Shown here: positions 1 through 64,000 of the stretch, in pieces
How the letters are laid out: each line of letters begins with the position of its first letter
Numbering within the stretch: the first letter of the stretch is position 1
NCBI GenBank assembly: GCA_965198675.1
Contig: OZ240666.1
Span: 4,644,776-4,708,775, forward strand
Length of the DNA: 64,000 nt
Reading direction: 5' to 3'
DNA from: Prochloron sp.
GTDB lineage: Bacteria; Cyanobacteriota; Cyanobacteriia; Cyanobacteriales; Prochloraceae
The notes under the pieces: generated by a model
The model's input: the letters and a program-made list of their open reading frames with translations, nothing else
Told to the model about the DNA's origin: nothing
Databases searched by the model: none
Program-made: the position numbers and the translations under genes

Positions 1-209
1 AGGATCTGTTGAGCACCCCTCAAGTCTTGCTGGGTTTTTTTCCAGGTTTCGTAGGTGGTAACGGTTTCCTCAAGAGTTGAACGAACCTTTTGCACTTTCA
101 CCAGTTCACTTGGGTTGGTGGCAATATCTGGATCGGCAAGGCGGCGGGTTAATTCGTGATAAGTTTGCTCTACGGATTGCAGTTTGTCTAGCAGGTAAGA
201 TTCAGCCAT
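1..209 (-). CDS. prfA: peptide chain release factor 1, N-terminal part (gene continues beyond window start)
   Basis: Not in the ORF track because it is open at the window edge. Reverse translation from the ATG at 209..207 gives [41 protein letters not shown]..., an RF1-type N-terminus. It lies directly downstream of rpmE. Confidence 0.7.
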
Positions 210-284
210 GGAATTTGTCGATTTGGAGTAAAATTGGACTCCCCGGCACGAAACCATGCTGGGGGAATAGGAGGGACAAATCTG

Positions 285-527
285 CTATTTTTCTGCTGCA
301 ACCTCCGTTTCTTCGCTAGTATCCAGCATACCGTATTTGCGCAGGAAGCGATCGACCCTTCCTTCGGTGTCGATGATTTTCTGGGTTCCGGTGTAAAAAG
401 GATGGTTCCCTGACCAGACCTCAACGTTAATTTCCGGTTGAGTGGAACCGACGGTCATAATCACTTCACCGTTGCAGATGACTTTTGCTTCCGGGTACCA
501 TTGTGGATGAATTCCTTGTTTTGCCAC
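285..527 (-). CDS. rpmE: 50S ribosomal protein L31
   Basis: 80-aa [25 protein letters not shown]...[30 protein letters not shown], a canonical L31 sequence. Confidence 0.9.
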
Positions 528-546
528 GTTTATCCTCCTTGATATA

Positions 547-1377
547 TTAATTTTCCCATTTTATACTTCTTTTGCCCATCCAAACAGCAAGTATTCCGAG
601 AAATACCAATCCGGTGACTCCAGCGAGGGGATTGCCGTCTACCCCAGTAATCCAGGGTGAAATCTTGTTACTATAGGTTACTAGTTCCCCCACATTAATG
701 ATATAGTAGGCCCAGACTGAACCACCGTGAAGTCCTATGGCTATGCCTAAACGTCCGCGACGTCCCCGCTTTGCCCAAACTAAAGTTAATCCCAATAGTA
801 CTAAACTGGGAAACTGGGGTAGAGTGCGAATTACCTCCCCAATTGGTTTGAGGAAGTGCAGCAGGGCAAAAATAATAGCATTTAGCCAAGAGGATCTAGA
901 CTGAGAGTAGTCTCGTTGCAACTCGTCAAACAACCAACCTCGAAAGAGCAGTTCTTCGGCGAAAGCAACCCCCAAAGCAGTGAGCACTCCTTCCCCTATT
1001 ACTCGTACCAACCCCATAGGAGGAGACTGAAACTGCACCCATCCCACCAATGCTTCCAGGATAAATAAGCCACTGGTGAATAATAAGCCAGTACAGAGTC
1101 CATTGAGAAAATCTATCCCATTGAGTCTCGTCCACTGTAAACCATAGTGGGAAAGCAATTGGCTTTCTTCATGGACATGTTTTCCCCAAAACTGGAGTAG
1201 GAGAAGAAAGTCGGCGAAGAGCAATCCCATGGTTAAAATTGTCAAGTGATTGCTATCTCCTGGGTAATATAGGTAAATGGGTGCTGCTAATGGTAGCCAG
1301 AGCAGGAGTAAGGCTATGATAAACAACCCTAACCTCCCTGGTGCAGGGTATTGAGCGATTTGGTGAAACTTTTTCAA
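547..1377 (-). CDS. CPBP (CAAX/Abi) family intramembrane protease
   Basis: 276-aa polytopic membrane ORF carrying the EELLFRG and FALLHF motifs typical of CPBP proteases. Confidence 0.75.
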
Positions 1378-1525
1378 TAATTACCAAAATAGAGGTTAAC
1401 GACTTCTTTCCTCACCCGCCCGCGAATAAACGGTATCGCCTTACTTGCTCGTGGCAAGGCGTAGGCAATGCCCACCCTACGAACTGGTCACTGGTCACTG
1501 GTCACTGAAGAAGCTGGTAACTGTT

Positions 1526-1819
1526 TTAGTCGTCTGGTTCGATTGTGCTGGTTAAACCGTGATTTCTGAGGGTTTCGCAATAGAACTCTGCATGTTCTAA
1601 AGCACAGGTAATCACTAAAGCGATACCATTAGTGTGTGCTTCCATCATAATGTCTACTGCCTGGGGCTGAGTCAAACCCGCTACAGTTTGTATTAATACC
1701 TGAACAACATACTCCATAGGCGTAAAATCATCGTTATGGAGTAAAACGCGATAGCGAGGGGCAGGTTTACGAATAGTAGATGTAGATGCAGAGGGCTTTT
1801 CCAGAGTTTCAATAGGCAT
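1526..1819 (-). CDS. clpS: ATP-dependent Clp protease adaptor ClpS
   Basis: 97-aa ORF with the core RYRVLLHNDDFTPMEYVVQVL...AVDIMMEAHTNG, typical of ClpS. Confidence 0.9.
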   Translation of the reverse strand: MPIETLEKPSASTSTIRKPAPRYRVLLHNDDFTPMEYVVQVLIQTVAGLTQPQAVDIMMEAHTNGIALVITCALEHAEFYCETLRNHGLTSTIEPDD

Positions 1820-2060
1820 TAATTACCTCCATTACTTAAATAACATAAAAGTATGCGATAAATAATATTTAGTTGTATTACATAGTATTTGGTGGGGGAG
1901 TAGGGCCTGCACGGGAATCAATTAGTTCACCTTTGGTGGACTTCCCTTATGAGCCAGCAATTTAGATTAAGGGCAGGTGACCAGCGAAGTCCTAAACTGG
2001 TGTATAAGCTCCATTATAGACTAGAATAGAATTGTTGACATTATTTAATAAATCTTAACA

Positions 2061-3014
2061 ATGCAAGCAAGTCCAGTAATAGGAGAAGATAACATTCCCG
2101 GCGCTTATTGGCAGTGGCGGGGACATTCAATTTACTATGTTCAAGGGGGTCAGCAACATTCTGATAGACCGCCCCTATTGCTAGTTCACGGGTTTGGGGC
2201 ATCCACGGATCATTGGCGGAAGAATATTGCTCAATTGAAGGAAGATTTTAGGGTGTGGGCTATCGACTTGTTGGGGTTTGGGCGCTCCGCAAAACCCACC
2301 CCCAAGGTCCCCCTCCTGGGAGGGGGAAAGGGGGTGGGTAATTTGTGGCGGGATCAACTCCAAGATTTCATTACTACAGTCATTGGGGAACCTGTTGTCT
2401 TAGGGGGGAATTCTTTGGGGGGTTATGCTAGTTTGTGCGTCGCCGCCCAGTGCTCTCAATCCGTTGTGGGTTTGGTTTTGTTAAATAGTGCTGGTCCTTT
2501 TACAGAGTCAACAGCTCCCAAAAGTAATTTCGGCAATAAAATAGTCCGCTGGGTTTTCTTGCAACCCTGGGCGAGTTATCTCTTATTTCAGTATTTGCGA
2601 CGGAAAAAGACAATTCGCAAAACCTTAGAGAAGGTTTATTGGGACCGTACTGCTGTGACGGATAGACTGGTGGAGGAAATTTATCGTCCTTCTTGTGACA
2701 AAGGAGCATTGCAAGTCTTTGCTTCTGTTTTCCAGACTCCCCAAGGAGAAAAAGTGGATGTGTTGTTACAGCAGTTAAACTGTCCTTTGTTAATGTTGTG
2801 GGGGGAAAAAGACCCTTGGATGAATGTTACAGAAAGAAGTCCAAAGTTTCGTCACCATTATCCCAGTTTAACGGAACATTACCTGGAAGCAGGACATTGT
2901 CCCCATGACGAAGTACCTGAACAGGTGAATGGTTTGATTCGTTCCTGGGTCTTGTCTAATATAGCAGTTAGCAGTTACCAGTTACCAGTGAGCGAGTACC
3001 ATGACCAGTACTAA
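2061..3014 (+). CDS. alpha/beta-fold hydrolase
   Basis: 317 aa with an HGFGAS oxyanion region, a GNSLGG nucleophile elbow and a C-terminal GHCPHDE. The 3' end runs into heptamer repeats (SSYQLPVSEY). Confidence 0.8.
   Translation: MQASPVIGEDNIPGAYWQWRGHSIYYVQGGQQHSDRPPLLLVHGFGASTDHWRKNIAQLKEDFRVWAIDLLGFGRSAKPTPKVPLLGGGKGVGNLWRDQLQDFITTVIGEPVVLGGNSLGGYASLCVAAQCSQSVVGLVLLNSAGPFTESTAPKSNFGNKIVRWVFLQPWASYLLFQYLRRKKTIRKTLEKVYWDRTAVTDRLVEEIYRPSCDKGALQVFASVFQTPQGEKVDVLLQQLNCPLLMLWGEKDPWMNVTERSPKFRHHYPSLTEHYLEAGHCPHDEVPEQVNGLIRSWVLSNIAVSSYQLPVSEYHDQY
2294..2339. repeat. GC-rich nested palindromic module inside the hydrolase ORF
   Basis: ACCCACCCCC-AAGGT-CCCCCTCC-TGG-GAGGGGG-AAA-GGGGGTGGGT. Related modules occur inside the 256-bp element (3240-3340, 9150-9250) and at 22640-22700. 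Confidence 0.7.
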
Positions 3015-3109
3015 TTTTAGGAATCTCCTGAAAGCTTTAAATAGTTTGATTCGTTCTTAGGTTTTGTCTAATATGTAGCAAAGGCTAATCTCAAGGGAAG
3101 ATCAAACCA

Positions 3110-3638
3110 ATGACAGTGCGGCAACCTCGTTATAGTAAAGAAGAATTTGCCCAACGTGGCGATCGCATTTACGAGGTGCAAAGCGTAAAGCCCCCGTATT
3201 TTAATCGGGGGATATAAGCGCAAGCTGAATTTATTCAGCCGTAGTATAATCAAAAAGGTTGGACCCACCCCCATCCCCTCCTGGGAGGGGAGCAACCCAC
3301 CCCCCAACCCCCCTCCTGGAAGGGGGGCTACGGGGGGTGGGTGGGCTAGGCAATGTAAGACGGGGTTTCCCGAAGGGTTGCTGCTTAAATCCCGAATCCC
3401 CCGTGTTTTAACCGGGGGAGTGGATCAAGAAACTCAAGTACGTTCCCTGGTTGAAGCAGGCAATCATGGGAAAATTGTCGCGATTGATATAGAAACAGGC
3501 GCTTTTGAAGTTGCCGACATTACTATCGCAGCAACTGATGGACTTTATGAGCGATATCCCGATGCTCAACCCTGGGTGATTCGGATTGGACATCGCGCTG
3601 TCTACCGTTTTGGTTCCCGGAGTCTGAAGAAATTATGA
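3110..3638 (+). pseudogene. small conserved protein (paralog of 35287..35560) interrupted by a 256-bp insertion
   Basis: MTVRQPRYSKEEFAQRGDRIY (3110..3172) and ETQVRSLVEAGNHGKIVAIDIETG... (3429..3638) are collinear with the intact 90-aa paralog. Joining them gives exactly 90 aa in frame. Confidence 0.8.
3173..3428 (+). mobile_element. non-autonomous IS200/IS605-type element (hairpin-ended MITE), copy 1
   Basis: Inserted immediately 3' of TTAC (3169..3172) with no target duplication. It has subterminal hairpins CCCCCG-N9-CGGGGG at 3191..3211 and 3398..3418 in the same orientation. It is 255/256 identical to 9077..9332. Confidence 0.7.
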
Positions 3639-4008
3639 TGCAAGGCTTCGTTAATCAGAATTGTGAAGCCATGATTCGGATTGCGGTAGGTCATCTGATA
3701 CTCCCAAACGCATGGTTGAGGCAGTGATTGACACAGGCTTTACGGGGTTTTTGTCTCTTCCATTCTCTACCATCTCCTCTCTTGGTTTGCCCTGGATATT
3801 TCGTGACGTTGGGACATTAGGTGATGGCAGTGAAGTCATCTTTGATATGTACCGCGCAACCGTAATTTGGGATGGTCAACTCCGAGTTGTTGATGTGGCA
3901 GAATCCGATGCAGATCCACTTGTGGGGATGGGTTTGTTGTATGGATTCGAGATTGAAATTGAGGCAATCGAAGGCGGCATGGTTACGATTGAAGCCTTGG
4001 AGTCGTGA
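3635..4008 (+). pseudogene. clan AA (retropepsin-like) aspartic protease, probably 5' frameshifted
   Basis: ORF 3712..4008 contains VIDTGFTGFLSLP (DTG motif) and aligns with 35557..35922. The ATGA-coupled start at 3635 is in another frame and stops near 3727. Confidence 0.55.
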
Positions 4009-4082
4009 GAATTACTATGGTCTAACAACCTGGTTTCATAGCTCCTCATTATCCAATTGAGCAATTGGATAGCAATTAGTGT

Positions 4083-4124
4083 TAACCTAAAAGTGAGACA
4101 TTCCGTGAGCAGCTCCAAATCATG
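4083..4124. repeat. 41-bp direct repeat, left copy
   Basis: TAACCTAAAAGTGAGACATTCCGTGAGCAGCTC(C)AAA(T)CATG recurs at 5900..5941. Confidence 0.85.
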
Positions 4125-4582
4125 TCATCAGCAGCTATTGCTACCGTGGTGAAGATTAGGTCGTCTTTTCATTGAGGTACAAGACCGCATTGTGGAACAT
4201 TTGCAAGATTATATTGATGAGTTGCAAGATGAAATTAGATGGAATAATTCATTTCATCGAACCCAATTAAAACTGGTTGCTGCTGCTCAACGGGCTAAGG
4301 AAGAAATTGAAGATGGGAAAGCTACTGCAATGGACCACGATGAGCTATGAAGTCAGCTGTACTTCCTTCTCTTGTTATTGGAATCTTGTAACCATTAATG
4401 TAAAGTTTTGTTACAGGATTCAATATTTGTGCATTGGGCCTTGCCACTTGTCCCTGAGTGTGTTATACCTTATTTTTAAGTGGACGGGTGGCCTGGGGGT
4501 TGGAGGCGATCGGTTTTACCCGAAAGATGGTATCGCGCCGCCAGCCTCAAACCAAATCTCTATTAATAAGTCGAGGAACTCA

Positions 4583-5647
4583 ATGCAGTGGATAGATTTT
4601 CAGCAAACAGTTAATCAAAGGTTGAATAGAGAACAACTAGATAAGGAACAAAGTAAAGCAAAGAATTTCAAAGTAAAGGGACATTCACTCGTTCGGGGTG
4701 TTGCTGGTTCCGGCAAATCTCTGGTTCTGAGAAATCGTGTTGAAAAAATTGTAGAAGAGGGGCTCAGCCCTATTTTAGTTCTATGCTATAATCGGTTTAT
4801 GCGAGGGTGGCTTGAATCTGCTCTTAAGAAGAAGGGTTTACAAGTAGATTGTTGTAAAACTTTTCATCAATAAGTTCTAGACAGTGAGACGAATTCATTG
4901 TTCTTAGTGTATGACAATACCCAATCTGTTTACGGTCAAGCTCATCGACGCAAACGTGGATGGACATGGAAAAACCTAGGAATAGAAGTAACAGGTCGTT
5001 CACAGATTTTTGACGTAAACTACAGAAACTCCCCTGAAATTCTAGAATTGGCATGGAAGTTTATTAAACCTGCTCTAGATAAGGCTAGTATGATAACCGA
5101 CACAAGAGAGAATAGTGGTGGCGAAATTCACAAAATAATTGAACCCCGGAAACTACCTTCTAGAAGCTCTGGAGTTTCTCCAACACTCTTACAGATAAAT
5201 TATAGTGAGATGCCTTCCGAGATTGCAAAGCAAGTCAAAATGGCATTAGAAACTTATCCTGAGTCATCTATTGGTATTCTGACTCATCCAGATTGTAAAT
5301 ATAAAAGACAAAAGATTAGTAGAGAGCTTCATCAGCTAGGTATAGAAAATCATGCTCCAAACACGTCTCAAGAAAGAAACGGGAATGTAGTTGATAGACC
5401 ATATACAATCATAGACTCATGGAATGCTTTGAAGGGTGTAGAATTTGATGCTGTAATTATTGCAGGAGTTGATGATCTAGTTGTTGAGCAAAATGATAAA
5501 GATAAGGACTTTGAGGAAAAAGCTGGTCTTTATGTTGCTATGACAAGAGCTAAAGATCATTTAATCATGCTTTATCACGACAAAACACCAATAGTCGAAA
5601 TGATTGAAGATCTCTTGTCGTCGGCTCCTGTTTTATCAGAATCTTGA
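4583..5647 (+). pseudogene. UvrD/Rep-like SF1 helicase remnant (in-frame TAA, motif II region missing)
   Basis: Walker A GVAGSGKS; motif III-like LFLVYDNTQSVYG; C-terminal VAMTRAKDHL. ORFs 4277..4873 and 4898..5647 share one frame, separated by a TAA at 4871..4873. No DExx Walker B segment is present. Confidence 0.7.
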
Positions 5648-5853
5648 TAGTTATTCAAGTAAGCAAAGAAGCGGAGTACAAATTCTTCTGGTTCGCGCCT
5701 GCGTTTAAAGGCGTCGGAAATAGGGCATAGTTTATCAAATTTCGGGTCTTTTGCCAATTCCCCCAGGAGCGTCACAAAAGGTCCTGGAGATATACCTCGA
5801 CGCTTCTCCATATCATTTAGTTGGCGCTGTTGGGTTTCACCGCAGTGGAGCAC
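5575..5853 (-). pseudogene. possible fragment of a DUF262/GmrSD-like protein
   Basis: Only a short segment (EPEEFVLRFFAYLNNYQ) resembles that family, and there is no intact N- or C-terminus. Confidence 0.25.
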
Positions 5854-5899
5854 TTCCTATGATTATTTTGGTCAATGCTCATCAAGTTTCGTTACCTAA

Positions 5900-5941
5900 T
5901 AACCTAAAAGTGAGACATTCCGTGAGCAGCTCAAAGTCATG
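5900..5941. repeat. 41-bp direct repeat, right copy
   Basis: Matches 4083..4124 apart from one indel and one substitution. Confidence 0.85.
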
Positions 5942-6130
5942 ATCTTTGGTGCTGCCCCCTCTACAAAGGAACTCAAGCGTACCCTCATTATGTTTGGTCT
6001 GCCAGCCTACGAAGCTTATGGTATGTTTAAATTAATATGCTGACCTGCAATTTACCAAATACATATCGCCACAACACAGTTGGTCCTGTCTGGCCTGGGG
6101 TTGAACTAAGACGTTGGTGCAACCCGATAA
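5939..6130 (+). pseudogene. fragments of an AMP-dependent synthetase/ligase gene
   Basis: MIFGAAPSTKELKRTLIMFGLPAYEAYGM and NTVGPVWPGVELR resemble adenylate-forming enzyme motifs, but they lie in short broken frames. Confidence 0.4.
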
Positions 6131-6199
6131 ATGCAAAAAACAACCTATTACTGACGATGATGAGCTATGTTTACTGTTTGCAATCCGTGGAGGTTGATC

Positions 6200-6622
6200 A
6201 TGATTGTGCCACAATCTATCAGAGAGCAGATTATTTTACATTGCCAAGAACTGGCTCCTAATCAGGCTTGTGGCTTAGTTCTCTTTAACTCCGACGGTGT
6301 TGCTCAGTGGGTTGAGAAGGCGACTAATTACGGTGCCTGGCCTTACGGTTTCCAGATTGCTCCAAAATCGCAGTTTAATGCCTTCCGTCGAGCACAGGAG
6401 AAAGGTTGGTCCATTGGCGGTGTTTATCATTGCCATGCAGTATCAGAGGCGATTCCAACCGGTCGGGATCTCGAACGTCCAGTGCCACCTAATATCCTCT
6501 ACATTATTGTTTCACTACTATTCCCAGATCGACCTGACATTCGTGGCTTCACTTTAACCAATGGCCTATCCAATCCTATCGATCTCAACACTGGTAAATC
6601 ATTGATTCACGCTTTGGACTGA
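6200..6622 (+). CDS. JAB/MPN-domain protein with a variant JAMM motif
   Basis: From the ATG at 6200 (GGAGG upstream): ...PNQACGLVL...GGVYHCHAVSEAIPTGRD. An HxH-x7-T-x2-D pattern is present, but the usual upstream Glu is Gln. Confidence 0.5.
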   Translation: MIVPQSIREQIILHCQELAPNQACGLVLFNSDGVAQWVEKATNYGAWPYGFQIAPKSQFNAFRRAQEKGWSIGGVYHCHAVSEAIPTGRDLERPVPPNILYIIVSLLFPDRPDIRGFTLTNGLSNPIDLNTGKSLIHALD

Positions 6623-6658
6623 AGGGGAAATATAACAGGTGGTTGTTTGTTTTGGCAC

Positions 6659-7534
6659 TCACAAATCTCTAATACCATCAACTCTTTCTTGAGCTATCTC
6701 CCTTTCCCGTCGTAGGGGTTTGACAATTGATTCTGGTAATTGCTCGGCGTCTGCTAAGGCGCGATCGAAGTTCTGAACTGCTTGTTTTACTAGAAACATT
6801 GCTTTGTGTTGCTTCCCTTTTCCATGGAGAATTTGCCCTTTGAGATAGTATAGTTCTGGATTATTGGGGGTAATTTGAATAGCGCGATGAACAAACTGCA
6901 AGGCTTGGTCAAATTTTTGTAAATCTCGGTAAGCTACCGCAATACCCCGATAGACGAGATAATTGGGAGCTGCATTATCTTGGAAATTGGCGATCGCCCC
7001 TTCTATATTGGCAAAGGGAAGATTGACTGCTAAGAGCAATTCCATATATCCCTGAATCAAATTCAATTCCGGATCATCTGGATCTTGTTTTTCCGCTTGG
7101 TCGAAATAGTGGAGTACTTTTTGCAGTTTTGGTAGAGCAGCGAAAGCTCCTTCTGTTTCAAAAATGTAAGCCCCTTCCAAAAAATGGCCTACCCCTGTAT
7201 AAAGATTACCTCTTAAGGGATCTCGACCTTGCAAACTTTCTGCTGCGACTAAAGTCTTCCGAGCGTAAATTCTCAGGGTTTCTTTGTCGTTCTCAGTATA
7301 ACCGATAGCTGCCCGGAGAGCATGGGCGAGAGGATCTCTTACTTGATTATTTTCTTCCAGAACCTTCTTAGCTTGTTGGTAATTTCCTTCAGTAAACAAA
7401 ATGTTAAAAGCAGCTTCTGTCTGATCGTCAATATGGTGAGGGTTGGTGCTGCGAAAAGGATCCTCAGCAAAAGCAGCACTGCTCCAAAAACTTAAAACAA
7501 TACCTAAGAAAAGTACAGTAAATTTAGTATGCAA
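6659..7534 (-). CDS. secreted TPR-repeat protein
   Basis: 291 aa with an N-terminal signal peptide (MHTKFTVLFLGIVLSFWSSAAFA) and TPR-like helical repeats. Confidence 0.65.
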   Translation of the reverse strand: MHTKFTVLFLGIVLSFWSSAAFAEDPFRSTNPHHIDDQTEAAFNILFTEGNYQQAKKVLEENNQVRDPLAHALRAAIGYTENDKETLRIYARKTLVAAESLQGRDPLRGNLYTGVGHFLEGAYIFETEGAFAALPKLQKVLHYFDQAEKQDPDDPELNLIQGYMELLLAVNLPFANIEGAIANFQDNAAPNYLVYRGIAVAYRDLQKFDQALQFVHRAIQITPNNPELYYLKGQILHGKGKQHKAMFLVKQAVQNFDRALADAEQLPESIVKPLRREREIAQERVDGIRDL

Positions 7535-7570
7535 AAGTTTTTTTTATCTCCAGTCTTCAGTACGAGTATA

Positions 7571-7731
7571 TAGCAGTTACCAGTTACCAGTTACCAGTTA
7601 TGAGTTACCAGTTATGAGTTACCAGTTATGAGTTACCAGTTTATTCAGTCAGAGAAGCGGGTTATAACATTTCTCGCACGCCCAGGCGGTTGCTATATCT
7701 GACGACAGTAACTTTCTCCTGGTTCCATTCA
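7571..7731 (+). repeat. about 160-bp repeat unit (heptamer array plus conserved 105-bp core), copy a
   Basis: (CAGTTAC)n(CAGTTATGAGTTAC)n followed by TTTATTCAGTCAGAGAAGCGG...CTCCTGGTTCCATTCAGA. It is repeated at 7801..7955. Confidence 0.85.
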
Positions 7732-7800
7732 GATATGTACCAATGGTTATTATATTATATTTAGTGGGGGAAAATGACAAGGGTGTATCAATACTCATTA

Positions 7801-7955
7801 TAGCAGTTACCAGTTACCAGTTACCAGTTACCAGTTATGAGTTACCAGTTATGAGTTACCAGTTTATTCAGTCAGAGAAGCGGATTATAACATTTCTCGC
7901 ACGCCCAGGCGGTTGCTATATCTGACGACAGTAACTTTCTCCTGGTTCCATTCAG
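7801..7955 (+). repeat. about 160-bp repeat unit, copy b
   Basis: Same core as 7571..7731 with one substitution and a different number of heptamer units. Confidence 0.85.
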
Positions 7956-8072
7956 AATATTTGAATGATATGCTTTCGGAAGATTGCTATAATTAGTAAT
8001 TAGTACTGTTAACTGGTAACTGTTATTGCGAAGCTTTGCGTAAGCGTCCCGCCCTTGGCGTCTTGGTAACTG

Positions 8073-8717
8073 TTAACTGCTATAGGTGGTACTTGTTGAG
8101 TTCTCGCCCTTCAAGGCATAAACTAAAATTCTCAGAAGCAGATCAAGATCCTCAGGAACGCGAAAACTCTCTAATCCTTGACTGATATGTTTTGAGTGAC
8201 GATTAAGTTGGGAAAATTGCCATAGGGTACCAGTTGTGACGGCACCTAACAAATTCGAGTTATCATCATTCGGATCATCTAACCAGCGATCCAGAGTAAT
8301 TAATTCCACGGCAAGTTGAGTCATACCATTGACTAAGTCTTCCTTTTTGGCTTCAATCACTAGTAATTGTTGATTGGATCGGAGAAGGTAATCAAGGGTA
8401 CCTTGAAGTTGTTCTGAAACTTTTAAAGGATATTCAATGCGCAACTGAGCTTGGGTATAATGTACTAATTCTGTGACAACCCTAGAAATTAAAATTTCAC
8501 GGCGTGCCATTTCTGTACTAAGGTTTACGAAAGGTAAGATTTCACTAATACGAGAGCGCAACTCTTCGATCCGATCCAGTGGCTGTTGGGATTGGGGAAG
8601 GTTTAACCATTTTCGCGCGAAGGAATAACCAAAATCAGCAACCAGATCGTCAATCTCAATATTCAGTTCAAAGAATTTGCTAAAGGTATAAGATTGAGAG
8701 AAGTCAACAAAAGTCAT
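8073..8717 (-). CDS. hypothetical protein, possible PD-(D/E)xK nuclease fold
   Basis: 214-aa ORF; D...LLVIEAKKED resembles a PD-ExK core. This is a weak, motif-level call. Confidence 0.35.
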   Translation of the reverse strand: MTFVDFSQSYTFSKFFELNIEIDDLVADFGYSFARKWLNLPQSQQPLDRIEELRSRISEILPFVNLSTEMARREILISRVVTELVHYTQAQLRIEYPLKVSEQLQGTLDYLLRSNQQLLVIEAKKEDLVNGMTQLAVELITLDRWLDDPNDDNSNLLGAVTTGTLWQFSQLNRHSKHISQGLESFRVPEDLDLLLRILVYALKGENSTSTTYSS

Positions 8718-8837
8718 GGTGATTACAAAAATAAAATTTCAGAGAAGAATATGTTACTATTATATCAATGCTTAATCTACTAATTGCCATCGGTATGCTC
8801 TAAATATCTCAAATACGTTGATGACAAGGAATCAATC

Positions 8838-9092
8838 ATGTTAACTTACAAAGCAATGTACAAATTTTTGGATGAAGGGGTTCACGGGCAAGTCTTGGAT
8901 TTCCCGGGTGCCATTTCCTTCGCAGAGAACCTGGAAAAAGTGCGTCGCTCCCTTGCAAGTGCTTTGATGGACATGGCAGAAACTAACTTGCTCAAAGGTG
9001 AACCCTTACCTCTACCTAACCCTCAAATTACTGATAAGACAGCAGATCTAGAAGAACCCATTTATCTGATTCTTACGAGGTGCAAAGCGTAA
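8838..9092 (+). CDS. HicB-like antitoxin whose 3' end now reads into the 256-bp element
   Basis: MLTYKAMYKFLDEGVHGQVLDFPGAISFAENLEKVRRSLASAL... resembles the HicB N-terminal domain. The last 5 codons and the stop lie inside the inserted element. Confidence 0.5.
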   Translation: MLTYKAMYKFLDEGVHGQVLDFPGAISFAENLEKVRRSLASALMDMAETNLLKGEPLPLPNPQITDKTADLEEPIYLILTRCKA

Positions 9093-9332
9093 AGCCCCCG
9101 TATTTTAATCGGGGGATATAAGCGCAAGCTGAATTTATTCAGCCGTAGTATAATCAAAAAGGTTGGACCCACCCCCATCCCCTCCTGGGAGGGGAGCAAC
9201 CCACCCCCCAACCCCCCTCCTGGGAGGGGGGCTACGGGGGGTGGGTGGGCTAGGCAATGTAAGACGGGGTTTCCCGAAGGGTTGCTGCTTAAATCCCGAA
9301 TCCCCCGTGTTTTAACCGGGGGAGTGGATCAA
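9077..9332 (+). mobile_element. non-autonomous IS200/IS605-type element, copy 2
   Basis: 256 bp with one mismatch to 3173..3428. It is again preceded directly by TTAC (9073..9076) and has no target duplication. Confidence 0.7.
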
Positions 9333-9732
9333 CGCAGTTCCTCATATTCAAGTTTAGAGTGAGCAGCATAATGAAACGTCTCTCAATGTCAGCAGTTAGA
9401 AATTGTCCGTCCATAATGTCTAATCTCAATCAGTGACAGGGGCGCGCCCGATATGAAAGGGCGCGATGCCTTGCCCGTACTAGTCCTGCTCATGCCAACC
9501 GGGGCAGTCAGGCAGTTGTCGTTTGTCTTGGTGCGCTTTCCACCTTGAATCCCATTCAAGAAAATGCACCGCACCGCAATTTGGTGGGGGGCTCAGACCC
9601 AAAGAAGAACATTTAACTGGTAACTGCTGAACCTTCCCTTTCTAATATAGCCTTGCGTAGGGGCGTGCCCCTACACCCGCGCCATCGCGCTATATATGTT
9701 ATCTTAAGAACCAATGTTGTTTTCCCTGACTA

Positions 9733-10398
9733 ATGCTATATCTGAAAAACTTGGTCTACCATCCCCCTGCTACTCCCACCCCCATCTTAAAAGGGATTAA
9801 CTTAGAATTAGCACCGCAACAGTTAGGACTAATAATTGGTCCTTCGGGTTCTGGAAAAAGTACCCTTTTGGAAATTTTAGCAGGACTAGCAGAACCAACA
9901 AAGGGTAGTATCGCTTGGGGAAACGAAGAACTAACATACCTGGACTTGCAACAGCTAGGAGGAATTGTCTTCCAGTTTCCAGAACGGCATTTTTGCGGGA
10001 AAACAGTCTTAGAGGAACTGCGTCTCTCTCACCCAGAGTTGGGAGTAACCAGAATCAAGGAAACTCTCACTGAAGTAGGATTGGATCAGATATCCTTTGA
10101 TACAGACTGCAACCAACTCAGTGGTGGTCAACAACGTCGCCTCGCTCTCGCAGTACAGCTCATTCGCCAACCCAATCTGTTATTATTAGACGAACCAACA
10201 GCAGGACTAGATTGGTCTATGCGCCCTCGATTAGCTAAACTTTTAGGGCAATTGAAGAGCTTTTGGACTCTCTTGGTAGTTACTCATGACCCCGGTGAAT
10301 TGACGAATATTGCCGATCGCTGCTGGGCTATAGAACAAGGAGTAGTAAAACAGTTACCTCGTACCATGACAGTTACCAGTTATGAGTTTGACAGGTAG
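9733..10398 (+). CDS. ABC transporter ATP-binding protein (ECF/CbiO-like)
   Basis: Walker A GPSGSGKS, signature LSGGQQRR and Walker B LLLLDEP. The C-terminus runs into heptamer repeats (TVTSYEF). Confidence 0.85.
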   Translation: MLYLKNLVYHPPATPTPILKGINLELAPQQLGLIIGPSGSGKSTLLEILAGLAEPTKGSIAWGNEELTYLDLQQLGGIVFQFPERHFCGKTVLEELRLSHPELGVTRIKETLTEVGLDQISFDTDCNQLSGGQQRRLALAVQLIRQPNLLLLDEPTAGLDWSMRPRLAKLLGQLKSFWTLLVVTHDPGELTNIADRCWAIEQGVVKQLPRTMTVTSYEFDR

Positions 10399-10496
10399 GA
10401 TGCTTGGAAAATTGCTGAATGGTTATTTTTTTTACTTAAGTAATAAAATAGAGATAAGTATAAATAAAGTATGTTTGCGTAACATTATTTGTCTTT

Positions 10497-11156
10497 TTAC
10501 GGTGACAATCGCTCTATACGCCAGCTACCATCTTCAAGGAGGCGATAGAGGAGGCGATCGTGGAGGCGACTGGGACGTCCTTGCCAAAATTCAAATTGTT
10601 TCGGCATGACCCGGTATCCGCCCCAATGAGGGGGACGAGGTATTGTTTTACCCTCATACTGGTGCCTCACGAGCTCAAATCTCTTCTCCAGTACCTCACG
10701 AGAAGGGATAACTTGACTTTGGTTGGATACCCAAGCACCCAGTTGGGAGTTGGGGGGACGACTTTGAAAATACTGGTCCGACTCTTCTGGGGAAACTTTC
10801 TCTATGGTACCCTCAATGCGGACTTGTCTTTCTAACTCCCCCCACCAAAAGGCGATCGCCGCTTTTGGATTCTCTTCCAGTTGCTCTCCTTTGCTACTCT
10901 CATAATTGGTATAAAAGACCAAACCCCGTTGGTCAAAACCTTTCAACAACACGATTCGGGCACTGGGTTGACCACCAGCCCCTACAGTAGCAAGAGTCAT
11001 AGCATTTGGTTCTAGCAGTTGAGCCTTAACTGCCTCTGCAAACCAAATCTTAAACTGTTCTAAAGGATGAGACAGGGCATCCCCTTCTGTCAATCCAGCG
11101 CGAGTGTAGTTCTGGCGTAAATCCGCAACAGATAGGTTCATCAGCTTAATCTTCAC
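10497..11156 (-). CDS. pdxH: pyridoxamine 5'-phosphate oxidase
   Basis: 219 aa; ...[25 protein letters not shown]...[12 protein letters not shown]...ERLSP, typical of PdxH. Confidence 0.9.
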
Positions 11157-11210
11157 CCTGACTGTATCATCTACATTTAGTGTAGAAGAAATTTTCCCAG
11201 GAATCAGCTA

Positions 11211-11564
11211 ATGCGACAAGTCAATTTTACCATTATCTTTGCTTTTTGTTTGGCTCTGGCCTTATTCAGCATCGAAAATACTCAGTCTGCTCCCATTAAA
11301 ATCATTCCCGGAGTCCAAGTTCAAGCCCCCCTCTCCATTGAACTAATTGTCACCATGGGTGTTGGAGCAATTCTCGCATGGCTGTTTAGCGTCTGGACTG
11401 GACTACAGCTACAGGTAGGAGCTTTCCGGAGCAAACGGGAAATGCGCTCGAAAGAAGAACAAATTGAAGTTTTAGAGCAAGAGGTGGAACAATGGAAAGC
11501 AGAGGTAGAGAAGCAAAAACAATTACTTCCCGGATCGAACGCCGAAGTAGAAGTAATTAGCTAG
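11211..11564 (+). CDS. small membrane protein with C-terminal coiled coil (LapA/DUF1049-like)
   Basis: 117 aa with two predicted TM helices followed by a charged helical tail. Confidence 0.45.
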   Translation: MRQVNFTIIFAFCLALALFSIENTQSAPIKIIPGVQVQAPLSIELIVTMGVGAILAWLFSVWTGLQLQVGAFRSKREMRSKEEQIEVLEQEVEQWKAEVEKQKQLLPGSNAEVEVIS

Positions 11565-11819
11565 TAACCGATCCCCCCTCTAAAGAAGGTTGCTCCTCCT
11601 AGACTGTCCGCCCTTCGGGCGGACTGGGAGGCCGATAGGTTACCAGCCCACGAATCTAGTATTCGTAGCCGTTATTTGAGTCATCTCACCCTAGGGTGCT
11701 TTCCAGCTCTAGGCTCTGAGGTCAAAGGTTAAACAGTTTTAGCGGGATTAAGACAGTGCTTTTGGCGCGACAAGCTCAGATAACCGGGAGAGGAAAACAT
11801 TACCCGTTTTGGAGGACGA
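11564..11819 (+). ncRNA. putative omega-RNA of the decayed IscB element
   Basis: Lies immediately upstream of the iscB remnant. It shares sequence islands with the omega-RNA-like region upstream of the intact iscB: CCCC(C/G)CTCT(A/G)AAGA, CCCACGAAT and GTTAAACAG(C/T)TTTA. Confidence 0.45.
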
Positions 11820-12475
11820 ATGTCTAACTCTGTTTTAGTAATCGACACCAACAAACAGCCATGCAACCCGGTTAATCCGGGGATGGCCAGACGTTTGTTG
11901 AAGGAAGGGAAAGTTGCCGTATTTAGGCGCTATCCCTTCACCATTATTTTGAAAGAAGAGCGCAACAAAGAGCCCACCCCTTGCCAAGTCAAGATTGACC
12001 CCGGCTCCAAAACAACCGGTATCGTGCCCCTCGGTTTCTCAACCGGACTCGGCCCAAGGGGTGGTTGCCGCCCAGCCTTGTGCGCGAGTATCTGCTTGAA
12101 AAGTGGCATCGCACCTGTGCCTACTGTGGTGCTCAAAACACCCCGTTGGAAGTGGAGCACATTGTGCCGAAATCTACGGGGGGCAGCAATCGGGTGAGCA
12201 ACCTTGCCATAGCCTGTGTGCCGTGTAATCAGGCCAAGGGCAATCAAGCCATTGAAGACTTTCTCTCGGGCAAGCCGGATCTGCTCAAGCGGATTAAGGC
12301 CCAGACCAAGGCTCCCCTGAAGGATGCGGCGGCGGTCAACTCGACCCGGTGGGCATTGTTTGAGCAGTTGAAGGCAACGGGGTTGCCGGTGACGGTGGGC
12401 ACCATCCAGGGCATCAGCCACAAATATTGTTCTTTCGTTCATAAAAAGGATGGATATTCCTATGCATTCAGTTAG
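11820..12475 (+). pseudogene. iscB: internally deleted, frameshifted IscB
   Basis: It retains the PLMP-like N-terminus (VLVIDTNKQPCNPVNPGMARRLLKEGKVAVFRRYPFTI), RuvC-I (KIDPGSKTTG), FLNRTRPKGWLPPSL in a second frame, the HNH domain (CAYCG...EVEHIVPKS...NLAIACVPCNQAKG) and the DGYSY tail. It lacks RuvC-II/III. Confidence 0.8.
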
Positions 12476-12553
12476 ACGGCAAATAAATTTGCCCTCCTCG
12501 CGTTTCCTCCCCGCTCTAAAGAGACGGGGTTTCGACGCTACCGGATGCTCATC

Positions 12554-13714
12554 ATGAAAGCCATGATTCTGGCGGCAGGGAAGGGGACTCGCGTGCGTCC
12601 TATTACTCATACAATACCTAAACCCCTAATTCCTATCCTGGAAAAGCCAGTGATGGAGTTTTTATTAGAACTGTTACGAGAACATGGATTCAATCAGATT
12701 ATGGTGAATGTTAGTCACCTAGCAGAGGAGATCGAAAGCTATTTCCGCGACGGTCAACGCTTTGGGGTTCAAATCGGCTATTCTTTTGAAGGCAGAATTG
12801 AAGAAGGGAAGCTCATAGGAGAAGCGTTAGGTTCTGCTGGTGGACTTAAACTTATTCAGGATTTTAATCCTTTCTTTGATGATACCTTTGTGGTCCTCTG
12901 CGGCGATGCTCTCATTGACCTAAATTTGACGGAAGTGGTGAAATGGCATAAGGAAAAAGGAGCGATCGCTACGGTGGTGACCAAGTCAGTACCTCGGGAA
13001 ACTGTTTCCAGTTACGGGGTTGTGGTCGCTGACCATGACCAGAAAATTAAAAGCTTCCAGGAAAAGCCCTCTGTAGAGAGAGCGCTCAGTACCAATATAA
13101 ATACTGGCATTTACATTTTTGAACCGGAAGTAATTGACTTCATTCCTCCTGGTGTTAAATACGATATTGGCAGCGATCTATTTCCTAAGTTAGTAGAAAA
13201 GGGTGCTCCTTTCTACGCTACCTGTATGGACTTTGAATGGGTAGATATCGGCAAAGTACCGGACTACTGGCACGCAATTAGAAGCGTTTTATTGGGAGAA
13301 ATAAAAAATGTGAAAATTCCTGGCAGAGAAGTAGCACCTGGTATCTATACTGGGCTGAATGTAGCTGTAAATTGGGATAAGGTGGATATAACAGGCCCAG
13401 TTTATATCGGCAGCATGACCAAAATTGAGGATGGGGCGAAGATTATCGGTCCAGCGGCTATCGGTCCCAATTGTTGCCTTTGTAGGGACACCACGGTAGA
13501 TAATAGTGTCATATTTGAATACTCTCGCTTGGCACCTAGAATCCAATTAGTGGATAAGTTGGTCTTTGGACCCTATTGCGTTGATAAAACAGGGACGGCC
13601 ATCGACGTTAGGGACGCAGAACTGGATTGGCTGATTACCGATACTCGACAAAGTCCTCCTTCCTTAGAACCCAGGGAAAAGCAGGCTATAGATGAATTGC
13701 TCAATGGATATTGA
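12554..13714 (+). CDS. sugar-phosphate nucleotidyltransferase
   Basis: MKAMILAAGKGTRVRPITHTIPKPLIPI is a nucleotidyltransferase signature, and a hexapeptide-repeat-like C-terminal half follows. Confidence 0.8.
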   Translation: MKAMILAAGKGTRVRPITHTIPKPLIPILEKPVMEFLLELLREHGFNQIMVNVSHLAEEIESYFRDGQRFGVQIGYSFEGRIEEGKLIGEALGSAGGLKLIQDFNPFFDDTFVVLCGDALIDLNLTEVVKWHKEKGAIATVVTKSVPRETVSSYGVVVADHDQKIKSFQEKPSVERALSTNINTGIYIFEPEVIDFIPPGVKYDIGSDLFPKLVEKGAPFYATCMDFEWVDIGKVPDYWHAIRSVLLGEIKNVKIPGREVAPGIYTGLNVAVNWDKVDITGPVYIGSMTKIEDGAKIIGPAAIGPNCCLCRDTTVDNSVIFEYSRLAPRIQLVDKLVFGPYCVDKTGTAIDVRDAELDWLITDTRQSPPSLEPREKQAIDELLNGY

Positions 13715-14678
13715 GTTAGAAGTAAAAGCAGGTGAAAATGGGTTGCGTTTGGATCGGTGGCTATCTCAGCAACTGTCAGATTTATCCCCCTGTCAAGAGC
13801 ACGCTTCCCGCACCCACCTGCAAAAGCTCATTGCTCAGGGCTTAGTAAAACTCAATAATCAAGTCTGTAGGAGCAAAAAAACTCCACTCAAGATGGGGGA
13901 TCGGCTCCAAGTTACCATCCCCCCAACCCAACCCCTAAACCTGCAACCAGAACCTATCCCCCTGGATATTCTCTATGAAGACGATTCTCTCATCATTATT
14001 AATAAACCCTCTGGCTTAGTAGTTCATCCCGCTCCCGGTCACGAAACTGGCACCCTAGTGAATGCTCTATTATATCATTGCCGGGATTTAGGGGGTATTG
14101 GCGAGGTAGAACGCCCTGGTATCGTCCACCGACTAGATAAAGATACCACTGGAGCATTGGTAGTAGCCAAAACAGATTTCGCTCACCAACACCTACAAGC
14201 TCAAATTAAAGCCAAAACCGCAAGGCGAGAATATCTGGCTGTGGTTCACGGTGCTCCTTCTACTACTGAGGGTATCATTGATTTACCCATTGGGCGTCAC
14301 CCTGTTCATCGGAAGAAAATGGCTGTAGTACCCCTTCAAAAGGGGGGAAGAAACGCTCTCACTCACTGGCAAGTCTTAGAAAGACTGGGCAACTACACTT
14401 TAATCCAATACCAACTTTCTACCGGTCGCACCCATCAAATTAGGGTTCATAGTGCTCATATGGGACATCCTATTGTGGGGGATACCCTTTACAGTTCCGG
14501 TGGTTCCCTTGGGGTTAACTTATCCGGACAAAGTCTCCATGCACGAAGACTTTCTTTACAGCATCCCCTATCTGGAGAACCTATAGAGGCGATCGCTCCT
14601 CTACCTACCGACTTTACTAAGCTCCTTACATTATTACGTCAAAGAGTAGTGGGCATTGCCCACCTTGCCAGTCCGTAA
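13704..14678 (+). CDS. rluD: RluA-family 23S rRNA pseudouridine synthase
   Basis: S4-like N-terminus (LRLDRWL), catalytic HRLDKDTTG, and a C-terminal TGRTHQIRVH. Confidence 0.85.
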   Translation: MDIELEVKAGENGLRLDRWLSQQLSDLSPCQEHASRTHLQKLIAQGLVKLNNQVCRSKKTPLKMGDRLQVTIPPTQPLNLQPEPIPLDILYEDDSLIIINKPSGLVVHPAPGHETGTLVNALLYHCRDLGGIGEVERPGIVHRLDKDTTGALVVAKTDFAHQHLQAQIKAKTARREYLAVVHGAPSTTEGIIDLPIGRHPVHRKKMAVVPLQKGGRNALTHWQVLERLGNYTLIQYQLSTGRTHQIRVHSAHMGHPIVGDTLYSSGGSLGVNLSGQSLHARRLSLQHPLSGEPIEAIAPLPTDFTKLLTLLRQRVVGIAHLASP

Positions 14679-14779
14679 CATTGCCTACTAAAAGCTTTCG
14701 TAATACTAGTGGTGGGATTGGCAAAGATAAATTTTACCAATTTTCACCTATACCCCCGTGTTGGTGGGCAATGCCCACC

Positions 14780-16741
14780 CTACAAAGAGGTATTGTTTTG
14801 TAATTCATCTTCTAATTCTTTGATTAACTTTTCCATTTCTTCAGCTTCATTTTCCATTCCTGCCACTTTCTTATCCATTGCTAAGGATCTGAATTGCTGT
14901 AGTGCTTCCTCTGCCCATTCCCGTGCTCCCTCTAAATTACCCCGCCCTTTCTCTAAACGAGCAAAAGAGCGCTTATAGCGAGCTTCCCGTCGTAGATTTT
15001 TATTCTTTGCAGCTACCGTAATTCCCTCAGTTAATAGGTTGTACGCTTCCTCTAAGTCTCCCTGGATAATAGCAAGATCCGCCAACCAATTTTTGATTGA
15101 GTTAATTACTCGATACCATTTAATTCTTTTAGCACTTGCCATGATTTGGTGAAAGATTTCTTTTGACTTCTTATAGTCCTCTTCCCGAAAACATATTTCC
15201 GCCCGATGGTAAGATACAGGAATAGAATAATGAATGTGTTCTCTTTCTTCTAGTTGAGCTTCTTCCACTAACTTTAATTCTAGTTCCAGCTGTTCCCGTG
15301 CTTTGTCATATTGTTCCTTACGAATATATAATTTGGCCCTAGTTTCAGCCAACTTAGACCTTATCTGTAATTTTACATGGTTTTCCCAACCCTCAGCTTC
15401 AACCAATATTTTTTCCGCTGCTGTGAGATTTTCCTCGGACTTGAAACGAATGAGGGTCCAGCTTTGGTAAATAGTGAACTCCACGAAAGTGGACCATTCT
15501 CCACGCTTTTCCGATTCCTGTATTACCCACTCCAGCCCTTCAAGACGATCGTGCCAATAGCCATATAAACTGATGTAGTGGTATAAGAGTTGCCATAAAT
15601 CTCTAACCTTTTCATAGCTTCCTTTTCTATGACACCACCTGAGTACCTCCCGCAAGTTGTCCTCTTCTTCCTCTAGTTTGTAGTAATTGGTCCAATTGTA
15701 TAAATCTGGTCCACCATATTTCTTAGCAAACCCGATATACCAGTTCACCCAACGCTCCCGTGCTTCTTCCTGAAAATCAGGGTTACCAGCCAGCTCATCT
15801 AAGGCGTACTCCCGGGTGAGAGGGAGCATGGTATAGCGTTCTTTATTTTGACTGATAAGGGAAAGTTGCAGTAGTTGGGCTAAACCCTGACGCACTTTAG
15901 AGCCATTTTGCTGCAAATCAGCTACTTCAGCTATAGCTTCTTTCACAGGAGGCTTTGGGAAAATTGCCAAAGACATGAGCAGTAGGTGTGAGGATGTTCC
16001 CCTGAGAAGTTTCACGGAACTTTCAAAGCAATATCTTCCTACATCTTCAGGAAGGGGTACTTTCTGATCCAATAAGGTGTCTAGTGGGTAGCGACTCGCC
16101 AACTGACCCACAGCATAGATTAAAGCAACGGGAACGCCGCCAAAACGCTCATAAATCTGCTGGCATTCCTTCTCAGTCACTCGGACTCCTTTTTCCTGAG
16201 CTTGTTGCTGAATCAACTGGATACTATCCTCTTCCGGTAAAGAATCCAAATAAATTGAACTATATCCTGCTACTGTCTCCCGAGTGGTAATCACCCCTTT
16301 AGCACAACGGGGTAGTTCGTTCAGAAAACGGAGAACCTCCTCTTGATTCTCTATGGTCTCGAAATTATCCACAATCAGGAGAGTGTTTTGTTCCTCTAGC
16401 TTCTTTTTTACCCGTTCCTCTTGCTCCTCTGGCTTGGTTTGGATAATGGATTGGTCTTCAAAGGTGTTGGCAATTTCCCGGAAAATCTCCTCCAGGGTAA
16501 TCCCTACCGGCTTTACGGGGACAATTCCCTGGGGCAAAAGTTGATTTTTCTTAGCCTCCGTGAAGATAATAGCGTCAAAATAGGGGGTTTCGGAGGTTGA
16601 GACACCATGGTTAAACTCCCAACAGCGGTATGCAGCTTCCACCACCAATGCTGTTTTCCCCACTCCCCCAATACCACCAACGTTAATATAAGGAGCAGAA
16701 CTAAATCTCAGATAAGCGTCATAAAGCGATAAATTAAGCTA
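14780..16741 (-). pseudogene. STAND NTPase (NB-ARC-like plus TPR), copy A, 5' end removed at the IS607 boundary
   Basis: P-loop GGIGGVGKT, Walker B LLIVDNFE and C-terminal TPR-like repeats. The frame is open upstream only to a TAG at about 16741. There is no start codon, and the N-terminal domain seen in copy B is missing. Confidence 0.75.
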
Positions 16742-16778
16742 TAATGGTCGGGAAGCGTTTGAGGTTGTCAAAATAGGA

Positions 16779-17393
16779 AAATATGTCAAGCCAAGAGAGG
16801 CAGCGGAAAAACTCGGGGTTCATGTCAGAACTCTTGTGCGATGGCACAATGAAGGAAGAATCAAAGTCATCAAAACCCCATCTGGACAACGAAGATATGA
16901 CGTTGAATCCTACACTGTTGGAATTGAAAAAGAGTGAACCACAGTTATTTATGCCAGGGTTAGTTCCAGAAATCAACGGCCTGACCTTCAAAGACAAATT
17001 GCCGCCATCAGTAACTTGTACCCCACCGCAGAAATCATCAGCGAAATCGGGGGAGGATTTAACTTCAAAAGAAAAAAACTTACAGCCTTATTGGGGAGAG
17101 TCATGCAAGGAGATGTCGCAAGAATTATTATCGCACACAAAGACAGACTGGCAAGATTCGGGTTCGACTTCTATCAATGGTTCTGTGAGCAATTTGACTG
17201 TAAAATCTTGGTTCTCAACGAGAAAAACTTGTCTCCAGAAGCAGAAATGGTTGAAGACATCCTCGCCATCCTCCACTGCTTCAGTAGCAGACTCTATGGA
17301 CTCAGAAAGTATAAAACTAAGGTCGAGGAAGATCAAGATTTATCCAAGCTCAGAGCTAAAAAAGGAGTGGAAGAAATGGGTAGCAGCTTGTAG
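16779..17393 (+). pseudogene. tnpA: IS607-type serine recombinase transposase with an in-frame TGA
   Basis: The MerR-like HTH (KYVKPREAAEKLGVHVRTLVRWHNEGRIKVIKTPSGQRRYD) and the catalytic core (VIYARVSSRNQ...IAHKDRLARFGF) share one frame, separated by a TGA at 16935..16937. No canonical start codon is present. Confidence 0.75.
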
Positions 17394-18444
17394 ATATAGT
17401 TTTAATAAGGCCATTGCTTATCAAAAAGAAAATGGCGGGCTGGGGAAACAAAAATTACGCAATATTATCATGCAATCAGATTTACCGGAATGGGTAAAAG
17501 AAACTCCTTGCCATATAAGACAGAATGCCATTTTTGATGCACATCAAGCTTACTCTAAAAGTCAAAATTGTAAATTTAGAAGTTGTCAGGCTCCCAGACA
17601 AACAATCAAATTTAACAATAGCAACTACACAAAAGGAAAATGGTACTCAAGATTAACCAAAGGAAAAGATTTTCAAAGTAGCGAACCCATACCCACCAGC
17701 AGTGCTTATGCTACTCAAATAATAAAAACTAAGTGTGGGGATTGGTTTGCGGTTTTTTTAGAAGAAGTCAAACCAAGTGCTAATAATGTAGATGGAATAA
17801 TCGCAATAGATCCAGGAGTGAGAACATTTCTGACAGGATTTGATGGCCAATCATTTATGGAAATTGGAGTCGGGGATATAAGAAAAATAACCAGGTTATG
17901 CCAGCATTTAGACCAACTAATGAGTCTCAGAGGCTTATCTAAATCGAAAAGGCAAAGACAAGAGATGAGAAAAGCGGCAGCAAGAAGTCGAAGAAGAATC
18001 AGAAACTTAATCGATGAATGTCATCGTCAGGCAGCTTCTTGGTTGAGCAAAAATTATCAAATAATCTTCTTGCCGACATTTGAGACAAGCCAGATGACAA
18101 AAAAGAAAAAACGGAAAATAAGAAGCAAAACTGCAAGACAAATGTTAAGTTGGTCACATTATAGGTTTAAACAGGTCGATCAAAATCGAGCTGAGTTAAG
18201 TGGCTGTCAGGTAATTGATGTGACAGAAGAATTTACCAGCAAAACTTGTACCAAATGTGGCCGTATTCACACAAAACTGGGTGGCAATAAAGTGTTTAAA
18301 TGTCCAGAATGTGGACATGAAATCAATCGGGATTTTAACGGTGCTGTATTGCTTTTGCGATCAGCTTTGAGGGATACCTCCGTCACTTTTTCAAGTGATG
18401 CTATTGTCGTGCAAGGCGATATTATATCGCTTTGTACCGCATAA
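17296..18444 (+). CDS. tnpB: TnpB (RuvC-like RNA-guided nuclease, IS607-associated type)
   Basis: 383 aa from the ATG at 17296: IAIDPGVRT (RuvC-I), zinc finger CTKCG...CPECG, and NRDFNGA (RuvC-III). The upstream part of the 553-aa track ORF is out-of-frame tnpA sequence. Confidence 0.85.
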   Translation: MDSESIKLRSRKIKIYPSSELKKEWKKWVAACRYSFNKAIAYQKENGGLGKQKLRNIIMQSDLPEWVKETPCHIRQNAIFDAHQAYSKSQNCKFRSCQAPRQTIKFNNSNYTKGKWYSRLTKGKDFQSSEPIPTSSAYATQIIKTKCGDWFAVFLEEVKPSANNVDGIIAIDPGVRTFLTGFDGQSFMEIGVGDIRKITRLCQHLDQLMSLRGLSKSKRQRQEMRKAAARSRRRIRNLIDECHRQAASWLSKNYQIIFLPTFETSQMTKKKKRKIRSKTARQMLSWSHYRFKQVDQNRAELSGCQVIDVTEEFTSKTCTKCGRIHTKLGGNKVFKCPECGHEINRDFNGAVLLLRSALRDTSVTFSSDAIVVQGDIISLCTA

Positions 18445-18890
18445 ATGTATCAGCAATTTATTCATTGTGTGAAATTCTTAATTTTCTCCTTGTGTCTTGT
18501 GGGAGTTAGTTCTGCACTAATATTCACCATCGGCTTGATTCTATTCGTGATAGAATGGCCGAAGAAATAACAAGGATATAACACTCTCCGTGTCAGCTAA
18601 AGAGGCGCGTCCCAAACAAGGCTGACACTTCCCCTCCTCAAACAGTGACCAGGACGCCAAGGGCGGGACGCCAAGGGCGGTTGCTTGCGCAAAGCTTCGC
18701 AATACCAGTTACCAGTTACCAGTCCTGCTCATGCCAACCGGGGCAGTCAGGCAGTTACCAGTCCTGCTCAGGTAAACCGGGGCAGTCAGGCAGGCGTCTG
18801 GTGCGGGGTTGGACCCACCCCCCACTGCTAAAGGGTAAATTCTCTATTAACAATAATTCACATTTTAATTGTAGCACACACTACTGTATA

Positions 18891-18925
18891 TGATATGATA
18901 TGATATGATATGATATGATATGATA
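18891..18925. repeat. pentanucleotide microsatellite (TGATA)x7
   Basis: Seven perfect units lie about 110 bp upstream of the ATG at 19035. The paralogous site 22771..22785 has only two perfect units plus one imperfect unit. Confidence 0.9.
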
Positions 18926-19034
18926 GTGGATAGCAAAATTGGAAACAATCGATACAGAAATGGCTATACCAGAAGTTGAACCAAAGGCGATCGCTGACTT
19001 ACCTAGTAATAAAAAAGAAGAGAAGGAGAAAACC

Positions 19035-19316
19035 ATGACGGAATCTCACTTTGAAACATTGAGAGAATTTACTACAGCCCTAGACAAGAAAGTTGAAGTA
19101 GGTTTTGAGAAAGTGAATACCGGTTTTGAGAAAGTGAATACCGGTTTTACAGAGGTTAAAGGAGAAATAAAACTCATTCAAAAAGAAATTGTTACAGAAA
19201 AAGAGAATTTTGAAAAAAGATTTGGATATCTAGGAAAGTTAATTTATGCTGTGATGGCAATGATAGTACCTATATTATTACTGATAGTAACTATATTAAT
19301 TAAACTTTTTAATTAG
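19035..19316 (+). CDS. small tail-anchored coiled-coil protein, copy A
   Basis: The ATG at 19035 follows GAAGGAGAA. MTESHFETLREFTTALDKKVEVGFEKVNTGFEKVNTGF... ends in one C-terminal TM helix (LIYAVMAMIVPILLLIVTILI). Confidence 0.6.
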   Translation: MTESHFETLREFTTALDKKVEVGFEKVNTGFEKVNTGFTEVKGEIKLIQKEIVTEKENFEKRFGYLGKLIYAVMAMIVPILLLIVTILIKLFN

Positions 19317-19516
19317 GTTGCTGTTTTTAAACAACTAAACGTTAACTATAATAACCCAGAAGTTGCACCTAAGCAGCACATCCTAATAAAATACAAGTCT
19401 ACCCCTGATTTATTCGGTAAGAAAAAAGAATACAAAAAAGATACAGCAAGGGCTACCAGGAACGATAAGGTGGGCAATGCCCACCTACAGAATTATGAGA
19501 ATGAAGGAGATAAATA

Positions 19517-20677
19517 CTACCTCTGTGAATTTATACTTGCTGCTGAAGTACGCTTTTGTAATTCCTCCATTAAATATTCCATTTCTTCAGCTTCATTTTC
19601 ATAGCGTCCTTCTCTACGACACCACCTTAGTACCTCCCGTAAGTTTTCCTCTTCTTCCTCTAGTTGGTAGTAATTACTCCAATTGTCCAAATCTGACCCA
19701 CTATATTGCTGGGCCAACCTTAGATACCAGTTCACCCAACGCTTCCGTGCTCCTTCCTCGAAATCAGGGTTACCAGTAAGTTCATCTAAGACGTACTCCC
19801 GGGTGAGAGGGAGCATAGAATAGCGTTTATTGTTTTGACTGATAAGGGAAAATTGCAGTAGTTGAGCTAAACCTTTACCCACGGAGGAGTCATTTTGCTG
19901 TAAACCAGCTACTTCAGCTATAGCTTCTTTCACAGGAGGATTCGGGAAAATTGCCAAAGACATGAGGAGTCGGTGTGAGAGTGTTCCCCTGAGGGGTTCC
20001 ACCGAACTTGCAAAGCAATATCTCCCTAAATCTTCAGGAAAGGGTACTTTCTCATCCAATAAGACGTCTAGTGGGTAGCGACTCGCCAACTGACCCACCC
20101 CATAGATTAAAGCACCGGGAACGCCGCCAAAACGCCTATAAATCTGCTGGCATTCCTTCTCAGTCAGTGGGACTCCTTTTTCCCCAGCTTGTTGCTGAAT
20201 CAACTGGATACTATCCTCTTCAGATAAAGAATCCAAATAAATTGAACTATATCCTGCCGCTGTTTCCCGAGTGGTAATCACCCCTTTAGCACGACGGGGT
20301 AGTTCGTTCAGAAAACGGAGAACCTCTTCTTGATTCTGAATCCTCTCGAAACTATCCACAATCAGGAGGGTATTTTGTTCCCCCAGCTTCTTTTTTACCA
20401 GTTCCTCTTGCTTCTCCGGCTTGGTTTGGATAATGGATTGGTCTTTCAAGGTGTTAGCAATGTCCCGGAAAATCTCCTTCAGGGTAATCCCTACCTGTTT
20501 TCCGGGGAGGATTCCCTGGGGCAAAAGTTGATTTTTCTTAGCCTCCGTGAAGATAATAGCATCAAAATCGGGAGTTTCCTCAGTTTTCTCACCATGGTTG
20601 AACTCCCAACAGCGGTATGCAGCTTCCACCACCAATGCTGTTTTACCCACTCCCCCCATGCCACCAATGTTAATATA
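19517..20677 (-). pseudogene. STAND NTPase copy B, 3' portion (TPR region deleted)
   Basis: GGMGGVGKTALVVEAAYRCWEFNHG... is highly similar to copy A. It jumps from ...REGRYE directly to NEAEEMEYLMEEL, so the roughly 250-aa TPR region of copy A is absent. Confidence 0.8.
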
Positions 20678-21579
20678 GAACCCATTTGAGATCTTTTTAA
20701 GTAGTGGCTAGCCTTTTAAGCATCAGTCGGACAAAACATAGACTAATCTTGGTATTAGCCTGCTCAAGAGTCCTTTCAAAGTTTTTGACCAAACTCTTGC
20801 ATCTTTCCATCCACGAATTAGTTCTTTCAATCACCCACCGCGCTTTTACTGGCACAAAACCGGTTTTTCCTTCCTTTTTCTTTTGAGCTTTTGATGGTTT
20901 ACGGGAGACCTTAAATCTAATCTTAGTCATAATCGCCGGATAAATTTTATGTAATTCCTGGGTCAGTTTTTCTGGGTGATATCCATGGTCAAGCAAAATG
21001 GTAATCTTGGGGATGTTGACTGGTTTAGACTTGAAATAATCTATGTTTTTCGATAACATTTCAATCAAACCCACATCGTCAGATACCGATGCTTTGGTGC
21101 AATGACTAAAAAAAGGAAAGCCCAAAGTATCTACTGCTAGATGTCTTTTAATACCATTGGTAGACTTGTAAAAACAAAACCCTTTCGACTTTACACTGGC
21201 GTTACAGGTATTTTTTACCGCTTGGGAGTCAATGATGATTAGGGTTGTCCATTGCCCTTTTTTTTTAACTTGCTGACGGACTCTACTATGCAAGATATCT
21301 CTGATTGCTTCGATTACTCCAAGCGATCGCCACTGTTTGTAGTACCAAAATACTGTGGAATAGGGGGGCAAGTCTTTGGGTAAGTCACACCAATTACAAC
21401 CATTCTTTAATTGGTACAAGATACCATCTAAAATCTGCCTTTTACTCCATTTTGGTGGTCTTGTCTGTTTCTTTTTGGGCAACAGAGGTTCTATTATTTT
21501 CCACTCCCCGTCTGTCAAACTACTTGAGTACGGCATTTTTTCCCTATTTTACTCCACAACAGAGATCTCAAATGGGTTC
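20678..21579 (-). mobile_element. IS5-family insertion sequence
   Basis: Perfect 17-bp terminal inverted repeats GAACCCATTTGAGATCT (20678..20694 and 21563..21579) are flanked by a 4-bp TATA duplication (20674..20677 and 21580..21583). Confidence 0.85.
20697..21536 (-). CDS. IS5-family DDE transposase
   Basis: 279 aa; MPYSSSLTDGEWKIIEPLLP...ILDGILYQLKNGCNWCDLPKDLPPYSTVFWYYKQW...IDSQAVKN...DHGYH...VIERTNSW, typical of the family. Confidence 0.9.
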   Translation of the reverse strand: MPYSSSLTDGEWKIIEPLLPKKKQTRPPKWSKRQILDGILYQLKNGCNWCDLPKDLPPYSTVFWYYKQWRSLGVIEAIRDILHSRVRQQVKKKGQWTTLIIIDSQAVKNTCNASVKSKGFCFYKSTNGIKRHLAVDTLGFPFFSHCTKASVSDDVGLIEMLSKNIDYFKSKPVNIPKITILLDHGYHPEKLTQELHKIYPAIMTKIRFKVSRKPSKAQKKKEGKTGFVPVKARWVIERTNSWMERCKSLVKNFERTLEQANTKISLCFVRLMLKRLATT

Positions 21580-22180
21580 TATAGGGAGCACGGTAGTCTA
21601 GGTCCATATATTTTAGTAGTTGTTTTAGTTCTTCTTCCCTACCGATAAAGTCATTGGTTTGACTGGGTAAGTTTTGCAGGGGAAGGGAACGGAGGTAGTT
21701 GCGGTTATATTCATATACTTGGTAGGTGGAGGATTCTTTCCCAGCTTTGCGTCGTTTCCACTCCTCATCGAAATATCTCAGATTGGTCTTTTTATCCTTT
21801 GACTGTAGCTTAAGGGTAAAGTCCCAGCTCTGAGAACGCCTGGAGTTCGGGCGGTTATCTGTCAAAATACCGACAAAATTCTCCAGACGCTTGATTGCTT
21901 CTCGAATGTGCTCTTTAGTTAACTTTCCAGGTTGTGAGTCTTTGGCAGTAAGTTCTTCCAGAATCCTCAGTTTCGTGTGAACTACCAGCTGCTTATACCC
22001 TTTCCAAGTATAGACTATGTCCAGTTGCTCGCCGCCGGAAATGTCATCGTTCACATAATCCAGCAACGCTGCTAATAACCGCCTCGTCCGCGCTTGAATT
22101 GTATACCCGTAGGAAATTCGCCCCATAGCTTTACTCTTTATTTTAGGAAAAAAGTTTGGTGCTCCCAAAACTATCCCCAA
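21580..22180 (-). pseudogene. STAND NTPase copy B, 5' portion (N-terminal domain of unknown function)
   Basis: ...FIGREEELKQLLKYMDLDYRAPY joins in frame to INIGGMGGVGKT once the IS and one TATA copy are removed. Confidence 0.75.
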
Positions 22181-22899
22181 CCCTAAATCTGTTTATCTCT
22201 AAAGTACTCATTCTAAGTTTACCACACTTCCAGCGCTTTGACAAACCTGTTTGCTTTCGGTGACACCCAGAAATTTATCTTGGTGTTGTTCAATGAGATA
22301 TGAGGTATGATGAGTAAAGAGCAAGTTATCCATTCTGAGGTTAGCCCAGGACTTATCTTCCCCATCGGCTTGATTCTATTTATTAGAAAATTTCCTAAGA
22401 GAGGAAGACGATCAAACACTCTCCGTGTCAGCTAAAGAGGCGCGTCCCAAACAAGGCTGACACTTCCCCTCCTCAAACAGTGACCAGGACGCCAAGGGCG
22501 GGACGCCAAGGGCGGTTGCTTGCGCAAAGCTTCGCAATACCAGTTACCAGTTACCAGTCCTGCTCATGCCAACCGGGGCAGTCAGGCAGTTACCAGTCCT
22601 GCTCAGGCAAACCGGGGCAGTCAGGCAGGCGTCTGGTGCGGGGTTGGACCCACCCCCCGAGCCAAGCTCCCAGGAGGGGGGTTGGGGGGTGGGTTGCTGC
22701 ATAACTGCTAAAGGGTAAATTCTCTATTAACAATAATTCACATTTTAATTGTAGCACACACTACTGTATATGCTATGATATGATAGTGGATAGTAAAATA
22801 GGAAACAATCGATACAGAAATGGCTATACCAGAAGTTGCGCCAAAGGCGAATCTCCTCCTGACTTACCCGGTAATAAAAAAGAAGAGAAGGAGAAAACT

Positions 22900-23193
22900 A
22901 TGACAGACTCTAATTTTGAAACATTGAGAGAATTTACTACAGCCCTAGACAAGAACGTTGAAGTAGGTTTTGAAAAAGTTAATACCGGTTTTGCGGAGGT
23001 AAAAGGACAGATCCAACTCATTGACCAAAAAATTGAGCTGAAGATAGAAAGTATTGATTCAAAAGTAGATAGTTTGAGAGAGAATTCTGGAAAAAGATTT
23101 GGATATCTAGAAAAGTTAATTTATGCTATGATGGCCATGATAATACCTAGGTTTTTACTAACAGTAACTATTTTAATTAAACTATTCAATTAG
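22900..23193 (+). CDS. small tail-anchored coiled-coil protein, copy B
   Basis: MTDSNFETLREFTTALDKNVEVGFEKVNTGFAEVKGQ... plus a C-terminal TM helix; paralog of 19035..19316. Confidence 0.6.
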   Translation: MTDSNFETLREFTTALDKNVEVGFEKVNTGFAEVKGQIQLIDQKIELKIESIDSKVDSLRENSGKRFGYLEKLIYAMMAMIIPRFLLTVTILIKLFN

Positions 23194-23231
23194 GAGCTGT
23201 TTTTTGACAACTAAATGATTGCAAAGAGCTA

Positions 23232-23271
23232 TAAAAAAAAACCGGGTTTACCTTTTCGATGAAACCCGGTT
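23232..23271 (-). terminator. rho-independent terminator downstream of cpcG
   Basis: On the minus strand, the stem AACCGGGTTT/AAACCCGGTT is followed by a T9 run. Confidence 0.7.
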
Positions 23272-23294
23272 GATACAAGGAGTCAAACTTCTCG

Positions 23295-24065
23295 TTAAAC
23301 TTCTACTGGTTGTCCAGTCTTGCGATAAGGTACAGAGTCCATACTCACATTCATAGCTGAAACCCTGGGTACTGGATTGATCGCCGGACTGAGACTCCGT
23401 GCCATATCCAAATACAGAGCGGGATCGCCAGTTTTCGGCTGCTTGTCTTGGGGAATGTAGCGACGTACCGTAGTCTGCCAAATGATTTGGGGGAAACCCA
23501 AAACAGCGCGGTAATATCCGTCATAACGAGGAGATTTCACATTAAAGGGAATTTCACCCAGATCCCGACCGGGTAAGGACCGCCGTCGCTGATAGGGAAC
23601 GGTGTCGTAGCCAAAATTCTCCATGTACTCCTCACTGTTGAGGAGGTCGTCGATAAAAGCTTCATAGCCCTTAGAACCAATGACAACTCCCCAGGCGAGT
23701 TTTTCCCGCTCGTCGTAAATATCGCGCCCTAACACCCGCTGTACGGATTGCTCCACAAAGCGATAGTTGCTGTTAAGATTATAGAAGTTGCGCTTGTAGG
23801 TGTCGGAAAGCAAGAGTCCTCGAATAAAGTCCCGGACGGTTATTTGACCATAGCGAAGTTGGGATTCTAAAAAAGGCTCCCGATCGGACTTGAAGGCATG
23901 GAAGAAAATCTGACGATATGCAGCCTCAATCAGATTATCTATATCCCCTGAGTCCAGCAAGTTTTCTGCCGAGTAGATTACAGCCTGGTCGTCTCCGGCA
24001 ACTTCATAGCCGGATATCCGCTCGTTCTGGGTTTTCAAAGGATAGCTCAATAGAGGAATAGCCAA
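23295..24065 (-). CDS. cpcG: phycobilisome rod-core linker CpcG
   Basis: 256 aa; [22 protein letters not shown]...AAYRQIF...[19 protein letters not shown]...[18 protein letters not shown], a CpcG-type linker. Confidence 0.85.
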
Positions 24066-24334
24066 ATTAAAACCTCCGTTATTTTAGGAATTAATGAACT
24101 ACTCCCGCCCGCTTGCGCGCTCGGCGGGAGTTTCTGACGCTTCTTTTTCCCTAGTTGCTTCTTGCTATAACGCAAGCGGTAGAGCTAGTGGAATCGACGT
24201 CTAAAGAGGCTAGTTCCTAACCCCACCTCAATAATAAGGGAGCAAGGGGGTTATTTTCTCAGAAATCTTATCAATTCTTAGCGATTCAGTCCTAGGTGAA
24301 GGGCTAGAATCCAAGACCTACCTACATTCAGGCA

Positions 24335-24919
24335 TTACCAACCCCTAAGGGAGTAATTGGATAAGGGTGCCTTTTGGACAGTATCTCCATCTCCTTCCTC
24401 TTGAACCCTGATCTCCGTACAAAAGGTTGCAGAGTTGAACCCGCCAAAACGTTTCACTGTACTAGTTCTCAGCCGCAGGTTCTGGGTTGCAAACCAGAAA
24501 CGCTCCATAATGCTCATGGTTTCATATTCCGTGATTAAAATCAAACCATCCTCTTTATCCATATGATAGCTACCGGCTATGGGGACGATTTCTGCATAGC
24601 CTCTTTCCCTAAGAAGCTTACCCTGCCTAGGTTTATCAGGGTCTGGTATAAGAGCGAATACCGTGGAACCTTCGTGATTCTCATCTTCTTTATCCCAGGC
24701 CATGGAACCGTCCCAACTGACGAATGCTCCCCCAATGGTAAGAGTTGGATCCACTTCGTGCATTTGGCATATTTCTACTACTTTTGGATGATTCGCCCCC
24801 AAAGCTTCCACAAAAATATCTGAATTTCCGGTTTCCGCACGTCGGAAAGGGAGATGATGGGTGGTGCGCTGCGATCGCCACTTACCAGCACTGTGCTGGA
24901 AAAATTCCATTGCGTCCAT
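24335..24919 (-). CDS. S/U-type phycobilin lyase (CpcS/CpeS family)
   Basis: MDAMEFFQHSAGKWRSQRTTHH... followed by a beta-barrel-family pattern ending ...RLRTSTVKRFGGF. Confidence 0.8.
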   Translation of the reverse strand: MDAMEFFQHSAGKWRSQRTTHHLPFRRAETGNSDIFVEALGANHPKVVEICQMHEVDPTLTIGGAFVSWDGSMAWDKEDENHEGSTVFALIPDPDKPRQGKLLRERGYAEIVPIAGSYHMDKEDGLILITEYETMSIMERFWFATQNLRLRTSTVKRFGGFNSATFCTEIRVQEEGDGDTVQKAPLSNYSLRGW

Positions 24920-25147
24920 TACTTAGCTCAATCTAAAGTTCTCGTTTAATTGTGCTTCTTATTACGGTTTTTGGCTAGCTTCTGGGCTATCTGTGTACTG
25001 CACCAATAGCAGAGGTCATGGGGACGAATAATAATATTAAATTATGTTAATTTGATTAATTAATGCTTGACAAGGTTGACGTTTTACTATCCACGTGTTA
25101 GATTGGTGTATAACTAGACATCTAGAACGAGAATTAGGAGGTTTCCC

Positions 25148-25315
25148 ATGACAACCCCAGGAAGTCTGAGCTTGGAGCAGCAATTCAAATTGCAAGTCTT
25201 GCGACAGCAGGTAAAAAGTTTGAGCCAGGAACAAGCGCAAGAATACGTCCTTGAGCTTTTCCGTCAGACCATGGTTAAAGAAAACCTATTCAAGCATTTG
25301 CTGAAGAATGCATAG
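25148..25315 (+). CDS. nblA: phycobilisome degradation protein NblA
   Basis: A 55-aa ORF below the track cutoff, preceded by AGGAGG: MTTPGSLSLEQQFKLQVLRQQVKSLSQEQAQEYVLELFRQTMVKENLFKHLLKNA. This is an NblA-like two-helix sequence. Confidence 0.75.
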   Translation: MTTPGSLSLEQQFKLQVLRQQVKSLSQEQAQEYVLELFRQTMVKENLFKHLLKNA

Positions 25316-25468
25316 GAGATGGTACGAGCTGGGAACTAGAAAATGGCTACTCTTTCCTAGTCATTCCCAGATCGCCATTCGTTCCGGCAAGGAATGCTAA
25401 ACTAGTAATAATTCTTTTATAATGAGGATTTAAGCGCCACCGCATGAGAAGCAGTACAATAGTGGGAA

Positions 25469-26752
25469 TTGAAACCGCAGCGAGTTCTCATGGATAAACG
25501 CTTTGCCAATTTATTTAATTTGACTGAAGAACAGGCGATCGCCCTGTTGCAAACTCCTTTGGAGCAATTAGAAGATGAGTCAGATCGCTACGTAGCTGCA
25601 TCTCACTTAAGGAACTTCCCCACAGAACGCTCAATAAATGCTTTAATTGCGGCGATAGAAGATAAGGAACCAGCTCTGTATAATCGCATCGCTCGTCGCA
25701 AGGCCGTGGAAAGCTTGGGACATTTGCAAGCAAGTGTAGCATTACCCACCATTTTAGCTTGTTTGGGGGATGAGGATTGTTATACGGTAGAAAATGCTGT
25801 TTGGGCCATCGGCGAAATCGGCACTGAGGAGGATGAAATTAAGGAAGAAATTGCCCAACTGCTGGAAAAACCGGGTCAAAATCATCGCCTCATCATGCAG
25901 ACTCTAGCAAAATTCAACTATCAACAGGCTCTAGAGCGGATTGAGCCATTTATTAACTCGGAAAGCGAACCAGTTGCTAGTGCAGCCATCGCCTCAGTGT
26001 GTCGTCTCACGGGAGATTACAGCAAGATGGAACTGGTTGTGGCTTTCCTGCAACATAGCAATGTGAATGCCCGGAGAAGTTGCATTCAAGACCTCATCGA
26101 TACTCAATATTACCCAGCCATTCCCGAAATTGTCAAATGTCCCGTTTCTCTGGTCTTTCGCTTACGGGCACTGCGACTCCTAGGAGAAACAGGTAGAGAA
26201 AATGGCCAACTCACTTTTGCCCAATTAGAACCTTATTTAGATACAGTAATTAGAGATTTTCCTGCTGACTTGGAGTTGGTTCACGAATACGACCAAACAC
26301 CTAGTCTGGAATTTGTGATTAATGAATTGTACCATACTGATTTCGGGCGCTGTTACCTGGGGAGTAAGACTCTACTGTCTGAGTATGGAGAGCAAGGGGG
26401 GGAAGCCCTCATGGCTACTTATACTGCTAAAGCTAGAAGTGACTATGGCGCTCACTATCATGTGGTAAAATTGTTGGGTTGGCTCCAATATGCTCCTGGT
26501 TACGATTTGCTGGTGGAAGCGCTACATAATAGGGCACCCCAGTTTCAGAAATCTCGGGCTGGTGCGGCGATCGCCTTGGGGAATTTGGGGGATAAACGAG
26601 CCATTCCGGAATTGAAAGCTAGTTTGGAGACAAAAATTTGGGACTTGAAATATGCCTCTTTGTTAGCATTGGAGCAGTTGGGAGATACAACGGGTCGTGA
26701 TATAGCTTGTAATGATGCAGACTGGTTGGTGAAAGCGAAAGCAATGGAATAA
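25469..26752 (+). CDS. cpeY: HEAT-repeat phycoerythrobilin lyase subunit CpeY-like
   Basis: 427-aa protein with E/Z-type HEAT repeats throughout. Its size and context match CpeY. The true start may be the internal MDKRF. Confidence 0.7.
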   Translation: MKPQRVLMDKRFANLFNLTEEQAIALLQTPLEQLEDESDRYVAASHLRNFPTERSINALIAAIEDKEPALYNRIARRKAVESLGHLQASVALPTILACLGDEDCYTVENAVWAIGEIGTEEDEIKEEIAQLLEKPGQNHRLIMQTLAKFNYQQALERIEPFINSESEPVASAAIASVCRLTGDYSKMELVVAFLQHSNVNARRSCIQDLIDTQYYPAIPEIVKCPVSLVFRLRALRLLGETGRENGQLTFAQLEPYLDTVIRDFPADLELVHEYDQTPSLEFVINELYHTDFGRCYLGSKTLLSEYGEQGGEALMATYTAKARSDYGAHYHVVKLLGWLQYAPGYDLLVEALHNRAPQFQKSRAGAAIALGNLGDKRAIPELKASLETKIWDLKYASLLALEQLGDTTGRDIACNDADWLVKAKAME

Positions 26753-26844
26753 TGAACCGCAGAGGCGCAGAGGACGCCGAGGTAAGAGGGGAGTTTGTAG
26801 GGTGGGCATTGCTCACCTAATTATATATTAGCTAAGGAGAGAAA

Positions 26845-27060
26845 ATGACCTATTATCTAAAATTTTCCAAACAAATTCAAAATCGTCTTTCCTTTTTTGC
26901 AAAAGAGACGGGTTGTAAAGAAGATGAAATCATTCAGACAGCAATATTAAAACATCTCGAAGATCTAGAAGATATTCGAGATGCTAAAGAAGTATTGAAA
27001 AATCCTGGCAAACAATGGACTTTAGAAGAGGTGGAACAAGGTCTTGACCTGGAAAATTAA
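26845..27060 (+). CDS. RelB/ParD-type antitoxin
   Basis: 71 aa; ...ILKHLEDLEDIRDAKEVLKNPGKQWTLEEV. It overlaps the downstream toxin gene. Confidence 0.6.
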   Translation: MTYYLKFSKQIQNRLSFFAKETGCKEDEIIQTAILKHLEDLEDIRDAKEVLKNPGKQWTLEEVEQGLDLEN

Positions 27061-27310
27061 ATTTGAAGATAAAGCTTTAAAGCAACTGAGAAAACTTGAT
27101 AATAATTCTCAAAACATAATTTTAAAATATCTCAGATCCCGCATTGGGACGCCAGAAAACCCAAAACGGTTTGGGAAAGCTCTTATAGGCGATATGAAAG
27201 GCTTGTGGCGCTATCGTGTAGACAACTACAGAATTATTTGTCGTCTAGAGGAAGATATTTTAACTGTCCTAGTTGTGAAAATAGGACATAGGCGAAACAT
27301 TTATGACTAA
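27044..27310 (+). CDS. relE: RelE/ParE-family toxin
   Basis: 88 aa; MTWKIKFEDKALKQLRKLD...LWRYRVDNYRIICRLEEDILTVLVVKIGHRRNIY. Confidence 0.8.
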   Translation: MTWKIKFEDKALKQLRKLDNNSQNIILKYLRSRIGTPENPKRFGKALIGDMKGLWRYRVDNYRIICRLEEDILTVLVVKIGHRRNIYD

Positions 27311-27449
27311 TGTTTCAGTCCGTAGGTTGGGTTGAAGAATGAAACCCAACCTACGGAACTAATATTTCAGACATTGCTCCTCCCTCCCTCTCTTCCAACT
27401 TGGCGCTGGCGGCGTTCCTGCAGTTTATTTCTTTATATGAGGTATTATA

Positions 27450-28238
27450 ATGCGTTCTCCTTTTCCCGGAATGGACCCCTATTTAGAGCATAGCGAGTTG
27501 TGGCCAGAAGTACATCATCGTCTGATTACGGCCATCGCCAATGCTATAGCCCCTCCTATTCGTCCTAAATATCGGATTGCCATAGAAAAGCGAACCTATC
27601 TCACTCACTTTGATGATTCTATCTTAGTGGGTATTCCTGATGTATCAGTATTCTCCCCCAAGTCAACCTCAAGTTCAACCTCTTCAGGTACCGCTACTTT
27701 ACCCCGCACCCCTGAAGCAGTAACCGTCACCCTACCTATACCCATAGAAGTAAAGGAAGGTTATTTAGAAATAAGGGAAGTAGCAACATCAAGAGTTGTA
27801 ACAGTAATAGAAATTATCTCTCCCACCAATAAAAGGGCTGGAAAAGGGCGCTCCGATTATGTAACCAAGCGAGAGCAGGTTCTCGGTAGTAGTACCCATC
27901 TGGTGGAGATTGATTTACTCCGGGGTGGAAAACCAATGCCAATTTTGGGGACTACTCCAAACACAGATTATAGAATTTTAGTAGCTAGGGGCGATCGCCG
28001 TCCCAACGCTGATTTCTATGGATTTACCTTGTCACAGCAGATTCCTAAGTTCTTGCTTCCTTTGCAGTCAGTAGATACGGAACCATTAGTGGACTTACAG
28101 AGATTGTTAGTTCAAGTGTACGAGGAAGCAGGATTTGAGTTAGCGGTAGACTACAATATAGAACCTATACCACCTCTCAAGTCAGAAGACAAGAATTGGG
28201 TGGATGCACTGCTGCGAGATAAACTTAATACACATTGA
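27450..28238 (+). CDS. DUF4058-family protein (Uma2-like putative PD-(D/E)xK fold)
   Basis: MRSPFPGMDPYLEHSELWPEVHHRLI...GIPDVSVF...VIEIISPTNK. Confidence 0.7.
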   Translation: MRSPFPGMDPYLEHSELWPEVHHRLITAIANAIAPPIRPKYRIAIEKRTYLTHFDDSILVGIPDVSVFSPKSTSSSTSSGTATLPRTPEAVTVTLPIPIEVKEGYLEIREVATSRVVTVIEIISPTNKRAGKGRSDYVTKREQVLGSSTHLVEIDLLRGGKPMPILGTTPNTDYRILVARGDRRPNADFYGFTLSQQIPKFLLPLQSVDTEPLVDLQRLLVQVYEEAGFELAVDYNIEPIPPLKSEDKNWVDALLRDKLNTH

Positions 28239-28296
28239 TTAACCAGACTTGATATTACCCCAAGTACGTGGTATATAATACCAAGTCTGTTCTTTC

Positions 28297-31200
28297 CTAG
28301 GACACCACTGCAACAAGTGCCACTGGAATTGGGAGAAAATATGACTTCTTAGTAAATCCCCCAAGTTTTCTGGATTTGGTCAACCACTCAGCAATTTCTT
28401 GGCTTGCCCTTTTTGCAGCTTCAAGCACATCAGTTTTTAGGGATTCTGACCTTGGTTTGAATGCATCTGTCTCCAACAAGGAAATCAACTGATAAACTTC
28501 TTGACCTGATGCACCTTGAGGATTTATAGGTTCAGATAAGTCACTCGTGAAAGCATAAAACGTTAAATAAGAATCGGTACTGAACCCATGATTTTCTATT
28601 TCACGAAGGGGATGAGTGGCAAATAGGAGATAATGAGCATCTCCCAGTAAGGGAAACTTTTCGTATAACCGATCCTCTGAGATGGTAGTAAAATCTGCCT
28701 TACGCTGTCGAGCTAAAGAACAGGCAAGTTCTCCAATGGGATCGGCATTGCGGCGAAGTGGACGGTGCTTAATAACTCCACTTTCTTGCTGCTGTTGATA
28801 CCAAGGATAGAGACCTGCCAGTAAGATATTGTCCTTTTCCCTGCCAAACAATTTAAATTCCGGGTCAAAGGTAAATTCTCGGCTTTGAATGGTAGCAATT
28901 TTAGCTTGGGCAGTTTCCATCCCTGTACCTTCATCACGGAATACGGGACGGTTCCACTCTTGGGTGCTAAAGGTGAGTTCATGTTGCTGGTCAACAGTAG
29001 GTAATCCTAATTCCACCCATCTCTCAAGCCGTTTTGCTAATTGTTCCCGGCTAACGACCCAATTTTGGTCAAGTTTGGTTTGAAGTTCCCCTAATTTCTT
29101 TTCCATATCCTGGTGGACTTCTTTTGCCTGCCGGAGGATATTGTCAATCAATTCTTCTTTTTCAATATTATGATAGATTTTTTCTTCCTGTTCCGGGCTG
29201 AGAGAACCGAGAATTTTGAGACGTATTCTTTCATCTGTGATTCCCAATGCGTTGAAACGGTTAACTAATGCTTGTTCCCTTTTTTGTTCGTGGGTTCCAG
29301 CAATAATTAAGTAATAAGCAGTGACATCTGAAATTTGTCCTAGTCGAGCAACGCGACCGTTTCGTTGCATCAGCACTGCTGGATTGGGACTCAAATCCCA
29401 ATGAATAACACGGTTTGCAACTTGGAAATCAAATCCTTCATCTGCGGCTGAGGTGGCAACTAGAACTCTCACAGAGCTATTGACATTGCGCAATTGGGCA
29501 ACCGCATTCTCTCTTTCGGCAATATTCATGCCTCCAGTTAATTTTTTACTTTGTCCTGGAAGAACTTTGGTGATGATTTCGCAGGTTTGCAAACTCTCGG
29601 TAAAAACTAGAAATTTTGACTCAGGTTCCTTCTGCAAGATACCTTTAAGCCAGGTTAACTTAGCATTCTCCGCTCCCGTTTTATCTTCCCTGTGGAAATC
29701 GGCAAAGTGCAGGAGTTCTAGGGCAAGTTCGGTTATTTCCTTAAGCTCTTCATCATCAGGCTCCAAAGTCTTATCTTCATCTTCCTTTTTACGAAGCTTT
29801 TTGGAAAATTCGTAAATATCGACTATTTTATTACTTGGTAATGGTTGTCCTAAACGAATCGCACCGAATGAAAAATCATCGCTAGGGAAAGAAACTGTAA
29901 CGTGCTTAGATTTGTTTTGCTCATCATAGGCAGCAAGTCTTTGAGAAATTCCTTGAATGAGCTGACGAAGCTTCCCTGTACTGTCGGATTTGTCTTGTCT
30001 GTATTCCTCTTGAGTTTTCCACTCCTTATGTCGGACGCACCAACGGAACAGCCACATAGCACCAGTAATAGTACTGCTAGTCAACCTGGTTTCCAGTTGT
30101 CGAATTGCAAATCCACCAAAACTCTTACCATTATTACTATGAATTTCTTTGATTTTTTCCCGAATTTCTTCCAGCAATGCCACGTAGGCTGGGTTTGCTT
30201 GGAGATGGGGACGTTTAATGGTCAATTTTGGGAATAAGTTTTTATCAGACCAGCTACGAACATTATCTTGTTGCCGCCAGATAACTGCGGTAGATGAATT
30301 CTTTAAAGGTCCAATTAATTCCTCCTCAGCTTTCTCTTCAGGCAGTGTATATGCGTTATCAACCTCTGGGGTTTGATGGGTAAGAAGACGCAACAGGTTG
30401 ATAAATTGAGGTTTAGAGCGAAACGGAGTAGCACTCATGAAAATTACCAACTTTGGAGGAGCGGAATCCTGCCAAAATTCTCCGGTAATCATTTGGTAAG
30501 CAGCCTGATAAGCTTTTGTTGCTTTGAGCGAGATACGCTTGGGACTGGTCAGTTCATCTTCACTAGCACAGTGATGTGCTTCGTCAATAATCAAAATCTC
30601 AGGTTTAACTCCTGCAGGTAGCTTCTTCTTTTGTCCCTTTTTGACATAGAGTCTTGCCGCATCCATACTGGCGATATGAATTCCGTCAGTACGGCTACCA
30701 TATTCAACAAAAGATTTCTCAATTTGAACAATACTATCCCCATCTACACCAGGGATAACTGACTGAAGCTTTAGCTTGACATCATCTAAAAGCCCCCCCT
30801 TTGTCAGGTAAAGACAACGAAGTGGCCGGGAGCTTCCCTGAGCCACGAGCAAATCCCGTAACATCAAACCTATTTCAATGGTTTTTCCCAGACCAACCTC
30901 ATCAGCAATAAGGAGGCGTTTAATTTCTTTCTGATGCCCCTTCATGTACTGTTGCAGCGCCAACTGGTGAGGTAAAGGGTCTTTGTCACTAGCAGTAATG
31001 CGACCTGAAAAGATGTTGGCCAGTAGTTCCAGCGCACCAAGTCTCATAGCGGTATGAGCGCGAAATGCTGGATTGAAATCATTTTCCCCCAGCACACTCT
31101 CTCCAGGAAGGTATGCCTTCTCTGGGGTTAACATCTTCTCGATATCCCAGTTGTTAGACAATTGCTCCCAGTCACGAAAGGATTCAAATAGAATCCCCCG

Positions 31201-31350
31201 ACGCTGTTTTAAATCATTTGGGTTCGCCGGAGTTCCGATGGTAAAAGCATAGTGAGAGTAACTGAGTGCGTCTGGGCTATCGGGATCCGCAAGAACAATA
31301 TCCCCGTGATTACCGCTTGCAGAAGGGATCTCGAACAGATAATAGGACAT
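28297..31350 (-). CDS. SNF2-family helicase with unassigned N- and C-terminal regions
   Basis: 1017 aa; LIADEVGLGKTIEIG (motif I), LIIDEAHH (motif II), and helicase-C motifs ...VATSAADEGFDFQ...QRNGRVARLGQ. Confidence 0.85.
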   Translation of the reverse strand: MSYYLFEIPSASGNHGDIVLADPDSPDALSYSHYAFTIGTPANPNDLKQRRGILFESFRDWEQLSNNWDIEKMLTPEKAYLPGESVLGENDFNPAFRAHTAMRLGALELLANIFSGRITASDKDPLPHQLALQQYMKGHQKEIKRLLIADEVGLGKTIEIGLMLRDLLVAQGSSRPLRCLYLTKGGLLDDVKLKLQSVIPGVDGDSIVQIEKSFVEYGSRTDGIHIASMDAARLYVKKGQKKKLPAGVKPEILIIDEAHHCASEDELTSPKRISLKATKAYQAAYQMITGEFWQDSAPPKLVIFMSATPFRSKPQFINLLRLLTHQTPEVDNAYTLPEEKAEEELIGPLKNSSTAVIWRQQDNVRSWSDKNLFPKLTIKRPHLQANPAYVALLEEIREKIKEIHSNNGKSFGGFAIRQLETRLTSSTITGAMWLFRWCVRHKEWKTQEEYRQDKSDSTGKLRQLIQGISQRLAAYDEQNKSKHVTVSFPSDDFSFGAIRLGQPLPSNKIVDIYEFSKKLRKKEDEDKTLEPDDEELKEITELALELLHFADFHREDKTGAENAKLTWLKGILQKEPESKFLVFTESLQTCEIITKVLPGQSKKLTGGMNIAERENAVAQLRNVNSSVRVLVATSAADEGFDFQVANRVIHWDLSPNPAVLMQRNGRVARLGQISDVTAYYLIIAGTHEQKREQALVNRFNALGITDERIRLKILGSLSPEQEEKIYHNIEKEELIDNILRQAKEVHQDMEKKLGELQTKLDQNWVVSREQLAKRLERWVELGLPTVDQQHELTFSTQEWNRPVFRDEGTGMETAQAKIATIQSREFTFDPEFKLFGREKDNILLAGLYPWYQQQQESGVIKHRPLRRNADPIGELACSLARQRKADFTTISEDRLYEKFPLLGDAHYLLFATHPLREIENHGFSTDSYLTFYAFTSDLSEPINPQGASGQEVYQLISLLETDAFKPRSESLKTDVLEAAKRASQEIAEWLTKSRKLGGFTKKSYFLPIPVALVAVVS

Positions 31351-31485
31351 AATGGCCTCCTAAATTTTAGGTATACCTGGATAGGTACACCTATCTTAGA
31401 CTACCTATTCAGAATTGTCAAGGGGCATCACAAGAAACTCTCTCCCCTCTTCCCTCTGCGTCCTCTGCGTCTCTGCGGTTTATCC

Positions 31486-32355
31486 CTACCATTCCTCATT
31501 CCCCTCAGAAACTGACTCAATTTGGGATATAGCAATTTTGGCAATTTGTGCCATTTCCCCCCCCTCATGAGCTAACTTTGCCCGTAAATGGGTTAAAGCT
31601 TCATCAGCCCCTAATTTTCCCAAGCTCAGAATTGCAGCCCTGACTAATTCTGGATTAGGATTATCCAAAATAGGAACTAGGTGAGGTAAAGCAAACTGGG
31701 GAGGTAATCGACTCAAGGCTGTTATAGCCTCAAGGCGCACTTCCATTGCTTCATCTTCAAGTGCTTCCATGAAAACTTGCCCACAACGCTCCTTCCCATG
31801 TTCCGCCACAATATTTGCTAGAGCGCTCACCACAGTAACGCGAATATCTACTATATCTGATTTGAAGGCTTCATATAGTTGTTCCGTCGCTTCAGCCCCA
31901 ATAAAAGACACCGCCCAAGTCGCTTGACCTTTAGCTGTCTCGGAGTAATCTCCTGCAATAACCTCTAATAAGGCAGGAACAGCAGCAGCTCCCATACGAG
32001 CTAAGGCACCTGCTGCTGAACTATTCACTACTCTATCCTCATCTTTTAACAGAGCATGGATCAGAGCAGGTATTGCTTGAGGGTCATGGATTTTAGCCAT
32101 CCCTTTAGCAGCAGAGCGTCGAACCACAGGATTGGGATGGTTCCCCAGTGCTCCTAACAAAAAAGGAACTGCCGGCTGACCTATTTTCCCAAAAGCCTCC
32201 ACGAACCCTAATCGGATCATCCCTCGCTTATCTGCTAAAGCTTGTACCATTTGTTGCAATAGTTGGGAGTCTCTGAGATTGAAAGTTCCTTGAGCAAGTT
32301 CTTCGTTGATTTGTTCTAATAAATCTTCAGTTTCAAGGATATTTTTATCTACCAT
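31486..32355 (-). CDS. E/F-type HEAT-repeat bilin lyase (CpcE/CpeF-like)
   Basis: 289 aa of repeated ...VRRSAAKGMAKI.DPQAIPALI.AL.D.D..V-type HEAT units. Confidence 0.7.
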   Translation of the reverse strand: MVDKNILETEDLLEQINEELAQGTFNLRDSQLLQQMVQALADKRGMIRLGFVEAFGKIGQPAVPFLLGALGNHPNPVVRRSAAKGMAKIHDPQAIPALIHALLKDEDRVVNSSAAGALARMGAAAVPALLEVIAGDYSETAKGQATWAVSFIGAEATEQLYEAFKSDIVDIRVTVVSALANIVAEHGKERCGQVFMEALEDEAMEVRLEAITALSRLPPQFALPHLVPILDNPNPELVRAAILSLGKLGADEALTHLRAKLAHEGGEMAQIAKIAISQIESVSEGNEEW

Positions 32356-32372
32356 AGCATATATTTATGATA

Positions 32373-32948
32373 TTAAAATTTATTCGTTAAGTTAGGTAAA
32401 AAGAACTTGATAACACCGACAAAAAAGGCACTTGCCAAAGCAACTGTGATAGTACGATTGAGAAACTCTTGATTACTTATACGCTTGTCCAAACCACTAA
32501 CTTCTTTCTCCAAAGCCTTAACATCACCACTAAGTTTAGTAACATTTTCCGATAGCTTATCTACTTTGTTATCCAACTTATCTATCTTCTGATTAACCTC
32601 CTCTCTCAACTCATTTATTTTGCGATCCACATTCTGGTTCAACTCATTTATTTTGCGATCCACACTCTCGTTTAATTCATCTATCTTGCGATCCAGCTGA
32701 TCTATTTTGCGATCGACACTCTGGTTCAACTCATTTATTTTGCGATCGACACTCTGGTTCAACTCATTTATTTTGCGATCGACACTCTGGTTCAACTCAT
32801 TTATTTTGCGATCGACATTCTGGTTCAACTCATTTATTTTGCGATCCACACTCTCGTTTGCCAGATCTATCTTGCTATCCAGCTTATCTATTTTCCGATC
32901 CAGCTTGTCGAGGATTTCCTTGAGTGAGACTTCAACTGCTACCGTCAT
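32373..32948 (-). CDS. tail-anchored coiled-coil protein with 11-aa tandem repeats
   Basis: VDRKINELNQ(N/S) is repeated about 6 times (33-bp DNA repeats, about 32600..32860). There is one C-terminal TM helix. Confidence 0.6.
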   Translation of the reverse strand: MTVAVEVSLKEILDKLDRKIDKLDSKIDLANESVDRKINELNQNVDRKINELNQSVDRKINELNQSVDRKINELNQSVDRKIDQLDRKIDELNESVDRKINELNQNVDRKINELREEVNQKIDKLDNKVDKLSENVTKLSGDVKALEKEVSGLDKRISNQEFLNRTITVALASAFFVGVIKFFLPNLTNKF

Positions 32949-33141
32949 GCTATTATACTCCTAAGTGTTTTAGAGTGGTTGTCCCCCTAAGTCTTTATAG
33001 GGGGCTTATTTTTAGCTTTAACACAATTTCGAGGAATTGTCAAGTAAGTATTGGTTTGTGGGATATGCACCAGCAGATTGTGTGTCCAACCCTTACCCTG
33101 ACTAGATCTTCCGAGCCTTTTTATTGGCAACGAAATTTTGA

Positions 33142-33155
33142 TTGTAAAGTTTTGT
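33142..33155 (+). promoter_or_regulatory. candidate cis element TTGTAAAGTTTTGT upstream of cpeBA
   Basis: The identical 14-mer occurs in the same orientation relative to cpeC at 55225..55238 (minus strand). Both copies lie about 100-130 bp upstream of the ATG. Confidence 0.35.
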
Positions 33156-33270
33156 TTCTTTGTTTCTCATAAAGGAGACTTGGACAACAACCATCTCATA
33201 TGGTGGCAATTGGCTGGTCATAGGAGCAGCCCATAGCGAACACAGTCCTTGTTATCAAAAGGAGAATTAA

Positions 33271-33804
<534 letters not shown>

Positions 33805-33885
33805 TCTTGTCAAATTTCAACTTTGAATCCGCTTCATTCATTTTCAAGAAACTAATTTAACACAAACACAGGAGAGATCTAAGTT

Positions 33886-34374
33886 ATGAAATCAGTGTTA
33901 ACCACTGCTGTAGCTTCTGCTGATTTGGCTGGCCGCTTCCCCAGCAGCTCTGACCTTGAGTCCGTTCAAGGTAGCCTACAACGGGCTGCTGCTCGTATGG
34001 AAGCTGCTGACAAGCTTGCTGCTAATTATGATGCTGTTGCTCAAGAAGCAGTTGATGCTATCTACAAGAAGTTCCCCAGTGGCAGCGGTCGCGACATCGA
34101 TGCTAGCACCCAAAAGGAAAAGTGCAAGCGTGACATCGTTCACTACCTCCGTTTGATCAACTACTGCCTCGTGGTTGGCGGTACCGGTCCTTTGGATGAG
34201 TGGGGTGTTGCTGGTGCTCGGGAAGTTTACAAAGCTCTCGGTATCAGTGCAGCTACCTACATCACTGGTTTGACCTTCCTCCGCGATCGCGGTTGCGCTC
34301 CTCGCGACCTGTCTGCTCAAGCTTTGGTTGAGTACAACACCTACATCGACTATTTAATTAATTCCATGGCTTAA
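33886..34374 (+). CDS. cpeA: C-phycoerythrin alpha subunit
   Basis: [41 protein letters not shown]...[29 protein letters not shown]...RGCAPRDLS. Confidence 0.95.
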
Positions 34375-34399
34375 GAACGCTTTATAAGCATTCACAGTG

Positions 34400-34431
34400 G
34401 GGGTATAGCATTGCTGTACCCCTATTTTTTT
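34400..34431 (+). terminator. rho-independent terminator of cpeBA
   Basis: The stem GGGGTATAGCA/TGCTGTACCCC is followed by TATTTTTTT. Confidence 0.7.
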
Positions 34432-34436
34432 GTTTC

Positions 34437-35186
34437 CTAGCCGTTTTCAGCTGAACAACCCAAACTCTGGGCAGTATTGGTGCGAGTAAAGGGATTCCAA
34501 GTTGACAAATCTTTGCTAGAAAGTCCACAAAGCATAGCTCTAGTTTCATGGCTCAACCCTTGCACTAGGGTAAAATCAGCTCCGGCAATACTCTGTAGTT
34601 GCTCCAAACTAGCTCCTGTCAAATCCGCTCCTCGCAGATCTGCTCCCTGCAATTCAACATTAATCAATCGCGCATTGCGCAAATAAGCTCCTGTCAGAAA
34701 AGCGCCTTGGAGGTTAGCACCGCTTAAAGCAGCTCCCTCTAAATTAGCCCCTGTTAAATCTGCACCGCTTAAGTAAGCACCCCGCAGATTAGCACCAGTT
34801 AAATCGGCCCCCTTCAGATTAGCTGTATTGAGAAAAGCACCGCTGAAATTGGCTTTCGGTCCTATAGCCCCGGAATTCCTGTAATTATATCCTTCTGGCC
34901 AAATTGTTGCCCTATCATAGATAGCAACCTGTAGTTTGGCTCCTTCTAGTTTAGCGTCAGTGAGATTGCAACCTTGGAATTGAACTCGATGTAAATAAGC
35001 GTCTTGCAAATCAGCTCCACTGAGATTAGCTCCACGGAAGTCCGCACCTCGAAGGTCAGCTCCCTTTAGGTTAGCCCCGGAGAGGTTAGTTTCTTGTAAG
35101 TCAGCTCCAATTAGATTGGCTCCTGCAAGACTCTTTCCTTCTTTGATAGCTTGTATAATATCAGCGGGAGAGTTGGTTTGGTTCAT
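34437..35186 (-). CDS. pentapeptide-repeat protein
   Basis: 249 aa dominated by A(D/N)LxG-type pentapeptide repeats (GANLIGADLQETNLSGANLKGADLRGADF...). Confidence 0.9.
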   Translation of the reverse strand: MNQTNSPADIIQAIKEGKSLAGANLIGADLQETNLSGANLKGADLRGADFRGANLSGADLQDAYLHRVQFQGCNLTDAKLEGAKLQVAIYDRATIWPEGYNYRNSGAIGPKANFSGAFLNTANLKGADLTGANLRGAYLSGADLTGANLEGAALSGANLQGAFLTGAYLRNARLINVELQGADLRGADLTGASLEQLQSIAGADFTLVQGLSHETRAMLCGLSSKDLSTWNPFTRTNTAQSLGCSAENG

Positions 35187-35286
35187 GAGATTGGGATCTA
35201 AAATTGATAAAACCGGCTTTACAGCATTAATATATTATTTTGTTTCGCGCAAAGACGCAAAGACGCAAAGAATGTGAGGTTACACT

Positions 35287-35560
35287 AATGACAGTTAAGC
35301 AACCTCGTTATAGCAAAGAAGAATTTGCTAGATATGGGGATGAAATTTATCAAACTCAAATTCGTCCTCTGGTTGAGGCTGGCAATCATGGAAAAATCGT
35401 TGCCATCGACATCCAAACGGGAGCCTTTGAAGTTGATGCAAGCGAAATAGCTGCCTGTAATCGCCTTGAAGCGTCTCACCCAGATGCTCAAATCTGGATT
35501 GTCCGCATTGGTTCCCGTTATGTCCGACGATTCGGTGGACGTGGGAAGAAAGTTGTATGA
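35287..35560 (+). CDS. small conserved protein, partner of the aspartic protease
   Basis: 90 aa from MTVKQPRYSKEEFARYGDEIYQTQIRPLVEAGNHGKIVAIDIQTG.... It has a 4-bp ATGA overlap with the next gene. Confidence 0.6.
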
Positions 35561-35922
35561 TTACAGGAAGCGTCAATTCAGACTTTGAACCAATTATTCC
35601 AATTTCAATTTGTGAGGACAATGGGAAGGTTTACACCCACGAAGCTATCGTAGATACAGGCTTCAATGGGTGGCTTTCACTGCCGTCGGACTTGATTGGG
35701 AACCTAAATCTGAGATGGAAAAGACGAGGAAGAGCCATCCTAGGAGATGGGAGTGAATGTATTTTCGATGTCTATGAAGCGGTTGTAGTTTGGGAAGGAG
35801 TTTATCTGACTATCCCCGTTGATGAGGCTGATTCAGAACCTCTTGTTGGCATGTCATTGATGGAAAACTACCAGCTAATGGTGCAAGTGTTTGAAGGAGG
35901 TTTTCATCTATACTTCTTCTGA
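35557..35922 (+). CDS. clan AA (retropepsin-like) aspartic protease
   Basis: 121 aa with IVDTGFNGWLSLP (DTG catalytic motif) and ...PLVGMSLM. Confidence 0.7.
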   Translation: MITGSVNSDFEPIIPISICEDNGKVYTHEAIVDTGFNGWLSLPSDLIGNLNLRWKRRGRAILGDGSECIFDVYEAVVVWEGVYLTIPVDEADSEPLVGMSLMENYQLMVQVFEGGFHLYFF

Positions 35923-35987
35923 GTTAGACAAATCTAGCTTACAATATTGGGAGGTAGATATTCGTTTATTTTTCTTAAACCCAAGCA

Positions 35988-36572
35988 ATGCTGAAACCAC
36001 CAATGACCATGATGGACTTTTTCCGCAAAAGCGAAGGAACGTGGTTTTCCCAGCGAACTGTCCATCACTTTGACTCCGTTAAGAATGAGTCGGGAGAATC
36101 TAATATCATTGTTGAAGTTTTGACGGCAGATGATCCGAGAGTGATTGATGTCTGTAAAGCGCAAAATGTAGACCCTGCTCTCGCTAAGGGTGGTGCTACC
36201 TTCCAATGGCAGCATAATCTGGATGATCCCAATCCTAACCCCGATTGGGCAGCAATTCTGGTGGATATTCCCGACAGGGAAAACAGTCAGACTGGGAAAT
36301 TTCTGCGCAACCGAGGTTATGTAGAAGGCATTCCCGTGGTCTGTCATTACCATTTTGCTGCCGATGGAACCTTGACAATTCAGACGGAATATGAAAAAAA
36401 TCAAGGACAGGAACGCTGTTGGTTTGTCACGGATGATTTTCGCGTCCGGGTCAGCACTGTTAAGATGATGAATGGTGTCAACCTGATGACTTATTGCTCG
36501 GAGCGCCGCTGTATTTCTCAAGAAAAACTGCAAGAAATGATTCAACTCAATCGTGGAAGAGCCTCGGCATAA
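35988..36572 (+). CDS. S/U-type phycobilin lyase (CpeS/CpeU family)
   Basis: MMDFFRKSEGTWFSQRTVHHFD...KFLRNRGYVEG...RVRVSTVKMMNG. The real start is probably an internal Met. Confidence 0.8.
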   Translation: MLKPPMTMMDFFRKSEGTWFSQRTVHHFDSVKNESGESNIIVEVLTADDPRVIDVCKAQNVDPALAKGGATFQWQHNLDDPNPNPDWAAILVDIPDRENSQTGKFLRNRGYVEGIPVVCHYHFAADGTLTIQTEYEKNQGQERCWFVTDDFRVRVSTVKMMNGVNLMTYCSERRCISQEKLQEMIQLNRGRASA

Positions 36573-36741
36573 ATATATAGTGTTAAGCATAAACTAGTAA
36601 TTATTTATGTTGCACGCAGAGACGCAGAGGCTCAGAGAGACGGAGAAAGATTTTTCGGCTTTATCTTAAATCATCCCACAACTATGCAACGCCCAATCAA
36701 GGCACAAATTCCTTAATAATAAGATAGCGGTTCAATGAGAA

Positions 36742-37374
36742 TTGACGAATAAAAATATGGTAACTGAAGATTTATACTCACAACTAAAAAATAAAAATCC
36801 CCGACTGCGGGAAAGAGCGATGGGTCAAATTGCTGATGAGCGTACTGAGGAGACCATTCCTCAGTTAATGGCAATTCTGGATTCGGAAGATGTGGTTTAT
36901 CGACGAGCAGCAGTGCAAACCCTGGGTTTGATTGGTCTTGACTCGGTTCCTTCCTTAATAGAGCAGTTAATCAACAGTGAAAATGAGACAGTACGGGCTA
37001 GTTGTGCAAAAGCACTGGCTGCGATCGCCCTCAATTTTCCGGAAGATTCTTTTCTCCCCTCAGCTCTGGAAGCCCTGAAAGGAGCACTGACAGACGAAAA
37101 TCCGGTGGTGAAAATCTCCGCTGTGGGCGCTCTCGGTACTGTTGGCCCGCCAGCTTTCGAGATTCTTGCAGAAGCACTCAAAATGGACGATCTGGCTCTC
37201 CAAGTTGCTTTAATCAATGCTCTAGGTTCCCTGGGGGATGAGCGGGGAATGTCCGTACTAGGGGCGATCGCGGCAAATGAATCAGCAGATCCCTACCTGA
37301 TTGAATCAGCAAAAAGTGCTTTATCCCGTCTGGAGCAAGTAATTAACTATGGGAAAGCAGGTCCGAGCCACTAA
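36742..37374 (+). CDS. cpeZ: HEAT-repeat lyase subunit, CpeZ-like
   Basis: 210 aa of HEAT repeats (LRERAMGQI...VVYRRAAVQTLGLIG...ETVRASCAKALAAI). Its size and PE context fit CpeZ. Confidence 0.6.
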   Translation: MTNKNMVTEDLYSQLKNKNPRLRERAMGQIADERTEETIPQLMAILDSEDVVYRRAAVQTLGLIGLDSVPSLIEQLINSENETVRASCAKALAAIALNFPEDSFLPSALEALKGALTDENPVVKISAVGALGTVGPPAFEILAEALKMDDLALQVALINALGSLGDERGMSVLGAIAANESADPYLIESAKSALSRLEQVINYGKAGPSH

Positions 37375-37800
37375 CTGTTTATGTTGTTGGGATGAATAAT
37401 AGTAACGCCTTCCATTGCTACAAAATCTTTTGGATTTAAAGTTAGAATATGAGTAATATTATGAGTTAACATTATTGCTTGTATTCGTAGATTGTGGGCT
37501 CGCTTACCTAAAATTTTGTGACTTGCAACAAGACTCAACCACTGAGGGAATATTGCTGGTGTTTCTTCTAACCACTCAAATTGATCTCTCAACATTTGTA
37601 CTGCTTGTTGAGTTTGTTCGGCTGTCCATCCTAATCCATTGACAGTAATAGGGCGAGTGGCTACTACCCAAAATTGTAATAAAGCATTGACCATCTTGTA
37701 ATAATATTTGTGAAATGGCATTGTTGATCGGGTCGTACTCAGACGAGTAGATATCAGTAAATCTTAGAATAATATTGGTATCTAATAAATAATTTGTCAT
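37371..37800 (-). pseudogene. vapC: PIN-domain VapC toxin, frameshifted
   Basis: MTNYLLDTNIILRF... (37576..37800) and ...LLQFWVVATRPITVNGLGWT...ILTLNPKDF (37371..37721) lie in different frames and together make one PIN domain. Confidence 0.7.
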
Positions 37801-37805
37801 CTGTC

Positions 37806-38039
37806 CTAAGCATCATAAATATTTTTACGATGCAATGCTTCGGCAGGCAAGCTAACATTACTTTTAGGGAATTGAGCAACCCATTGACGAAATTTATCGG
37901 CTTTTTCCATAGGTGTTAAATGTTTACGAGTTGCTGTCTGGACTTGTCTATCATGGAGCTTGGATTGAAAGAGTTTTTGTTCTTCAGGTGGTAAGTTTAA
38001 TACCACTTCCGCTAGGAAATTGACCAGTTGTATATTCAT
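37806..38039 (-). CDS. putative VapB-type antitoxin
   Basis: A 77-aa ORF immediately upstream of the PIN gene. The call rests on position only. Confidence 0.4.
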   Translation of the reverse strand: MNIQLVNFLAEVVLNLPPEEQKLFQSKLHDRQVQTATRKHLTPMEKADKFRQWVAQFPKSNVSLPAEALHRKNIYDA

Positions 38040-38348
38040 GAGTTTATATCGGATTTACGCTAGTTACATAGAAGTACAACTCAATTTTTAATCCCACATG
38101 GGATGTAAATTCATCACCAGACAACGGGGTTCCGGTCGATAAATTTCCACTTGTCGCTGCTGTGGAAAGATTTTCCAGCCCTTCTCTTGCATAGCATCTA
38201 TCTACAGGACATTTTCGACTTGCAATCCAATATGCGCAACTCTAATAGCAGTTACCAGTTACCAGTTACCAGTTACCAGTTATCAGGGGTATGATGTTGG
38301 CTCAAACCCACCATCAACGCCAGACCCTATTTAACCAAGTGATGAGGA

Positions 38349-41300
38349 TTAGGCGTTGTTGGGAGTTAGTAATAAGTATAAGCAGGGAATTACTAACAAA
38401 GCAATCAGAGTAGAAGCTACTAAGCCAAAACCGATTGCACTAGCTAAAGGAAACCAGATAGGATCGCTTAAGGCGAGGGGAATTACGCCAACAATGGTCG
38501 TTATACTGGTAGTGAGAATCGGACGCAATCTATCTGCTGCACCTCTGGCAGCAGCTTCCCTCACCACCACACCTTTTTCCCTGTGACTGTTCATGGTTTC
38601 AATCATCACGATGGCGTCATTAACCACAATTCCCGTCAGAGCGATAATACCAATAACAGCAGGGAAAGAAATGGGAATTTGTAAGATAAAGAAGCCGAGA
38701 AATGTACCAATTAAGGCAAAGGGAATTGCCAACATAATGATAAAAGGTTGAGTAAAGGAACTAAATTGAATTACTAATACGGCAAAAACGAGAAAGAGTG
38801 CAACTATTGCCATTTGTCCTGCGGAAGTAAAAGTTTCCCCTTGGGTTTCCAACTCTCCAGCAAATTTATACTTGTAACCCTCACCCCATTGACGCTTCAT
38901 TTCAGCTAATTTTGGTTCTAAGTCAGCGACAATTTCTCCTACGGTGCGACCATCTTCATTTTTGGCCAAGACAGTAACGGTGCGTTGGGCATCTTTATGA
39001 GTGATGGATAAAGGTGCATTCCCAAATTCTACTTCTAAAACCTGACCCCCAGCAATAGTTTCTCCACTGGACGTAAAAATCGGACTGGATAACAATTCAT
39101 CCCGACGTGTTGGTCCCCCAATGCCTCCATTACGAGATGCCCACATAGTACTCAGGCGAATTTCTAAATCTTCTTCTCCACCACCAATGGGGAAATTTCC
39201 AATATCGTTATCCGTCATCAGGTAACGTCCCTGCAAAGCTAGATCGTTAGAAGATAAGCCATAGAAATTCATGGCTTCCCGACGGGGACGGAGTTTAAGA
39301 TCGGGGCGTAATGCACCCAGGTCATCCCGTACATCTATTGCCCCAGAAATTTGTCGGAGGGCTAGTTGTACTTCCCCAGAGATACGGCGCAGTTCCCCCA
39401 TATCCCTACCCACCAACTCGATTTCAATGGGGTCACCTCCTTCTCCCGTAGATTCACCATTAACCACTAAAGAAGCTCCTGGATACTGGCGCAGGGCGGT
39501 ATTTAATTCTGACCGCAGTTCGTCCACATACTCAAAAGAAGGCTTTGCCCTATCTTCTTCGGGGGTAAAAATCGCCGAAAATCCCACCAGATAACTACCA
39601 TTAGTGGGTTTGATGCCGCTTTCTTGTACTAGATTACTCCGTTGGCCCACTAATTTAATCACACTTGCTAAATAGTTTTTACTCTGCAATAGTTTTCCCA
39701 CTTCATTGGCTACTGTTTGGGAAGTATTGAGGGTGGTTGTGGGGGGTAATTCGATATTAATGCTTAACTTGCGTCTGTCCCCATCGGGGAAAAGAGTACC
39801 AGGAACAGTTCCCACTAAGATGGTTGAACTGATAAATAAGGCGATCGCACCTAATGCCCAAATCTTAGCTGTCGTTTTATTGCGGATTGTAGCAGCCAAA
39901 CTCCAATTACGGAATTTGTTGGCTACTATCTCAGTTAAGCGATCGATTCTACTTTTCTGACCTTTAGTCTTAAGATTGCCCAGGAGTAAACGTGACAAAG
40001 GAATATCCACGAACAAGGCGATGATATAACTGAGTAGCAGACAAACTATGGCACTAATGGGAATCAGGCGCACAAATTTACCCATGGTACCGCTAATTGC
40101 CATGAGGGGGGCTAAGGCCAAAATAGTAGTTAGTTGACCGGAAAAAGCAGGAACAGCGTAAGTTCTAAGAGTTTTCAGAGCAGCCTGATTAAAACTCAAA
40201 CCCTCCACAAAGATACCATCATGCATGCCTTCCATCATGAGAATGAAAACATCTACTAACAAACCTAGTGCTAGGATCATGCCCACTTGCACCATTTTGT
40301 TAAGGGTGAAACCGAGCAAGAACAGCACCGCTAAAGTTCCCAAAAAAGTGAGGGGAATGGATAGCCCAGCAATAATTGCTTCCCGCCAAGTTAGGGCAAA
40401 GAGGAGAACGATAAAAACCCCTAAAACTCCTTGCCAAGCATTATTAAATACATTGAAGAGGTCTTTGTTAATCGCTTCAGCATCGGTATTGATGACTCCA
40501 TATTCCATACCGTGAGGCCAAAGAGTAGGATTTTGTTTCGCGGATTCTATCGCTGCTAAGGAATCATTAATAACTTGGATGGTATCGGAACCGGGAACTT
40601 TAACTAGATCCACAGTAATAACTGGTTGAAACTCCCCTTGTTGCGAACTCAAGAAAGCCCGATTCTTCTCCTTCTCTAAATCTCGCCTTACTTCTGCAAC
40701 CTCTTGAAGTCTGACTACTCGACCCCCCGCCTCTCCTTCCAAACGAGCTACGGGCAAGTTGCGTAAATCTTCTAAGCTGCGAAATCGTCCGTAATACCGT
40801 AACTGGGTGCCAATTTCGTCACTTTCGATCTGATCCCAAGGTAAATCTCGATTCCCTTGTTGAATTGCATCTGCTACCTGAATTGCTGACACTCCCATAG
40901 CAATCATGCGAGAAGGGATGAGCTGAACGTGAATAACCTCTTCCCGATTACCACTCAAATCTACCTTGCGGACATTGGGAACAGTTTCTAAGATTTCTTC
41001 TATATCCTCAGCTACTTTACTCAAAATTGCCAAGTCGATATTCCCATACAACCCTACCGTGAGAACTGGGGTATCCTGGCTAGATATTTGTTCTACCTTA
41101 GGTTCATCTGCATCATTGGCAATGTCTGGTTTCGCTTCATCTACTTCTGCCCTCACCAAAGAAATTGATTCCGCAATGGGTGCTTCAGCCACGAACTCTA
41201 CCTTGATTACGGAAGAGCCGTCAAAGGAAGCACTACTTAGGTCTTTTAATCCTTTCAGGGATTTTAATTCCTTCTCAATCTTATCTGTAATTTGATTTTC

Positions 41301-41648
41301 AATGGTTTCAGGATCTGCACCACCCCAGGTAGTCTCAATATTGGCGATGGCAACATTAATGTCAGGATCGCCTTCTTTCACCATGGTCGAGGCACCCATT
41401 AGCCCTCCTACAATCAGCAGTAGAGATAGGAGAATGGCAAATACTGTCTTGAGAAAGAAGAACTTGACAACGGGGGATGCTTTACTGGGATCGGGTACAT
41501 CGTGCCCCTCTGTTGGGTGGGATGTTTCTGGTGGAAGTAATCGCTGACTCATGGGTAAAGCAATGGGAGAATTAGGAAGATAGGTGAAAGTATTTGGATT
41601 GAGAAAAAAGCCTTGAAAGTTATTTTGGTTTCGATGAGACATAGCCAC
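38349..41648 (-). CDS. RND-family efflux transporter (AcrB-like)
   Basis: 1099 aa with 12-TM/large-periplasmic-loop architecture. The true start is probably an internal Met (MSQRLL...). Confidence 0.9.
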   Translation of the reverse strand: MAMSHRNQNNFQGFFLNPNTFTYLPNSPIALPMSQRLLPPETSHPTEGHDVPDPSKASPVVKFFFLKTVFAILLSLLLIVGGLMGASTMVKEGDPDINVAIANIETTWGGADPETIENQITDKIEKELKSLKGLKDLSSASFDGSSVIKVEFVAEAPIAESISLVRAEVDEAKPDIANDADEPKVEQISSQDTPVLTVGLYGNIDLAILSKVAEDIEEILETVPNVRKVDLSGNREEVIHVQLIPSRMIAMGVSAIQVADAIQQGNRDLPWDQIESDEIGTQLRYYGRFRSLEDLRNLPVARLEGEAGGRVVRLQEVAEVRRDLEKEKNRAFLSSQQGEFQPVITVDLVKVPGSDTIQVINDSLAAIESAKQNPTLWPHGMEYGVINTDAEAINKDLFNVFNNAWQGVLGVFIVLLFALTWREAIIAGLSIPLTFLGTLAVLFLLGFTLNKMVQVGMILALGLLVDVFILMMEGMHDGIFVEGLSFNQAALKTLRTYAVPAFSGQLTTILALAPLMAISGTMGKFVRLIPISAIVCLLLSYIIALFVDIPLSRLLLGNLKTKGQKSRIDRLTEIVANKFRNWSLAATIRNKTTAKIWALGAIALFISSTILVGTVPGTLFPDGDRRKLSINIELPPTTTLNTSQTVANEVGKLLQSKNYLASVIKLVGQRSNLVQESGIKPTNGSYLVGFSAIFTPEEDRAKPSFEYVDELRSELNTALRQYPGASLVVNGESTGEGGDPIEIELVGRDMGELRRISGEVQLALRQISGAIDVRDDLGALRPDLKLRPRREAMNFYGLSSNDLALQGRYLMTDNDIGNFPIGGGEEDLEIRLSTMWASRNGGIGGPTRRDELLSSPIFTSSGETIAGGQVLEVEFGNAPLSITHKDAQRTVTVLAKNEDGRTVGEIVADLEPKLAEMKRQWGEGYKYKFAGELETQGETFTSAGQMAIVALFLVFAVLVIQFSSFTQPFIIMLAIPFALIGTFLGFFILQIPISFPAVIGIIALTGIVVNDAIVMIETMNSHREKGVVVREAAARGAADRLRPILTTSITTIVGVIPLALSDPIWFPLASAIGFGLVASTLIALLVIPCLYLLLTPNNA

Positions 41649-42291
41649 CTACCAGTATAGCAATCAAGATCGCTGGATACATCTGTCCGACAACAGCCTC
41701 TAGGTTAGTTAGCATTTTGGCTAGAGGACTAACGGGGACGATATCGTCATAACCAAAAGTAGTTAACATAAGAAAACTCGAATAGACTACTTGTCCATAA
41801 TATTGTGTTTTGATAATTGGTTGTGAAAAAGCTTGATTGTCGAAACTATCAATAATACCGTAAAGCAAAGCCCAAACGAAACCAATTAGGAAATAAACAC
41901 AAATACCACCACGAATTGTATCTGCCGTTACTCGCTGACACAATAAAATATCTCGCAAAATCTAGAAGGCAGCCACACCTAAGTAAATGGCATATACGGC
42001 TTGAATTAAGAACAGAAACGATGTGGCTTCAGGACTGTACCAGCCAAACCTGGCGATAGTCTCTAGAGCAAATGCCAATCCTGCAACACCAAGATAGAGT
42101 CGGAAGAGCTTTTGGTGGAGGGAAAACGTTCTGACAATAATAATGATGGCGTATAGGGAAATTGCAGAAGATAATAAACCGCCGATCAGGCCATGGAGAA
42201 ATGGAGCAAGTACAAAATTAGTCACTAAGATAATTAACAGTTGAGTGTACTTGTTCGGGGATAGTGCCTTTGAGTTTAAAACAGGTTTCAT
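41620..42291 (-). pseudogene. potassium-channel-like protein with an in-frame TAG
   Basis: The two ORFs (41962..42291 and 41620..41958) share one frame, separated by a TAG at 41962..41964. The second ORF carries the pore signature TTFGYDD. Confidence 0.6.
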
Positions 42292-42342
42292 GACCTTCTG
42301 TATATTAGGGAATAATTTCTAGCAGTATCGCTCCTTCTTTGC

Positions 42343-42765
42343 TCACAACTCATCAGGTATAATCAAATTAATAATTTCCTGGCGATTCTTACGATAAATC
42401 AGAAAATCACTATCAAGAGTTAAGACTCGACTGCCCTTGATTAATTCACTCATTCTGACCAAACAAGCATCAGCAAAGGACATAGGGACAGATTGATAAC
42501 GCTTCATTAATTCCCTAACTATTACGGCTTCTTCATTGAAGCGAAAGGAAAATTGAAGATAACCTTTACTGACTAAGCCCATGACGGCATCTTCACCACC
42601 ATAGAGATTTTGCAGCAGAAAACATGCCTCAGTAATCACCGCTTCACAAGTACAAAAAGGATAAGCAAGATTAGCTATCTCTGTTCTCACCCAATTGTGA
42701 AAGCGATCCCGCTTATTAATAATTGCCACCAAGGGACCAGTATCCATAATGATTTTGTTGTTCAT
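42343..42765 (-). CDS. vapC: PIN-domain toxin VapC
   Basis: 140 aa; IIMDTGPLVAIINKRD...TCEAVITEACFLL...LTLDSDF. Confidence 0.8.
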   Translation of the reverse strand: MNNKIIMDTGPLVAIINKRDRFHNWVRTEIANLAYPFCTCEAVITEACFLLQNLYGGEDAVMGLVSKGYLQFSFRFNEEAVIVRELMKRYQSVPMSFADACLVRMSELIKGSRVLTLDSDFLIYRKNRQEIINLIIPDEL

Positions 42766-43034
42766 GTCAATGGATAGCCTCGTTTTAATTCCCTTTTCTT
42801 GAGAGACAAATCGCTATTTCCTTCAACACAACCAACAAACTCTCCCGCCGCTTCCAGAAAAGAAATGGAGTTTTGATTGTCCTCTTCAATCAGAGACTGT
42901 TGTTGAGTGCGACTGCAAAGAAATTCAATAAAATCTAGTACCTTCTGTTGTTGGTGGCTACTTAAAGTGTGAAGTTTATCCAAAATGATTTGTTCTTTGC
43001 TAATAGCTTGTGTCATGGTTTTTATTCCAATCAA
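42762..43034 (-). CDS. antitoxin partner of VapC
   Basis: A small ORF with a 4-bp overlap onto the PIN gene. It contains a ...QQKVLDFIEFL... helix typical of such antitoxins. Confidence 0.55.
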   Translation of the reverse strand: MIGIKTMTQAISKEQIILDKLHTLSSHQQQKVLDFIEFLCSRTQQQSLIEEDNQNSISFLEAAGEFVGCVEGNSDLSLKKRELKRGYPLT

Positions 43035-43105
43035 TAAGTGGATCTAGTAAACAAGTCTAGTTAGTTTGGTGGACAGTTGAGAAATGGTAATCTCCCCTCT
43101 CAATT

Positions 43106-43396
43106 TTAAAACAACTTCAACTGACCAATAGAAACATTGCCTCGCGAACCTGTATGTAAAGACAAATGGCAGCCACTACATAAACAAATTAAATTTTCCG
43201 GCCTATTATCTTCCGACTGATAATTAGCATGATGCACCGTTAGAGTTCTTCTCATTCTTTCCGACCTTGTTAAGCCTGAAACATCGCTTCCAGGTTGAAT
43301 GCACTGCATCCCACATTTGCTGCACTTCCATGAAGCTGCTTGCTTGACCCCAAAAGCTATTTTATTCCAGTCTTGAGGGTAACGAGCATTAGCCAT
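43106..43396 (-). CDS. stand-alone HNH endonuclease
   Basis: 96 aa; CSKCG...LTVHHANYQSEDNRPENLICLCSGCHLSLH. Confidence 0.8.
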   Translation of the reverse strand: MANARYPQDWNKIAFGVKQAASWKCSKCGMQCIQPGSDVSGLTRSERMRRTLTVHHANYQSEDNRPENLICLCSGCHLSLHTGSRGNVSIGQLKLF

Positions 43397-43513
43397 AACA
43401 ACTTACTCACCTTTCAGTTACCAGTGACCAGTAATCACGTACCATGGTAGCAGCTCAACCTTGGGTTTGAGGCCCCCACCACTTATTTGGTGGCAAGCCA
43501 CTTATTGGTGGAA

Positions 43514-43670
43514 GGTAACTGGTAACTGCCTGACTGCCCCGGTTGGCATGAGCAGGACTGGTAACTGGTAACTGGTAACTGCCTGACTGCCCCGGTTGGC
43601 ATGAGCAGGACTGGTAACTGGTAACTGGTAACTGGTAACTGGTAACTGGTAACTGGTAACTGGTAACTGT
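43514..43670. repeat. heptamer (GGTAACT/CAGTTAC) tandem arrays interleaved with a 33-bp module
   Basis: Runs of GGTAACT (up to about 8 units) alternate with two copies of GCCTGACTGCCCCGGTTGGCATGAGCAGGACTG. The same modules occur at 9480-9520, 18700-18800 and 22540-22640. Confidence 0.9.
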
Positions 43671-43778
43671 CATGGTACAAGGTCACTGTTTTACCATTTC
43701 GCCAAGCCTCCAAACCGGACTGGATGGTCAATTAACTCCATACATCATTGCACAATAAATAATAACCCTACTCCAACG

Positions 43779-45254
43779 TTAGGGGATGATTTCTACAGGT
43801 GCGCCATTCACCAGACGATTTTTGCCCTCTGTCACTAATTTTTCTCCTGGTTGAACTCCTTCAAGAATTTCTCGTTTAGCCAATCCTTCGATTCCTTGTT
43901 TAATTGCTCTTTGTTCGACAATTCCCTTTTCTTCATTCACCACAAAGACATAGGGCTGGCGATCGCGGAAGACAAAAGCATTAAAAGGCGCAACAATAGC
44001 TCTCCTCTTCTCTTGGGTAGCTATCCAAGCGGAAACTTGCTCTCCATCCTGAAGATTGGCGGCTCCTTCATAAAGGCGAATAGTGACCCGAACCGATCGC
44101 CCACCAGGAGAAACTGAGGGACTGACGGAAAAAACCGTTCCCCTGGCACTGGCTAATTTGATTAAATCTTCCCCCGTAAAGCGCTCTGAATTTGCTGATA
44201 AGCGATTGCCATCTAAAATAACAAAAGCTCTTTGCCCTGGTTTGACTTGGGCTCCCTGAAAAGCTGGCAACTCAACATTCACTTCAAATCGATTGGGATC
44301 GATGACAATAATGGGTAGTCTTTCGATAATACGTTGGTAGTCTCCTCCTACACTGACAATTTGTGGTGTCCAATATTCTCCCTGGCGGATATTCATACGG
44401 GCAACGATCCCATCAAAAGGGGCGGTAAGGTCTGTATCTTCACTGTCTACATAGCTTTGAGTCAGTCTGGCATTGGCAGAATCAACCCCAGCTTCAGCAA
44501 TTTCTACCTGGGTTTGGGCGGCAGCCACCTCAGCTTGAGCGGAACGTACTCTTGCCTCTGCTGCGATGGTTGCTGCCTGGGCATTCTTATAATTTGTCTC
44601 TCTCACATCTACTTCTCGCCGTGCTATTGCCCCTTCTGCTGCCAGTTCTTGATATCTTTTTAAGTCCGCTCGGGAAAATGCTTCATCTGCCTTAGCCTTC
44701 TGTAAATCTGCATTAGCCTGTGCTAAAGATTCTTCTGCCTGCCTGAAACTAGCAACTGCACTGATAACTTGATTTTTGGCTTCGATTTTTTCTGCTGTTA
44801 CCACTGTAATGTCTGCGTCGTACTTGCGGCGGTCTAATCTCGCCAATAACTCCCCCTGACGTACCCAATCTCCTTCCCGTAAATCTCGCCCATCAACTTT
44901 TTTTAGGTAGTTAATTGTTCCTTCAGCCTGAAACGTTAGATGTTTTTTGATTATCGCGCTAACATTGCCATCACCATAAGTCCAAGCCTGAATTGGCTCT
45001 ACATTCGCAGGAACAGTTCTTACTGCTAATCTTGCTTGCTCAATATTATTTCTTGGTTCTTCTGAAGACGATTCAGAAATAGAAGCATAACGCCAGAGGA
45101 TTGCTCCCCCAACCAAGAGAGCGATCGTACCTATAAGCAATAGCCACTTGGATTTCTTGGTGATAGTTCTCGTAGACCTTGAAATATCGGTGGTGTCTGC
45201 CAATTCAGATGCCTGTTCGATATCGTTTTGTTGCTCAGTAGTCATAGCAATCAA
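43779..45254 (-). CDS. RND efflux periplasmic adaptor (membrane fusion protein)
   Basis: 491 aa with an N-terminal TM helix, a coiled-coil hairpin and beta-barrel regions typical of the HlyD/AcrA family. Confidence 0.85.
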   Translation of the reverse strand: MIAMTTEQQNDIEQASELADTTDISRSTRTITKKSKWLLLIGTIALLVGGAILWRYASISESSSEEPRNNIEQARLAVRTVPANVEPIQAWTYGDGNVSAIIKKHLTFQAEGTINYLKKVDGRDLREGDWVRQGELLARLDRRKYDADITVVTAEKIEAKNQVISAVASFRQAEESLAQANADLQKAKADEAFSRADLKRYQELAAEGAIARREVDVRETNYKNAQAATIAAEARVRSAQAEVAAAQTQVEIAEAGVDSANARLTQSYVDSEDTDLTAPFDGIVARMNIRQGEYWTPQIVSVGGDYQRIIERLPIIVIDPNRFEVNVELPAFQGAQVKPGQRAFVILDGNRLSANSERFTGEDLIKLASARGTVFSVSPSVSPGGRSVRVTIRLYEGAANLQDGEQVSAWIATQEKRRAIVAPFNAFVFRDRQPYVFVVNEEKGIVEQRAIKQGIEGLAKREILEGVQPGEKLVTEGKNRLVNGAPVEIIP

Positions 45255-45452
45255 ATTTTACTCAGTAGGGATATTGTGACACTCCCCCCATGGGCGTTGA
45301 TCCCTAGCTCTCATTAGTTTGGGCTGCTAAACTTAAGCAAGACGGAACTTGCCATTGTGCAACTTGACCCCCGCCATTAATCAATGCCGGGGGGCTGTCA
45401 CGACCCCTCCCTTAATTATAACTAATTATCCGAACCTAATATTACCCCTTCT

Positions 45453-46568
45453 TTAGAAATAGGTGCGATCTCGCTTCTTTAAATACATCTTGCCAAGTTC
45501 TGCTAAAGGCTTTAATCTATCAATATATGCTACCAAAGTAGCAACTCGTTCTCTTTGACTTAGTTCCTCTTGCAGCTCTACAATTAGCTCTGCTTGTTTT
45601 TGGATTTGACATTGCAACAACTGGCAATTTTGAGTCTTTTCCTCCAGGAGAGATTGCTGTGCGGTGAGTTGCTTTTGTAAATTATCTACCAGCTCTGCTT
45701 GTTCTTGAATTTGACGTTGCAACGATTCGCAATTTTGAGTCTTTTCCTCCAGGAGAGATTGCTGTGCGGTGAGCTGCTTTTGTAAGTTATCTATCAGCTC
45801 TGCTTGCTCTTGAGTTTGACGTTGCAACGATTCGCAATTTTGAGTCCTTTCCTCCAGGAGAGATTGCTGTGCGGTGAGTTGCTTTTGTAAATTATCTACC
45901 AGCTCTGCTTGTTCTTGAGTTTGACGTTGCAACGATTCGCAATTTTGAGTCCTTTCCCCCAGGAGAGATTGCTGTGCGGTGAGTTGCTTTTGTAAATTAT
46001 CTACCAGCTCTGCTTGTTCTTGAGTTTGACGTTGCAACGATTCGCAATTTTGAGTCCTTTCCTCCAGGAGAGATTTCTGTGCGATAAGCTGCTTTTGTAA
46101 GTTATCTAAGAGCTGGGTTTGCTCTTCAGCTTGCTGTTGCAGAGACTGAGAACTTTCTGCTTGAAGACTTGCAAGAGATGTTTGTTCGGCGAGGTGCTTT
46201 TCTAACTCAGTAATGCGTTTTCTCTGTGTTTCAATTTGCTCTATTGTAGAATCATTCTTTTCCTTGATTTCTTTATCCTCAGCTTCTGGTGTACCAGTTA
46301 CAATAGCAATCTTAACTTGTGTTGGGGATTCGTTGGTACCTTCTGTATCAGTTTCAATAGCAACAGTTTTCTCGGCTTCATTGCTGGCGATCGCCATTGA
46401 ACCCAAAACGAAGCGCTCGATTAATTCAGATTTAGATAATTGAGCTTTCTCAGCGATTCGATTGAGCAAATCAAATGCCTTCGACGTTAGGGAAATGCCT
46501 ACCTTTGATTTACTTTCCCCAGAATCTGAGGGTCTACGCCTTTTTCTTGCCATGGCATCTTTCTCCAA
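45453..46568 (-). CDS. ribbon-helix-helix plus long repetitive coiled-coil protein
   Basis: N-terminal CopG-like SKVGISLTSKAFDLLNRIAEKAQLSKSELIERFV, followed by about five 35-aa (105-bp) tandem repeats LQKQLTAQQSLLEERTQNCESLQRQTQEQAELVDN. Confidence 0.6.
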   Translation of the reverse strand: MEKDAMARKRRRPSDSGESKSKVGISLTSKAFDLLNRIAEKAQLSKSELIERFVLGSMAIASNEAEKTVAIETDTEGTNESPTQVKIAIVTGTPEAEDKEIKEKNDSTIEQIETQRKRITELEKHLAEQTSLASLQAESSQSLQQQAEEQTQLLDNLQKQLIAQKSLLEERTQNCESLQRQTQEQAELVDNLQKQLTAQQSLLGERTQNCESLQRQTQEQAELVDNLQKQLTAQQSLLEERTQNCESLQRQTQEQAELIDNLQKQLTAQQSLLEEKTQNCESLQRQIQEQAELVDNLQKQLTAQQSLLEEKTQNCQLLQCQIQKQAELIVELQEELSQRERVATLVAYIDRLKPLAELGKMYLKKRDRTYF

Positions 46569-46618
46569 ATAGTCTATAAATTAATAATAGTAGCGTATCA
46601 AGCAGAGGATCCCCCCCT

Positions 46619-46763
46619 CAGGGTAAGCGCAAGAATCAATAAGGGGGCTAATTCTCAATAATAATGATAATCTTCCCGACATTATTGATAATAGAGTGAG
46701 ACTATTGAGAATTAATGTGGCCATATACCACATTTTGGCACAATTTTTCTTGCGCTTGCCCTG
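46619..46763. mobile_element. MITE with CAGGG(T/C)AAGCGCAAGAA terminal inverted repeats, copy 1
   Basis: 145 bp; CAGGGTAAGCGCAAGAA...TTCTTGCGCTTGCCCTG, flanked by GATCCCCCC-like sequence on both sides. A second copy lies at 57643..57797. Confidence 0.7.
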
Positions 46764-46834
46764 GATCCCCCCTTGATCCCCCCTTAGATCGGAGGGTGCC
46801 CGATAGGACGGGGGGATCGGGGGGATCAGAGTAA

Positions 46835-48625
46835 TTAACGGTTAAAAACGCGACCACGCCATTTATTCAACCGCAGTTCTCCAATAGAAGCAACGGGACG
46901 CAAGTCGGCAATCTTTTCTCGCAAAGCAGCAATTTCCCGCTCTTGCTCTTCTGACTGCTGTTCTAAAGCCTCATAATCTCCTTCAATAGTAACACTAGCA
47001 GTGACTGGGCTGGGAACTTGCACCGTAATAGCAGTGGTACCATAAGAGGTGTTAGATTTCCACTTGTTCAACTCTGAGCTGCCAATGGTTGCCAAGGGCT
47101 GTAAATCTGCTAGCTGAGTGCGCAATTTGGCTAGTAATTCTTCCTGTTCGGCGCACTTGTTACGCATCGCTTGATAAGCTTCTTTGTGAGCTAATTCTTC
47201 CGCTGTTGGACCAATCGCTTCCGGGGGTCTGGGCTTGAGTATGGCTGCCAACAATTGATTTACATCAGTTAAATTAGTCCCTGGTGGCAATTCTCCCTCG
47301 GGAGTATTAGTCATGAGGGCTAGTTTCGTCAGAGGTTTATTCCGGGATACCAGAAGATCTTTGTCGCTACCAGAATTACCACGGAGCAGTTTGAATGTAT
47401 TGGTATAACCGAGGAGTTTCTTCCCTGTTTGGGTTTTATTACCTCGGTAATAGGGGACGATATTTTCCCCAAAAGCATCTTGATATTCGTCACTATCGAT
47501 ATAAGAATCGATTTCTGCCTCAAATCCCTCGCCGTCGAGTATTTTGCTCTGAGCGAAGGTTGAACTATAGTCGTCGGGAGCGCGACCAAGTAAATGCTTG
47601 AAATTCAACTCAATGGAGCGATAGCGGGGACAGTTTTCGAAAAAGCGAGAGCGGTATAATTCCGATTTGGCGAGTTGACGGACAAATTCCCGGACGCTAA
47701 TTTCCCCTCCTTTGAATTGGGATTCTGGGAGCACGAGTCGCTCGCTTTCCATTATGTGAGCATTGCCGAAAACTTGGCGATAGACAGCGCGAATTACCGT
47801 TTCTATTTCTTCTTCATCAGAACCCGGTACTAACTCAAAGATGGGCAAATCGCTGAATGCTTCGTATTGACTTTGAATCGAAACAGCAGTGGGGGAAAGC
47901 TTCTCCTCCTTTTTCTCCTCCTTGACACTCAGCCGAGCTAGCAGTTTCTCCGTCTCCCCCTTAAAGAGTAACTGCCAATAGGAGGGAACTCCTTCCAGGG
48001 GAACGATGGATCCGGAAGTATTGATCATCACAAACCAATTGAGACGAGAGCGATTTTGCCCCACAATGTCTTGATCGCTGCTGGAATAACCTCGCAACAA
48101 CCGGAACATATGGGGAAACCCAATGCCATTTTTCCCTGTCTGGGTTCGATATCCTCGATAATAGGGAACGATATGTTGACCGAAATTTTCCAGATATTCA
48201 TCGCTATCGATATAGGAATCTATTTCTGCCTCATAACCGAACCCGTCCAAAATGCGGGTATGAGCGATGATTTCCTCGTAGCTTTCCGGTGCGCGCCCAA
48301 GTAAATGCTTGAAATTCAATTCTACTGCCCGGTTGCGAGAGCAGTTGAGGAAAAAGCGAGAGCGGTAAAAGTCTGATTTAGCGATTTGGCGCACGAATTC
48401 CCGGACGCTAATATCCTTATTTTTCAGTTGGGATTCCGCTACAGCAAGCCTTTCGCTGTCCATGACGTGAGCATTGCCCAAAACTTGCCGATAGACGGCG
48501 CGAATGACGATGTCAATTTCTGACTCTGTTACTTTCGGGTTGAGTACGAGGGGTTCTATTTCTGCAAAGGGACTAACCCCTAATTCCGCACGACTTAAAG
48601 TAGGATTAATGAAACTCTGAACCAT
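46835..48625 (-). CDS. phycobilisome linker with two tandem linker domains and a novel repeated C-terminal tail
   Basis: 596 aa with two full linker domains (VIRAVYRQV(L/F)GNAH...LNFKHLLGRAP...EAEIDSYIDSDEY...IVPYYRG). It has no CpcD-like domain. The tail contains two ADL(Q/R)P(L/V)A(T/S)IG...LNKW(K/R) motifs. Confidence 0.85.
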   Translation of the reverse strand: MVQSFINPTLSRAELGVSPFAEIEPLVLNPKVTESEIDIVIRAVYRQVLGNAHVMDSERLAVAESQLKNKDISVREFVRQIAKSDFYRSRFFLNCSRNRAVELNFKHLLGRAPESYEEIIAHTRILDGFGYEAEIDSYIDSDEYLENFGQHIVPYYRGYRTQTGKNGIGFPHMFRLLRGYSSSDQDIVGQNRSRLNWFVMINTSGSIVPLEGVPSYWQLLFKGETEKLLARLSVKEEKKEEKLSPTAVSIQSQYEAFSDLPIFELVPGSDEEEIETVIRAVYRQVFGNAHIMESERLVLPESQFKGGEISVREFVRQLAKSELYRSRFFENCPRYRSIELNFKHLLGRAPDDYSSTFAQSKILDGEGFEAEIDSYIDSDEYQDAFGENIVPYYRGNKTQTGKKLLGYTNTFKLLRGNSGSDKDLLVSRNKPLTKLALMTNTPEGELPPGTNLTDVNQLLAAILKPRPPEAIGPTAEELAHKEAYQAMRNKCAEQEELLAKLRTQLADLQPLATIGSSELNKWKSNTSYGTTAITVQVPSPVTASVTIEGDYEALEQQSEEQEREIAALREKIADLRPVASIGELRLNKWRGRVFNR

Positions 48626-48630
48626 TTTTC

Positions 48631-48978
48631 TTATCTTCTCCTGAATGATAAATTTTCCGTTTTGTTATCAAATTTGGTATAAAAACCGCCGTATTTTAGC
48701 CAATATTGTTTTAGATCGTGATGGGGAGTATGCAAACTAGCTTTTGCTTGATATAATATCACTTGGCGATGATTTCCTATCCAAACTTTTCTGACTGGAT
48801 CTACGGAAATGAGGGTACCACCGAGACTGCGAACGCATTCTTCAAATCTCTCTACCGTAGAATATTCTAAGGTTTCAAATATATAAAAGTTTCCCGCACA
48901 AATAAGATACCTATTCCTAATCCAGCATTGCATTTTTTTGCTTGCTACTGGGGGCAACATAGTTCCTTTTTGCTCCAA
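48631..48978 (-). CDS. cpeR: phycoerythrin operon regulator CpeR
   Basis: ...MLPPVASKKMQCWIRNRYLICAGNFYIFETLEYSTVERFEECVRSLGG... resembles CpeR, and the gene lies directly after cpeT as in cpeCDESTR operons. Confidence 0.75.
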   Translation of the reverse strand: MEQKGTMLPPVASKKMQCWIRNRYLICAGNFYIFETLEYSTVERFEECVRSLGGTLISVDPVRKVWIGNHRQVILYQAKASLHTPHHDLKQYWLKYGGFYTKFDNKTENLSFRRR

Positions 48979-48987
48979 AACTAGGGT

Positions 48988-49635
48988 TTAAAAGAGCTGG
49001 TAACTGTCATGGTACGAGGTCACTGATTTTGGTACTTCGGACGCGAAACTTTGTACTTTCTCAAATCGCAATGGACCAGCAGCAGAACCCCAAACTTGCT
49101 CGTGGGTGTTAATATCCATCCCCCGATCTAAACTTACCCAAGTATTCTCAGTCAGTTCAATTTCGCTTTCAAGATATGTTGGACAACCTTTTCTTTCCAC
49201 CAGACATTTATTCCCCGGTTCAACACTTCCTCGAAACATATCTCCCTGTCTTTTAAATATCATGGAGCAGTGATAGCGTCGTTGGATACAGTCATGAGTA
49301 AGAGAGTCGAGAATTTCTCGCTCCCGACCACCACCTGCGTATAACAAACCATCTTTGAGGGCATAATTTTCAATATACACTTCCTCCCCCCTATCTATGA
49401 GACGATGTACTCCCTGACGGTAAGGACTCCAGAGGTCGTAGTCATATACTTGTTCGGAATAAAAACCGATGCTGTTGAAAAATTCCCAGGGTAAGGGACG
49501 AAAGAAAACGTGAATGTGAGCGTAGGTTTGAGGATTGGACTTTGCTTGTTTGTGATTAGAAAAATCCCCCGCCATCCAGCGAGCTAATTGCAACATTGAA
49601 TCATTGTTTTGTCTTTCTGTCTCTGGGAGAAGCAT
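48988..49635 (-). CDS. cpeT: T-type phycobilin lyase CpeT
   Basis: LQLARWMAGDFSNHKQAKSNPQTYAHIHVFFRPLP...YSEQVYDYDLWSPYRQGVH is the CpcT/CpeT signature. The C-terminus runs into heptamer-repeat sequence. Confidence 0.85.
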   Translation of the reverse strand: MLLPETERQNNDSMLQLARWMAGDFSNHKQAKSNPQTYAHIHVFFRPLPWEFFNSIGFYSEQVYDYDLWSPYRQGVHRLIDRGEEVYIENYALKDGLLYAGGGREREILDSLTHDCIQRRYHCSMIFKRQGDMFRGSVEPGNKCLVERKGCPTYLESEIELTENTWVSLDRGMDINTHEQVWGSAAGPLRFEKVQSFASEVPKSVTSYHDSYQLF

Positions 49636-49747
49636 TTTTGGGTATAAACTAGGGGTTTCTTAAATTGAACTAGTAGTGCGTCTAGACTAAAACTGTGAGT
49701 AAATAACAATCCTGTCTATTTAACTTCATATCCTGATCCCCCCGATC

Positions 49748-49911
49748 TAAGCTATCCTTGATAAGGAACTCTGAAACCCTTGATTGATAAGGGGATAGGG
49801 GGATAGGGGGATTGGGAGATAACGTGATTGGCTGATTTGGGGATTGTTTTATAGAACTTCCCCCAGCAAGACTCATAGCGTTCCTTATAAGGGTTAGCGA
49901 TCTAAGGGGGG
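49748..49911. repeat. 164-bp inverted-repeat element between cpeS and cpeT
   Basis: CCCCCCGATCTAAGCTATCCTTGATAAGGAAC (49748..49779) is nearly the reverse complement of GTTCCTTATAAGGGTTAGCGATCTAAGGGGGG (49880..49911). Confidence 0.6.
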
Positions 49912-49933
49912 TGACGGGGGGTGCCGTAAGGCA

Positions 49934-50458
49934 CTAGGTCTTCAAAGAGCGAATTTCGGAAGCAAAGGAAGCAGTGATTACCCCAGATCCAGCACTGGTT
50001 TTAATCAGGGATACGCGAAAACGTAAATTGGGGGTAGCAAACCAAATTTTCTCCTCCGCCATGGCGCGATCGTAGGGGGTTAAGAGGACAAAAACATCAT
50101 CTTCGTTAATGCGATATTCCCCCACAGAAGGCATGGTTTCCGCATAACCGCGATCGCGCAACAATTTCCCTTTTTTCGGCTCTTCCGGAACCGGCACTAA
50201 GATAGTGGTTCCTTTCAGTTCCTCATCTTCGTCCCAGTCTGACTCTCCTTCCCAGGTCATGCGAAAGGGAGAACTTGCTGCTTTTGGGTCAATTTGATGG
50301 AATTTGCACAAATCTATAACTTCCGGATCGTCGGTGGCTATAGCTTCAATCTCAAGGTTGGAAGTAACTGCTTCAAACTGCTGGAATGCCATATGATGTG
50401 CCGATCGCTGCGATCGCCAACTCCCAATTGACATTTCTACAAATTTGCTAATATCCAA
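49934..50458 (-). CDS. cpeS: S-type phycobilin lyase CpeS
   Basis: (TTG)DISKFVEMSIGSWRSQRSAHHMAF...KLLRDRGYAE...RFRVSLIKT. The N-terminal extension of the track ORF is a translated repeat. Confidence 0.75.
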   Translation of the reverse strand: MDISKFVEMSIGSWRSQRSAHHMAFQQFEAVTSNLEIEAIATDDPEVIDLCKFHQIDPKAASSPFRMTWEGESDWDEDEELKGTTILVPVPEEPKKGKLLRDRGYAETMPSVGEYRINEDDVFVLLTPYDRAMAEEKIWFATPNLRFRVSLIKTSAGSGVITASFASEIRSLKT

Positions 50459-50587
50459 GGTTTTGGGGTGTGGGGTGTAGGGTGTGGGGTGTAGTTGAAC
50501 ATCGTAGGTTGGGTTGAGGCAACGAAACCCAACAGCCAAGGAGATTTGTGTTGGGTAACGCTTGCGCTCTACCCAACCTACTATTGT

Positions 50588-50794
50588 TTATTGTAGGACT
50601 GTGACTCCAGTCACCTTACCTCCCAGGCGATGAATCTTCCGCATTTCCTGAACCATATTACTGTGAGACCCTTTAACTGTATAATCGCTCGTCCGCATTA
50701 CATCTTGACGACAGACTCCCGTTGCCTTAATCTCAACGATTCGACCGTCATAATCACTGGTCTTTATCGTCCCTGTGGTAGTCATTCCTGACAT
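50588..50794 (-). CDS. small CpcD-like linker-domain protein
   Basis: 68 aa from MSGMTTTG...: ...RIVEIKATGV...YTVKGSHSNMVQEMRKIHRLGGKVTGVTVLQ, a CpcD-type domain pattern. Confidence 0.65.
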   Translation of the reverse strand: MSGMTTTGTIKTSDYDGRIVEIKATGVCRQDVMRTSDYTVKGSHSNMVQEMRKIHRLGGKVTGVTVLQ

Positions 50795-51009
50795 AGCTTT
50801 TTCCTTAACTAATTTTGTTCTTTTCATCAATAAATAAATGGGAGTAGGAGAGTGGTGGAGTAGGGAAGTTGGGAAGTAGGGGAGATTGGGTATGATTGTC
50901 ACTTTTGCCAGCAAACTGATATACCTTTTCCACTACTGTTGGTGGGCAATGCCCACCCTACCACTTACCACTATCCCCCCATCACTCCATTATCCTATCC
51001 CCCATTGAT

Positions 51010-51589
51010 CTAAGCTACCTCAGTAATGCTGAGGATTTTGCCGCCAGTTTTGTGAATGTTTTGGATTTTCTGGGACATTTGGGCGTAACCCACCTCATAA
51101 ACCAAGTTGCTCTGCTTGTAGATTGGAGTAAGACCAGCTTTAGCAACAGCAATGCGGTAGCGCTTCCCAGTGTTGTCAGCAGCACCAGAACCAGCAGCAG
51201 GAGCGGTTACTGTCCCGGATCCATTACCTGCGGTAACCCCAATGAGCTTAGCTTGACCGCTGCGATCGCTGGTAGCATCTCCCCGCAGGAGGGTGAATCC
51301 CCGGACGTAGCTAGAGTTCTTAAACCCAAGCTGACTGCTGGTACTGCGAGCATAGGGAACCGTATTTTCCCCATAAGCACCCTGATACTCGTCGCTATCG
51401 ATATAAGAATCGATTTCTGCTTCATAACCGATAGCTTCTGCACTGACTAATCTTTGGTTGTCCAGTACGTGGATGTTGCCCAAAACCTGCTTGCTGCTTG
51501 TAAGCTGCCCGAATTACTTTCTGTACGTCTTCTTCAGTCGCCCCAGCACGCAGTTCAGTGGGTTCTGCTGACCTTACCCAGAGTGCCAT
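51010..51589 (-). pseudogene. PE rod-linker paralog, frameshifted by a 7-bp duplication and carrying an internal deletion
   Basis: MALWVRSAEPTELRAGATEEDVQKVIRAAYKQ (from the ATG at 51589) shifts frame at CAAGCAGCAAGCAG (51487..51500). About 65 aa of the linker-domain core are also absent between ...VSAEA and IGYEAEID. Confidence 0.85.
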
Positions 51590-51648
51590 TTAAATTCCTC
51601 CTTTTTTCTTATTTCCTATTTGTTATTTGTGATTTGTCAAACCCAGGG

Positions 51649-52416
51649 CTAAACTACCTCAGTAATGCTGAGAATTTTGCCCCCAGTTTTGTGAATGTTG
51701 CGCACTTGCTGGTTCAGTTGGCTGTAGTTAACCACGTATTCCAAATTGCTATATTTATTGAGAGTTGCGGGAGCAGCAGAAGTTGACACCGCAATGCGAT
51801 AGCGCTTATTGGTGTTGTCATAGGAGCCACCCCGACCCACTGCTGGTGCTTTAATGGCACTGGGTAGGTTACCTGCTACTGTAGATAACAGCTTAGTGGG
51901 CATATCCCGATCGCAGGAAGCACCACCCCGGAACAATTCAAAGGAGCGACCGTAGCTAGAATTGGGGAATCCTACCCGAGAGCTAATATTAGCGGCATAG
52001 GGAACTACATTGTCGCCGAACTTTTCCAGATACTCATCGCTACAGAGGTAGGAATCTATTTCTGCCTCAAAACCTTCCCCGTTATAGGTTTGGACGTGGG
52101 CGGAAAGTTCAGCCTGAGAGGTGGGTGCCCTCCCCAAAAGATGTTTGAAGTTCATCTCTACAAAGCGATAGGGGGGAGCGGATTGAAAAAATAAACCTTT
52201 ATACAAGGAAGACTTAGCCACCATACCCACGAAACCGCGCACGGTGATGTCTCCATTGCGCAGCATTGATTCTGCACTGGTGAGGCGATCGCTTTCCAGC
52301 ACGTGTTGGTTCCCCAAAACTTGCTTGTAAACAGCGCTAATTACTGCTTGGAGGTCTTCTTCAGTTGCACCCTCTCTTAATTCTACGGGATCTGTCTCTG
52401 TTACCCAGAATGCCAT
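51649..52416 (-). CDS. phycoerythrin-associated rod linker (linker domain plus CpcD-like C-terminus)
   Basis: 255 aa; ...VISAVYKQVLGNQHVLES...MNFKHLLGRAP...EAEIDSYLCSDEY...KRYRIAVS...VRNIHKTGGKILSITEVV. Confidence 0.85.
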   Translation of the reverse strand: MAFWVTETDPVELREGATEEDLQAVISAVYKQVLGNQHVLESDRLTSAESMLRNGDITVRGFVGMVAKSSLYKGLFFQSAPPYRFVEMNFKHLLGRAPTSQAELSAHVQTYNGEGFEAEIDSYLCSDEYLEKFGDNVVPYAANISSRVGFPNSSYGRSFELFRGGASCDRDMPTKLLSTVAGNLPSAIKAPAVGRGGSYDNTNKRYRIAVSTSAAPATLNKYSNLEYVVNYSQLNQQVRNIHKTGGKILSITEVV

Positions 52417-52513
52417 GGAAATTACTCCTGTTTTATTATTGGTTATTGGTTATTGGTTATTGGTTATTTGTTATTGATACAGCAACCAATAACAAATAAC
52501 GGGGAAGCCAGAT

Positions 52514-53315
52514 TTAGACAACCTCAGTAATAGAGAGGATTTTGCCCCCTGCTTTGTGAATTGTCTGTACTTCCTGGGACATTTGGCTATAGCTAACCAC
52601 CCGTTCCACCTTGCTATACTTATTCAGCCTTGCTGCTGCTGTTGAGGTAGAAAAAGCGATGGAGAAGCGCTTACCAGTATTGCCGTAATTTGCCCCATTC
52701 CCTACTGCTGGGGCTGCTATTGGGGTAGCCAAGTTAGCCGCGAGGGAGGTAATTAGGGTCGCCTCGTTACTATTGTCATTTGTCATTGGTTGCTGGTCCC
52801 CGAAGCAAGGAGAACATCCGATTGAAGCCCTCAGTCTTGATCCCAGTTTGGCTTTGAATGCTGCGGGGGTAAGGGACAAAATTCTCGCCAAAATTCTGGA
52901 AATACTCGTCGCTATCCAGATAAGAGTCGATTTCTGCTTCGTAGCCCCCTTCCTGATAAATTTCAACCTGTTCTATAATTTCAGCCTGATCCTGGGGAGG
53001 ACGACCCAACAAGTGCTTGCAGTTCAGCTCAATGAAACGATTCTGAGAGGAGGAGACAAAAAACAGTTTTTGATACTGTTCTGATTTTGCTACAAGACAG
53101 ACAAATCCCCGAACTGTTATATCCCCATCTCGCAGTAGGGCTTCAGCACTGTCTAGGCGATCGCATTCCATCAGGTGTTCGTTACCCAACACTTGCTTGT
53201 AAACAGCGCGAAAGACAGTTTGTAAGTCAGATTCAATTGCATGGGGGCGCAACTCCAGCGGGTCTACTTCAAAAGCATCCAGACCCAGGGTTTCGGAGCG
53301 GGCTAAAATTCCCAT
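52514..53315 (-). pseudogene. phycoerythrin-associated rod linker split by a 7-bp tandem duplication
   Basis: The linker domain (52776..53315) and the CpcD-like domain (52514..52966) are in different frames. Removing one ATGACAA unit at 52773..52786 gives a continuous 264-aa protein. Confidence 0.85.
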
Positions 53316-53405
53316 TGGTTATATCTCCTGATTAAATTGGTCTTAAAAATCTCTTTTCTAGAGACGTAAAAAAATATTACGCCTCTCTATCAGCTCTTCA
53401 GAGGC

Positions 53406-54170
53406 TTAAGCCACCTCTGTGATACTGACTATGGTCGCCCCAGTGCGATTAATCCGCTGAATTTGCGGTGTCATTTTGCCACCAGAAACGATATACTCCG
53501 TGGTGCTGCGACGGCGAGGACTGTCGAATTTAGAACCTTTAACCAGAATTTTAAAGGTTTTCTCGGTAGCATCTTGATAAGCAACGCTACGGGCCCCGGT
53601 AGCAGGGGCAATCTTGCTGCTGCTATTGGTAGCTACTTCTTGCACCAAGCGAGAAGCTTTATTACCGCTATCAATTTCTGCCACACCCCGGAACAGGGAT
53701 ACAGTGCGGGTATAACCCACCTGCTTTTGTCCCACCTGACTTACAGCACCTTGGTAATAAGGCACAGTGTTCTCCCCGAAGTTCTCCTGATACTCCAAAC
53801 TATCGATATAGGAGTCGATTTCTGCATCGTAGCCTTCTTCTACACAGGTGCAGATATGAGCGAAAACCTCACTTTGATCCGTAGGAGCGCGACCCAAGAT
53901 ATGCTTGAAGTTCAGCTCCACAAAGCGATAGGGGGCGCAGGATTCAAAATAGCGATCGCGGTAGAAGTCTGATTTAGCCACAGCCCGGACAAATTCCCGC
54001 ACTGTCAGAGTCCCCTCTAGGAACTGAGATTCCGCACTCACCAACCGCTCACTTTCCATGACGTGGGGGTTACCCAACACTTGCTTGTAAACTGCTCTAA
54101 TGGCAGCTTGTTTATCTGAAACCGTACTCGTGGACCATATTTCTACGGGTCCACCTAACACTGTGCTCAT
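53406..54170 (-). CDS. cpeD: phycoerythrin-associated rod linker (CpeD-like)
   Basis: 254 aa; ...AIRAVYKQVLGNPHVMESERL...LNFKHILGRAP...DAEIDSYIDSLEY...KTFKILV...RINRTGATIVSITEVA. Confidence 0.75.
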   Translation of the reverse strand: MSTVLGGPVEIWSTSTVSDKQAAIRAVYKQVLGNPHVMESERLVSAESQFLEGTLTVREFVRAVAKSDFYRDRYFESCAPYRFVELNFKHILGRAPTDQSEVFAHICTCVEEGYDAEIDSYIDSLEYQENFGENTVPYYQGAVSQVGQKQVGYTRTVSLFRGVAEIDSGNKASRLVQEVATNSSSKIAPATGARSVAYQDATEKTFKILVKGSKFDSPRRRSTTEYIVSGGKMTPQIQRINRTGATIVSITEVA

Positions 54171-54248
54171 GCAATTTCTCCTTAATCAAAGCTTTTCTCA
54201 AGTGGATTCAGGATAGAAGAACCGGTTTTTGACCCATTCCTCCGTCCC

Positions 54249-55127
54249 CTAAATTTCTGTAACACTGGCGATTTGACCGCCTTGTCGGTGAATCCGCTTG
54301 TATTGTTCGGAAAGCTTATCGAACGGTACAATGTACACCTTGTTAGAGCGGCGGAATTGAGATACCCGATTAACTGCACCAGGGGAAGCATAAGCTGTAA
54401 CCTCAATGCGGTAAACCTTCCCTTGATCCGAAGCACCAGTACCGTGACGAGTACGAGCACCCAGGGTGGTATCTTGGAAAGACCAGCCATTACCAGCGGT
54501 ACCAGAAGAAGGAGCAACTACAGGGAGGGGGGTTTCCTGAATCACGTGCTTATTCAACACAGGGCTCTTACCCGCCAAACTGCCTTTCAAATCGCTGGAA
54601 GAAGCACCTCGCAACATGGCAAACATATGAGTAAACCCAACCATATTTTGTCCTGGTTGGGTTTTGTAGCCTCTGTAGTAGGGAACGAAGTCTTCTCCAT
54701 AGGCATTCTGGTATTCGTTGCTATCCAGGTAGGAATCGATTTCTGCCTCAAATCCTTCACTATCCAGGATAGTGCTGTGTGTTCTCATTTCCTCCAAACC
54801 ATCGGGAGTACGCCCCAGGAGATGCTTGAAATTCAGCTCAATTGCCCGATAACGAGGAACAGAGTCGAAGAAGCGAGAGCGATACAAGTCTGATTTAGCC
54901 ACAGCGCGGATAAATTCTCTGACGCTGAGTTCTCCCCGTTTGAACTGGGATTCCGGAATAGTGGCACGTTCGCTCTCCATGACGTAAGCATTGCCCAAAA
55001 CTTGCCGATACACGGCGCGGATAATGCTTTCAACATCTTCTTCCGAGCGACCTGGAATCAGTTCTATGGGATCTGTATCTTCAAATAGGCCAACACCTAA
55101 TTGGGATGCGGGTCCAAAAACCATCAA
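54249..55127 (-). CDS. cpeC: phycoerythrin-associated rod linker CpeC
   Basis: 292 aa; ...IIRAVYRQVLGNAYVMESER...LNFKHLLGRTP...EAEIDSYLDSNEY...YRIEVTAY...YKRIHRQGGQIASVTEI. It is the first gene of the linker array. Confidence 0.8.
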   Translation of the reverse strand: MMVFGPASQLGVGLFEDTDPIELIPGRSEEDVESIIRAVYRQVLGNAYVMESERATIPESQFKRGELSVREFIRAVAKSDLYRSRFFDSVPRYRAIELNFKHLLGRTPDGLEEMRTHSTILDSEGFEAEIDSYLDSNEYQNAYGEDFVPYYRGYKTQPGQNMVGFTHMFAMLRGASSSDLKGSLAGKSPVLNKHVIQETPLPVVAPSSGTAGNGWSFQDTTLGARTRHGTGASDQGKVYRIEVTAYASPGAVNRVSQFRRSNKVYIVPFDKLSEQYKRIHRQGGQIASVTEI

Positions 55128-55224
55128 ATGTCTCCTTGACAGGAATAAAGTTTTTTTGGTAAAATTGACACTCTCCTTAAGCTACAAGTATTGCAGCTAC
55201 CTTGAAAGTGTTTTTAGTTTTTTC

Positions 55225-55238
55225 ACAAAACTTTACAA
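55225..55238 (-). promoter_or_regulatory. candidate cis element TTGTAAAGTTTTGT upstream of cpeC
   Basis: The plus strand reads ACAAAACTTTACAA, which matches 33142..33155 upstream of cpeB. A near-copy TTGTAAAGTTTGT lies at 55443..55455 (+). Confidence 0.35.
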
Positions 55239-55859
55239 GCTTTGCCTCTAAGATGAGAGATTCTCCCAATAGATATTCTGGCTTGCAAGCTGGAAAAGGC
55301 TAATGGTTATTATTACCCATGGACTGTACCCATGGCAAATTTTCCCTATCCAATCGTGGATTTCAGGGCTACCGTGGATGTTCGGTAACACCGATGACAA
55401 ATCCATTTATACTATGCTGCTAGACTCCTTATTATTAATAATTGTAAAGTTTGTTGAGCTTATATTGAGGGCGTCATTATACTTTAGATGTTTGTGTTAC
55501 ACAACGGTTTGTTCATAAAATGTAATATTTGGTTACCGAGGGCACGGCTGGGCGATTCCGAAGGTATCCGCTACGCGGCGCGCTTCGTCCTCTCCGCAAT
55601 TAGCTATGGATAGGGTGGGCTAATGAGGTCGAAAAGCTTACCTTGTTTGTAGATTCATATCCTCATTGCCCACCGTCCTCTTTTATTAAAATAAAATAAT
55701 TTGTTTAGATTAATTTATGCCTAAATAATAAATATTATATAAGGTTACCTGCAAACTTTAATATAGGTAATGAGGCATGTAAAAAATCCTAGATCTATAA
55801 ATTAGCTGTCAAGCGATCGCCATTTTCACAATAAACCATAATGTTAAGAAAAACCAACC

Positions 55860-56291
55860 ATGACATCATCCCTTTACGAGACAGATTATAACCAATGGAT
55901 ACAAGAAACTGTCCAACAACTGCAAAACCGCAACTTCGATACCATAGATTGGGAAAACTTAATCGAAGAATTAGAAAGCATGGGAAAAAACGACAAACGC
56001 GCCTTGATTAGTCTTTTAACCCGTCTTCTCGAACACCTTCTTAAATTGTCCTACTGGGAATCTGAAAAACCCAGATCTGGGAATCACTGGGCATCAGAAA
56101 TCGTTAATTTTCGCGCCCAAATTAAAACCCGCATTGAAGATAGTCCTAGTTTACGTCCTCAAATGCAAACCTTCTACGAAAAAGCCTATCCCGTCGCCAT
56201 AAAATCCGTCTCCAAACTATTTTCACTTCCTACATGCCCTCCCATTAGTCTTTCCCAAGCATTAGATGAAGACTGGTTTCCTAATGAATGA
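55860..56291 (+). CDS. DUF29-family protein
   Basis: MTSSLYETDYNQWIQETVQQLQNRNFDTIDWENLIEELESMGKNDKRAL..., a typical DUF29 N-terminus. Confidence 0.75.
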   Translation: MTSSLYETDYNQWIQETVQQLQNRNFDTIDWENLIEELESMGKNDKRALISLLTRLLEHLLKLSYWESEKPRSGNHWASEIVNFRAQIKTRIEDSPSLRPQMQTFYEKAYPVAIKSVSKLFSLPTCPPISLSQALDEDWFPNE

Positions 56292-56384
56292 AATCTTAGT
56301 TGCTTCTGTTTATAATTCCCCCAACTTGGCTGGTAGTTGCTTCTTGAATATAGAATGGAGCGAGAAAACTGGTATCCAGGTAAA

Positions 56385-56594
56385 TCAATATCTTGCCCCA
56401 TCACGTAACTGTTGCAAGGTTTCTAAACTGCTGGTATTAGCAGGAGTTTGAGTTGCTCGGAGTTGAACTAGGCTAGTTAGGGGTTGTTTTTTGGGAGTAG
56501 CGAGGGTGTTTTGGCTAGTTTCAGGATCTAAGGGGCAGAAAGATTGACTCAAGGACTGCAAAACGATGTTTTCAGGTGTCAGAGTTATTGCCAT
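56385..56594 (-). CDS. small protein P1 (deletion variant of an RHH-like family)
   Basis: MAITLTPENIVLQSLSQSFCPLDPETSQNT...; paralogs lie at 57973..58179 and 57707..57940. Confidence 0.45.
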   Translation of the reverse strand: MAITLTPENIVLQSLSQSFCPLDPETSQNTLATPKKQPLTSLVQLRATQTPANTSSLETLQQLRDGARY

Positions 56595-56680
56595 TATCTG
56601 CTCCTGGGGGTTTGCTCGACGTATTTCTAGTTTCCCTTGGCTTTGACCGAGTTGAGGTGGGCTTGAACGGTGAGGTTGTT

Positions 56681-57082
56681 CTAGACTCTTGTTCGATTAT
56701 AGCGGTAAGGCTGATGGAGCCAATCTAAATACAACTGGGACTTACGAGCCAACTGAATTGCTAAATCCATTGCTTGTTTACGATTTTTTTCTGGATCGGG
56801 GACATTAATGATGGTAACGTGAAATTTACTATCTTGAATCCCATTTAATCCTAAGTCTCTCAGATCGGCAACTGAAAAGCTGATGACTCCATAGCATTTT
56901 TTTAGTCTGCTATAGGTTGCTTCTGGGGTTAAATTTGCTGAAAGGCCACGTTCTTGAGGACGGAGCAAAAATGCTTCTGGATCAACTTCTTTAGTATCTG
57001 GATCGATCCATCCTTTTTTCCGAATTGCTCGATATAAAATCCTATCATCTGATAATTCACTCACTGTTTTATATCTATCCAA
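56681..57082 (-). CDS. hypothetical protein (downstream gene of a two-gene cassette)
   Basis: A 133-aa ORF directly abutting 57083..57577. I recognise no family. Confidence 0.5.
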   Translation of the reverse strand: MDRYKTVSELSDDRILYRAIRKKGWIDPDTKEVDPEAFLLRPQERGLSANLTPEATYSRLKKCYGVISFSVADLRDLGLNGIQDSKFHVTIINVPDPEKNRKQAMDLAIQLARKSQLYLDWLHQPYRYNRTRV

Positions 57083-57577
57083 TTAAAATGAAGGAAGCTT
57101 ATTCTCATCAGTCCCTAACCATTGCAAAAGTTGAGCTAGTTTGGTTACAGAAGGTTGTTCAATTAGACAGCTTTCTAAATTTAGTCTAAAGTATACTGAT
57201 AAATGTACATTATCGGCAGTATGAGGAAAATGTAAACGAATTTCTTTATCTTGTACTTTACATTTCCAAACCAGGTTGATACCACCCTGACTATCTACAG
57301 AGCCATAGCCAAGTGGAAAAGATTCTCCAACTAAGTGATAGAGTTTTATAAGCAGGTTTATTGAACTAGAGAAAGCGTTTTCTGTTGGACAAAATATTTC
57401 ATCACCTTCTTCTTCCTCTAAGTCTTTATCTATTTCCCTCAGTTCCCACAATCGCTCAAAAGTAGTTTTGAAGTGCTGATTATTAAATTCCTTGGAAACC
57501 ATCTCATGGATTTCTTCAAGTCTGAGTACTGGCTCAATCGTTTTAAGCATTTTGATAACTCCTAATTTAAATTCCAA
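57083..57577 (-). CDS. hypothetical acidic protein (upstream gene of a two-gene cassette)
   Basis: A 164-aa ORF with a GGAG-containing leader. I recognise no family. Confidence 0.5.
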   Translation of the reverse strand: MEFKLGVIKMLKTIEPVLRLEEIHEMVSKEFNNQHFKTTFERLWELREIDKDLEEEEGDEIFCPTENAFSSSINLLIKLYHLVGESFPLGYGSVDSQGGINLVWKCKVQDKEIRLHFPHTADNVHLSVYFRLNLESCLIEQPSVTKLAQLLQWLGTDENKLPSF

Positions 57578-57642
57578 TTGAGAATGATAACATTGCTTAA
57601 TATAACTGTCAAGCGATCGCCTAGGCAGTTACTATATCTAGA

Positions 57643-57797
57643 CAGGGTAAGCGCAAGAATCAATAAGGGGCATCTATTCTCAATTATCATGATAATGATT
57701 GCAAGATTATTGCGAATATGGCACACTATTGAGAATTAACATGGCTCTATACCACATTTTGGCACAATTTTTCTTGCGCTTGCCCTGGGTGTTTTGG
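57643..57797. mobile_element. MITE with CAGGG(T/C)AAGCGCAAGAA terminal inverted repeats, copy 2
   Basis: 155 bp with the same termini and internal similarity to 46619..46763. It truncates small gene P3 after ...ETSQNT. Confidence 0.7.
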
Positions 57798-57940
57798 CTG
57801 GTTTCAGGATCTAAGGGGCGGAAAAATTGACTCAAGGATTGCAAAACAATGCTTTCAGGGGAAACTTGCTGTTGCTTCGCTTGAACCATCATCTGCTGTT
57901 CTAATTCATCGGTAAGTTCAATTGTCAGAGTTCTTGCCAT
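57707..57940 (-). pseudogene. small RHH-like protein P3, 3' end replaced by the MITE
   Basis: MARTLTIELTDELEQQMMVQAKQQQVSPESIVLQSLSQFFRPLDPETSQNT, after which the reading frame enters the MITE. Confidence 0.55.
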
Positions 57941-57972
57941 GATTTGCTCCTGGGGGTTTGCTTGACGTATTT

Positions 57973-58179
57973 CTATCTTGCCTCGTTACGTAACTGTTGC
58001 AAGGTTTCTAAACTGCTGGTTTTAGCACGAGGTTGAGTGGCTCGGAGTTGGGTATGGCTAGTTAGGGGTTGTTTTTTGGAAGTGGCGAGGGTGTTTTGGT
58101 TGGTTTCAGGGTCTAAGGGGCAGAAAGATTGACTCAAGGACTGCAAAACGATGTTTTCAGGTGTCAGAGTTATTGCCAT
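57973..58179 (-). CDS. small protein P2
   Basis: Near-identical to P1 (MAITLTPENIVLQSLSQSFCPLDPETNQNT...), including about 80 bp of upstream sequence. Confidence 0.45.
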   Translation of the reverse strand: MAITLTPENIVLQSLSQSFCPLDPETNQNTLATSKKQPLTSHTQLRATQPRAKTSSLETLQQLRNEAR

Positions 58180-58320
58180 TATCTGCTCCTGGGGGTTTGC
58201 TCGACGTATTTCTAGTTTCCCTTGGCTTTGGCCGAGTTGCCAGACAGGGAGTTTACCTGTTATTATAGGTAATTGGGAATGTCAAAAACCCTAGATTTAT
58301 AAATAAGCTGACCTAGGTGA

Positions 58321-59628
58321 ATGTCAAAAGTACTACTGCCAACAACGATGCTTGGGGTTGCTGCTAGTATTCTTATTCTACAGCCTCAAGTTACCGCACT
58401 CTCTTCTGTTACAGTAGGGGAAATTGCCCAACAGATTACCGTCAGAATTGAAGGACCAGGTCCTTCCGGTTCCGGTATAATCATTCACAAGGAAGGTAAT
58501 ATCTACTACGTTCTCACCGCTAAACATGTGGTCAAAGATATTCATCCAGAGGAAGAGGCTGATGTTTTTACCTATGATAGCCAGGTGTATTACCTCAATA
58601 CCAAGAAAATTCACAAGTTTTCTGGGGTAGACTTGGCAGTAGTGGAGTTTGAAAGTGCACGTAATTACACTCTTGCTAAGATAGGGAACTCTGAGGAAGC
58701 CAAAAGAGGACAAAAGGTTTATGTAGCAGGGTTTCCTATTCCTGCACCGGAGCACCAGGGTTTTGATTTAAGTTTTCTTCATGGCTACATAAATGCTATT
58801 CATAATCAACCGGATCCCGATGGTTATCGTCTAGTTTATAGCAATAGCACTCGATCGGGAATGAGTGGCGGACCAGTCTTAAATGAGGAAGGGGAAGTCA
58901 TTGGAGTTCACGGTAGAGCGATTACAGAAAGGCTAGAACGCACCAACGTACCCAACGTTCATATTAAGATAGGACACAATCAAGCTATTCCCATCAAAAC
59001 CTTTCTGGATCTAGCCCCAAAAGCAGGAATTAATGTAGAAGTAGCCCTATCCCCACGAACTTTTCCCCATCCCACTCCTTTTCCTACTACTATACCATCT
59101 CCACCTTCTCAGCCCACTCCTCCCCCTCTGATTTCAAGAGCCACCAGGGTAAATTATACTCAGCTCCGTGACTTATTAGCACAAGGAAGATGGAGAGAGG
59201 CTGATGAAAAGACTTTTGCCTTAATGTTAAGAGCTGCTAATCGCCCCCAGGGAAGTGTGTTAAATCAAAATCATCTCAAATCCTTTCCCTATGAGGATTT
59301 AAAGATTCTCGATGGTTTGTGGCTGGAATATAGTCAAGGTCGTTTTGGTATCTCAATCCAAAGACAAATCTGGGAAGAAGTGAGCAGGAACGCTGAGAAT
59401 ATTCAGGATGTTTACCGTCAGTTTGGTCAAAGGGTAGGCTGGATTGAATATACCCCATCAGGAAATCCCATTATAATACAGGATGATATAGACTATAAAC
59501 TGTCTGCTCCCCCAGGACATCTTCCTGTTTTTATCTCATCCTATACTTTGGAGCATGGTTGGAGTGATTGGGGTCGTCATACCCATCGAGATGTTACCTT
59601 TTCTAGAGCTGGTCATTGCGGTATTTGA
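58321..59628 (+). CDS. secreted trypsin-like serine protease fused to a GUN4-like domain
   Basis: Signal peptide; GSGIIIHKEGNIYYVLTAKHVV...SGMSGGPVL (S1 protease His/Ser motifs); C-terminal ...GRWREADEKTFALML...FPYEDLKILDGLWLEYSQGRFGISIQRQIW (GUN4-like). Confidence 0.75.
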   Translation: MSKVLLPTTMLGVAASILILQPQVTALSSVTVGEIAQQITVRIEGPGPSGSGIIIHKEGNIYYVLTAKHVVKDIHPEEEADVFTYDSQVYYLNTKKIHKFSGVDLAVVEFESARNYTLAKIGNSEEAKRGQKVYVAGFPIPAPEHQGFDLSFLHGYINAIHNQPDPDGYRLVYSNSTRSGMSGGPVLNEEGEVIGVHGRAITERLERTNVPNVHIKIGHNQAIPIKTFLDLAPKAGINVEVALSPRTFPHPTPFPTTIPSPPSQPTPPPLISRATRVNYTQLRDLLAQGRWREADEKTFALMLRAANRPQGSVLNQNHLKSFPYEDLKILDGLWLEYSQGRFGISIQRQIWEEVSRNAENIQDVYRQFGQRVGWIEYTPSGNPIIIQDDIDYKLSAPPGHLPVFISSYTLEHGWSDWGRHTHRDVTFSRAGHCGI

Positions 59629-59888
59629 GAGGGAGGATAGGGGAATTTTTCACGATACTTCTCGGGAGAGCGGAGGAAGCTCGGCTCGGCGGATAAATCC
59701 GCCGTAAAACAGTGACCAGGACGCCAAAGGCGGTTGCTTCGCAAAGCTTCGCAATACCAGTGACCAGTTACCAGGCGTATGGTGCGGGCTTTGGTCCCGC
59801 ACCAACGCCTTCCACCAATAAGTGGTTTGCCACCACTTATTTGGTGGGGGCCTCAAACCCAAGGTTGAGCTGCTACCATGGTACGTGA

Positions 59889-61187
59889 TTACTGGTCACT
59901 GGTAACTGAAAGGTGAAATTGGTAGGAGTAGCCATCTTTTCTGTGGATGGTTTCGCAATATTTATAGCTAATTCCTGAAACCCTCCCTTTCGCAGTAGTA
60001 ATATCAAAAGAACCAGTTTTTCGAGTTGCCACTCTGCCTGTATAAGTACCGATTTTTTTACCTTTAGTTACAACAGCTCTTACAATGTCTCCTGTCTGAA
60101 AACCTTTGTGAATTTTCTTTCTGGAGTTATGGCGAATCGGAAACCCATATTTATTTGTCCCGCATATCTGACGCTTCCCATGGCCTTTAGCTGCAATTAA
60201 CAAAGGTTGATAATCTTCAATGTGCAACACATCAACCTTGCCAACATTTGCAGCATCCAGCCAATGAGTTTTTGGTATGTTTTGACGGCAACGGTTATAT
60301 TTAGTTAAACCGCCTGAACCCACTTCAACCGGGAGTCCAATTAATTTCAGTTCGTCGTGCAACTTCCACCGAGTTGCATTGACTGCCGCCGCATCTGCCA
60401 ATGGTTTTTTAGCTTGAGACCAAATACGCTTGATAATATTGGATTTACTTGACAGAAACTCTTCTATTTCTTGATTACCTTTAGCTTGATTGCAATTATG
60501 GCAAGCAATCGCTAGATTCGAGACTCTATCGGAACCTCCTTTTGATTTAGGCTTAATATGCTCAACCTCTAGTCTAGTATTTTTTACTCCGCAATAGGCA
60601 CAAGTCCTGTCCCATTTTTCTAGAAGATATTCCCGCAGTTCATAACCATATAAAGTCCCCTGTTGGTATTCAATACCAGAGACTTCAGGGTTTAGCATTT
60701 TTTGAGTATCAAACCTAACTAGCTCTTGAGAAATACCAGTTACTGGGCAAAATTTAATTAGTTTGTTGACCCAAGTTAAAATATTATGAACCCGCGACAT
60801 TAGACTAGGTGGCAACCAACCTTTGGGTCTCCTCCTATTAAGAAATCTGGGCTGACGATACCGAGTTTTACGATTACGACGAGAGCGTCTAAGCTGTCTC
60901 CTAGAGGTTAAAGCTTCTCGGATTTGAAAACCTCTATGGGTTAGTTCAGCCCCCCAAATAACCCTATCGCTTTGGACAATCGCAAATCCTGTTGTCTTAG
61001 CACCTGGGTCTATTTTTAGTTGATGGTCATGAGTTACGCAATTTTCCACCTCTAAATCTTCCATTACAATGGTGAATGGATACCGTCTTAGAACTTTTGC
61101 CCTTCCTGACTTCAGCAATTTTCTTGCTTTAGCAGGATGACATGGGTCTAGTGGTTTTCGGTTTTTATCCAAGACAAATACACGCAT
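59889..61187 (-). CDS. iscB: IscB RNA-guided nuclease (apparently intact)
   Basis: 432 aa: PLMP-type N-terminus (MRVFVLDKNRKPLDPCHPAKARKLLKSGRAKVLRRYPFTI), RuvC-I KIDPGAKTTG, Arg-rich bridge RRQLRRSRRNRKTRYRQPRF, RuvC-II SQELVRFD, HNH CAYCG...EVEHIKPKSKGGSDRVSNLAIACHNCNQAKG, RuvC-III HWLDAANVG, and a DGYSY tail. Confidence 0.85.
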   Translation of the reverse strand: MRVFVLDKNRKPLDPCHPAKARKLLKSGRAKVLRRYPFTIVMEDLEVENCVTHDHQLKIDPGAKTTGFAIVQSDRVIWGAELTHRGFQIREALTSRRQLRRSRRNRKTRYRQPRFLNRRRPKGWLPPSLMSRVHNILTWVNKLIKFCPVTGISQELVRFDTQKMLNPEVSGIEYQQGTLYGYELREYLLEKWDRTCAYCGVKNTRLEVEHIKPKSKGGSDRVSNLAIACHNCNQAKGNQEIEEFLSSKSNIIKRIWSQAKKPLADAAAVNATRWKLHDELKLIGLPVEVGSGGLTKYNRCRQNIPKTHWLDAANVGKVDVLHIEDYQPLLIAAKGHGKRQICGTNKYGFPIRHNSRKKIHKGFQTGDIVRAVVTKGKKIGTYTGRVATRKTGSFDITTAKGRVSGISYKYCETIHRKDGYSYQFHLSVTSDQ

Positions 61188-61209
61188 AATGTGAATACTC
61201 CTATTTCTA

Positions 61210-61429
61210 GGGTTAAGTTCGCTTCGTCAATGTTTTTCAAGCTTGTTGGGCTTGCTGCACTGCCTTGCCCCTCGTAAAGCTGTTTAACAACAAGCGACAG
61301 GGCCATAAACTAGCGACGCATTCGTGGGTGTCATAACTTGAAAAACGTAGCCCACTAATGGGCTTAGACTGGTCAGCTATCCTATGAGAGAGGCACGAGA
61401 GCAACGCCTCTTCAGAGCGGGGTGCTGAC
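61210..61429 (-). ncRNA. putative IscB omega-RNA scaffold
   Basis: A 220-nt non-coding segment directly 5' of iscB on the same strand. It is duplicated at 61678..61895, with substitutions concentrated in a few patches. Confidence 0.6.
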
Positions 61430-61553
61430 ATCCGGGACAATTTCTGGTTCGCTTCAATCGTGCCACATGGTCGGGGTTTTCAGCATGAGTTGGAAAGGTC
61501 AAACCAACAACAGCTAAGAGGGCGAAGGTAGTAGTCAAAGCCTGGAATTTCAT
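61430..61553 (-). pseudogene. 5' fragment of a secreted pentapeptide-repeat protein gene, cut by the IscB element
   Basis: MKFQALTTTFALLAVVGLTFPTHAENPDHVARLKRTRNCPGC is a signal peptide plus the usual CPGC lead-in to pentapeptide repeats. It ends exactly at the element boundary. Confidence 0.6.
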
Positions 61554-61559
61554 GAAAAA

Positions 61560-61895
61560 TTCTCGGGAGTTTGGAAACCACCATTTTCAAATGGTGGAGT
61601 AAAAACGACGCGGCAAATTTATTTGCCGTCCCCCACCAGGGGGGGTGGAGTATAAATTCCACAAACTCCTCTTACGAGGGTAAAGTTCGCCTCGTCAATG
61701 TTTTCCAAGCTTGTTGGGCTTGCTACACTGCCTTACCCCTCGTAAAGCTGTTTAACAACAAGCAACAGAGCCACAAACTGGCGACGCATTCGTGGGTGTT
61801 ATGACTTGAAAAACGGAGACCTCAAAGGGCTTAGACTGGTCAGCTATCTAAAGGAGAGGCACGAAGCCCCGTCACAAAGCGAGCGGGGTGCTGAC
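61560..61895 (-). mobile_element. ORF-less IscB-element derivative (omega-RNA plus RBS plus right-end hairpin)
   Basis: It contains the second omega-RNA-like copy, the AGGAGT ribosome-binding site, then directly the GGCAAATAAATTTGCC hairpin and CTCCCGAGAA. The iscB ORF is completely absent. Confidence 0.6.
61678..61895 (-). ncRNA. orphan omega-RNA-like copy
   Basis: 218 nt, collinear with 61210..61429. Confidence 0.55.
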
Positions 61896-61901
61896 CTGGC
61901 A

Positions 61902-61956
61902 GGGTAAGATTCAACGCCTGGTTAGACAAAGTTAACATTGGTTGATATAGTCAAGG
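61902..61956. repeat. 55-bp direct repeat, copy a (abuts the orphan element)
   Basis: GGGTAAGATTCAACGCCTGGTTAGACAAAGTTAACATTGGTTGATATA..GTCAAGG recurs at 62650..62707. Confidence 0.85.
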
Positions 61957-62034
61957 TACTAAGTCGGTTGACGAGTTTCTCTGAGAAGGAGGTAAAAAAG
62001 TTGCAGTATGTCCAACACATAGATTTGCTCCGTC

Positions 62035-62271
62035 ATGGCTAAAGTAGCGAAAGAAATTATCTTTTACTCAGATATTGCAGGAAACGAGCCATTTAATAAC
62101 TGGCTAAATGGTTTGCGAAATTCTCTTATAAGACGACGTATTTTCAAGGGCTTGTTTCGGATCGAGAGCGGCAATTATGGAGACAAAAGCACCCAAACCC
62201 AAGACATTAAAATTGCAAAAGCCTATTGGAAGGACTACTTAACTAATGAGAAAATACAAAACTTTACATGA
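62035..62271 (+). pseudogene. RelE/ParE-superfamily addiction-module killer with an internal deletion
   Basis: ...RRRIFKGLFRIESGNYGD joins directly to KSTQTQDIKIAKAYW. The central beta-strands expected in this family are missing. Confidence 0.5.
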
Positions 62272-62557
62272 AGCAGCCAAAGAATATTTCATGAAAAATC
62301 CTGAAGAAATTGACAATTTTATTCTCGAAATTTTTGAGGACTATGCTAAAGACGGGGATTCGGCTGCACTACTTTCTGAACTACGAGTCATTGCTAGTGT
62401 CAAAGGTATTTCTTATCTGGAAGAAGATTCCGAGATGACCCCGCAGGAATTGGAAAAAGACCTTTCTTGCCAAGAAAACCCACCCCTTGATAGTGTGAAC
62501 TCCATTATGCAGGCCATAGGTTATCAGCTTATGCCAAAACCGCTCCTAAAAACGTAA
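62246..62557 (+). CDS. HigA-like addiction-module antidote protein
   Basis: 103 aa; ...NPEEIDNFILEIFEDYAKDGDSAALLSELRVIASVKG...NPPLDSVNSIMQAIGYQL. It overlaps the killer remnant. Confidence 0.5.
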   Translation: MRKYKTLHEAAKEYFMKNPEEIDNFILEIFEDYAKDGDSAALLSELRVIASVKGISYLEEDSEMTPQELEKDLSCQENPPLDSVNSIMQAIGYQLMPKPLLKT

Positions 62558-62649
62558 TTACTACTGCTGCATGGTGAGCGATGCCCACCCTACAAACTAC
62601 TGCTGCATGGTGGGCGATGCCCACTACAAACTGAATATTTTATTGGGTC

Positions 62650-62707
62650 GGGTAAGATTCAACGCCTGGTTAGACAAAGTTAACATTGGTTGATATAATT
62701 GTCAAGG
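62650..62707. repeat. 55-bp direct repeat, copy b (unoccupied site)
   Basis: Same sequence as 61902..61956 with a 2-3-bp indel. It is not adjacent to an IscB-type end. Confidence 0.85.
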
Positions 62708-62995
62708 GATATTAGGGGGATCGCCCAAAAATACATCAAGCGTAGGGTGGGCATCGCCCACCATGCAGCCCACCGTGCAGTTGTTATATCTTACTATCCT
62801 ATGAAACAAATTGACTCTCAAGTCTAGGTGGGCAATGCTCATATTATACTATCTAGAATAGCAGTTCAGCTTTCTGCACGCATTTCCCACCCTACGAACT
62901 CAAATTGAAACCAAACCAGGGGTTTGATAAGGTAGCCCGCAATTCATTCCCGGGCGGGTCGGTGGGCAATGCCCACCCTACGAACTGGTCACTGG

Positions 62996-63550
62996 TCACT
63001 GTTTCAGTTCCACTCCAAAACCAACTAAACCCACTGTTTCCAAAGGTTGTCCTTCGGGAGGACGAAGATAATTGAGAATCTTCCGAATGCGCAAATTGGG
63101 ATTAATTAGGGTAATAGAATCCACCGATACAACCCGAGTATAATAAGTTGTCATGAGCAATTCTTGACTGTTAGTATCAAAGCGAAAATGAGATATAATG
63201 GGTTTGGCTTCTTCATAGGCTCGATCCCGCAGATAATCTCCTGCTAAAAAGGGGGCGTTTTCTGCTTTGACCACGAACAGTAAATTCAATTCCTGGGATA
63301 CCTCTTCCCCTCTTTCGGAAATGGTATGAAAACCGAGATGATATCCCGGAAGACTCTCCAGTTCTGGTTGAGCAGGATATTTATTATCTGCTAAAACCTG
63401 GGCTTTTTGCTCAACAGTCAGAGGTTTGATGTTAAATTCAGTGTGGGAGCGCTCTACCTCTTTCTGAGTGAGATAGTGATAGGTACGCTCAGTTTGCCAT
63501 TTACCCACGCAACAGGCAAAAAAATCTTGAAACTTGGCTTTATCCACCAT
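62996..63550 (-). CDS. S/U-type phycobilin lyase (CpcS/CpeU/CpcV-like)
   Basis: 184 aa; FQDFFACCVGKWQTERTYHYL...DYLRDRAYEE...NLRIRKI. Confidence 0.75.
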   Translation of the reverse strand: MVDKAKFQDFFACCVGKWQTERTYHYLTQKEVERSHTEFNIKPLTVEQKAQVLADNKYPAQPELESLPGYHLGFHTISERGEEVSQELNLLFVVKAENAPFLAGDYLRDRAYEEAKPIISHFRFDTNSQELLMTTYYTRVVSVDSITLINPNLRIRKILNYLRPPEGQPLETVGLVGFGVELKQ

Positions 63551-63995
63551 TGGTAAGTTCTATTTTGAATATAGTGTCCTTAGGTTTACCAGCAATAACT
63601 GTTTTCCAACCAATAGAGGTGAGAAATTGTGCCCCAGAAGCTGTTTCTACAACGTCTACACCCCATTCTCCCGGTTGGAGAGAGTGGGGGGATGAACTGG
63701 TAGCAGGAGTTGTCTTTTTACCTCCTAAGATAAGGATATCAGCCATGGGGACATCCTTATCTTTCTGGGTGAGACGTTTTTGTAACAAAGCTTGACCACA
63801 CATTTCCCCTACTTGAGAGGGAGACAGTTCTTCTTCAGGAAATATAAGCTCTACTATCCAATGGGGGTTATTCACCAGACCACAAGCAATATTCTGATTA
63901 TAACTCAATCCTTCCTTAAATACTTGGGTAAATTCTTCCCGACTCAGTTCGGGTAAGATTTCGGAGGATATATCGAAATTATGGGAGAGCAACAT
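63540..63995 (-). CDS. conserved hypothetical protein, translationally coupled to the S/U-type lyase
   Basis: A 151-aa ORF (MLLSHNFDISSEILPELSREEF...) that overlaps the next gene by 11 bp. I cannot assign a family with confidence. Confidence 0.5.
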   Translation of the reverse strand: MLLSHNFDISSEILPELSREEFTQVFKEGLSYNQNIACGLVNNPHWIVELIFPEEELSPSQVGEMCGQALLQKRLTQKDKDVPMADILILGGKKTTPATSSSPHSLQPGEWGVDVVETASGAQFLTSIGWKTVIAGKPKDTIFKIELTNGG

Positions 63996-64000
63996 TCTGA

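Follow-up and report, generated by a model that had tools for sequence, protein, structure and literature searches.

EADs are adaptor domains of NTP-dependent conflict systems, in which N-terminal output domains are swapped on a constant sensor (Kaur, Burroughs, Iyer and Aravind 2020, eLife, PMC7159879). Among described systems, the EAD-coupled STAND NTPases of that work (EAD4, PF19959) come closest to the locus analyzed here: they share an N-terminal EAD4, a central NB-ARC and a C-terminal TPR region, variable N-terminal output domains on a conserved core, an occurrence in cyanobacteria, and intact relatives located among other conflict genes. The present locus differs in that both copies are pseudogenes, that no second EAD4 protein, i.e., an effector, occurs in the window or the fetched loci, and that the organism carrying it is apparently a symbiont of sponges, not a free-living filamentous form. 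Avs1-5 and bNACHT systems also join a STAND ATPase to a repeat sensor at the C-terminus and an output domain at the N-terminus, but the core here is of NB-ARC rather than NACHT/Avs type, and no PADLOC v2 model (E ≤ 0.01) matched any of the five proteins searched (both NTPases, the EAD4 part and the small proteins). We know of no phage-defence phenotype for this NTPase clade. AP-ATPase/NB-ARC regulators (AfsR, GutR and MalT-like proteins) share the NB-ARC plus TPR_MalT-like architecture, and many close homologues of the window NTPase carry HTH N-termini, yet in the present locus an adaptor domain, rather than a DNA-binding one, occupies the N-terminus. Overall, we consider it likely that the locus reflects the clade-wide decay of a known STAND sensor type (EAD4-NB-ARC-TPR), with a lineage-specific and probably incidental pairing to a small gene.

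The window, i.e., the whole 64,000-nt stretch of Prochloron sp. DNA analyzed, includes two related units, A and B, with the following features:

14780..16696, minus strand: NTPase copy A remnant, with NB-ARC and the full TPR sensor region, lacking the EAD4 domain and promoter
16695..18515, plus strand: IS607-family element bounded by 16-nt terminal inverted repeats, carrying tnpA (MerR-HTH/resolvase) and tnpB
18516..19034: unit A intergenic region, with dispersed GC-rich repeat copies (18738, 18777) followed by the conserved small-gene promoter and 5′UTR
19035..19316, plus strand: small gene A, 93 aa, with an MTESHFETL N-terminus, heptad repeats of GFEKVNT and a transmembrane helix at the C-terminus
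19517..20677, minus strand: NTPase copy B, C-terminal part, from the P-loop through the end of NB-ARC, with the TPR region deleted
20678..21579, minus strand: IS5-family element of 902 bp, bounded by perfect 17-bp inverted repeats and encoding a 279-aa transposase (20697-21536)
21580..22126, minus strand: NTPase copy B, N-terminal part, EAD4 (residues ~8-132) and a linker ending in DLDYRAPY
22127..22899: unit B divergent intergenic region, with the NTPase 5′ region, dispersed GC-rich repeats at 22573 and 22612, and the promoter plus 5′UTR of the small gene
22900..23193, plus strand: small gene B, 97 aa, of the same family as small gene A

An earlier sequence-only reading had described a tandem duplication of a minus-strand NB-ARC NTPase and a plus-strand small gene, with two different IS elements near the P-loops and a microhomology deletion of one TPR region, and this anatomy was borne out throughout. 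The units share 81–93% DNA identity, far above the chance level: blastn aligned A 15609-16690 to B 19596-20677 (89.2% over 1082 nt), A 18516-18823 to B 22351-22658 (93.5%) and A 18824-19339 to B 22704-23215 (81.4%), in agreement with a repeat search. Identity reaches 99% between 22704-22785 in unit B and 18824-18905 in unit A, i.e., in the small-gene promoter and 5′UTR, the latter including an expanded (ATATG)n run in unit A. The intergenic regions do contain the GC-rich repeat that had led them to be called repeat-rich; however, this repeat recurs at window positions 9499, 43526 and 43579, and it is a dispersed genomic element rather than a module-specific one. No Rfam family matched between 14000 and 24000 (E ≤ 0.1).

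Both NTPase copies retain a recognizable STAND NB-ARC (AP-ATPase) core. ORF A (14780-16663, minus strand) matched Pfam NB-ARC at 23.5 bits, exactly at the cutoff, together with TPR_12 (35.7 bits, cutoff 30.1) and TPR_MalT (35.1), its TPR region providing the C-terminal repeat sensor typical of STAND NTPases. For ORF B (19517-20659, minus strand), NB-ARC (PF00931, 25.6 bits) was the sole Pfam match. Within these threshold-level domains, the translations include Walker A (GGIGGVGKT in A, GGMGGVGKT in B) and Walker B (LLIVDNFE and LLIVDSFE) motifs, along with ITTRE, a TTR motif. Copy A is ~50% identical to intact 770-aa cyanobacterial homologues and has a 627-aa open frame with no additional lesions. 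It lacks ~760 bp of B-type sequence, corresponding to the EAD4 coding region and the 5′ region; its in-frame translation runs from 16696 with no canonical start codon upstream of the P-loop, and because the first start, GTG 16663, lies within GVGKT, Walker A is destroyed in the product. In copy B, the TPR region was lost through a 759-bp in-frame deletion (253 codons) whose junction, TATGAAAA|TGAAGCT, lies at a GAAAA microhomology, in line with the loss between GAAAA repeats proposed in the sequence-only reading. Neither copy can now make a working sensor, and both are pseudogenes.

The N-terminal domain surviving in copy B, which had been thought to match nothing recognizable, is an EAD4 domain (PF19959, 120 bits against a cutoff of 27, E = 1.1e-34, residues 26-143 of the N-terminal ORF), for which AlphaFold2 predicted an alpha+beta core with a mean pLDDT of 73. 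Profile searches, suggested along with that reading, identified NB-ARC and EAD4, and no PADLOC family. An EAD fused to the terminus of a core NTPase, the hallmark of EAD-coupled conflict systems, is found in copy B and missing from copy A. In six-frame ORFs from the 64-kb window and from every fetched locus, the EAD4 HMM located the domain on NTPases only, with no EAD4 effector. A word-indexed homologue search with EAD4 alone returned two close relatives, only NTPase fragments, and is too insensitive to settle anything.

Elsewhere, the NTPase family comprises 514 homologues with ~50% identity over NB-ARC-TPR, carrying PF00931 and PF13191, and with interchangeable N-termini (EAD4, Trypsin_2, TIR or HTH). 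One alternative is that these proteins are signal-sensing transcription regulators of the GutR/MalT/AfsR type instead of immune sensors, in which case the copies here would be dead regulators. One source annotates the closest homologues (~50% identity, Nostocales, ~773 aa) as “LuxR family glucitol operon transcriptional activator”, two loci (L044 and L045) encode a GerE/LuxR HTH at the N-terminus, the sole solved relative found by sequence is AfsR, with marginal similarity (E = 2.6e-4), and PADLOC results included no known defence family. Against this, the N-terminus in the window lineage is EAD4, not HTH; the same core is also fused with trypsin-like peptidase and TIR domains; intact EAD4 versions are located among CRISPR, NACHT and caspase genes, adjoining Cmr2, NACHT, caspase-NB-ARC and TCAD9; and conflict systems are described as exchanging their N-terminal output domains while the sensor stays constant (PMC7159879). 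We thus regard a regulatory identity as quite improbable, and the initial guess of a conflict- or defence-type STAND NTPase is strengthened by the EAD4 N-terminus and by cyanobacterial cores with trypsin-like, TIR, HTH or EAD4 domains.

The element in copy A belongs to the IS607 family: its TnpA, encoded ahead of TnpB, is a serine recombinase with a MerR-like HTH at the N-terminus. Its ends were set by the terminal inverted repeats (16695-16710/18500-18515, 14/16 complementary) and the loss of homology. The tnpA gene (16773-17393; Resolvase 31.8 bits, HTH legible as VKPREAAEKLGVHVRTLVRWHNEGRIK) has ATA at the expected start codon and an in-frame TGA at 16935, and tnpB (~17296-18444) matched Cas12f1-like_TNB (65 bits) and HTH_OrfB_IS605. 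Unlike a typical IS607-family member, this copy is thus itself decayed, and the associated loss of 760 bp of host DNA is not explained by simple insertion. Native copy A sequence resumes at APYINVGGIGGVGKT, which places the junction 6 codons before the P-loop GG. The element therefore does break copy A, and the EAD4 region is gone, but the break is not ~17 codons upstream as had been stated; that estimate would correspond to homology in A extending ~20 nt further upstream, with indels, which we rejected in favor of the inverted-repeat boundary. A second IS607-family element of a sister strain, considered as a guide to the ends, proved unrelated at the DNA level, and no further copies of the window's element were found in the window or in metagenome scans.

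The element in copy B is assigned to the IS5 family through its DDE transposase (DDE_Tnp_1 47.6 bits, DUF4096 89.7 bits), its 17-bp inverted repeats, a 4-bp TATA target duplication, and a clean empty site in the sister strain (L002). It is inserted between APY and INIGGMGGVGKT, 3 codons before the P-loop GG; copy B is indeed interrupted near the P-loop, although not 6 codons before GG as first read. In homologous coordinates, ~6 bp separate the IS607 junction from the IS5 target site. Given the 17 TATA sites in the gene, the chance of such an IS5 coincidence near the P-loop was estimated at ~6%, i.e., unusual but not compelling.

The order of these events can be examined from related genomes. 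The closest genome is that of the sponge symbiont Candidatus Paraprochloron terpiosi, with flanking genes 90–95% identical to LD05. A sister strain (97–99% identical) carries the same IS607 element in the same place and the same TPR deletion; since these lesions are common to both strains, both copies must already have been crippled in their common ancestor. The sister strain's copy B is otherwise uninterrupted (567 aa) with an empty IS5 site, and the IS5 hit is a late, strain-specific event. The copy it struck was evolving without purifying selection, the two strains' versions of copy B being separated by 8 nonsynonymous changes and 1 synonymous one. Across NTPase paralogues, dN/dS ratios of 0.48–0.69, which mix time before and after inactivation, compare with 0.04–0.16 for neighboring housekeeping genes. 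A third paralogue at a distant locus of the sister strain (C) has a nonsense mutation (RC*EF) 12 codons after the P-loop and a C-terminal frameshift, while in the P. terpiosi orthologue EAD4 is frameshifted, part of NB-ARC is deleted, and the TPR region contains stops. The sequence-only reading had taken independent knock-out of both copies as a hint of selection against activity. With both copies already crippled in the ancestor, and other lesions in C and in P. terpiosi, such selection, although conceivable, is not needed to explain the locus: because the same gene family is being lost throughout the clade, relaxed selection in host-restricted life is the simplest cause.

Some of the fragments could conceivably retain a function, with the EAD4 parts of B and C acting as decoys or dominant-negative adaptors, or the NB-ARC-TPR of A being expressed from an outward IS607 promoter. 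The breaks in B and C each leave an EAD4-only ORF of ~200–224 aa, and the intact frame of copy A would fit such a role. We nevertheless consider this very improbable given the start within Walker A in copy A, the excess of nonsynonymous changes in copy B, and an EAD4 that is frameshifted in P. terpiosi as well.

Regarding the small genes, each unit does encode, as first described, a coiled-coil tail-anchored protein of ~95 aa on the plus strand: 93 and 97 aa when counted from an ATG with AAGGAG upstream (7 nt upstream for small gene A), each with a hydrophobic C-terminal helix. The claim that the pairing with the NTPase is conserved, for which a survey of linkage had been proposed and a lack of linkage among intact homologues named as refuting, did not hold outside the lineage. 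The small-family HMM was found at 1 of the 69 NTPase loci of a genome scan, namely the P. terpiosi locus, and no homologue occurred within 5 kb at any of the 68 loci from other organisms; no comparable gene call lies beside two intact EAD4 homologues (P0102 and P0086) either. At the syntenic site of a close relative (L003), three small genes are found in tandem with no NTPase. Two small-gene copies occur in P. terpiosi and extra ones lie downstream of paralogue C, while relatives elsewhere adjoin unrelated genes. Overall, the small genes make up a multi-copy family, restricted to the lineage and evolving fast, that encodes XhlA-like tail-anchored coiled-coil proteins; each member has its own conserved promoter, tandem arrays occur with or without the NTPase, and the lineage-specific pairing is probably incidental, a product of segmental duplication.

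Database matches for this family were few: only 16 weak ones among 1.84 billion representative proteins, and generic coiled-coil matches only in Pfam and NCBIfam. At ~90–115 aa, and with a coiled coil at the N-terminus and one transmembrane helix at the C-terminus, the proteins resemble phage XhlA-type “hemolysins” (PF10779, phrog_937), and PHROG matches were sub-threshold to moderate: 7 of 14 members matched phrog_937 (best E = 1.8e-10), although many generic coiled-coil families matched too and these matches may stem from coiled-coil composition. Pfam XhlA matched none of the three window-lineage copies, reached E = 0.26 in P0127 alone, and was outside the 25 most-matched families. Unlike their phage counterparts, the small genes have no lysis cassette or prophage context around them, and form chromosomal tandem arrays beside phycobilisome genes. 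An identity as “ssr2422 thylakoid membrane protein” (sub-threshold, 5 of 14 members, best E = 1.4e-4) was rejected as no better than SMC/Rad50 noise, and a literature search on that name found nothing. A word-indexed homologue search with the small protein returned two close relatives only, being too insensitive to settle anything.

The likeness to phage hemolysin families makes a membrane-effector role conceivable, and a second alternative is that the NTPase and the small XhlA-like protein, as effector or partner, form a functional defence module in which P-loop hits reflect selection silencing a toxic or auto-active NTPase. In each of the paralogous units A, B and C, the small gene lies divergently upstream of the NTPase, a pattern that a functional pair would also show; lesions of all three cluster at the P-loop; the TPR-less copy B could in principle be deregulated, and is the one carrying IS5; and some small-family arrays (L006-L009) adjoin Tubulin_2 and ZorA-like genes. 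This alternative is at odds with the 68 loci lacking the small gene and with the syntenic array lacking the NTPase. In addition, the small protein has no EAD4, leaving nothing for the NTPase adaptor to bind, the sister strain tolerates an uninterrupted TPR-less copy B that shows no purifying selection, and the P. terpiosi copy decayed by many small lesions rather than a single decisive one. We thus deem a functional two-gene module unlikely, and equally regard as improbable the specific proposal that XhlA-like proteins serve the EAD4-NB-ARC-TPR sensor as membrane effectors or partners, with P-loop lesions recording repeated disarming of an auto-active sensor during sponge adaptation. If true, this would represent an undescribed two-gene abortive-infection module of the Paraprochloron clade.

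Returning to clade-wide decay, the comparisons show a history that begins with a single NTPase gene, flanked by rluD on one side and by an array of small tail-anchored genes on the other. A tandem duplication then copied a ~3.9-kb segment comprising the NTPase, a small gene and that gene's promoter. Copy A lost its EAD4 domain and promoter, where the IS607-family element now lies, and copy B its TPR sensor by microhomology deletion, both losses preceding the split from the sister strain; the IS5-family element entered copy B later, and did so solely in the window strain. The simplest cause is relaxed selection in a host-restricted life, assisted by IS activity. By analogy with the workings of STAND proteins and the EAD principle, the TPR array of the intact ancestor would bind a trigger, upon which the NB-ARC module would exchange nucleotide and oligomerise, and the clustered EAD4 domains would recruit an EAD4-bearing effector through like-with-like binding, this last step being only inferred since no EAD4-tagged effector was found. 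Should decay be the correct reading, the locus is a compact and datable case of a host-restricted cyanobacterial symbiont shedding an NLR-like immune sensor, with the steps (duplication, domain loss, IS hits and point lesions) traceable over four related genomes. The annotation is corrected accordingly: an EAD4 domain at the N-terminus, pseudogene status for the NTPase copies, and an apparent two-gene module that is not conserved outside the lineage.

The original claim may be outweighed in value by two leads. The first is the small family itself, an uncharacterised, rapidly evolving, tandem-array-forming group of tail-anchored XhlA-like proteins. When the regions upstream of NTPase homologues were scanned for divergent small tail-anchored ORFs of any kind, candidates came up at 10 of 55 loci, which were rejected as tail-anchored partners, being on inspection mostly spurious ORFs or NfeD-like beta-rich proteins. 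The second lead is a different small gene, for an NfeD-C-like OB-fold protein, which recurs divergently upstream of intact members of the NTPase family.

The tandem duplication with IS-broken NTPases described by the sequence-only reading is real and was described accurately. By blastn of the two halves, 15609-16690 in A matches 19596-20677 in B at 89%, 18516-18823 matches 22351-22658 at 93.5%, and 18824-19339 matches 22704-23215 at 81%; a repeat search agreed. Each unit pairs a minus-strand NTPase (copy A or copy B) with a small plus-strand gene for a tail-anchored coiled-coil protein.

Open reading frames of the NTPases and inserted elements
14780-16663, minus strand: NTPase ORF A, 627 aa, matching NB-ARC, TPR_12 and TPR_MalT
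16783-18444: TnpB ORF
17016-17393: serine recombinase ORF
19517-20659, minus strand: NTPase ORF B, 380 aa, matching NB-ARC only
20697-21536: IS4/IS5-type DDE transposase ORF, 279 aa

The N-terminal domain of copy B, which had been thought to match nothing recognised, is Pfam PF19959, Effector-associated domain 4 (EAD4; 120 bits, E=1.1e-34). EADs are small non-enzymatic adaptor domains on the core NTPase of conflict systems; an effector, encoded next to the NTPase or at another place in the genome, bears a second copy. The proposal is that both copies couple homotypically, as Death domains do, and EAD4 is counted among the alpha+beta types credited with effector recruitment (Kaur et al. 2020, PMC7159879). 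Structure prediction, proposed earlier as a check on this domain, yielded an AlphaFold2 model with a mean pLDDT of 73, well ordered over residues 8-132 (H-EE-H-H-EE-H), and this predicted pattern agrees with an alpha+beta fold. A Foldseek search of the model returned no significant PDB neighbour (best E-value 0.18, winged-helix domains at the top).

A search with NTPase A found 514 homologues (E<=1e-10), mostly cyanobacterial and ~50% identical over NB-ARC-TPR, whose N-termini differ on one core: a LuxR-labelled region, a GerE HTH (verified for L044 and L045), a trypsin-like peptidase, TIR or EAD4. The LuxR-type regulator label, applied to a ~140-aa N-terminal region, came from one source, and Pfam found nothing there in one homologue carrying it. 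Intact EAD4 versions (P0102 and P0086) adjoin Cmr2, a NACHT protein, a caspase-NB-ARC protein and a TCAD9 protein; no PADLOC model matches, and AfsR, the nearest solved structure by sequence, reaches just E=2.6e-4. On these grounds, together with EAD4 itself, we place the NTPase gene in the EAD-coupled NB-ARC-TPR STAND class, and assign the copies to no experimentally characterised Avs or bNACHT family. The locus is a decayed representative of a known STAND type. Judging from the literature named here and general knowledge of STAND proteins, the TPR array of the intact ancestor would have sensed a ligand, its NB-ARC module would have led to oligomerisation, and the assembly would have recruited an EAD4-tagged effector. 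Such an effector was sought in the window and in all fetched loci and was not found.

No working NTPase can now be made from either copy. Copy B is interrupted by a 902-bp IS5-family element (20678-21579) with perfect 17-bp inverted repeats; relative to the sister strain the insertion is clean and carries a 4-bp TATA duplication (AATGTTAATATAGGGAGC in the sister strain versus ...TTAATATA[IS]TATAGGGAGC in the window). In the protein, ...DLDYRAPY precedes the element and INIGGMGGVGKT follows it, with the P-loop glycines 3 codons on, not 6 as first read. The loss of the TPR region from copy B, previously ascribed to deletion at GAAAA microrepeats, was borne out as an in-frame deletion of 759 bp (253 codons) at GAAAA microhomology. 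In copy A, the IS607-family element has 16-nt inverted repeats (16695-16710 and 18500-18515, 14/16 complementary), and the native sequence following it starts with APYINVGGIGGVGKT, which puts the junction 6 codons before the glycines instead of about 17. Copy A is without ~760 bp found in B (the EAD4 coding region and 5' region) and the element keeps both ends; for this loss beyond a plain insertion we infer either that two copies recombined or that a neighbouring deletion took place. Copy A offers no canonical in-frame start codon ahead of its P-loop. The IS607-family tnpA has ATA at the expected start codon and an in-frame TGA at 16935, and because the sister strain has both, the element is an old one and is probably immobile by now. 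In homologous coordinates, ~6 bp separate the IS607 junction from the IS5 target site. Since the gene holds 17 TATA sites, the IS5 coincidence is put at roughly 6%, and this clustering of lesions at the P-loop is still an oddity.

The genome scan identified Candidatus Paraprochloron terpiosi LD05, a cyanobacterial symbiont of the sponge Terpios hoshinota, as nearest to the locus (flanking genes 90-95% identical); the paper on its genome reports a host-restricted way of life and many mobile elements (PMC9298193). Four cases were compared: two sister-strain loci (L002 and L001), P. terpiosi (L054) and a sponge-metagenome relative (L003). L002, 97-99% identical to the window locus, shares both the IS607 lesion in A and the TPR deletion in B, and its copy B keeps an unbroken EAD4-NB-ARC ORF of 567 aa, which indicates that the IS5 insertion is recent and specific to the window strain. 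Loss of the gene is clade-wide. L001 holds a third paralogous unit ~730 kb off (81% DNA identity), whose EAD4-NB-ARC-TPR NTPase, paralogue C, has an in-frame stop 12 codons past the P-loop (RC*EF) and a C-terminal frameshift, with one small gene divergently upstream and two others downstream. The single NTPase at the syntenic site in P. terpiosi has a frameshifted EAD4, a mostly deleted NB-ARC and stops in the TPR region, and lies with two tandem small genes; in L003, the interval from rluD to the phycobilisome-linker gene contains three tandem small genes and no NTPase. Near paralogue C, L001 also encodes a group II intron-type reverse transcriptase (15952-17541, minus strand; RVT_N, RVT_1, GIIM), which fits the ~50 RT genes reported for P. 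terpiosi (PMC9298193).

The double knock-out had been taken as a hint of selection against activity. Between window and sister strain, copy B shows 8 nonsynonymous and 1 synonymous codon changes, and the NTPase paralogues give dN/dS of 0.48-0.69, compared to 0.04-0.16 at similar dS for five neighbouring housekeeping genes. These figures do not demonstrate counter-selection; they fit an NTPase long under drift, and the loss of both copies agrees with erosion of a symbiont's genome. The small genes evolve fast (dN/dS 0.35-0.67), with the frame open in every copy seen.

The small protein (93-97 aa) begins MT(D/E)SxFE. Its VGFxxV-type repeats vary in number and are predicted to make a coiled coil, and the C-terminus carries a transmembrane helix. 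Every copy of the gene comes with a conserved promoter and 5'UTR of its own, and over the 82-nt core of this region units A and B agree at 99%. Searched exhaustively with a profile, 1.84 billion representative proteins yielded just 16 hits at E<0.001, among them some few true relatives of similar size, and Pfam and NCBIfam returned coiled-coil noise only. PHROGs matched unnamed phage families and the "hemolysin" phrog_937 at moderate strength (phrog_937: 7/14 members, best E=1.8e-10), an XhlA-like resemblance we treat as a lead only. The family is uncharacterised and fast-evolving.

Pairing of NTPase and small gene had been called conserved, with linkage in related genomes named as the test. 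When a small-family HMM was run on six-frame ORFs of the loci fetched by that stage, 1 of the 69 genome-scan NTPase loci, that of P. terpiosi, carried small genes; the other matches came from protein look-up loci (sister-strain L001 and L002, NTPase-free L003-L005, and L006-L009). Small-gene relatives in other metagenomes form arrays beside Tubulin_2 and a ZorA-like protein and have no STAND NTPase in their vicinity. The two families are distributed independently, and the pairing is lineage-specific; by the criterion set out with the original observation, its conservation finds no support beyond this lineage.

Small genes arranged in tandem, 2-3 to an array and with differing numbers of internal repeats, occur at L003 8001-9302, L054 3692-4519, L001 11789-12806 and L006-L009, the last adjoining the Tubulin_2 protein and the ZorA-like membrane coiled-coil protein. 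In most copies the frame continues ahead of the ATG that follows AAGGAG, adding MAIPEVEPKA...DLPGNKKEEKEKT (window 22809-22899 versus 18959-19034). This extension is out of frame in unit B, so the conserved DNA is more likely 5'UTR than coding; an N-terminally extended isoform is possible in some copies. In the small gene A promoter region (window 18885-18925), an (ATATG)n microsatellite exceeds its counterparts in unit B and all relatives by ~20 nt, which could alter promoter spacing. The "repeat-rich" look of the intergenic regions is due to a dispersed GC-rich repeat with CCGGGGCAGTCAGGCAG (window 9499, 18738, 18777, 22573, 22612, 43526 and 43579; 7 exact copies versus 0.01 expected), probably a small genomic repeat or MITE-like element.

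In several other cyanobacteria, a different small gene, encoding a 73-83-aa NfeD-C-like (PF01957) OB-type protein, lies divergently upstream of intact NTPase homologues; it is absent from the window lineage.

Loci of the NfeD-C-like gene
L010 1595-1846, L067 4454-4705, L080/L081 5469-5708, L084 2-85, minus strand
L044 4280-4498, L045 4283-4501, L061 3874-4089, minus strand

The gap to the NTPase is ~90-580 bp (4 loci with the gene start determined). As the linkage is the same with EAD4, GerE HTH or unassigned NTPase N-termini, the two may form a conserved two-gene unit.

Elsewhere, sister-strain L002 carries an extra, unrelated IS607-family element (1354-3478; resolvase and TnpB) at the site corresponding to window ~12395, directly downstream of an RRXRR gene. 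Two overlapping ORFs at window 11820-12475 (125 and 136 aa, the latter showing an HNH-like motif on visual inspection) may be parts of a single frameshifted gene. Self-BLAST also revealed internal tandem repeats at window 32559-32900 and 45583-46141 (periods of ~33 nt and ~105 nt), within or close to minus-strand ORFs 32373-32948 and 45453-46568.

What the first reader, a model, noticed from the sequence alone, without database searches (positions are those of the whole stretch)
46835..48625. 596-aa protein with two tandem phycobilisome-linker domains and a duplicated C-terminal motif, encoded right after cpeR
Ordinary rod linkers have one linker domain. This ORF has two complete domains (about aa 30-190 and 270-430). 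In place of a CpcD-like domain it has a tail with two coiled-coil segments. Each segment ends in a conserved motif: LRTQLADLQPLATIGSSELNKWKSN and LREKIADLRPVASIGELRLNKWRGR. Multi-domain rod linkers are known from Gloeobacter (CpcJ/CpeG) and marine Synechococcus (MpeD), but I do not recognise this tail. The gene starts 5 bp after cpeR, so it is probably co-transcribed.
Basis: partly seen in the sequence, partly recalled or inferred. Interest (0 to 1): 0.58.

Follow-up and report, generated by a model that had tools for sequence, protein, structure and literature searches.

The report
Phycoerythrin linker with coiled-coil docking tail
A real, widely conserved but unnamed gene at the end of the phycoerythrin linker operon encodes an antenna "linker" that can hold two pigment discs; in place of the usual plug domain it has a two-helix tail, also found on a DNA-binding protein encoded next door, which points to an undescribed way of attaching or regulating the light-harvesting antenna.

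Summary
ORF 46835-48625 (minus strand, 596 aa, 67.6 kDa) has two PF00427 linker domains and no CpcD domain. Its tail is two homologous heptad-repeat helices, each ending in a conserved motif. The ATG lies 5 nt after the cpeR stop codon. It is not a fusion artefact: over 50 full-length homologues exist.

The tail, not the domain count, defines the family. The same tail follows 1, 2, 3, 4 or 7-8 CpeC-like domains. In 74 of 80 species genomes the gene sits directly downstream of cpeS-cpeT-cpeR. No Pfam or NCBIfam model, solved structure or paper I found covers the tail. Databases label the protein only "rod-core linker", which its domain similarity contradicts.

The same C-terminal unit (I..L...I....LA.IGEARLNKWR.R.F) also ends non-linker proteins. 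The main class is a ribbon-helix-helix plus coiled-coil protein encoded right after the linker here (45453-46568). In other genomes that protein directly follows cpeR.

Best reading: a CpeC-derived phycoerythrin linker that holds two hexamers and whose CpcD plug was replaced by a portable coiled-coil docking module. The partner of that module is unknown. It is a new variant of a known kind, of moderate to high interest.

The parts
46835..48625 (-). Gene for the 596-aa tail-bearing phycoerythrin linker (stop codon 46835-46837)
   Evidence: ORF list; Pfam; full-length homologues
48137..48550 (-). Linker domain D1 (aa 26-163, PF00427)
   Evidence: It is 67% identical to D2 and 59% to the window's CpeC domain. 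Block pLDDT is 74-93.
47426..47839 (-). Linker domain D2 (aa 263-400, PF00427), the tail-proximal, CpeC-like domain
   Evidence: It is 68-69% identical to CpeC-type domains and 76-84% to the tail-proximal or single domain of other family members.
47231..47269 (-). Short conserved helix after D2 (aa 453-465, TDVNQLLAAILKP); a degenerate copy follows D1
   Evidence: Family consensus TDIxxLLAEVLKPK; modelled as helix 455-462
47057..47203 (-). Tail helix 1 (aa 475-523), which includes motif 1 ADLQPLATIGSSELNKWKSN (aa 506-525, 47051-47110)
46976..47056 (-). Disordered Ser/Thr/Gly/Pro-rich spacer (aa 524-550), variable in length across the family
   Evidence: pLDDT below 50; alignment; distance between the two motifs 57-104 residues
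46838..46975 (-). Tail helix 2 (aa 551-596). It ends in the terminal motif ADLRPVASIGELRLNKWRGRVFNR (aa 573-596, 46838-46909).
   Evidence: N587 and W589 are invariant. I565, L568, I572, A579, G582 and L586 are nearly invariant and fall on heptad a/d positions (plus my reading). The same unit occurs in four protein classes.
48631..48978 (-). cpeR (115 aa), 5 nt upstream of the target
48988..50539 (-). cpeT (48988-49635) and cpeS (49934-50539)
   Evidence: PF06206 at 5.1e-71 and PF09367 at 3.9e-61
51649..55127 (-). Canonical phycoerythrin rod-linker genes (PF00427 + PF01383): 54249-55127 (CpeC-like), 53406-54170, 52514-53315 (frameshifted) and 51649-52416
45453..46568 (-). Downstream gene (371 aa): ribbon-helix-helix N-terminus, five tandem 35-aa coiled-coil repeats homologous to the tail helix unit, and a degenerate terminal motif (IDRLKPLAELGKMYLKKRDRTYF)
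   Evidence: canonical-motif orthologues next to tail linkers in other genomes
46569..46834 (.). Intergenic region with nested inverted repeats built on GGGGGGATC/GATCCCCCC. A strong hairpin lies just after the target's stop codon and could be a terminator or attenuator.
   Evidence: the consensus terminator scan found no site here

Best explanation
This is a genuine, conserved phycoerythrin (PE) rod linker of the CpeC lineage, and it is the last linker gene of the cpeC...cpeS-cpeT-cpeR operon. Each PF00427 domain should fill the central cavity of one PE hexamer, so one chain holds two hexamers. That step is inferred from homology to linkers in solved phycobilisomes. The CpcD-type domain, which normally plugs a rod linker into the next core-proximal hexamer, has been replaced by a portable module of two heptad-repeat helices ending in IGEARLNKWRxRxF. 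I infer that this tail leaves the core-proximal face of the D2 hexamer and docks the PE discs by coiled-coil pairing. The partner would be another tail-bearing chain (the linker itself or the neighbouring RHH coiled-coil protein) or a partner common to all tail-bearing proteins. On this reading the protein is an end-of-rod or bridging linker, in the manner of CpcG and CpcL, and not an in-rod connector. What is shown: the architecture, the conservation, the CpeC relationship, the operon position and the sharing of the module. What is inferred: hexamer binding, the direction of the tail and docking by pairing. The partner is unknown.
For: - **Linker domains:** two PF00427 domains score 334.6 bits. 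They match linkers in solved phycobilisomes strongly: CpcN 8imn 2.3e-224, Glr2806 1.1e-169, CpcC 7eyd 1.7e-59.
- **CpeC relationship:** D2 is 68-69% identical to CpeC-type domains but only 28% to a CpcG-like domain.
- **Conserved core unit:** in 3-, 4- and 7-8-domain relatives the tail-proximal domain is usually (4 of 7 compared) the one most like D2, 67-76% identical.
- **No CpcD domain:** PF01383 is absent.
- **Tail conservation:** 66 of the 120 best homologues carry it. N587 and W589 are invariant, and the nearly invariant residues fall on heptad a/d positions. The tail is modelled confidently as two helices.
- **Operon position:** cpeR lies directly upstream on the same strand in 74 of 80 genome loci, and also in L001-L006.
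- **Portable module:** an exhaustive tail-only profile search found 207 proteins. They include linkers with 1 to 7-8 domains, RHH coiled-coil proteins, HMA_2 proteins and a fourth class, all with a near-identical terminal unit.
- **Link to the RHH protein:** RHH coiled-coil tail genes lie next to the linker in 8 genome loci and directly after cpeR in 5 metagenome contigs.
- **Precedents (established knowledge):** CpcG and CpcL combine PF00427 with a non-CpcD C-terminal extension that anchors the base of a rod (PMC8448738). MpeD is read as a two-domain linker worth two discs (PMC2246261).
Against: - There is no protein-level evidence that it is in phycobilisomes.
- The tail's partner is unidentified.
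- AlphaFold2 gives the isolated tail a pTM of 0.61. The two helices may therefore pack on each other as a closed unit and not pair between chains.
- The same module ends HMA_2 proteins encoded in non-antenna contexts, so its role cannot be PE-specific.
- The window's RHH coiled-coil neighbour has lost the invariant Trp and Asn.
- D1 is less conserved than D2: 63% against 84% between two genomes.
Confidence: 0.5

Rival explanations
1. PE rod-to-membrane or rod-to-photosystem anchor, the PE counterpart of CpcL. The basic, aromatic C-terminus, made multivalent by the coiled coil, would hold a core-independent string of PE hexamers on the thylakoid surface.
For: - The architecture is the same as CpcL: PF00427 followed by a non-CpcD C-terminal extension (knowledge).
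- The last 14 residues carry net +4 and an invariant Trp, whereas helix 2 as a whole is net neutral.
- In L008 a second RHH coiled-coil paralogue ends in a hydrophobic, transmembrane-like segment in place of the motif.
- An HMA_2-tail gene lies in a cluster with a P-type ATPase and DUF454.
Against: - The hydrophobic moment of the terminal motif is not elevated: 0.15-0.22 against 0.24 for shuffles. FtsA's membrane helix, recalled from memory, gives 0.61.
- There is no hydrophobic segment.
- The transmembrane swap is a single case.
- PE emission overlaps chlorophyll absorption poorly (knowledge).
- DNA-binding RHH heads on a membrane anchor would be unusual.
Confidence: 0.2
2. Assembly-to-transcription coupling. 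The linker tail and the RHH coiled-coil DNA-binding protein, and possibly CpeR, would interact through the shared module. The amount of unassembled linker would then feed back on PE gene expression.
For: - Both kinds of tail-bearing gene sit immediately after cpeR: 74 of 80 loci for the linker, and 5 metagenome contigs where the RHH protein follows cpeR with no linker between.
- In this window the gap to cpeR is 5 nt.
- The RHH fold is a DNA-binding fold.
- The RHH protein's repeats are homologous to the tail helix unit.
- CpeR has no recognisable DNA-binding domain and works through SigB1 (PMC13079394).
Against: - Most Nostoc loci have no adjacent RHH coiled-coil gene.
- One RHH coiled-coil gene has no PE genes in the 8 kb upstream; its contig ends 24 nt downstream, so that side was not seen.
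- The module also ends HMA_2 proteins.
- Being last in an operon explains adjacency to cpeR without any interaction.
- No binding data exist.
Confidence: 0.13
3. An ordinary in-rod linker equivalent to two fused CpeC-type linkers, as proposed for MpeD. It would simply add two PE discs, and the tail would be a dispensable stabiliser.
For: MpeD is a precedent. The domains are CpeC-like. The gene lies in the PE linker operon.
Against: - Without PF01383 it lacks the element that joins a rod linker to the next hexamer (knowledge).
- The tail is at least as conserved as the family's other features, and it is retained whatever the number of domains.
Confidence: 0.1
4. Annotation or assembly artefact, or a decaying pseudogene.
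For: Neighbouring linker genes in this window are frameshifted or degenerate.
Against: The reading frame is intact, two related genomes carry copies 95% and 88% identical, and 50 further full-length homologues exist.
Confidence: 0.01

Closest known systems
CpeC (single-domain PE rod linker, PF00427 + PF01383)
   Same: It has the closest PF00427 domain: 68-69% identity to D2 and 67-73% to the single domain of the one-domain tail variants compared. It is in the same operon, and a canonical copy is present in the window at 54249-55127.
   Different: CpeC has one domain and a C-terminal CpcD-like plug. The target has two domains, no plug, and a conserved TDxxxLL helix plus the two-helix tail.
MpeD of marine Synechococcus (chimeric two-domain PE linker)
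   Same: It has two linker domains on one chain and is interpreted as holding two PE discs (PMC2246261).
   Different: MpeD fuses a PEII-type and a CpeD-like moiety, binds phycourobilin at N-terminal cysteines, and is not described as having this tail. The target's two domains are both CpeC-like. Orthology was not tested.
Gloeobacter Glr1262/Glr2806 (CpeG/CpcJ) and Anthocerotibacter CpcJ/CpcN
   Same: These are the best PDB sequence matches. They have tandem PF00427 domains spaced about 230 residues apart and no CpcD domain, and each domain sits in a different hexamer.
   Different: They bundle or chain hexamers purely through covalent tandem domains, belong to thylakoid-free lineages, and have not been reported with a coiled-coil tail. 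One paper says such linkers were lost in crown cyanobacteria (PMC10696076). Another infers independent duplications within CpeC and CpcC lineages (PMC11976284).
CpcG (rod-core) and CpcL (rod-membrane) linkers
   Same: They share the logic of PF00427 followed by a non-CpcD C-terminal extension that attaches the base of a rod to something else. Databases label the target 'rod-core linker'.
   Different: Domain identity to a CpcG-like protein is only 23-28%. NCBIfam CpcG1-4 scores of 178-221 bits are far below the cut-offs of 420-440. The extension is a coiled coil, not a core-binding arm or a hydrophobic helix.
Multidomain CpeC-like proteins of Leptolyngbya noted by Matsuo et al. 2025
   Same: This is probably the same broad group: 3-domain-plus-tail and 4-domain proteins from Leptothoe and Leptolyngbya are among the hits.
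   Different: They are mentioned only as 'about three linker domains', with function unclear. Neither the tail, nor its occurrence on one-domain and non-linker proteins, nor the link to cpeR is described.

Membership tests
Phycobilisome linker superfamily (PF00427) | PF00427 domain above Pfam's gathering score | tested here: met
   334.6 bits against a cut-off of 28.7, in two stretches
Phycobilisome linker superfamily (PF00427) | Encoded among phycobiliprotein and linker genes | tested here: met
   It is the last gene of a cpeC-like ... cpeS-cpeT-cpeR cluster in the window and in 74 of 80 genome loci.
Phycobilisome linker superfamily (PF00427) | Domain sits in the central cavity of a phycobiliprotein hexamer and the protein co-purifies with phycobilisomes | not testable with these tools
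   This is inferred only from homology to linkers in solved phycobilisomes.
Canonical rod linker L_R (CpcC/CpeC/CpeD/CpeE) | One PF00427 domain followed by a C-terminal PF01383 (CpcD-like) domain | tested here: not met
   No PF01383 was found at E <= 0.01, whereas the three intact neighbouring linkers scanned score 37.8-75.5 bits. The target also has two PF00427 domains.
Canonical rod linker L_R (CpcC/CpeC/CpeD/CpeE) | PF00427 domain groups with CpeC-type domains | tested here: met
   D2 is 68-69% identical to CpeC-type domains, 51-59% to the other rod-linker domains compared and 28% to a CpcG-like domain. This is an identity matrix, not a full phylogeny.
Rod-core linker CpcG (the database label) | Reaches the NCBIfam CpcG1-4 cut-offs or has CpcG-like domain similarity | tested here: not met
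   Scores of 178-221 bits against cut-offs of 420-440; 23-28% domain identity to a CpcG-like protein
Rod-membrane linker CpcL | C-terminal hydrophobic transmembrane helix after PF00427 | tested here: not met
   There is no hydrophobic segment. In the tail, 18-residue windows have mean hydrophobicity of at most 0.59 and the terminal motif has a hydrophobic moment of 0.15-0.28.
Gloeobacteria-type multidomain linkers (CpcJ/CpeG/CpcN) | At least two tandem PF00427 domains without PF01383 | tested here: met
Gloeobacteria-type multidomain linkers (CpcJ/CpeG/CpcN) | Orthology: domains group with Glr1262, Glr2806 or CpcN and not with the host's own CpeC | tested here: inconclusive
   No tree that includes those proteins was built. 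D1-D2 identity of 67% and D2-CpeC identity of 68% favour a duplication within the lineage, as argued in PMC11976284.
MpeD | PEII-type N-terminal moiety with phycourobilin-binding cysteines plus a CpeD-like C-terminal moiety | not tested
   No MpeD sequence was compared. The target has only three Cys (95, 332, 491) and none is near the N-terminus.
Tail module (defined here: helix unit plus terminal IGEARLNKWRxRxF) | C-terminal heptad helix ending in [LIV]A.[IV]G...LN[KR]W within about 10 residues of the C-terminus | tested here: met
   The target scores 1.7e-50 against the family tail profile. The terminal unit is shared by linker, RHH, HMA_2 and 'MLQ' classes.

The most novel reading that the evidence does not exclude
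The tail is a shared partner-switch module that physically couples antenna assembly to gene control. The PE linker and the ribbon-helix-helix coiled-coil DNA-binding protein are both encoded right after the activator gene cpeR and end in the same unit. They would pair or compete through that unit, so the pool of linker not yet built into rods would set PE gene expression. This would be an assembly checkpoint for phycobilisomes, comparable to FlgM and sigma-28 in flagella.
Probability: 0.13. Interest if true: 0.85.

Novelty: new variant of a known kind. Interest (0 to 1): 0.62.

Why it matters
Phycobilisome architecture is set by its linkers. In thylakoid-bearing cyanobacteria the accepted classes are rod, rod-core, rod-membrane, core and core-membrane linkers. 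Multidomain rod-type linkers have been treated as relicts of thylakoid-free lineages (PMC10696076). This family shows that a CpeC-derived linker class with one to about eight hexamer-binding domains and a non-CpcD coiled-coil end is widespread in PE-containing crown cyanobacteria. At least 156 species genomes matched one strict pattern, including culturable Nostoc, Calothrix and Komarekiella. The gene is effectively an unrecognised seventh gene of the textbook cpeCDESTR operon. The same terminal module on a DNA-binding protein encoded beside it gives a concrete, testable link between antenna structure and either a new attachment mode or PE gene regulation. Carriers such as Nostoc can be cultured, and some Nostoc strains can be manipulated genetically, so the question is open to experiment.

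Tried and rejected
- **Tail-only word-index search:** no hit. This was a sensitivity limit of that tool, because the exhaustive profile search found 207 proteins.
- **Known domains for the tail:** Pfam and NCBIfam give only sub-threshold coiled-coil noise. A PDB profile search gives only generic coiled coils, best E = 0.13. Foldseek against the PDB gives no match below E = 0.89, with TM 0.23-0.32 to helical hairpins.
- **Membrane-targeting amphipathic helix:** I was struck by a resemblance, recalled from memory, to the FtsA C-terminus (RLNSWLRKEF). The hydrophobic moment is not above shuffled sequence, so I dropped this as the leading idea and kept only a weaker basic/aromatic-patch version as a rival.
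- **PE-specific binding by the tail:** disfavoured. The module also ends HMA_2 proteins in non-antenna clusters, and one class is encoded inside what looks like a phycocyanin cluster.
- **'Rod-core linker' label:** rejected.
- **Last word-index search, with an RHH-domain profile:** returned only short RHH proteins and was useless.
- **Literature (8 searches, 11 papers opened):** no description of the protein, the tail or the RHH partner. The nearest is one paragraph in PMC11976284.
- **Consensus promoter and terminator scan around the gene:** not above shuffled expectation, so uninformative.
Full report
**1.

The ORF 46835..48625 is on the minus strand, starts with ATG and encodes 596 aa, with a calculated mass of 67.6 kDa and pI 5.4. 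Reading the DNA directly, the upstream ORF 48631..48978 ends in TAA. Five nucleotides (GAAAA) follow and then the ATG, and an AGGAG lies inside the end of the upstream ORF. Its counterparts in related loci are annotated "CpeR family transcriptional regulator".

Pfam finds PF00427 at 3.3e-101 in two stretches and no PF01383. By contrast, the three intact neighbouring linkers scanned carry both domains. The domains map to aa 26-163 and 263-400.

AlphaFold2 with a 51-sequence family alignment models both domains well, with block pLDDT 74-93. It models the tail as two long helices, 475-523 and 551-594 (block pLDDT 73-88), separated by a disordered spacer. The tail alone gives pLDDT 80.6 and pTM 0.61. 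The two helix-plus-motif units are repeats of one another: 19 of 40 residues identical, E = 6e-14.

**2. It is a real gene and a conserved family**

A whole-protein search returned copies 95% and 88% identical, and dozens of 571-615-aa proteins at 50-60% identity and about 100% coverage.

- The 88% copy is from Candidatus Paraprochloron terpiosi LD05.
- The window therefore comes from a close relative of that sponge-associated cyanobacterium.
- The 95% relative has the same gene order.

**3. The tail defines the family, not the two domains**

Of the 120 best hits, 66 end in the same motif. The family consensus is a short TDIxxLLAEVLKPK helix, then helix 1 (..LQxxCxEQExxIxxLxQQLAELxPFAxIGxxxLSKWQS), then a variable Ser/Thr/Gly spacer, then helix 2 ending exactly at the C-terminus (..IAxLxxxIADxRxLAxIGEARLNKWRSRxF).

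N587 and W589 are invariant. The nearly invariant I565, L568, I572, A579, G582 and L586 fall on the a and d positions of an unbroken heptad repeat (plus my reading of the sequence). The pattern runs small-small-large-large: A579, G582, L586, W589.

An exhaustive profile search with the tail alone, against 1.84 billion cluster representatives, found 207 proteins at E <= 0.001. The tail follows 1, 2, 3, 4 or 7-8 linker domains. In the 3-, 4- and 7-8-domain proteins the tail-proximal domain is usually (4 of 7 compared) the one most like the window's D2, at 67-76% identity. The conserved core is therefore "one CpeC-like domain plus tail", and extra domains were added on the N-terminal side.

**4. 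What kind of linker it is**

| Comparison | Identity |
|---|---|
| D2 vs CpeC-type domains (window 54249-55127 and its counterpart in another genome) | 68-69% |
| D2 vs tail-proximal or single domain of other family members | 76-84% |
| D2 vs D1 | 67% |
| D2 vs other rod-linker domains | 51-59% |
| D2 vs a CpcG-like domain | 28% |

NCBIfam's CpcG models score 178-221 bits against cut-offs of 420-440. The database label "rod-core linker polypeptide" is therefore not supported by domain similarity. The protein is a CpeC paralogue.

**5. Genomic context**

A scan of one genome per species, using the pattern [IVL]G[EAN]x[RK]LNKWR, confirmed 156 genomes. They include Nostoc (many, including N. punctiforme NIES-2108), Calothrix, Komarekiella, Symploca, Hormoscilla, Xenococcaceae, Hydrococcus, Spirulina, Oscillatoria and Lusitaniella.

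In the 80 loci kept:

- 74 have cpeS-cpeT-cpeR directly upstream on the same strand, with gaps of -17 to 895 nt.
- 67 carry the one-domain form and 13 the two-domain form.
- Four further loci found by exact protein look-up show the same order.

This is effectively an unrecognised gene at the end of the classical cpeCDESTR operon.

**6. The unexpected part: the tail is a portable module**

Among 145 representatives retrieved, 33 are linkers and 27 have an N-terminal ribbon-helix-helix (CopG-like) domain followed by coiled-coil repeats. Five have an HMA_2 (PF19991) domain and four have a short MLQTVWKWLNR-type N-terminus. The rest are mostly fragments. The terminal 30 residues are almost the same in all four classes.

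The window's own downstream gene (45453-46568) belongs to the RHH class:

- It has a basic N-terminus with a weak RHH hit (17.5 bits, below the 20.5 cut-off).
- It has five tandem 105-bp repeats whose 35-aa units match the tail helix unit of the profile.
- It ends in a degenerate motif that keeps I, L, P, A, G, L and K but has lost the Trp and Asn.

Orthologues with a canonical end lie directly downstream of the tail linker in other genomes; 8 of the 80 loci have an RHH coiled-coil gene there. In five metagenome contigs an RHH coiled-coil gene follows cpeS/cpeT-cpeR with no tail linker between; three of the five are complete and end in the motif, the other two are cut by the contig end. The recurrent adjacency is therefore "cpeR, then one or more tail-bearing genes".

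Other contexts vary:

- The MLQ-type gene of an Elainellaceae genome sits inside what looks like a phycocyanin gene cluster.
- The HMA_2 type sits next to hemN, heme oxygenase and a rubrerythrin-family gene (possibly acsF-like) in Gloeothece verrucosa PCC 7822.
- Another HMA_2 type sits in an HMA_2 / P-type ATPase cluster.
- One RHH gene has no PE genes in the 8 kb upstream; its contig ends 24 nt downstream.

**7. Mechanism**

What is shown is the architecture, the conservation, the CpeC relationship, the operon position and the sharing of the module.

The following is inferred from established knowledge. PF00427 domains sit in hexamer cavities. A rod linker's C-terminal CpcD-like domain plugs into the next core-proximal hexamer. 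Linkers whose PF00427 is followed by another kind of extension, such as CpcG and CpcL, attach the base of a rod to something else (PMC8448738).

On this basis one chain holds two PE hexamers, as proposed for the two-domain MpeD (PMC2246261). Its tail cannot make the normal in-rod junction. Heptad helices pair, and near-identical units on different proteins would pair with one another or bind a common partner. My best reading is therefore a docking or bridging tail. I give this 0.5.

Three rivals remain:

- **Membrane or photosystem anchor (0.2).** Supporting points are the net +4 of the last 14 residues with an invariant Trp, and a paralogue in L008 that ends in a hydrophobic segment instead of the motif. 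The lack of an elevated hydrophobic moment counts against it.
- **Regulatory link with CpeR or the RHH protein (0.13).**
- **Plain double CpeC (0.1).**

**8. Comparison with what is known**

The best solved relatives are CpcN, Glr2806 and Glr1262. These are tandem-domain linkers of thylakoid-free cyanobacteria that bundle or chain hexamers. One paper states that such linkers were lost in crown cyanobacteria (PMC10696076). Another notes multidomain CpeC-like proteins in Leptolyngbya with unclear function and infers independent duplications (PMC11976284).

None of the papers I searched or read mentions the tail, the one-domain form, the position after cpeR or the RHH partner. The library lacks most subscription-journal papers, so absence from it is not proof.

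**9. Verdict**

The feature is a new variant of a known kind: a widespread, unnamed subfamily of PE linkers with an undescribed, portable C-terminal module. Interest is 0.62. The gene family is easy to test in culturable strains, and the shared module with a DNA-binding neighbour is unexplained.

Noticed in passing
window 52514-53315 (-): The third PE linker gene is split by a frameshift into ORFs 52776-53315 and 52514-52966. The 95%-related genome has one intact 264-aa gene (tblastn switches frame near aa 175). This is either a pseudogene or a sequencing error.
   Followed up: yes
window 50588-51483 (-): ORF 51010-51483 is a linker with an internally deleted PF00427 domain and a CpcD-like end. 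ORF 50588-50914 is a stand-alone weak CpcD domain. The counterpart in L001 is also degenerate, which suggests a decaying linker paralogue in a symbiont genome.
   Followed up: partly
window 45586-46108: There are five tandem 105-bp repeats (94% matches) inside the RHH coiled-coil gene. The repeat number differs between relatives: the protein is 371 aa here, 329 aa in L001 and 301 aa in L007.
   Followed up: partly
window 46569-46834: The intergenic region is packed with nested inverted repeats built on GGGGGGATC/GATCCCCCC, including a strong hairpin just after the target's stop codon. It could be a terminator, an attenuator or a small repeat element. I did not check how often the motif occurs elsewhere in the genome.
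   Followed up: partly
window 43514-43669 and the 3' end of cpeT (about 48988-49030): Heptanucleotide (ACTGGTA)n arrays create ORFs that read VTSYQLP repeatedly. The same repeat-derived peptide (VTSYHDSYQLF) forms the C-terminal end of the cpeT ORF. These look like STRR-like short tandem repeats.
   Followed up: no
proteins P0004, P0018, P0028, P0042: This is a separate family of linkers of about 980-1020 aa with four PF00427 domains and no tail. They end in ..TDxxxLIRKVLGLI, the same short helix that precedes the tail in the target. They occur in Okeania, Leptothoe and Leptolyngbya sp. PCC 7376 and Heron Island J. I found no characterisation of them in the papers searched.
   Followed up: partly
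L008 12487-13452: A second RHH coiled-coil paralogue, encoded right after the first, ends in a hydrophobic, transmembrane-like segment (WAKIVLLLLPISAALLIGYYY) in place of the terminal motif.
   Followed up: no
L015 and L053: Contigs assigned to 'Candidatus Gracilibacteria' and 'Acetobacteraceae' MAGs carry cpeR plus a tail linker. They are almost certainly mis-binned cyanobacterial contigs.
   Followed up: no
L112: A cluster of several HMA_2 (PF19991) proteins, a P-type ATPase with an HMA_2 N-terminus, DUF5132 and DUF454. One HMA_2 protein in it carries the tail module. The system is of unknown function.
   Followed up: no
L004 / cluster 4: The same Komarekiella gene is annotated either as 579 aa (two domains) or as 333 aa (second domain plus tail). 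Public annotations therefore disagree on the start codon and on the number of domains.
   Followed up: no

Follow-up and report, generated by a model that had tools for sequence, protein, structure and literature searches.

Gene C, one of three tandem rod-linker paralogs (called A, B and C in operon order) in the 64,000-nucleotide stretch of DNA analysed here (the window), is, as judged from its sequence, a genuine and recently formed pseudogene of a redundant rod linker, because its reading frame is shifted by a 7-bp tandem duplication of CAAGCAG and the core of its linker domain is removed by a separate 189-bp deletion. With good confidence we regard the lineage-specific loss of function of one of three redundant paralogs, that is ordinary gene decay, as the probable explanation of the whole. 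The host would be a cyanobacterium of the 'Paraprochloron' clade, whose members are sponge symbionts (PMC9298193). The locus would thus show a symbiont lineage trimming its redundant set of phycoerythrin rod linkers, with four related genomes doing so by four different routes. This can be used for the annotation and evolutionary context of the operon, and for reading the light-harvesting capacity and the stage of genome reduction of such symbionts.

On the plus strand the duplication reads CTGCTTGCTGCTTG (51487-51500), two exact heptamer copies without extension on either side. On the coding (minus) strand of gene C the sequence is TAC AAG CAG / CAAGCAG / GTT TTG GGC, and the duplication falls inside the AAYKQ/VLGN motif of the rod linker. 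From the ATG at 51589 the minus-strand ORF is translated as MALWVRSAEPTELRAGATEEDVQKVIRAAYKQ; the frame shifts after codon 32, directly behind AAYKQ, and the shifted frame is closed by a stop at 51422. When one heptamer unit was deleted in silico, an ORF of 190 aa was obtained, which passes through ...VLGNIHVLDNQRL... and ends with ...GGKILSITEVA. At the equivalent position the intact paralog B reads TACAAGCAAGTTTTGGG. A preliminary description of this DNA had placed two CTGCTTG copies in the AYKQVLGN motif, with a frame shift in the ORF that begins with the ATG at 51589, and had stated that removal of one unit restores a 190-aa frame through to the CpcD-like end; the sequence and the repaired ORF agree with it on each of these points. 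Taken by itself, an exact 2x7 tandem could be a chance product, about 4.1 being expected per 64 kb in shuffled sequence. Because the extra heptamer is absent from the SP5CPC1 ortholog (see below), the duplication is taken to be a real mutation. Its derived state, proposed earlier from a comparison with the intact paralog, is upheld by this intact ortholog with its single CAAGCAG. The microhomology flanking the duplication is 0 nt (repeat run of 14 nt).

The second lesion, the in-frame 189-bp deletion with the junction ...SAEA/IGYEAEID, deprives gene C of about half of its PF00427 linker domain, namely the middle part, and the lost segment is still present in SP5CPC1 and in a close relative. 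The preliminary description had recognized this loss and put it at about 65 aa; the deletion is real, but its size is 63 aa. Pfam analysis of the window copy returned a PBS_linker (PF00427) match over the last 31 positions of the model only (96-126 of 126), i.e. the full domain is absent, and a complete CpcD-like domain (PF01383) in the downstream frame (positions 1-55 of 55, E = 6e-15). The full PF00427 domain was found in the SP5CPC1 ortholog of C and in paralogs A and B. Gene C has no uninterrupted frame from its start codon to the CpcD domain, and a 7-bp deletion is needed to restore one. More than 100 homologs of the gene C ortholog and all paralogs were uninterrupted in the homolog comparison, with the window copy of A as the frameshifted exception. 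These homologs have ~253 aa and often carry the JGI name 'phycoerythrin-associated linker protein', and CpcC-type rod linkers are the nearest solved single-domain relatives of this type. NCBIfam contains no CpeC/D/E-specific model, and all matches there were sub-threshold matches to CpcG; an assignment as CpcG rod-core linker (NF058511-14) was rejected, the intact ortholog scoring 110 bits and the repaired window copy 37 against a cutoff of 420-440. The lesions of gene C are absent from its orthologs and the ancestral state is intact, which is the comparative signature of a pseudogene, and the frame shift together with the lost linker core bears out the earlier view that the gene is probably dead.

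Table 1. Positions of the linker genes, duplications, repeat arrays and neighbouring genes in the window.
Feature	Position	Strand	Remarks
Phycoerythrin linker/lyase operon	46835..55127	-	Pfam; identical order in relatives' gene calls
Paralog A	52514..53315	-	sole disabling lesion is the AATGACA duplication; repaired frame of 264 aa equals length of relative's intact gene
7-bp tandem duplication AATGACA x2 (coding strand)	52773..52786	-	exact; frameshifts paralog A; microhomology 1 nt (run 15 nt)
Heptamer array CCAATAA/CAAATAA (coding strand), A-to-B spacer	52436..52476	-	found in 4/4 genomes; one unit more in window than in close relative
Paralog B, intact 255-aa linker (PF00427 + PF01383)	51649..52416	-	Pfam; dN/dS 0.10
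Degenerate TAACAAA-like heptamer array, B-to-C spacer	51605..51637	-	directly upstream of ribosome-binding site of C; conserved in relatives
Gene C, phycoerythrin-type rod linker, predicted pseudogene	51010..51589	-	frameshift and 189-bp deletion; ortholog 253 aa; repaired frame 190 aa
7-bp tandem duplication CTGCTTG x2 (coding CAAGCAG x2)	51487..51500	-	exact; single copy in SP5CPC1 ortholog
Junction of 189-bp (63-aa) in-frame deletion	51431..51432	-	microhomology ~1 nt
CpeS	49934-50539	-	Pfam
CpeT (PF06206)	48988-49635	-	position matches relatives' gene calls
Small gene in cpeR position	48631-48978	-	by position

The setting of gene C is a phycoerythrin operon with cpeS, cpeT and a cpeR-like gene, in the order cpeC-like (292 aa), 254-aa linker, A, B, C, cpcD-like, cpeS, cpeT, cpeR-like and a 596-aa protein with two linker domains; no family model matched the gene in the cpeR position. 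Besides its two PBS_linker domains, the 596-aa protein (46835-48625) has a C-terminal tail that is repetitive and coiled-coil-like. This protein is conserved in 4/4 genomes, with 88-95% identity when compared with LD05 and the close relative, and longer relatives of ~780-1020 aa are found in other marine cyanobacteria. Paralog A is frameshifted by its own heptamer, AATGACA, which is single in SP5CPC1 and in the close relative, the latter being otherwise identical at the site. Gene A also contains, in codons 73-127 (52926-53105), a 180-bp patch with 51 differences from the close relative, the rest of the gene being nearly identical; the window branch accounts for 21 nonsynonymous and 17 synonymous changes in this patch. 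It looks like an imported recombination tract or a gene-conversion tract, and no donor was found among the sequences collected for comparison.

The ancestral state was addressed with the closest species-level genomes, 'Ca. Paraprochloron terpiosi' SP5CPC1 and LD05 (window ~91-92% identical in DNA to each), and with the close relative (ENA ERZ22157276 ctg13830c, a 4.72-Mb circular contig), of which 41.6 kb syntenic with the window were compared at 94-99% DNA identity. In SP5CPC1, gene A is open across the heptamer site (partial contig), B is intact, and C is an intact gene of 253 aa (1593-2354 of the SP5CPC1 sequence piece). In the close relative, A is intact with 264 aa and corresponds to the window sequence minus one AATGACA, B is intact, and C is broken by a 76-bp deletion across the heptamer site and by a 563-bp deletion fusing C to the end of the cpcD-like gene. 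In LD05, a 3' remnant is all that is left of A, and B is fused to C. In the window, B is the only one of the three paralogs that is intact. By comparison of the gene states in these four genomes, both heptamer duplications and the 189-bp deletion are derived and specific to the window lineage, and gene C has been lost independently at least three times.

Details of the related genomes deserve mention in their own right. The 563-bp deletion in the close relative (piece 7470-8130) removes from C its CpcD domain, together with most of the cpcD-like gene, and leaves a 142-aa fusion ORF; because most of this gene is removed, the small capping-type linker that it encodes is lost in the close-relative lineage, and it is kept in the window at ~50588-50797. 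The single linker of LD05 (piece 6001-6765) follows B up to NKRYRIA and C thereafter, with the last few codons of A upstream (~5900-5940), so this chimera appears to have formed by recombination between paralogs, with one of the three being kept. The NCBI contig of SP5CPC1 shows a 138-bp in-frame deletion in cpeS (piece ~1750-2172); in the ENA scaffold that encodes the identical C protein this place is taken up by a run of N, and a gap in the assembly, rather than a true lesion, may account for the deletion.

As to timing, dN/dS of the window against SP5CPC1 was 0.19 for C and 0.27 for A, with 0.13-0.24 for neighbouring genes. Because the value of C lies within the 0.10-0.24 of intact neighbours, its inactivation would be recent; the value fits a recent event and is by itself no proof of relaxed constraint. 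Downstream of AATGACA, gene A differs from the close relative by one nonsynonymous change only, and both frameshifts are, as far as sequence comparison can date them, recent. The better-supported shared cause of the two frameshifts would be relaxed selection on the redundant A/B/C paralogs, which we prefer because two sister genomes have lost gene C by other routes. In the scenario that we propose, CAAGCAG would have been copied in tandem, shifting the frame after codon 32, and a separate 189-bp deletion would have removed the linker-domain core of a gene that was presumably free to decay owing to the redundancy of the paralogs and to general gene loss in the lineage. The duplication most likely arose by a slippage error of replication or repair that was independent of microhomology, and the equal 7-bp length of the lesions in A and C would be either a coincidence or the outcome of slippage with a modest preference for heptamers in this genome. 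The 7-bp lesions do not indicate a targeted or regulatory mechanism.

The equal length of the two lesions is the observation for which other explanations had to be weighed. The preliminary description considered two exact heptamer duplications in adjacent paralogs unlikely to be coincidental. This was not established by our comparison: 7-bp events account for two of the 46 indels in the 38 kb aligned to the close relative, and other genes of this lineage are broken by lesions of other kinds. The 46 indels comprise, among others, eight of 1 bp, eight of 2 bp, four of 8 bp and the two of 7 bp, and the 7-bp share becomes 3/47 when the duplication of gene C is included, which is hidden under the 76-bp deletion of the close relative. 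Recent gene-breaking lesions other than the heptamers, all within 42 kb, are an IS insertion, a 17-bp deletion and a stop codon. For the ~42 kb compared, the probability of a 7-bp length in both gene-breaking duplications lies roughly between 0.001 and 0.2 according to the null model chosen, i.e. the equal length is suggestive and not decisive. In an ORF-merging test covering all exact tandem duplications of 4-14 bp in the window, only the heptamer of A and one 4-mer at 56283 (probably a chance occurrence) were flagged; the site in C, 32 codons downstream of the start, fell below the arm-length threshold of this test.

The alternative that survives best, though we hold it to be rather unlikely, is a heptamer-biased mutational process, e.g. 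slippage over a polymerase contact of ~7 nt, which would have made both duplications as newborn heptamer repeats. Such slippage has already been put forward in the literature: according to the summary in PMC4679880, Mrazek et al. 2007 proposed, as an explanation for the abundance of heptanucleotide repeats, that slippage by heptamers is favoured where the polymerase contacts ~7 nt. Several observations point in the same direction. Exact heptamer tandems number 20 in the window against ~4.1 expected from shuffles, and the spacers of the operon hold heptamer arrays of different units, of which the CCAATAA array gained its extra unit in the window lineage. Four clean tandem duplications of de novo origin have a unit of at least 4 bp (AATG, AATGACA, CAAGCAG and, in the close relative, GAATATCT), and two of them have 7 bp. 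Moreover, the microhomology of only 1 and 0 nt at the duplications in A and C is atypical of bacterial tandem duplications, of which only ~25-30% lack microhomology (bioRxiv 10.64898/2026.02.28.708716).

These observations are outweighed by the nature of most heptamer sites in the window, which are either TAACTGG arrays on MITE-like insertions or old spacer arrays shared with relatives. Within the syntenic stretch there are 12 heptamer sites, six on MITE-like insertions absent from the close relative and three in old shared spacer arrays; the remaining three comprise one in a segment lost by the relative's 563-bp deletion and the two coding duplications. The excess of heptamers was thus rejected as a record of heptamer births in place, since six of the 12 were brought by insertions and three belong to old shared arrays. 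Isolated two-copy heptamers occur in the window at about chance level (5 versus 4.1 expected), and the indel spectrum lies mostly at 1-2 bp and includes 4-bp and 8-bp duplications too, in a sample of only ~42 kb. The more far-reaching proposal that a heptamer-specific duplication process has been caught at work draws on the fact that all three 7-bp gains of the window lineage fall within 1.3 kb; we judge it improbable. If it were true, the two single-copy coding sites would show the birth of cyanobacterial heptamer arrays, and a fixed step of 7-nt re-priming or of staggered cutting and fill-in would be possible, which becomes visible only where selection on the paralogs has lapsed. The matching 7-nt length gives no more than a small hint on the old question of why 7-nt repeats are common in cyanobacteria.

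That the duplications are artefacts of sequencing or assembly, the organism itself having intact genes, is very unlikely. The source appears to be one single contig, which may stem from a long-read assembly, but an exact 7-bp tandem copy is atypical as a sequencing error, long genes of the window are uninterrupted (1017, 1099, 627 and 596 aa), and gene C carries the independent 189-bp deletion and is separately broken in the close relative. No more credible is the notion that the heptamer doublets act as phase-variation switches, or are bypassed by programmed frameshifting, and thereby tune the linker composition. It could draw on gene A, which has no other disabling lesion and a single nonsynonymous difference from the relative's intact copy downstream of the doublet, and on the heptamer arrays in the 5' regions of B and C. 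Two copies are, however, a very poor slippage tract (the tract at 51487-51500 has two units only and does not qualify as an SSR-mediated phase-variable locus), gene C is beyond rescue with 63 aa of its domain core gone, the sequence shows no evident slippery or stimulatory motif, and no polymorphic alleles were seen in public contigs, where a metagenome scan for either allele at 51487-51500 and a protein-based scan with B returned no close relatives. An equally implausible origin is the insertion and excision of an element with 7-bp staggered cuts that left its target-site duplication behind: mobile elements are active in this lineage, with one IS and several MITE-like insertions that the close relative does not have, and duplications devoid of microhomology are compatible with fill-in, but bacterial IS elements rarely excise leaving intact target duplications. 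A transposon excision footprint was rejected because the target duplications measured within the window have 4 bp (TATA) and 3 bp (GGT), and never 7 bp.

Further broken genes and mobile elements were recorded in the window. A 901-bp IS5-family element at 20679-21579, with a TATA target duplication, has the inverted repeat GAACCCATTTGAGATCT and a transposase ORF at 20697-21536; it interrupts an EAD4/NB-ARC STAND NTPase gene, the copy of which is intact in the close relative (567 aa). A 281-bp MITE-like insertion with a GGT target duplication lies at 43412-43692, and related copies are found near 18652-18793 and 22487-22628; these insertions are absent from the close relative and carry TAACTGG-type heptamer arrays and a repeated core of 39-53 bp, and two copies flank the STAND NTPase gene. 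A PIN-domain (toxin-like) gene at 37371-37803 has lost its frame through a 17-bp deletion; the close relative has an intact gene of 148 aa. The K+ channel gene (Ion_trans_2) at 41620-42276 differs from the intact 218-aa gene of the relative by an in-frame stop, an altered start and a selectivity filter that reads GYD in place of GYG, and is probably a pseudogene. At 4277-5647, beyond the coverage of the relative, two adjacent ORFs contain only the extreme N- and C-terminal parts of a UvrD-like helicase, probably the remnant of a gene with a large internal deletion. Repeat and segment differences were seen as well: a 105-bp tandem repeat in ~5 copies (45586-46205, in the 371-aa ORF 45453-46568) differs in copy number from LD05 (210-bp difference) and from the close relative, and the window has a 298-bp segment (56992-57291), among small duplicated ORFs at 57-58 kb, that is absent from the close relative.

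Compared with known systems, the cluster resembles operons of the cpeCDE-cpeSTR type in its cpeS, cpeT and cpeR-like neighbours, but it holds five single linkers and one two-domain linker in place of the classic three linkers of cpeCDE. The intact C ortholog and paralogs A and B share the domain order of the CpeC/CpeD/CpeE linkers (PF00427 followed by PF01383), whereas window C is a frameshifted remnant without 63 aa of linker core and not a working member of this group. With the cyanobacterial heptanucleotide repeats (STRR / TAACTGA-type) the duplications share the unit length of 7, in a window rich in heptamer arrays that extend into the operon spacers; unlike such arrays, those in A and C have two copies only, lie in coding sequence and have unrelated units, and most arrays of the window sit on MITE-like insertions. 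Microhomology-mediated tandem duplication (MTD) likewise yields short de novo tandem duplications of single-copy DNA, but its arms typically have 3-4 nt or more; with repeat runs of 14 and 15 nt, i.e. microhomology of 0 nt for CAAGCAG and 1 nt for AATGACA, MTD was rejected for both heptamers. A further parallel is pseudogene formation in host-restricted symbionts early in genome reduction: here, too, several lineage-specific inactivations by varied lesions are found within 42 kb and the redundant genes concerned are lost by other routes in sister genomes, the only oddity being that two of the three small frameshifting lesions are exact 7-bp duplications.

What the first reader, a model, noticed from the sequence alone, without database searches (positions are those of the whole stretch)
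52773..52786. An exact 7-bp tandem duplication splits a phycoerythrin rod-linker gene into two ORFs
The plus strand reads TTGTCAT-TTGTCAT (coding strand ATGACAA x2). ORF 52776..53315 encodes a complete linker domain and stops at ...RGPATNDK*. ORF 52514..52966, in another frame, continues ...TNDNSNEATL... into a CpcD-like C-terminal domain. Deleting one 7-bp unit fuses them into a 264-aa protein collinear with the intact 254- and 255-aa neighbours. The lesion is therefore a clean, potentially reversible slipped-strand event rather than random decay. A second linker gene 1.3 kb away carries a similar lesion. In a genome full of heptameric tandem repeats, this could be an on/off switch for rod composition or the footprint of a heptamer-specific mutational process.
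Basis: seen in the sequence. Interest (0 to 1): 0.72.

Follow-up and report, generated by a model that had tools for sequence, protein, structure and literature searches.

The report
7-bp duplication breaks a phycobilisome linker gene
A recent, strain-specific 7-base tandem duplication frameshifts one of five tandem light-harvesting rod-linker genes in a cyanobacterium related to sponge symbionts; this is ordinary gene decay in a redundant array, not a demonstrated genetic switch.

Summary
Window 52773-52786 reads TTGTCAT twice, which is ATGACAA twice on the coding (minus) strand. Removing one unit fuses the 179-aa linker-domain ORF to the CpcD-like tail. The result is a 264-aa protein, the same length as almost all of the best 120 homologs.

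A relative that is 96-99% identical in DNA (L001) has the intact 264-aa gene with a single unit. So do four sponge-metagenome relatives. The duplication is therefore derived and recent.

The second lesion (51487-51500, CAAGCAG twice) is also an exact, derived 7-bp tandem duplication. That gene has lost 189 bp as well.

Linker genes 3 and 5 of this array are broken independently in every related lineage examined. The lesions include a 53-bp insertion, gene loss next to IS605-family genes, fusions between paralogs, and deletions. That pattern indicates relaxed selection and decay. Nothing supports a switch: there are only two units, the ancestor had one, and no repeat tract is conserved.

One point remains mildly interesting. 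Both duplications are exactly 7 bp with 0-1 nt of flanking microhomology, in a genome rich in heptamer repeats. This fits the known prokaryotic bias toward heptanucleotide repeats, but two events cannot establish a special process.

The parts
52773..52786 (-). Exact tandem duplication ATGACAA x2 on the coding strand. It inserts 7 nt, shifts the frame by +1 and creates the stop TGA at 52778-52776.
   Evidence: There is a single unit in relatives L001 and L024-L027. Only 1 nt of flanking microhomology is present, because the run is 15 nt.
52776..53315 (-). Upstream fragment of linker gene 3: 179 aa with a complete PF00427 linker domain, ending ...ATNDK*.
   Evidence: (PF00427, 156 bits, residues 28-151). 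It is identical to database protein P0012 from a 4,740,233-bp contig.
52514..52786 (-). Downstream fragment of gene 3 in the +1 frame, carrying the CpcD-like PF01383 domain. The first repeat unit supplies an in-frame ATG (52786-52784) that overlaps the upstream stop, so a ~90-aa product by reinitiation is conceivable but untested.
   Evidence: (PF01383, E = 3e-11). There is no good Shine-Dalgarno sequence: only GGGGA at about -17 to -13, read.
51487..51500 (-). Second exact tandem duplication, CAAGCAG x2 on the coding strand, in linker gene 5. It has 0 nt of flanking microhomology.
   Evidence: The intact ortholog L024 (253 aa) has one unit.
51010..51589 (-). Remnant of linker gene 5. It carries the 7-bp duplication plus a 189-bp in-frame deletion (junction near 51431) that removes most of PF00427.
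51649..52416 (-). Linker gene 4, intact (255 aa, PF00427 + PF01383).
53406..54170 (-). Linker gene 2, intact (254 aa, PF00427 + PF01383).
54249..55127 (-). Linker gene 1, intact (292 aa from a TTG start, called as 291 aa in relatives; PF00427 + PF01383).
52436..52476 (.). Intergenic heptamer array between genes 3 and 4 (TTATTGG on the + strand, about 5.9 copies). It differs by one 7-nt unit from relative L001.
51605..51637 (.). Degenerate intergenic heptamer array between genes 4 and 5 (about 4.7 copies).
   Evidence: It is identical in L001.

Best explanation
Linker gene 3 of a five-gene tandem array of phycoerythrin-cluster rod linkers is a very recent, strain-specific loss-of-function allele. 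Each gene in the array has an N-terminal PF00427 domain and a C-terminal CpcD-like PF01383 domain.

A 7-bp segment was copied in tandem, most likely by a replication or repair slippage-type error. This shifted the frame by +1 and created a stop after the linker domain. The main product would be a 179-aa linker without the C-terminal PF01383 domain. In solved phycobilisomes that domain sits in the cavity of a rod hexamer other than the one holding its own PF00427 domain, so I infer that the truncated protein cannot join discs into a rod.

The mutation is tolerated because the array is redundant and under relaxed selection in this lineage, whose identifiable relatives are sponge symbionts. Gene 5 was hit by the same type of mutation and also carries a deletion.

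Shown: the lesion, its polarity, the domain content, and the independent decay of the same two genes in relatives. Inferred: the slippage mechanism, the loss of function, and relaxed selection as the cause.
For: - Lesion and reconstruction.
- Ortholog length: nearly all of the best 120 homologs are 254-265 aa and most are exactly 264 aa, with 94-100% query coverage in most.
- Polarity: L001 (ENA ERZ22157276, a 4.718-Mb contig; 96-99% DNA identity, syntenic) encodes an intact 264-aa protein, P0121, with one ATGACAA unit. L024-L027 also have one unit.
- Recency: outside a mosaic tract, gene 3 differs from L001 by dS of 0.01-0.04. The 88-codon tail is still open and differs by 1 aa.
- Architecture: the fused protein aligns over residues 3-262 with solved CpcC (7eyd_N1). 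The solved Anabaena and Synechococcus phycobilisomes show the rod linker's PF01383 domain inside the cavities of rod hexamers (PMC8448738).
- Decay in relatives, gene 5: L001 gene 5 has two deletions. L026/L027 and LD05 carry gene 4/5 chimeras.
- Decay in relatives, gene 3: in L025 and L027, gene 3 carries a 53-bp insertion and is split into 45 + 229 aa. Candidatus Paraprochloron terpiosi LD05 lacks gene 3 and has IS605-family genes there.
- Assembly quality: few unpaired 1-bp indels against the relatives. This argues against an error-ridden assembly.
Against: - No reads, transcripts or proteins are available, so loss of function is inferred.
- The duplicated unit supplies an ATG overlapping the new stop, so the tail might still be made.
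- The gene shows no secondary decay, so it cannot be told apart from a functional split on sequence alone.
- Slippage normally uses microhomology, and only 1 nt (site 1) and 0 nt (site 2) are present.
- The duplication rests on one assembly (a single contig).
Confidence: 0.68

Rival explanations
1. Functional gene split. The 179-aa PF00427-only protein and a ~90-aa CpcD-like protein are both made and used. The second would start at the ATG inside the first repeat unit, by termination-reinitiation at the overlapping ATGACAAATGA. The small protein might act as a rod cap or terminator, which would shorten rods.
For: - An in-frame ATG at 52786-52784 lies 8 nt upstream of the new stop.
- Both halves keep intact, high-scoring domains.
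- Free-standing PF01383-only linkers occur naturally, including a 68-aa one in this operon.
- There is no secondary decay.
Against: - No Shine-Dalgarno sequence sits at a useful distance. Real starts in the operon have AGGAG at about -8 to -14.
- None of the best 120 homologs is split at this junction.
- The lack of decay is equally explained by how recent the event is.
- Relatives lose this gene outright.
Confidence: 0.12
2. A heptamer-specific duplication process is active in this lineage. It would copy exactly 7 nt regardless of local sequence, for example through a polymerase footprint of about 7 nt or fill-in of a 7-nt staggered break. It would both seed the many heptamer arrays and inactivate genes. 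This is a rival for the origin of the lesion, not for its consequence.
For: - Both frameshift lesions in the array are exactly 7 bp, with 1 and 0 nt of microhomology.
- Exact period-7 runs are 5.5-fold over expectation and have many unrelated unit sequences.
- Heptamer arrays change by whole units between strains: 7 nt and 21 nt.
- A heptanucleotide bias in prokaryotic repeats, and a 7-nt polymerase-contact idea, are already in the literature (Mrazek et al. 2007, as summarised in PMC4679880).
Against: - There are only two events.
- Period-8 and period-9 runs are equally over-represented.
- No other coding 7-bp duplication appears in about 35 kb aligned to the close relative, where the clean indels are 2-21 nt of various lengths.
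- The mobile elements seen in the window have 2-bp and 5-bp target duplications, not 7 bp.
- The flanks of the three IscB-associated HEARO RNAs, taken as guides, do not match either site.
Confidence: 0.2
3. Phase-variable on/off switch. The two-unit allele reverts to one unit at useful frequency, toggling rod composition.
For: A perfect two-copy tandem repeat can in principle contract by slippage. The genome tolerates unit-number changes in heptamer arrays.
Against: - There are two units only, and the ancestor had one.
- No tract exists at this site in any relative or paralog.
- The sister lesion sits in a gene already destroyed by a 189-bp deletion.
- Relatives inactivate the same gene irreversibly.
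- Neither allele was found in JGI metagenome contigs.
Confidence: 0.04
4. Assembly or sequencing artefact. The true genome has one unit.
For: Only one assembly carries it. A closely related assembly has one unit.
Against: - Exact 7-bp duplications are not a typical read or assembly error.
- Two such events occur, at different sequences.
- The window shows few isolated 1-bp indels against relatives.
Confidence: 0.05
5. Programmed +1 ribosomal frameshift at AAA-UGA-C restores the full-length linker.
For: The shift needed is +1 and occurs at a stop codon (AAA UGA C), which superficially resembles the prfB site.
Against: - No internal Shine-Dalgarno sequence lies 3 nt upstream.
- AAA to AAU re-pairing is poor.
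- Orthologs are in frame, so the site is not conserved.
Confidence: 0.02

Closest known systems
CpcC/CpeC-type two-domain phycobilisome rod linkers (PF00427 + PF01383), e.g. Anabaena CpcC in PDB 7EYD and the cpeCDE linkers of phycoerythrin operons
   Same: The restored protein has the same two domains in the same order and aligns end to end with solved CpcC. It sits in a cluster with CpeS, CpeT, HEAT-repeat lyase-like genes and phycobiliprotein subunits.
   Different: In this strain the reading frame is broken between the two domains. The array has five paralogs plus a small CpcD-like gene, rather than the classical three. No curated NCBIfam model names it, so the phycoerythrin assignment rests on context and on names given by sources.
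Pseudogenes formed during genome erosion of host-associated cyanobacteria
   Same: Redundant genes are lost lineage by lineage through small indels, insertions of small or IS-type elements, and recombination between paralogs. The identifiable relatives are sponge symbionts.
   Different: The host of the window's own strain is not known from these data. The LD05 genome paper has no occurrence of the words pseudogene, linker or genome reduction.
Heptanucleotide simple-sequence repeats (STRR-type repeats of cyanobacteria; long SSRs of Mrazek et al. 2007)
   Same: The period is 7, in a genome with many heptamer arrays that vary by whole units between strains.
   Different: There are only two copies, inside a coding region. 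The units (ATGACAA, CAAGCAG) are unrelated to the dominant array units (CAGTTAC/ACTGGTA/ACTGGTC). The large arrays here are intergenic, and many are parts of a mobile MITE-like element.
SSR-mediated phase variation (contingency loci, e.g. heptanucleotide tracts at Haemophilus hmw1A)
   Same: A tandem repeat whose unit is not a multiple of 3 nt controls the reading frame.
   Different: There is no long tract, no conservation of a tract across strains and no evidence of switching. The ancestral state is a single unit.

Membership tests
Two-domain phycobilisome rod linker (CpcC/CpeC type) | N-terminal PF00427 linker domain | tested here: met
   156 bits, residues 28-151 of the 179-aa ORF.
Two-domain phycobilisome rod linker (CpcC/CpeC type) | C-terminal PF01383 (CpcD-like) domain on the same polypeptide | tested here: not met
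   The domain is present (E = 3e-11) but in the +1 frame after a stop. The feature is met only after removing one 7-bp unit, and it is met in relative P0121.
Two-domain phycobilisome rod linker (CpcC/CpeC type) | End-to-end collinearity with characterised rod linkers | tested here: met
   residues 3-262 of the fused protein align with residues 3-285 of 7eyd_N1; most of the best 120 homologs are exactly 264 aa.
Phycoerythrin-associated linker (CpeC/D/E) | Binds phycoerythrin hexamers; encoded in a cpe operon | tested here: inconclusive
   The context includes CpeS, CpeT, HEAT-repeat lyase-like genes and phycobiliprotein genes. Some homologs are named phycoerythrin-associated by their sources (P0069, P0093). 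No curated model reaches its cut-off. Binding cannot be tested here.
SSR phase-variation (contingency) locus | A tract of many repeat units at the site | tested here: not met
   2.1 copies.
SSR phase-variation (contingency) locus | The tract is present in related strains, with variable unit number | tested here: not met
   Five related sequences all have one unit.
SSR phase-variation (contingency) locus | Length polymorphism within a population | not testable with these tools
   No reads are available. Two metagenome scans for either allele found nothing.
Programmed +1 frameshift site (prfB type) | Slippery codon before a stop, an internal Shine-Dalgarno about 3 nt upstream, and conservation in orthologs | tested here: not met
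   The site is AAA UGA C, with GGGGA about 17 nt upstream. Orthologs are in frame.
Transposon target-site-duplication footprint | A mobile element family in the genome that makes 7-bp target duplications | tested here: inconclusive
   Insertion polymorphisms against relatives show 2-bp (GT) and 5-bp (TATAG) duplications only. Only 64 kb of the genome was available.
Heptanucleotide SSR / STRR | Tandem period of 7 nt | tested here: met
Heptanucleotide SSR / STRR | Multi-copy array of a recurrent unit family, usually intergenic | tested here: not met
   Two copies, in coding sequence, with a unit not shared with the other arrays in the window.

The most novel reading that the evidence does not exclude
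This lineage has an active mutational process that copies exactly 7 nt in tandem without needing microhomology. Such a process would explain where new heptamer arrays with many unrelated unit sequences come from, and it would be a measurable cause of gene inactivation. The two linker-gene lesions would then be freshly caught 'seed' events.
Probability: 0.18. Interest if true: 0.55.

Novelty: new member of a known kind. Interest (0 to 1): 0.27.

Why it matters
For annotation, the two ORFs at 52514-53315 should be treated as one frameshifted rod-linker gene, and 51010-51589 as a decayed one.

For biology, the locus shows the same two paralogs of a phycoerythrin-cluster linker array being lost repeatedly and independently across a clade related to sponge symbionts. 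This suggests that shorter or simpler rods are tolerated, or even favoured, in that lineage.

For mutation research, two polarised, blunt 7-bp duplications are a small direct data point on how heptanucleotide repeats arise. That question has been discussed since the surveys of prokaryotic repeats in 2007 but rarely examined at the level of individual events.

Tried and rejected
1. Excision footprint of an element with 7-bp target duplications. I examined every large insertion polymorphism between the window and L001 or L028. I found a MITE-like family with 2-bp GT duplications and an IS with a 5-bp duplication, and none with 7 bp.
2. Staggered cut by an RNA-guided nuclease. The window has an IscB-like gene with HEARO RNAs and TnpB-like genes. 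The 16-nt 5' flanks of the three HEARO RNAs, taken as guides, have no match with 4 or fewer mismatches at either duplication site. TnpB guides could not be defined.
3. A shared sequence motif. The two duplicated units (ATGACAA, CAAGCAG) share no convincing motif with each other or with the array units. ATGACAA is one mismatch from the intergenic ATAACAA unit, but by my estimate that is roughly a 10% coincidence (inspection).
4. Other exact 7-mer duplications as gene breakers. The one at 10741 is native in-frame pdxH sequence. The others are intergenic or shared with relatives.
5. Finding the source genome or population alleles. The exact-protein look-up of the 179-aa ORF found no contig. The genome-contig scan returned only relatives at 76% identity or less. 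Two metagenome scans matched neither allele. Look-ups with two phycobiliprotein ORFs, meant to extend the strain comparison, failed.
6. Naming by NCBIfam. Only sub-threshold CpcG hits were returned.
7. The 53-bp insertion of the sponge-metagenome relatives. It has no other copy in the held loci.

Full report
**Observation**

The + strand at 52773-52786 reads TTGTCAT-TTGTCAT, so the coding (minus) strand reads ATGACAA twice. Tandem Repeats Finder and an exact scan both report it as a 15-nt period-7 run. The minus-strand ORF 53315..52776 encodes 179 aa ending ...RGPATNDK*. The +1 frame continues ...MTNDNSNEATL... to ...ILSITEVV* at 52514.

The upstream piece is a complete PF00427 linker domain, and the downstream piece carries the PF01383 CpcD-like domain. 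Deleting one unit gives a 795-nt ORF of 264 aa.

Chance alone gives about 3.6 exact two-copy 7-mers per window of this composition. One such run, at 10741, is just native pdxH coding sequence. The repeat is therefore not remarkable on its own. The comparative evidence below is what makes it meaningful.

**Polarity and age**

The restored protein finds 4,210 homologs. Most of the best 120 are exactly 264 aa, and nearly all are 254-265 aa with 63-77% identity; most cover the query in full. The exact 179-aa product exists in the database only from one 4,740,233-bp contig. Its 90% cluster also contains a 264-aa protein, P0121, from a 4,718,108-bp metagenomic contig.

The locus around P0121 (L001) is syntenic with the window and 96-99% identical in DNA. 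At the junction it reads aaccaatgacaa|tagtaacgagg, where the window has an extra ATGACAA. Four further relatives from sponge metagenomes (L024-L027) also have a single unit. The duplication is therefore derived and specific to this strain.

It is also recent. Outside a mosaic tract, gene 3 differs from L001 by dS of only 0.01-0.04. The 88-codon tail is still open and differs by one residue.

**The second lesion**

Linker gene 5 (51589..51010) is broken at 51487-51500 by CAAGCAG twice, again an exact 7-bp tandem duplication. An intact 253-aa ortholog in L024 has one unit, so this duplication is derived too. Gene 5 has also lost 189 bp (63 codons) of its PF00427 domain. It is dead regardless of the frameshift.

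Flanking microhomology is 1 nt at the first site and 0 nt at the second. I derived this from the run lengths of 15 and 14 nt.

**Context**

The minus strand carries, in order:
- five tandem PF00427 + PF01383 linker genes (292, 254, [179 + tail], 255 aa, and the gene 5 remnant);
- a small CpcD-like gene;
- cpeS and cpeT homologs;
- a 596-aa protein with two linker domains.

Phycobiliprotein subunits and HEAT-repeat lyase-like genes lie elsewhere in the window. The restored gene-3 protein aligns end to end with solved CpcC (7eyd_N1). In the solved Anabaena and Synechococcus phycobilisomes, the rod linker's PF01383 domain is seen inside the cavities of rod hexamers (PMC8448738). I take this to mean that it occupies the hexamer next to the one holding its own PF00427 domain. 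On that reading, a linker without the domain should not be able to join discs. This step is inference.

**Organism**

A housekeeping protein from the window is 98% identical to that of the L001 genome and 92% identical to one on a 3,839,796-bp contig. The accession is Candidatus Paraprochloron terpiosi LD05, the dominant cyanobacterial symbiont of the sponge Terpios hoshinota. L025 comes from a run labelled as a sponge metagenome. The LD05 paper notes a relative, SP5CPC1, that also has phycoerythrin genes. The window therefore comes from a member of this clade. Its own host is not known from the data.

**Decay of the array in relatives**

- In L001, genes 1-4 are intact. Gene 5 has an N-terminal deletion and a second deletion that runs into the CpcD-like gene.
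- In the sponge-metagenome relatives L024-L027, gene 3 carries a 53-bp palindromic insertion at a GCGATCGC site. L025 and L027, where the whole gene is held, also show a gene-4-like 5' end, and the gene is split into 45 + 229 aa.
- Gene 5 is intact in L024. In L026 and L027 the next gene is a gene 4/5 chimera.
- In LD05, gene 3 is absent and IS605-family genes lie in its place. Genes 4 and 5 are again fused.

Genes 3 and 5 have thus been hit independently, by different mechanisms, in every lineage examined. That is the signature of relaxed selection on redundant paralogs.

**Switch and frameshifting ideas**

A contingency locus needs a tract of several units that is conserved between strains and varies in length. 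Here the tract is two units, the ancestor had one, and relatives and paralogs have none. Two scans of JGI metagenome contigs that would match either allele found nothing, so polymorphism could not be assessed.

A prfB-like +1 frameshift is unlikely. The site is AAA UGA C with no properly spaced Shine-Dalgarno sequence, and orthologs are in frame.

A functional split cannot be excluded. The first repeat unit supplies an ATG 8 nt upstream of the new stop, so the tail could be reinitiated. However, it lacks the strong AGGAG that precedes the real starts in this operon.

**Is there a heptamer-specific process?**

In favour:
- Exact period-7 runs number 20 against 3.6 expected.
- Their unit sequences are diverse.
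- Arrays differ by whole units (7 and 21 nt) between the window and its close relative.

Against:
- Periods 8 and 9 are over-represented to the same degree.
- Many of the large arrays belong to a MITE-like element family whose copies are present or absent between strains and show 2-bp target duplications.
- In about 35 kb of clean strain-to-strain alignment, the other indels are 2, 3, 4, 5, 5, 6, 17, 19 and 20 nt. There is no other coding 7-bp duplication.
- No element with a 7-bp target duplication was seen.
- The candidate guide flanks of the three HEARO RNAs do not match either site.

A heptanucleotide bias in prokaryotic repeats, and the suggestion that about 7 nt is the stretch contacted by the polymerase, are already in the literature (summarised in PMC4679880). 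Two blunt 7-bp events in 1.3 kb are suggestive but cannot carry the claim.

**Verdict**

The feature is real and correctly described. It is best read as a very recent frameshift pseudogene, or at most a split gene, in a decaying redundant linker array. The lesion type is known, and the instance appears undescribed. Interest is modest. The most novel surviving reading is an active, microhomology-independent 7-nt duplication process, which a whole-genome comparison of the two near-identical genomes could settle quickly.

Noticed in passing
window 52926-53099 (gene 3, codons 73-130): A mosaic tract. In this ~174-nt stretch dS against the close relative L001 is 1.33, compared with 0.01-0.04 on both sides, and dN/dS is 0.18. 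L001 and the sponge-metagenome relatives agree with each other here, so the window's tract appears to be the imported one. The best match among held loci is only 81% (Symploca sp. SIO2E9, L002), and no paralog in the window is the donor.
   Followed up: partly
window 43416-43692 and 59705-59914; related pieces at 18652-18793, 22487-22628, 7574-7864, 38249-38286: A modular MITE-like repeat family with embedded (CAGTTAC)n / (ACTGGTA)n heptamer arrays. Whole copies are present in the window but absent from the close relative, and are flanked by a 2-bp GT/AC duplication. Many of the 'STRR-like' arrays in this window are therefore parts of a mobile element.
   Followed up: partly
window 59889-61187 (-) with 61212-61429 (-), 61680-61895 (-) and 11564-11803 (+): An IscB-like ORF (RRXRR + HNH domains, 432 aa) lies directly downstream of a HEARO RNA. 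There are two further HEARO copies. The one at 11564 precedes overlapping ORFs at 11820-12610 that were not examined.
   Followed up: partly
window 16783-18444 (+); L028 14230-15885: A TnpB-like ORF (HTH_OrfB_IS605 + Cas12f1-like TNB, 553 aa) is intact in the window. In the close relative the equivalent stretch is called as two genes (295 + 116 aa). The relative also has a resolvase + TnpB insertion of about 2.1 kb (L028 7712-9836) that the window lacks.
   Followed up: no
window 20679-21579: A ~900-bp insertion sequence (279-aa ORF) with terminal inverted repeats GAACCCATTTGAGATC and a 5-bp TATAG target duplication. It is absent from the close relative L028.
   Followed up: partly
L025 802-854 and L027 239-291 (cut off at the 5' ends of L024 and L026): A 53-bp palindromic insertion (GATCTGTGGTAACAGATCTGGCGGGCGGGGGCACTAAGGTGCCCCCGCCCCCA) lies at a GCGATCGC site inside the gene-3 ortholog of the sponge-metagenome relatives, flanked by GATC. 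No other copy was found in the held loci.
   Followed up: partly
window 45586-46205 (inside ORF 45453-46568, minus strand): A 105-bp tandem repeat of about 5 copies at 94% identity (35-codon units) inside a 371-aa ORF with no Pfam hit recorded for its ortholog in relatives. The alignment to relative L001 is offset here, so copy number may differ.
   Followed up: no
window 32606-32858 (inside ORF 32373-32948, minus strand): A 33-bp (11-codon) tandem repeat of about 8 copies in a 191-aa ORF. Its only Pfam matches are below the curated cut-offs and go to coiled-coil or apolipoprotein-like families. It lies next to a HEAT-repeat lyase-like gene.
   Followed up: no
window 52436-52476 and 51605-51637: Heptamer arrays sit just upstream of the ribosome-binding sites of linker genes 4 and 5. 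This resembles the placement reported for TAACTGA repeats in Beggiatoaceae and cyanobacteria (PMC4679880). The first array differs by one unit from the close relative.
   Followed up: partly
window 46835-48625 (-): A 596-aa protein with two PF00427 linker domains and no PF01383 domain, conserved in all relatives (594-596 aa) directly downstream of cpeT. Its role was not examined.
   Followed up: no
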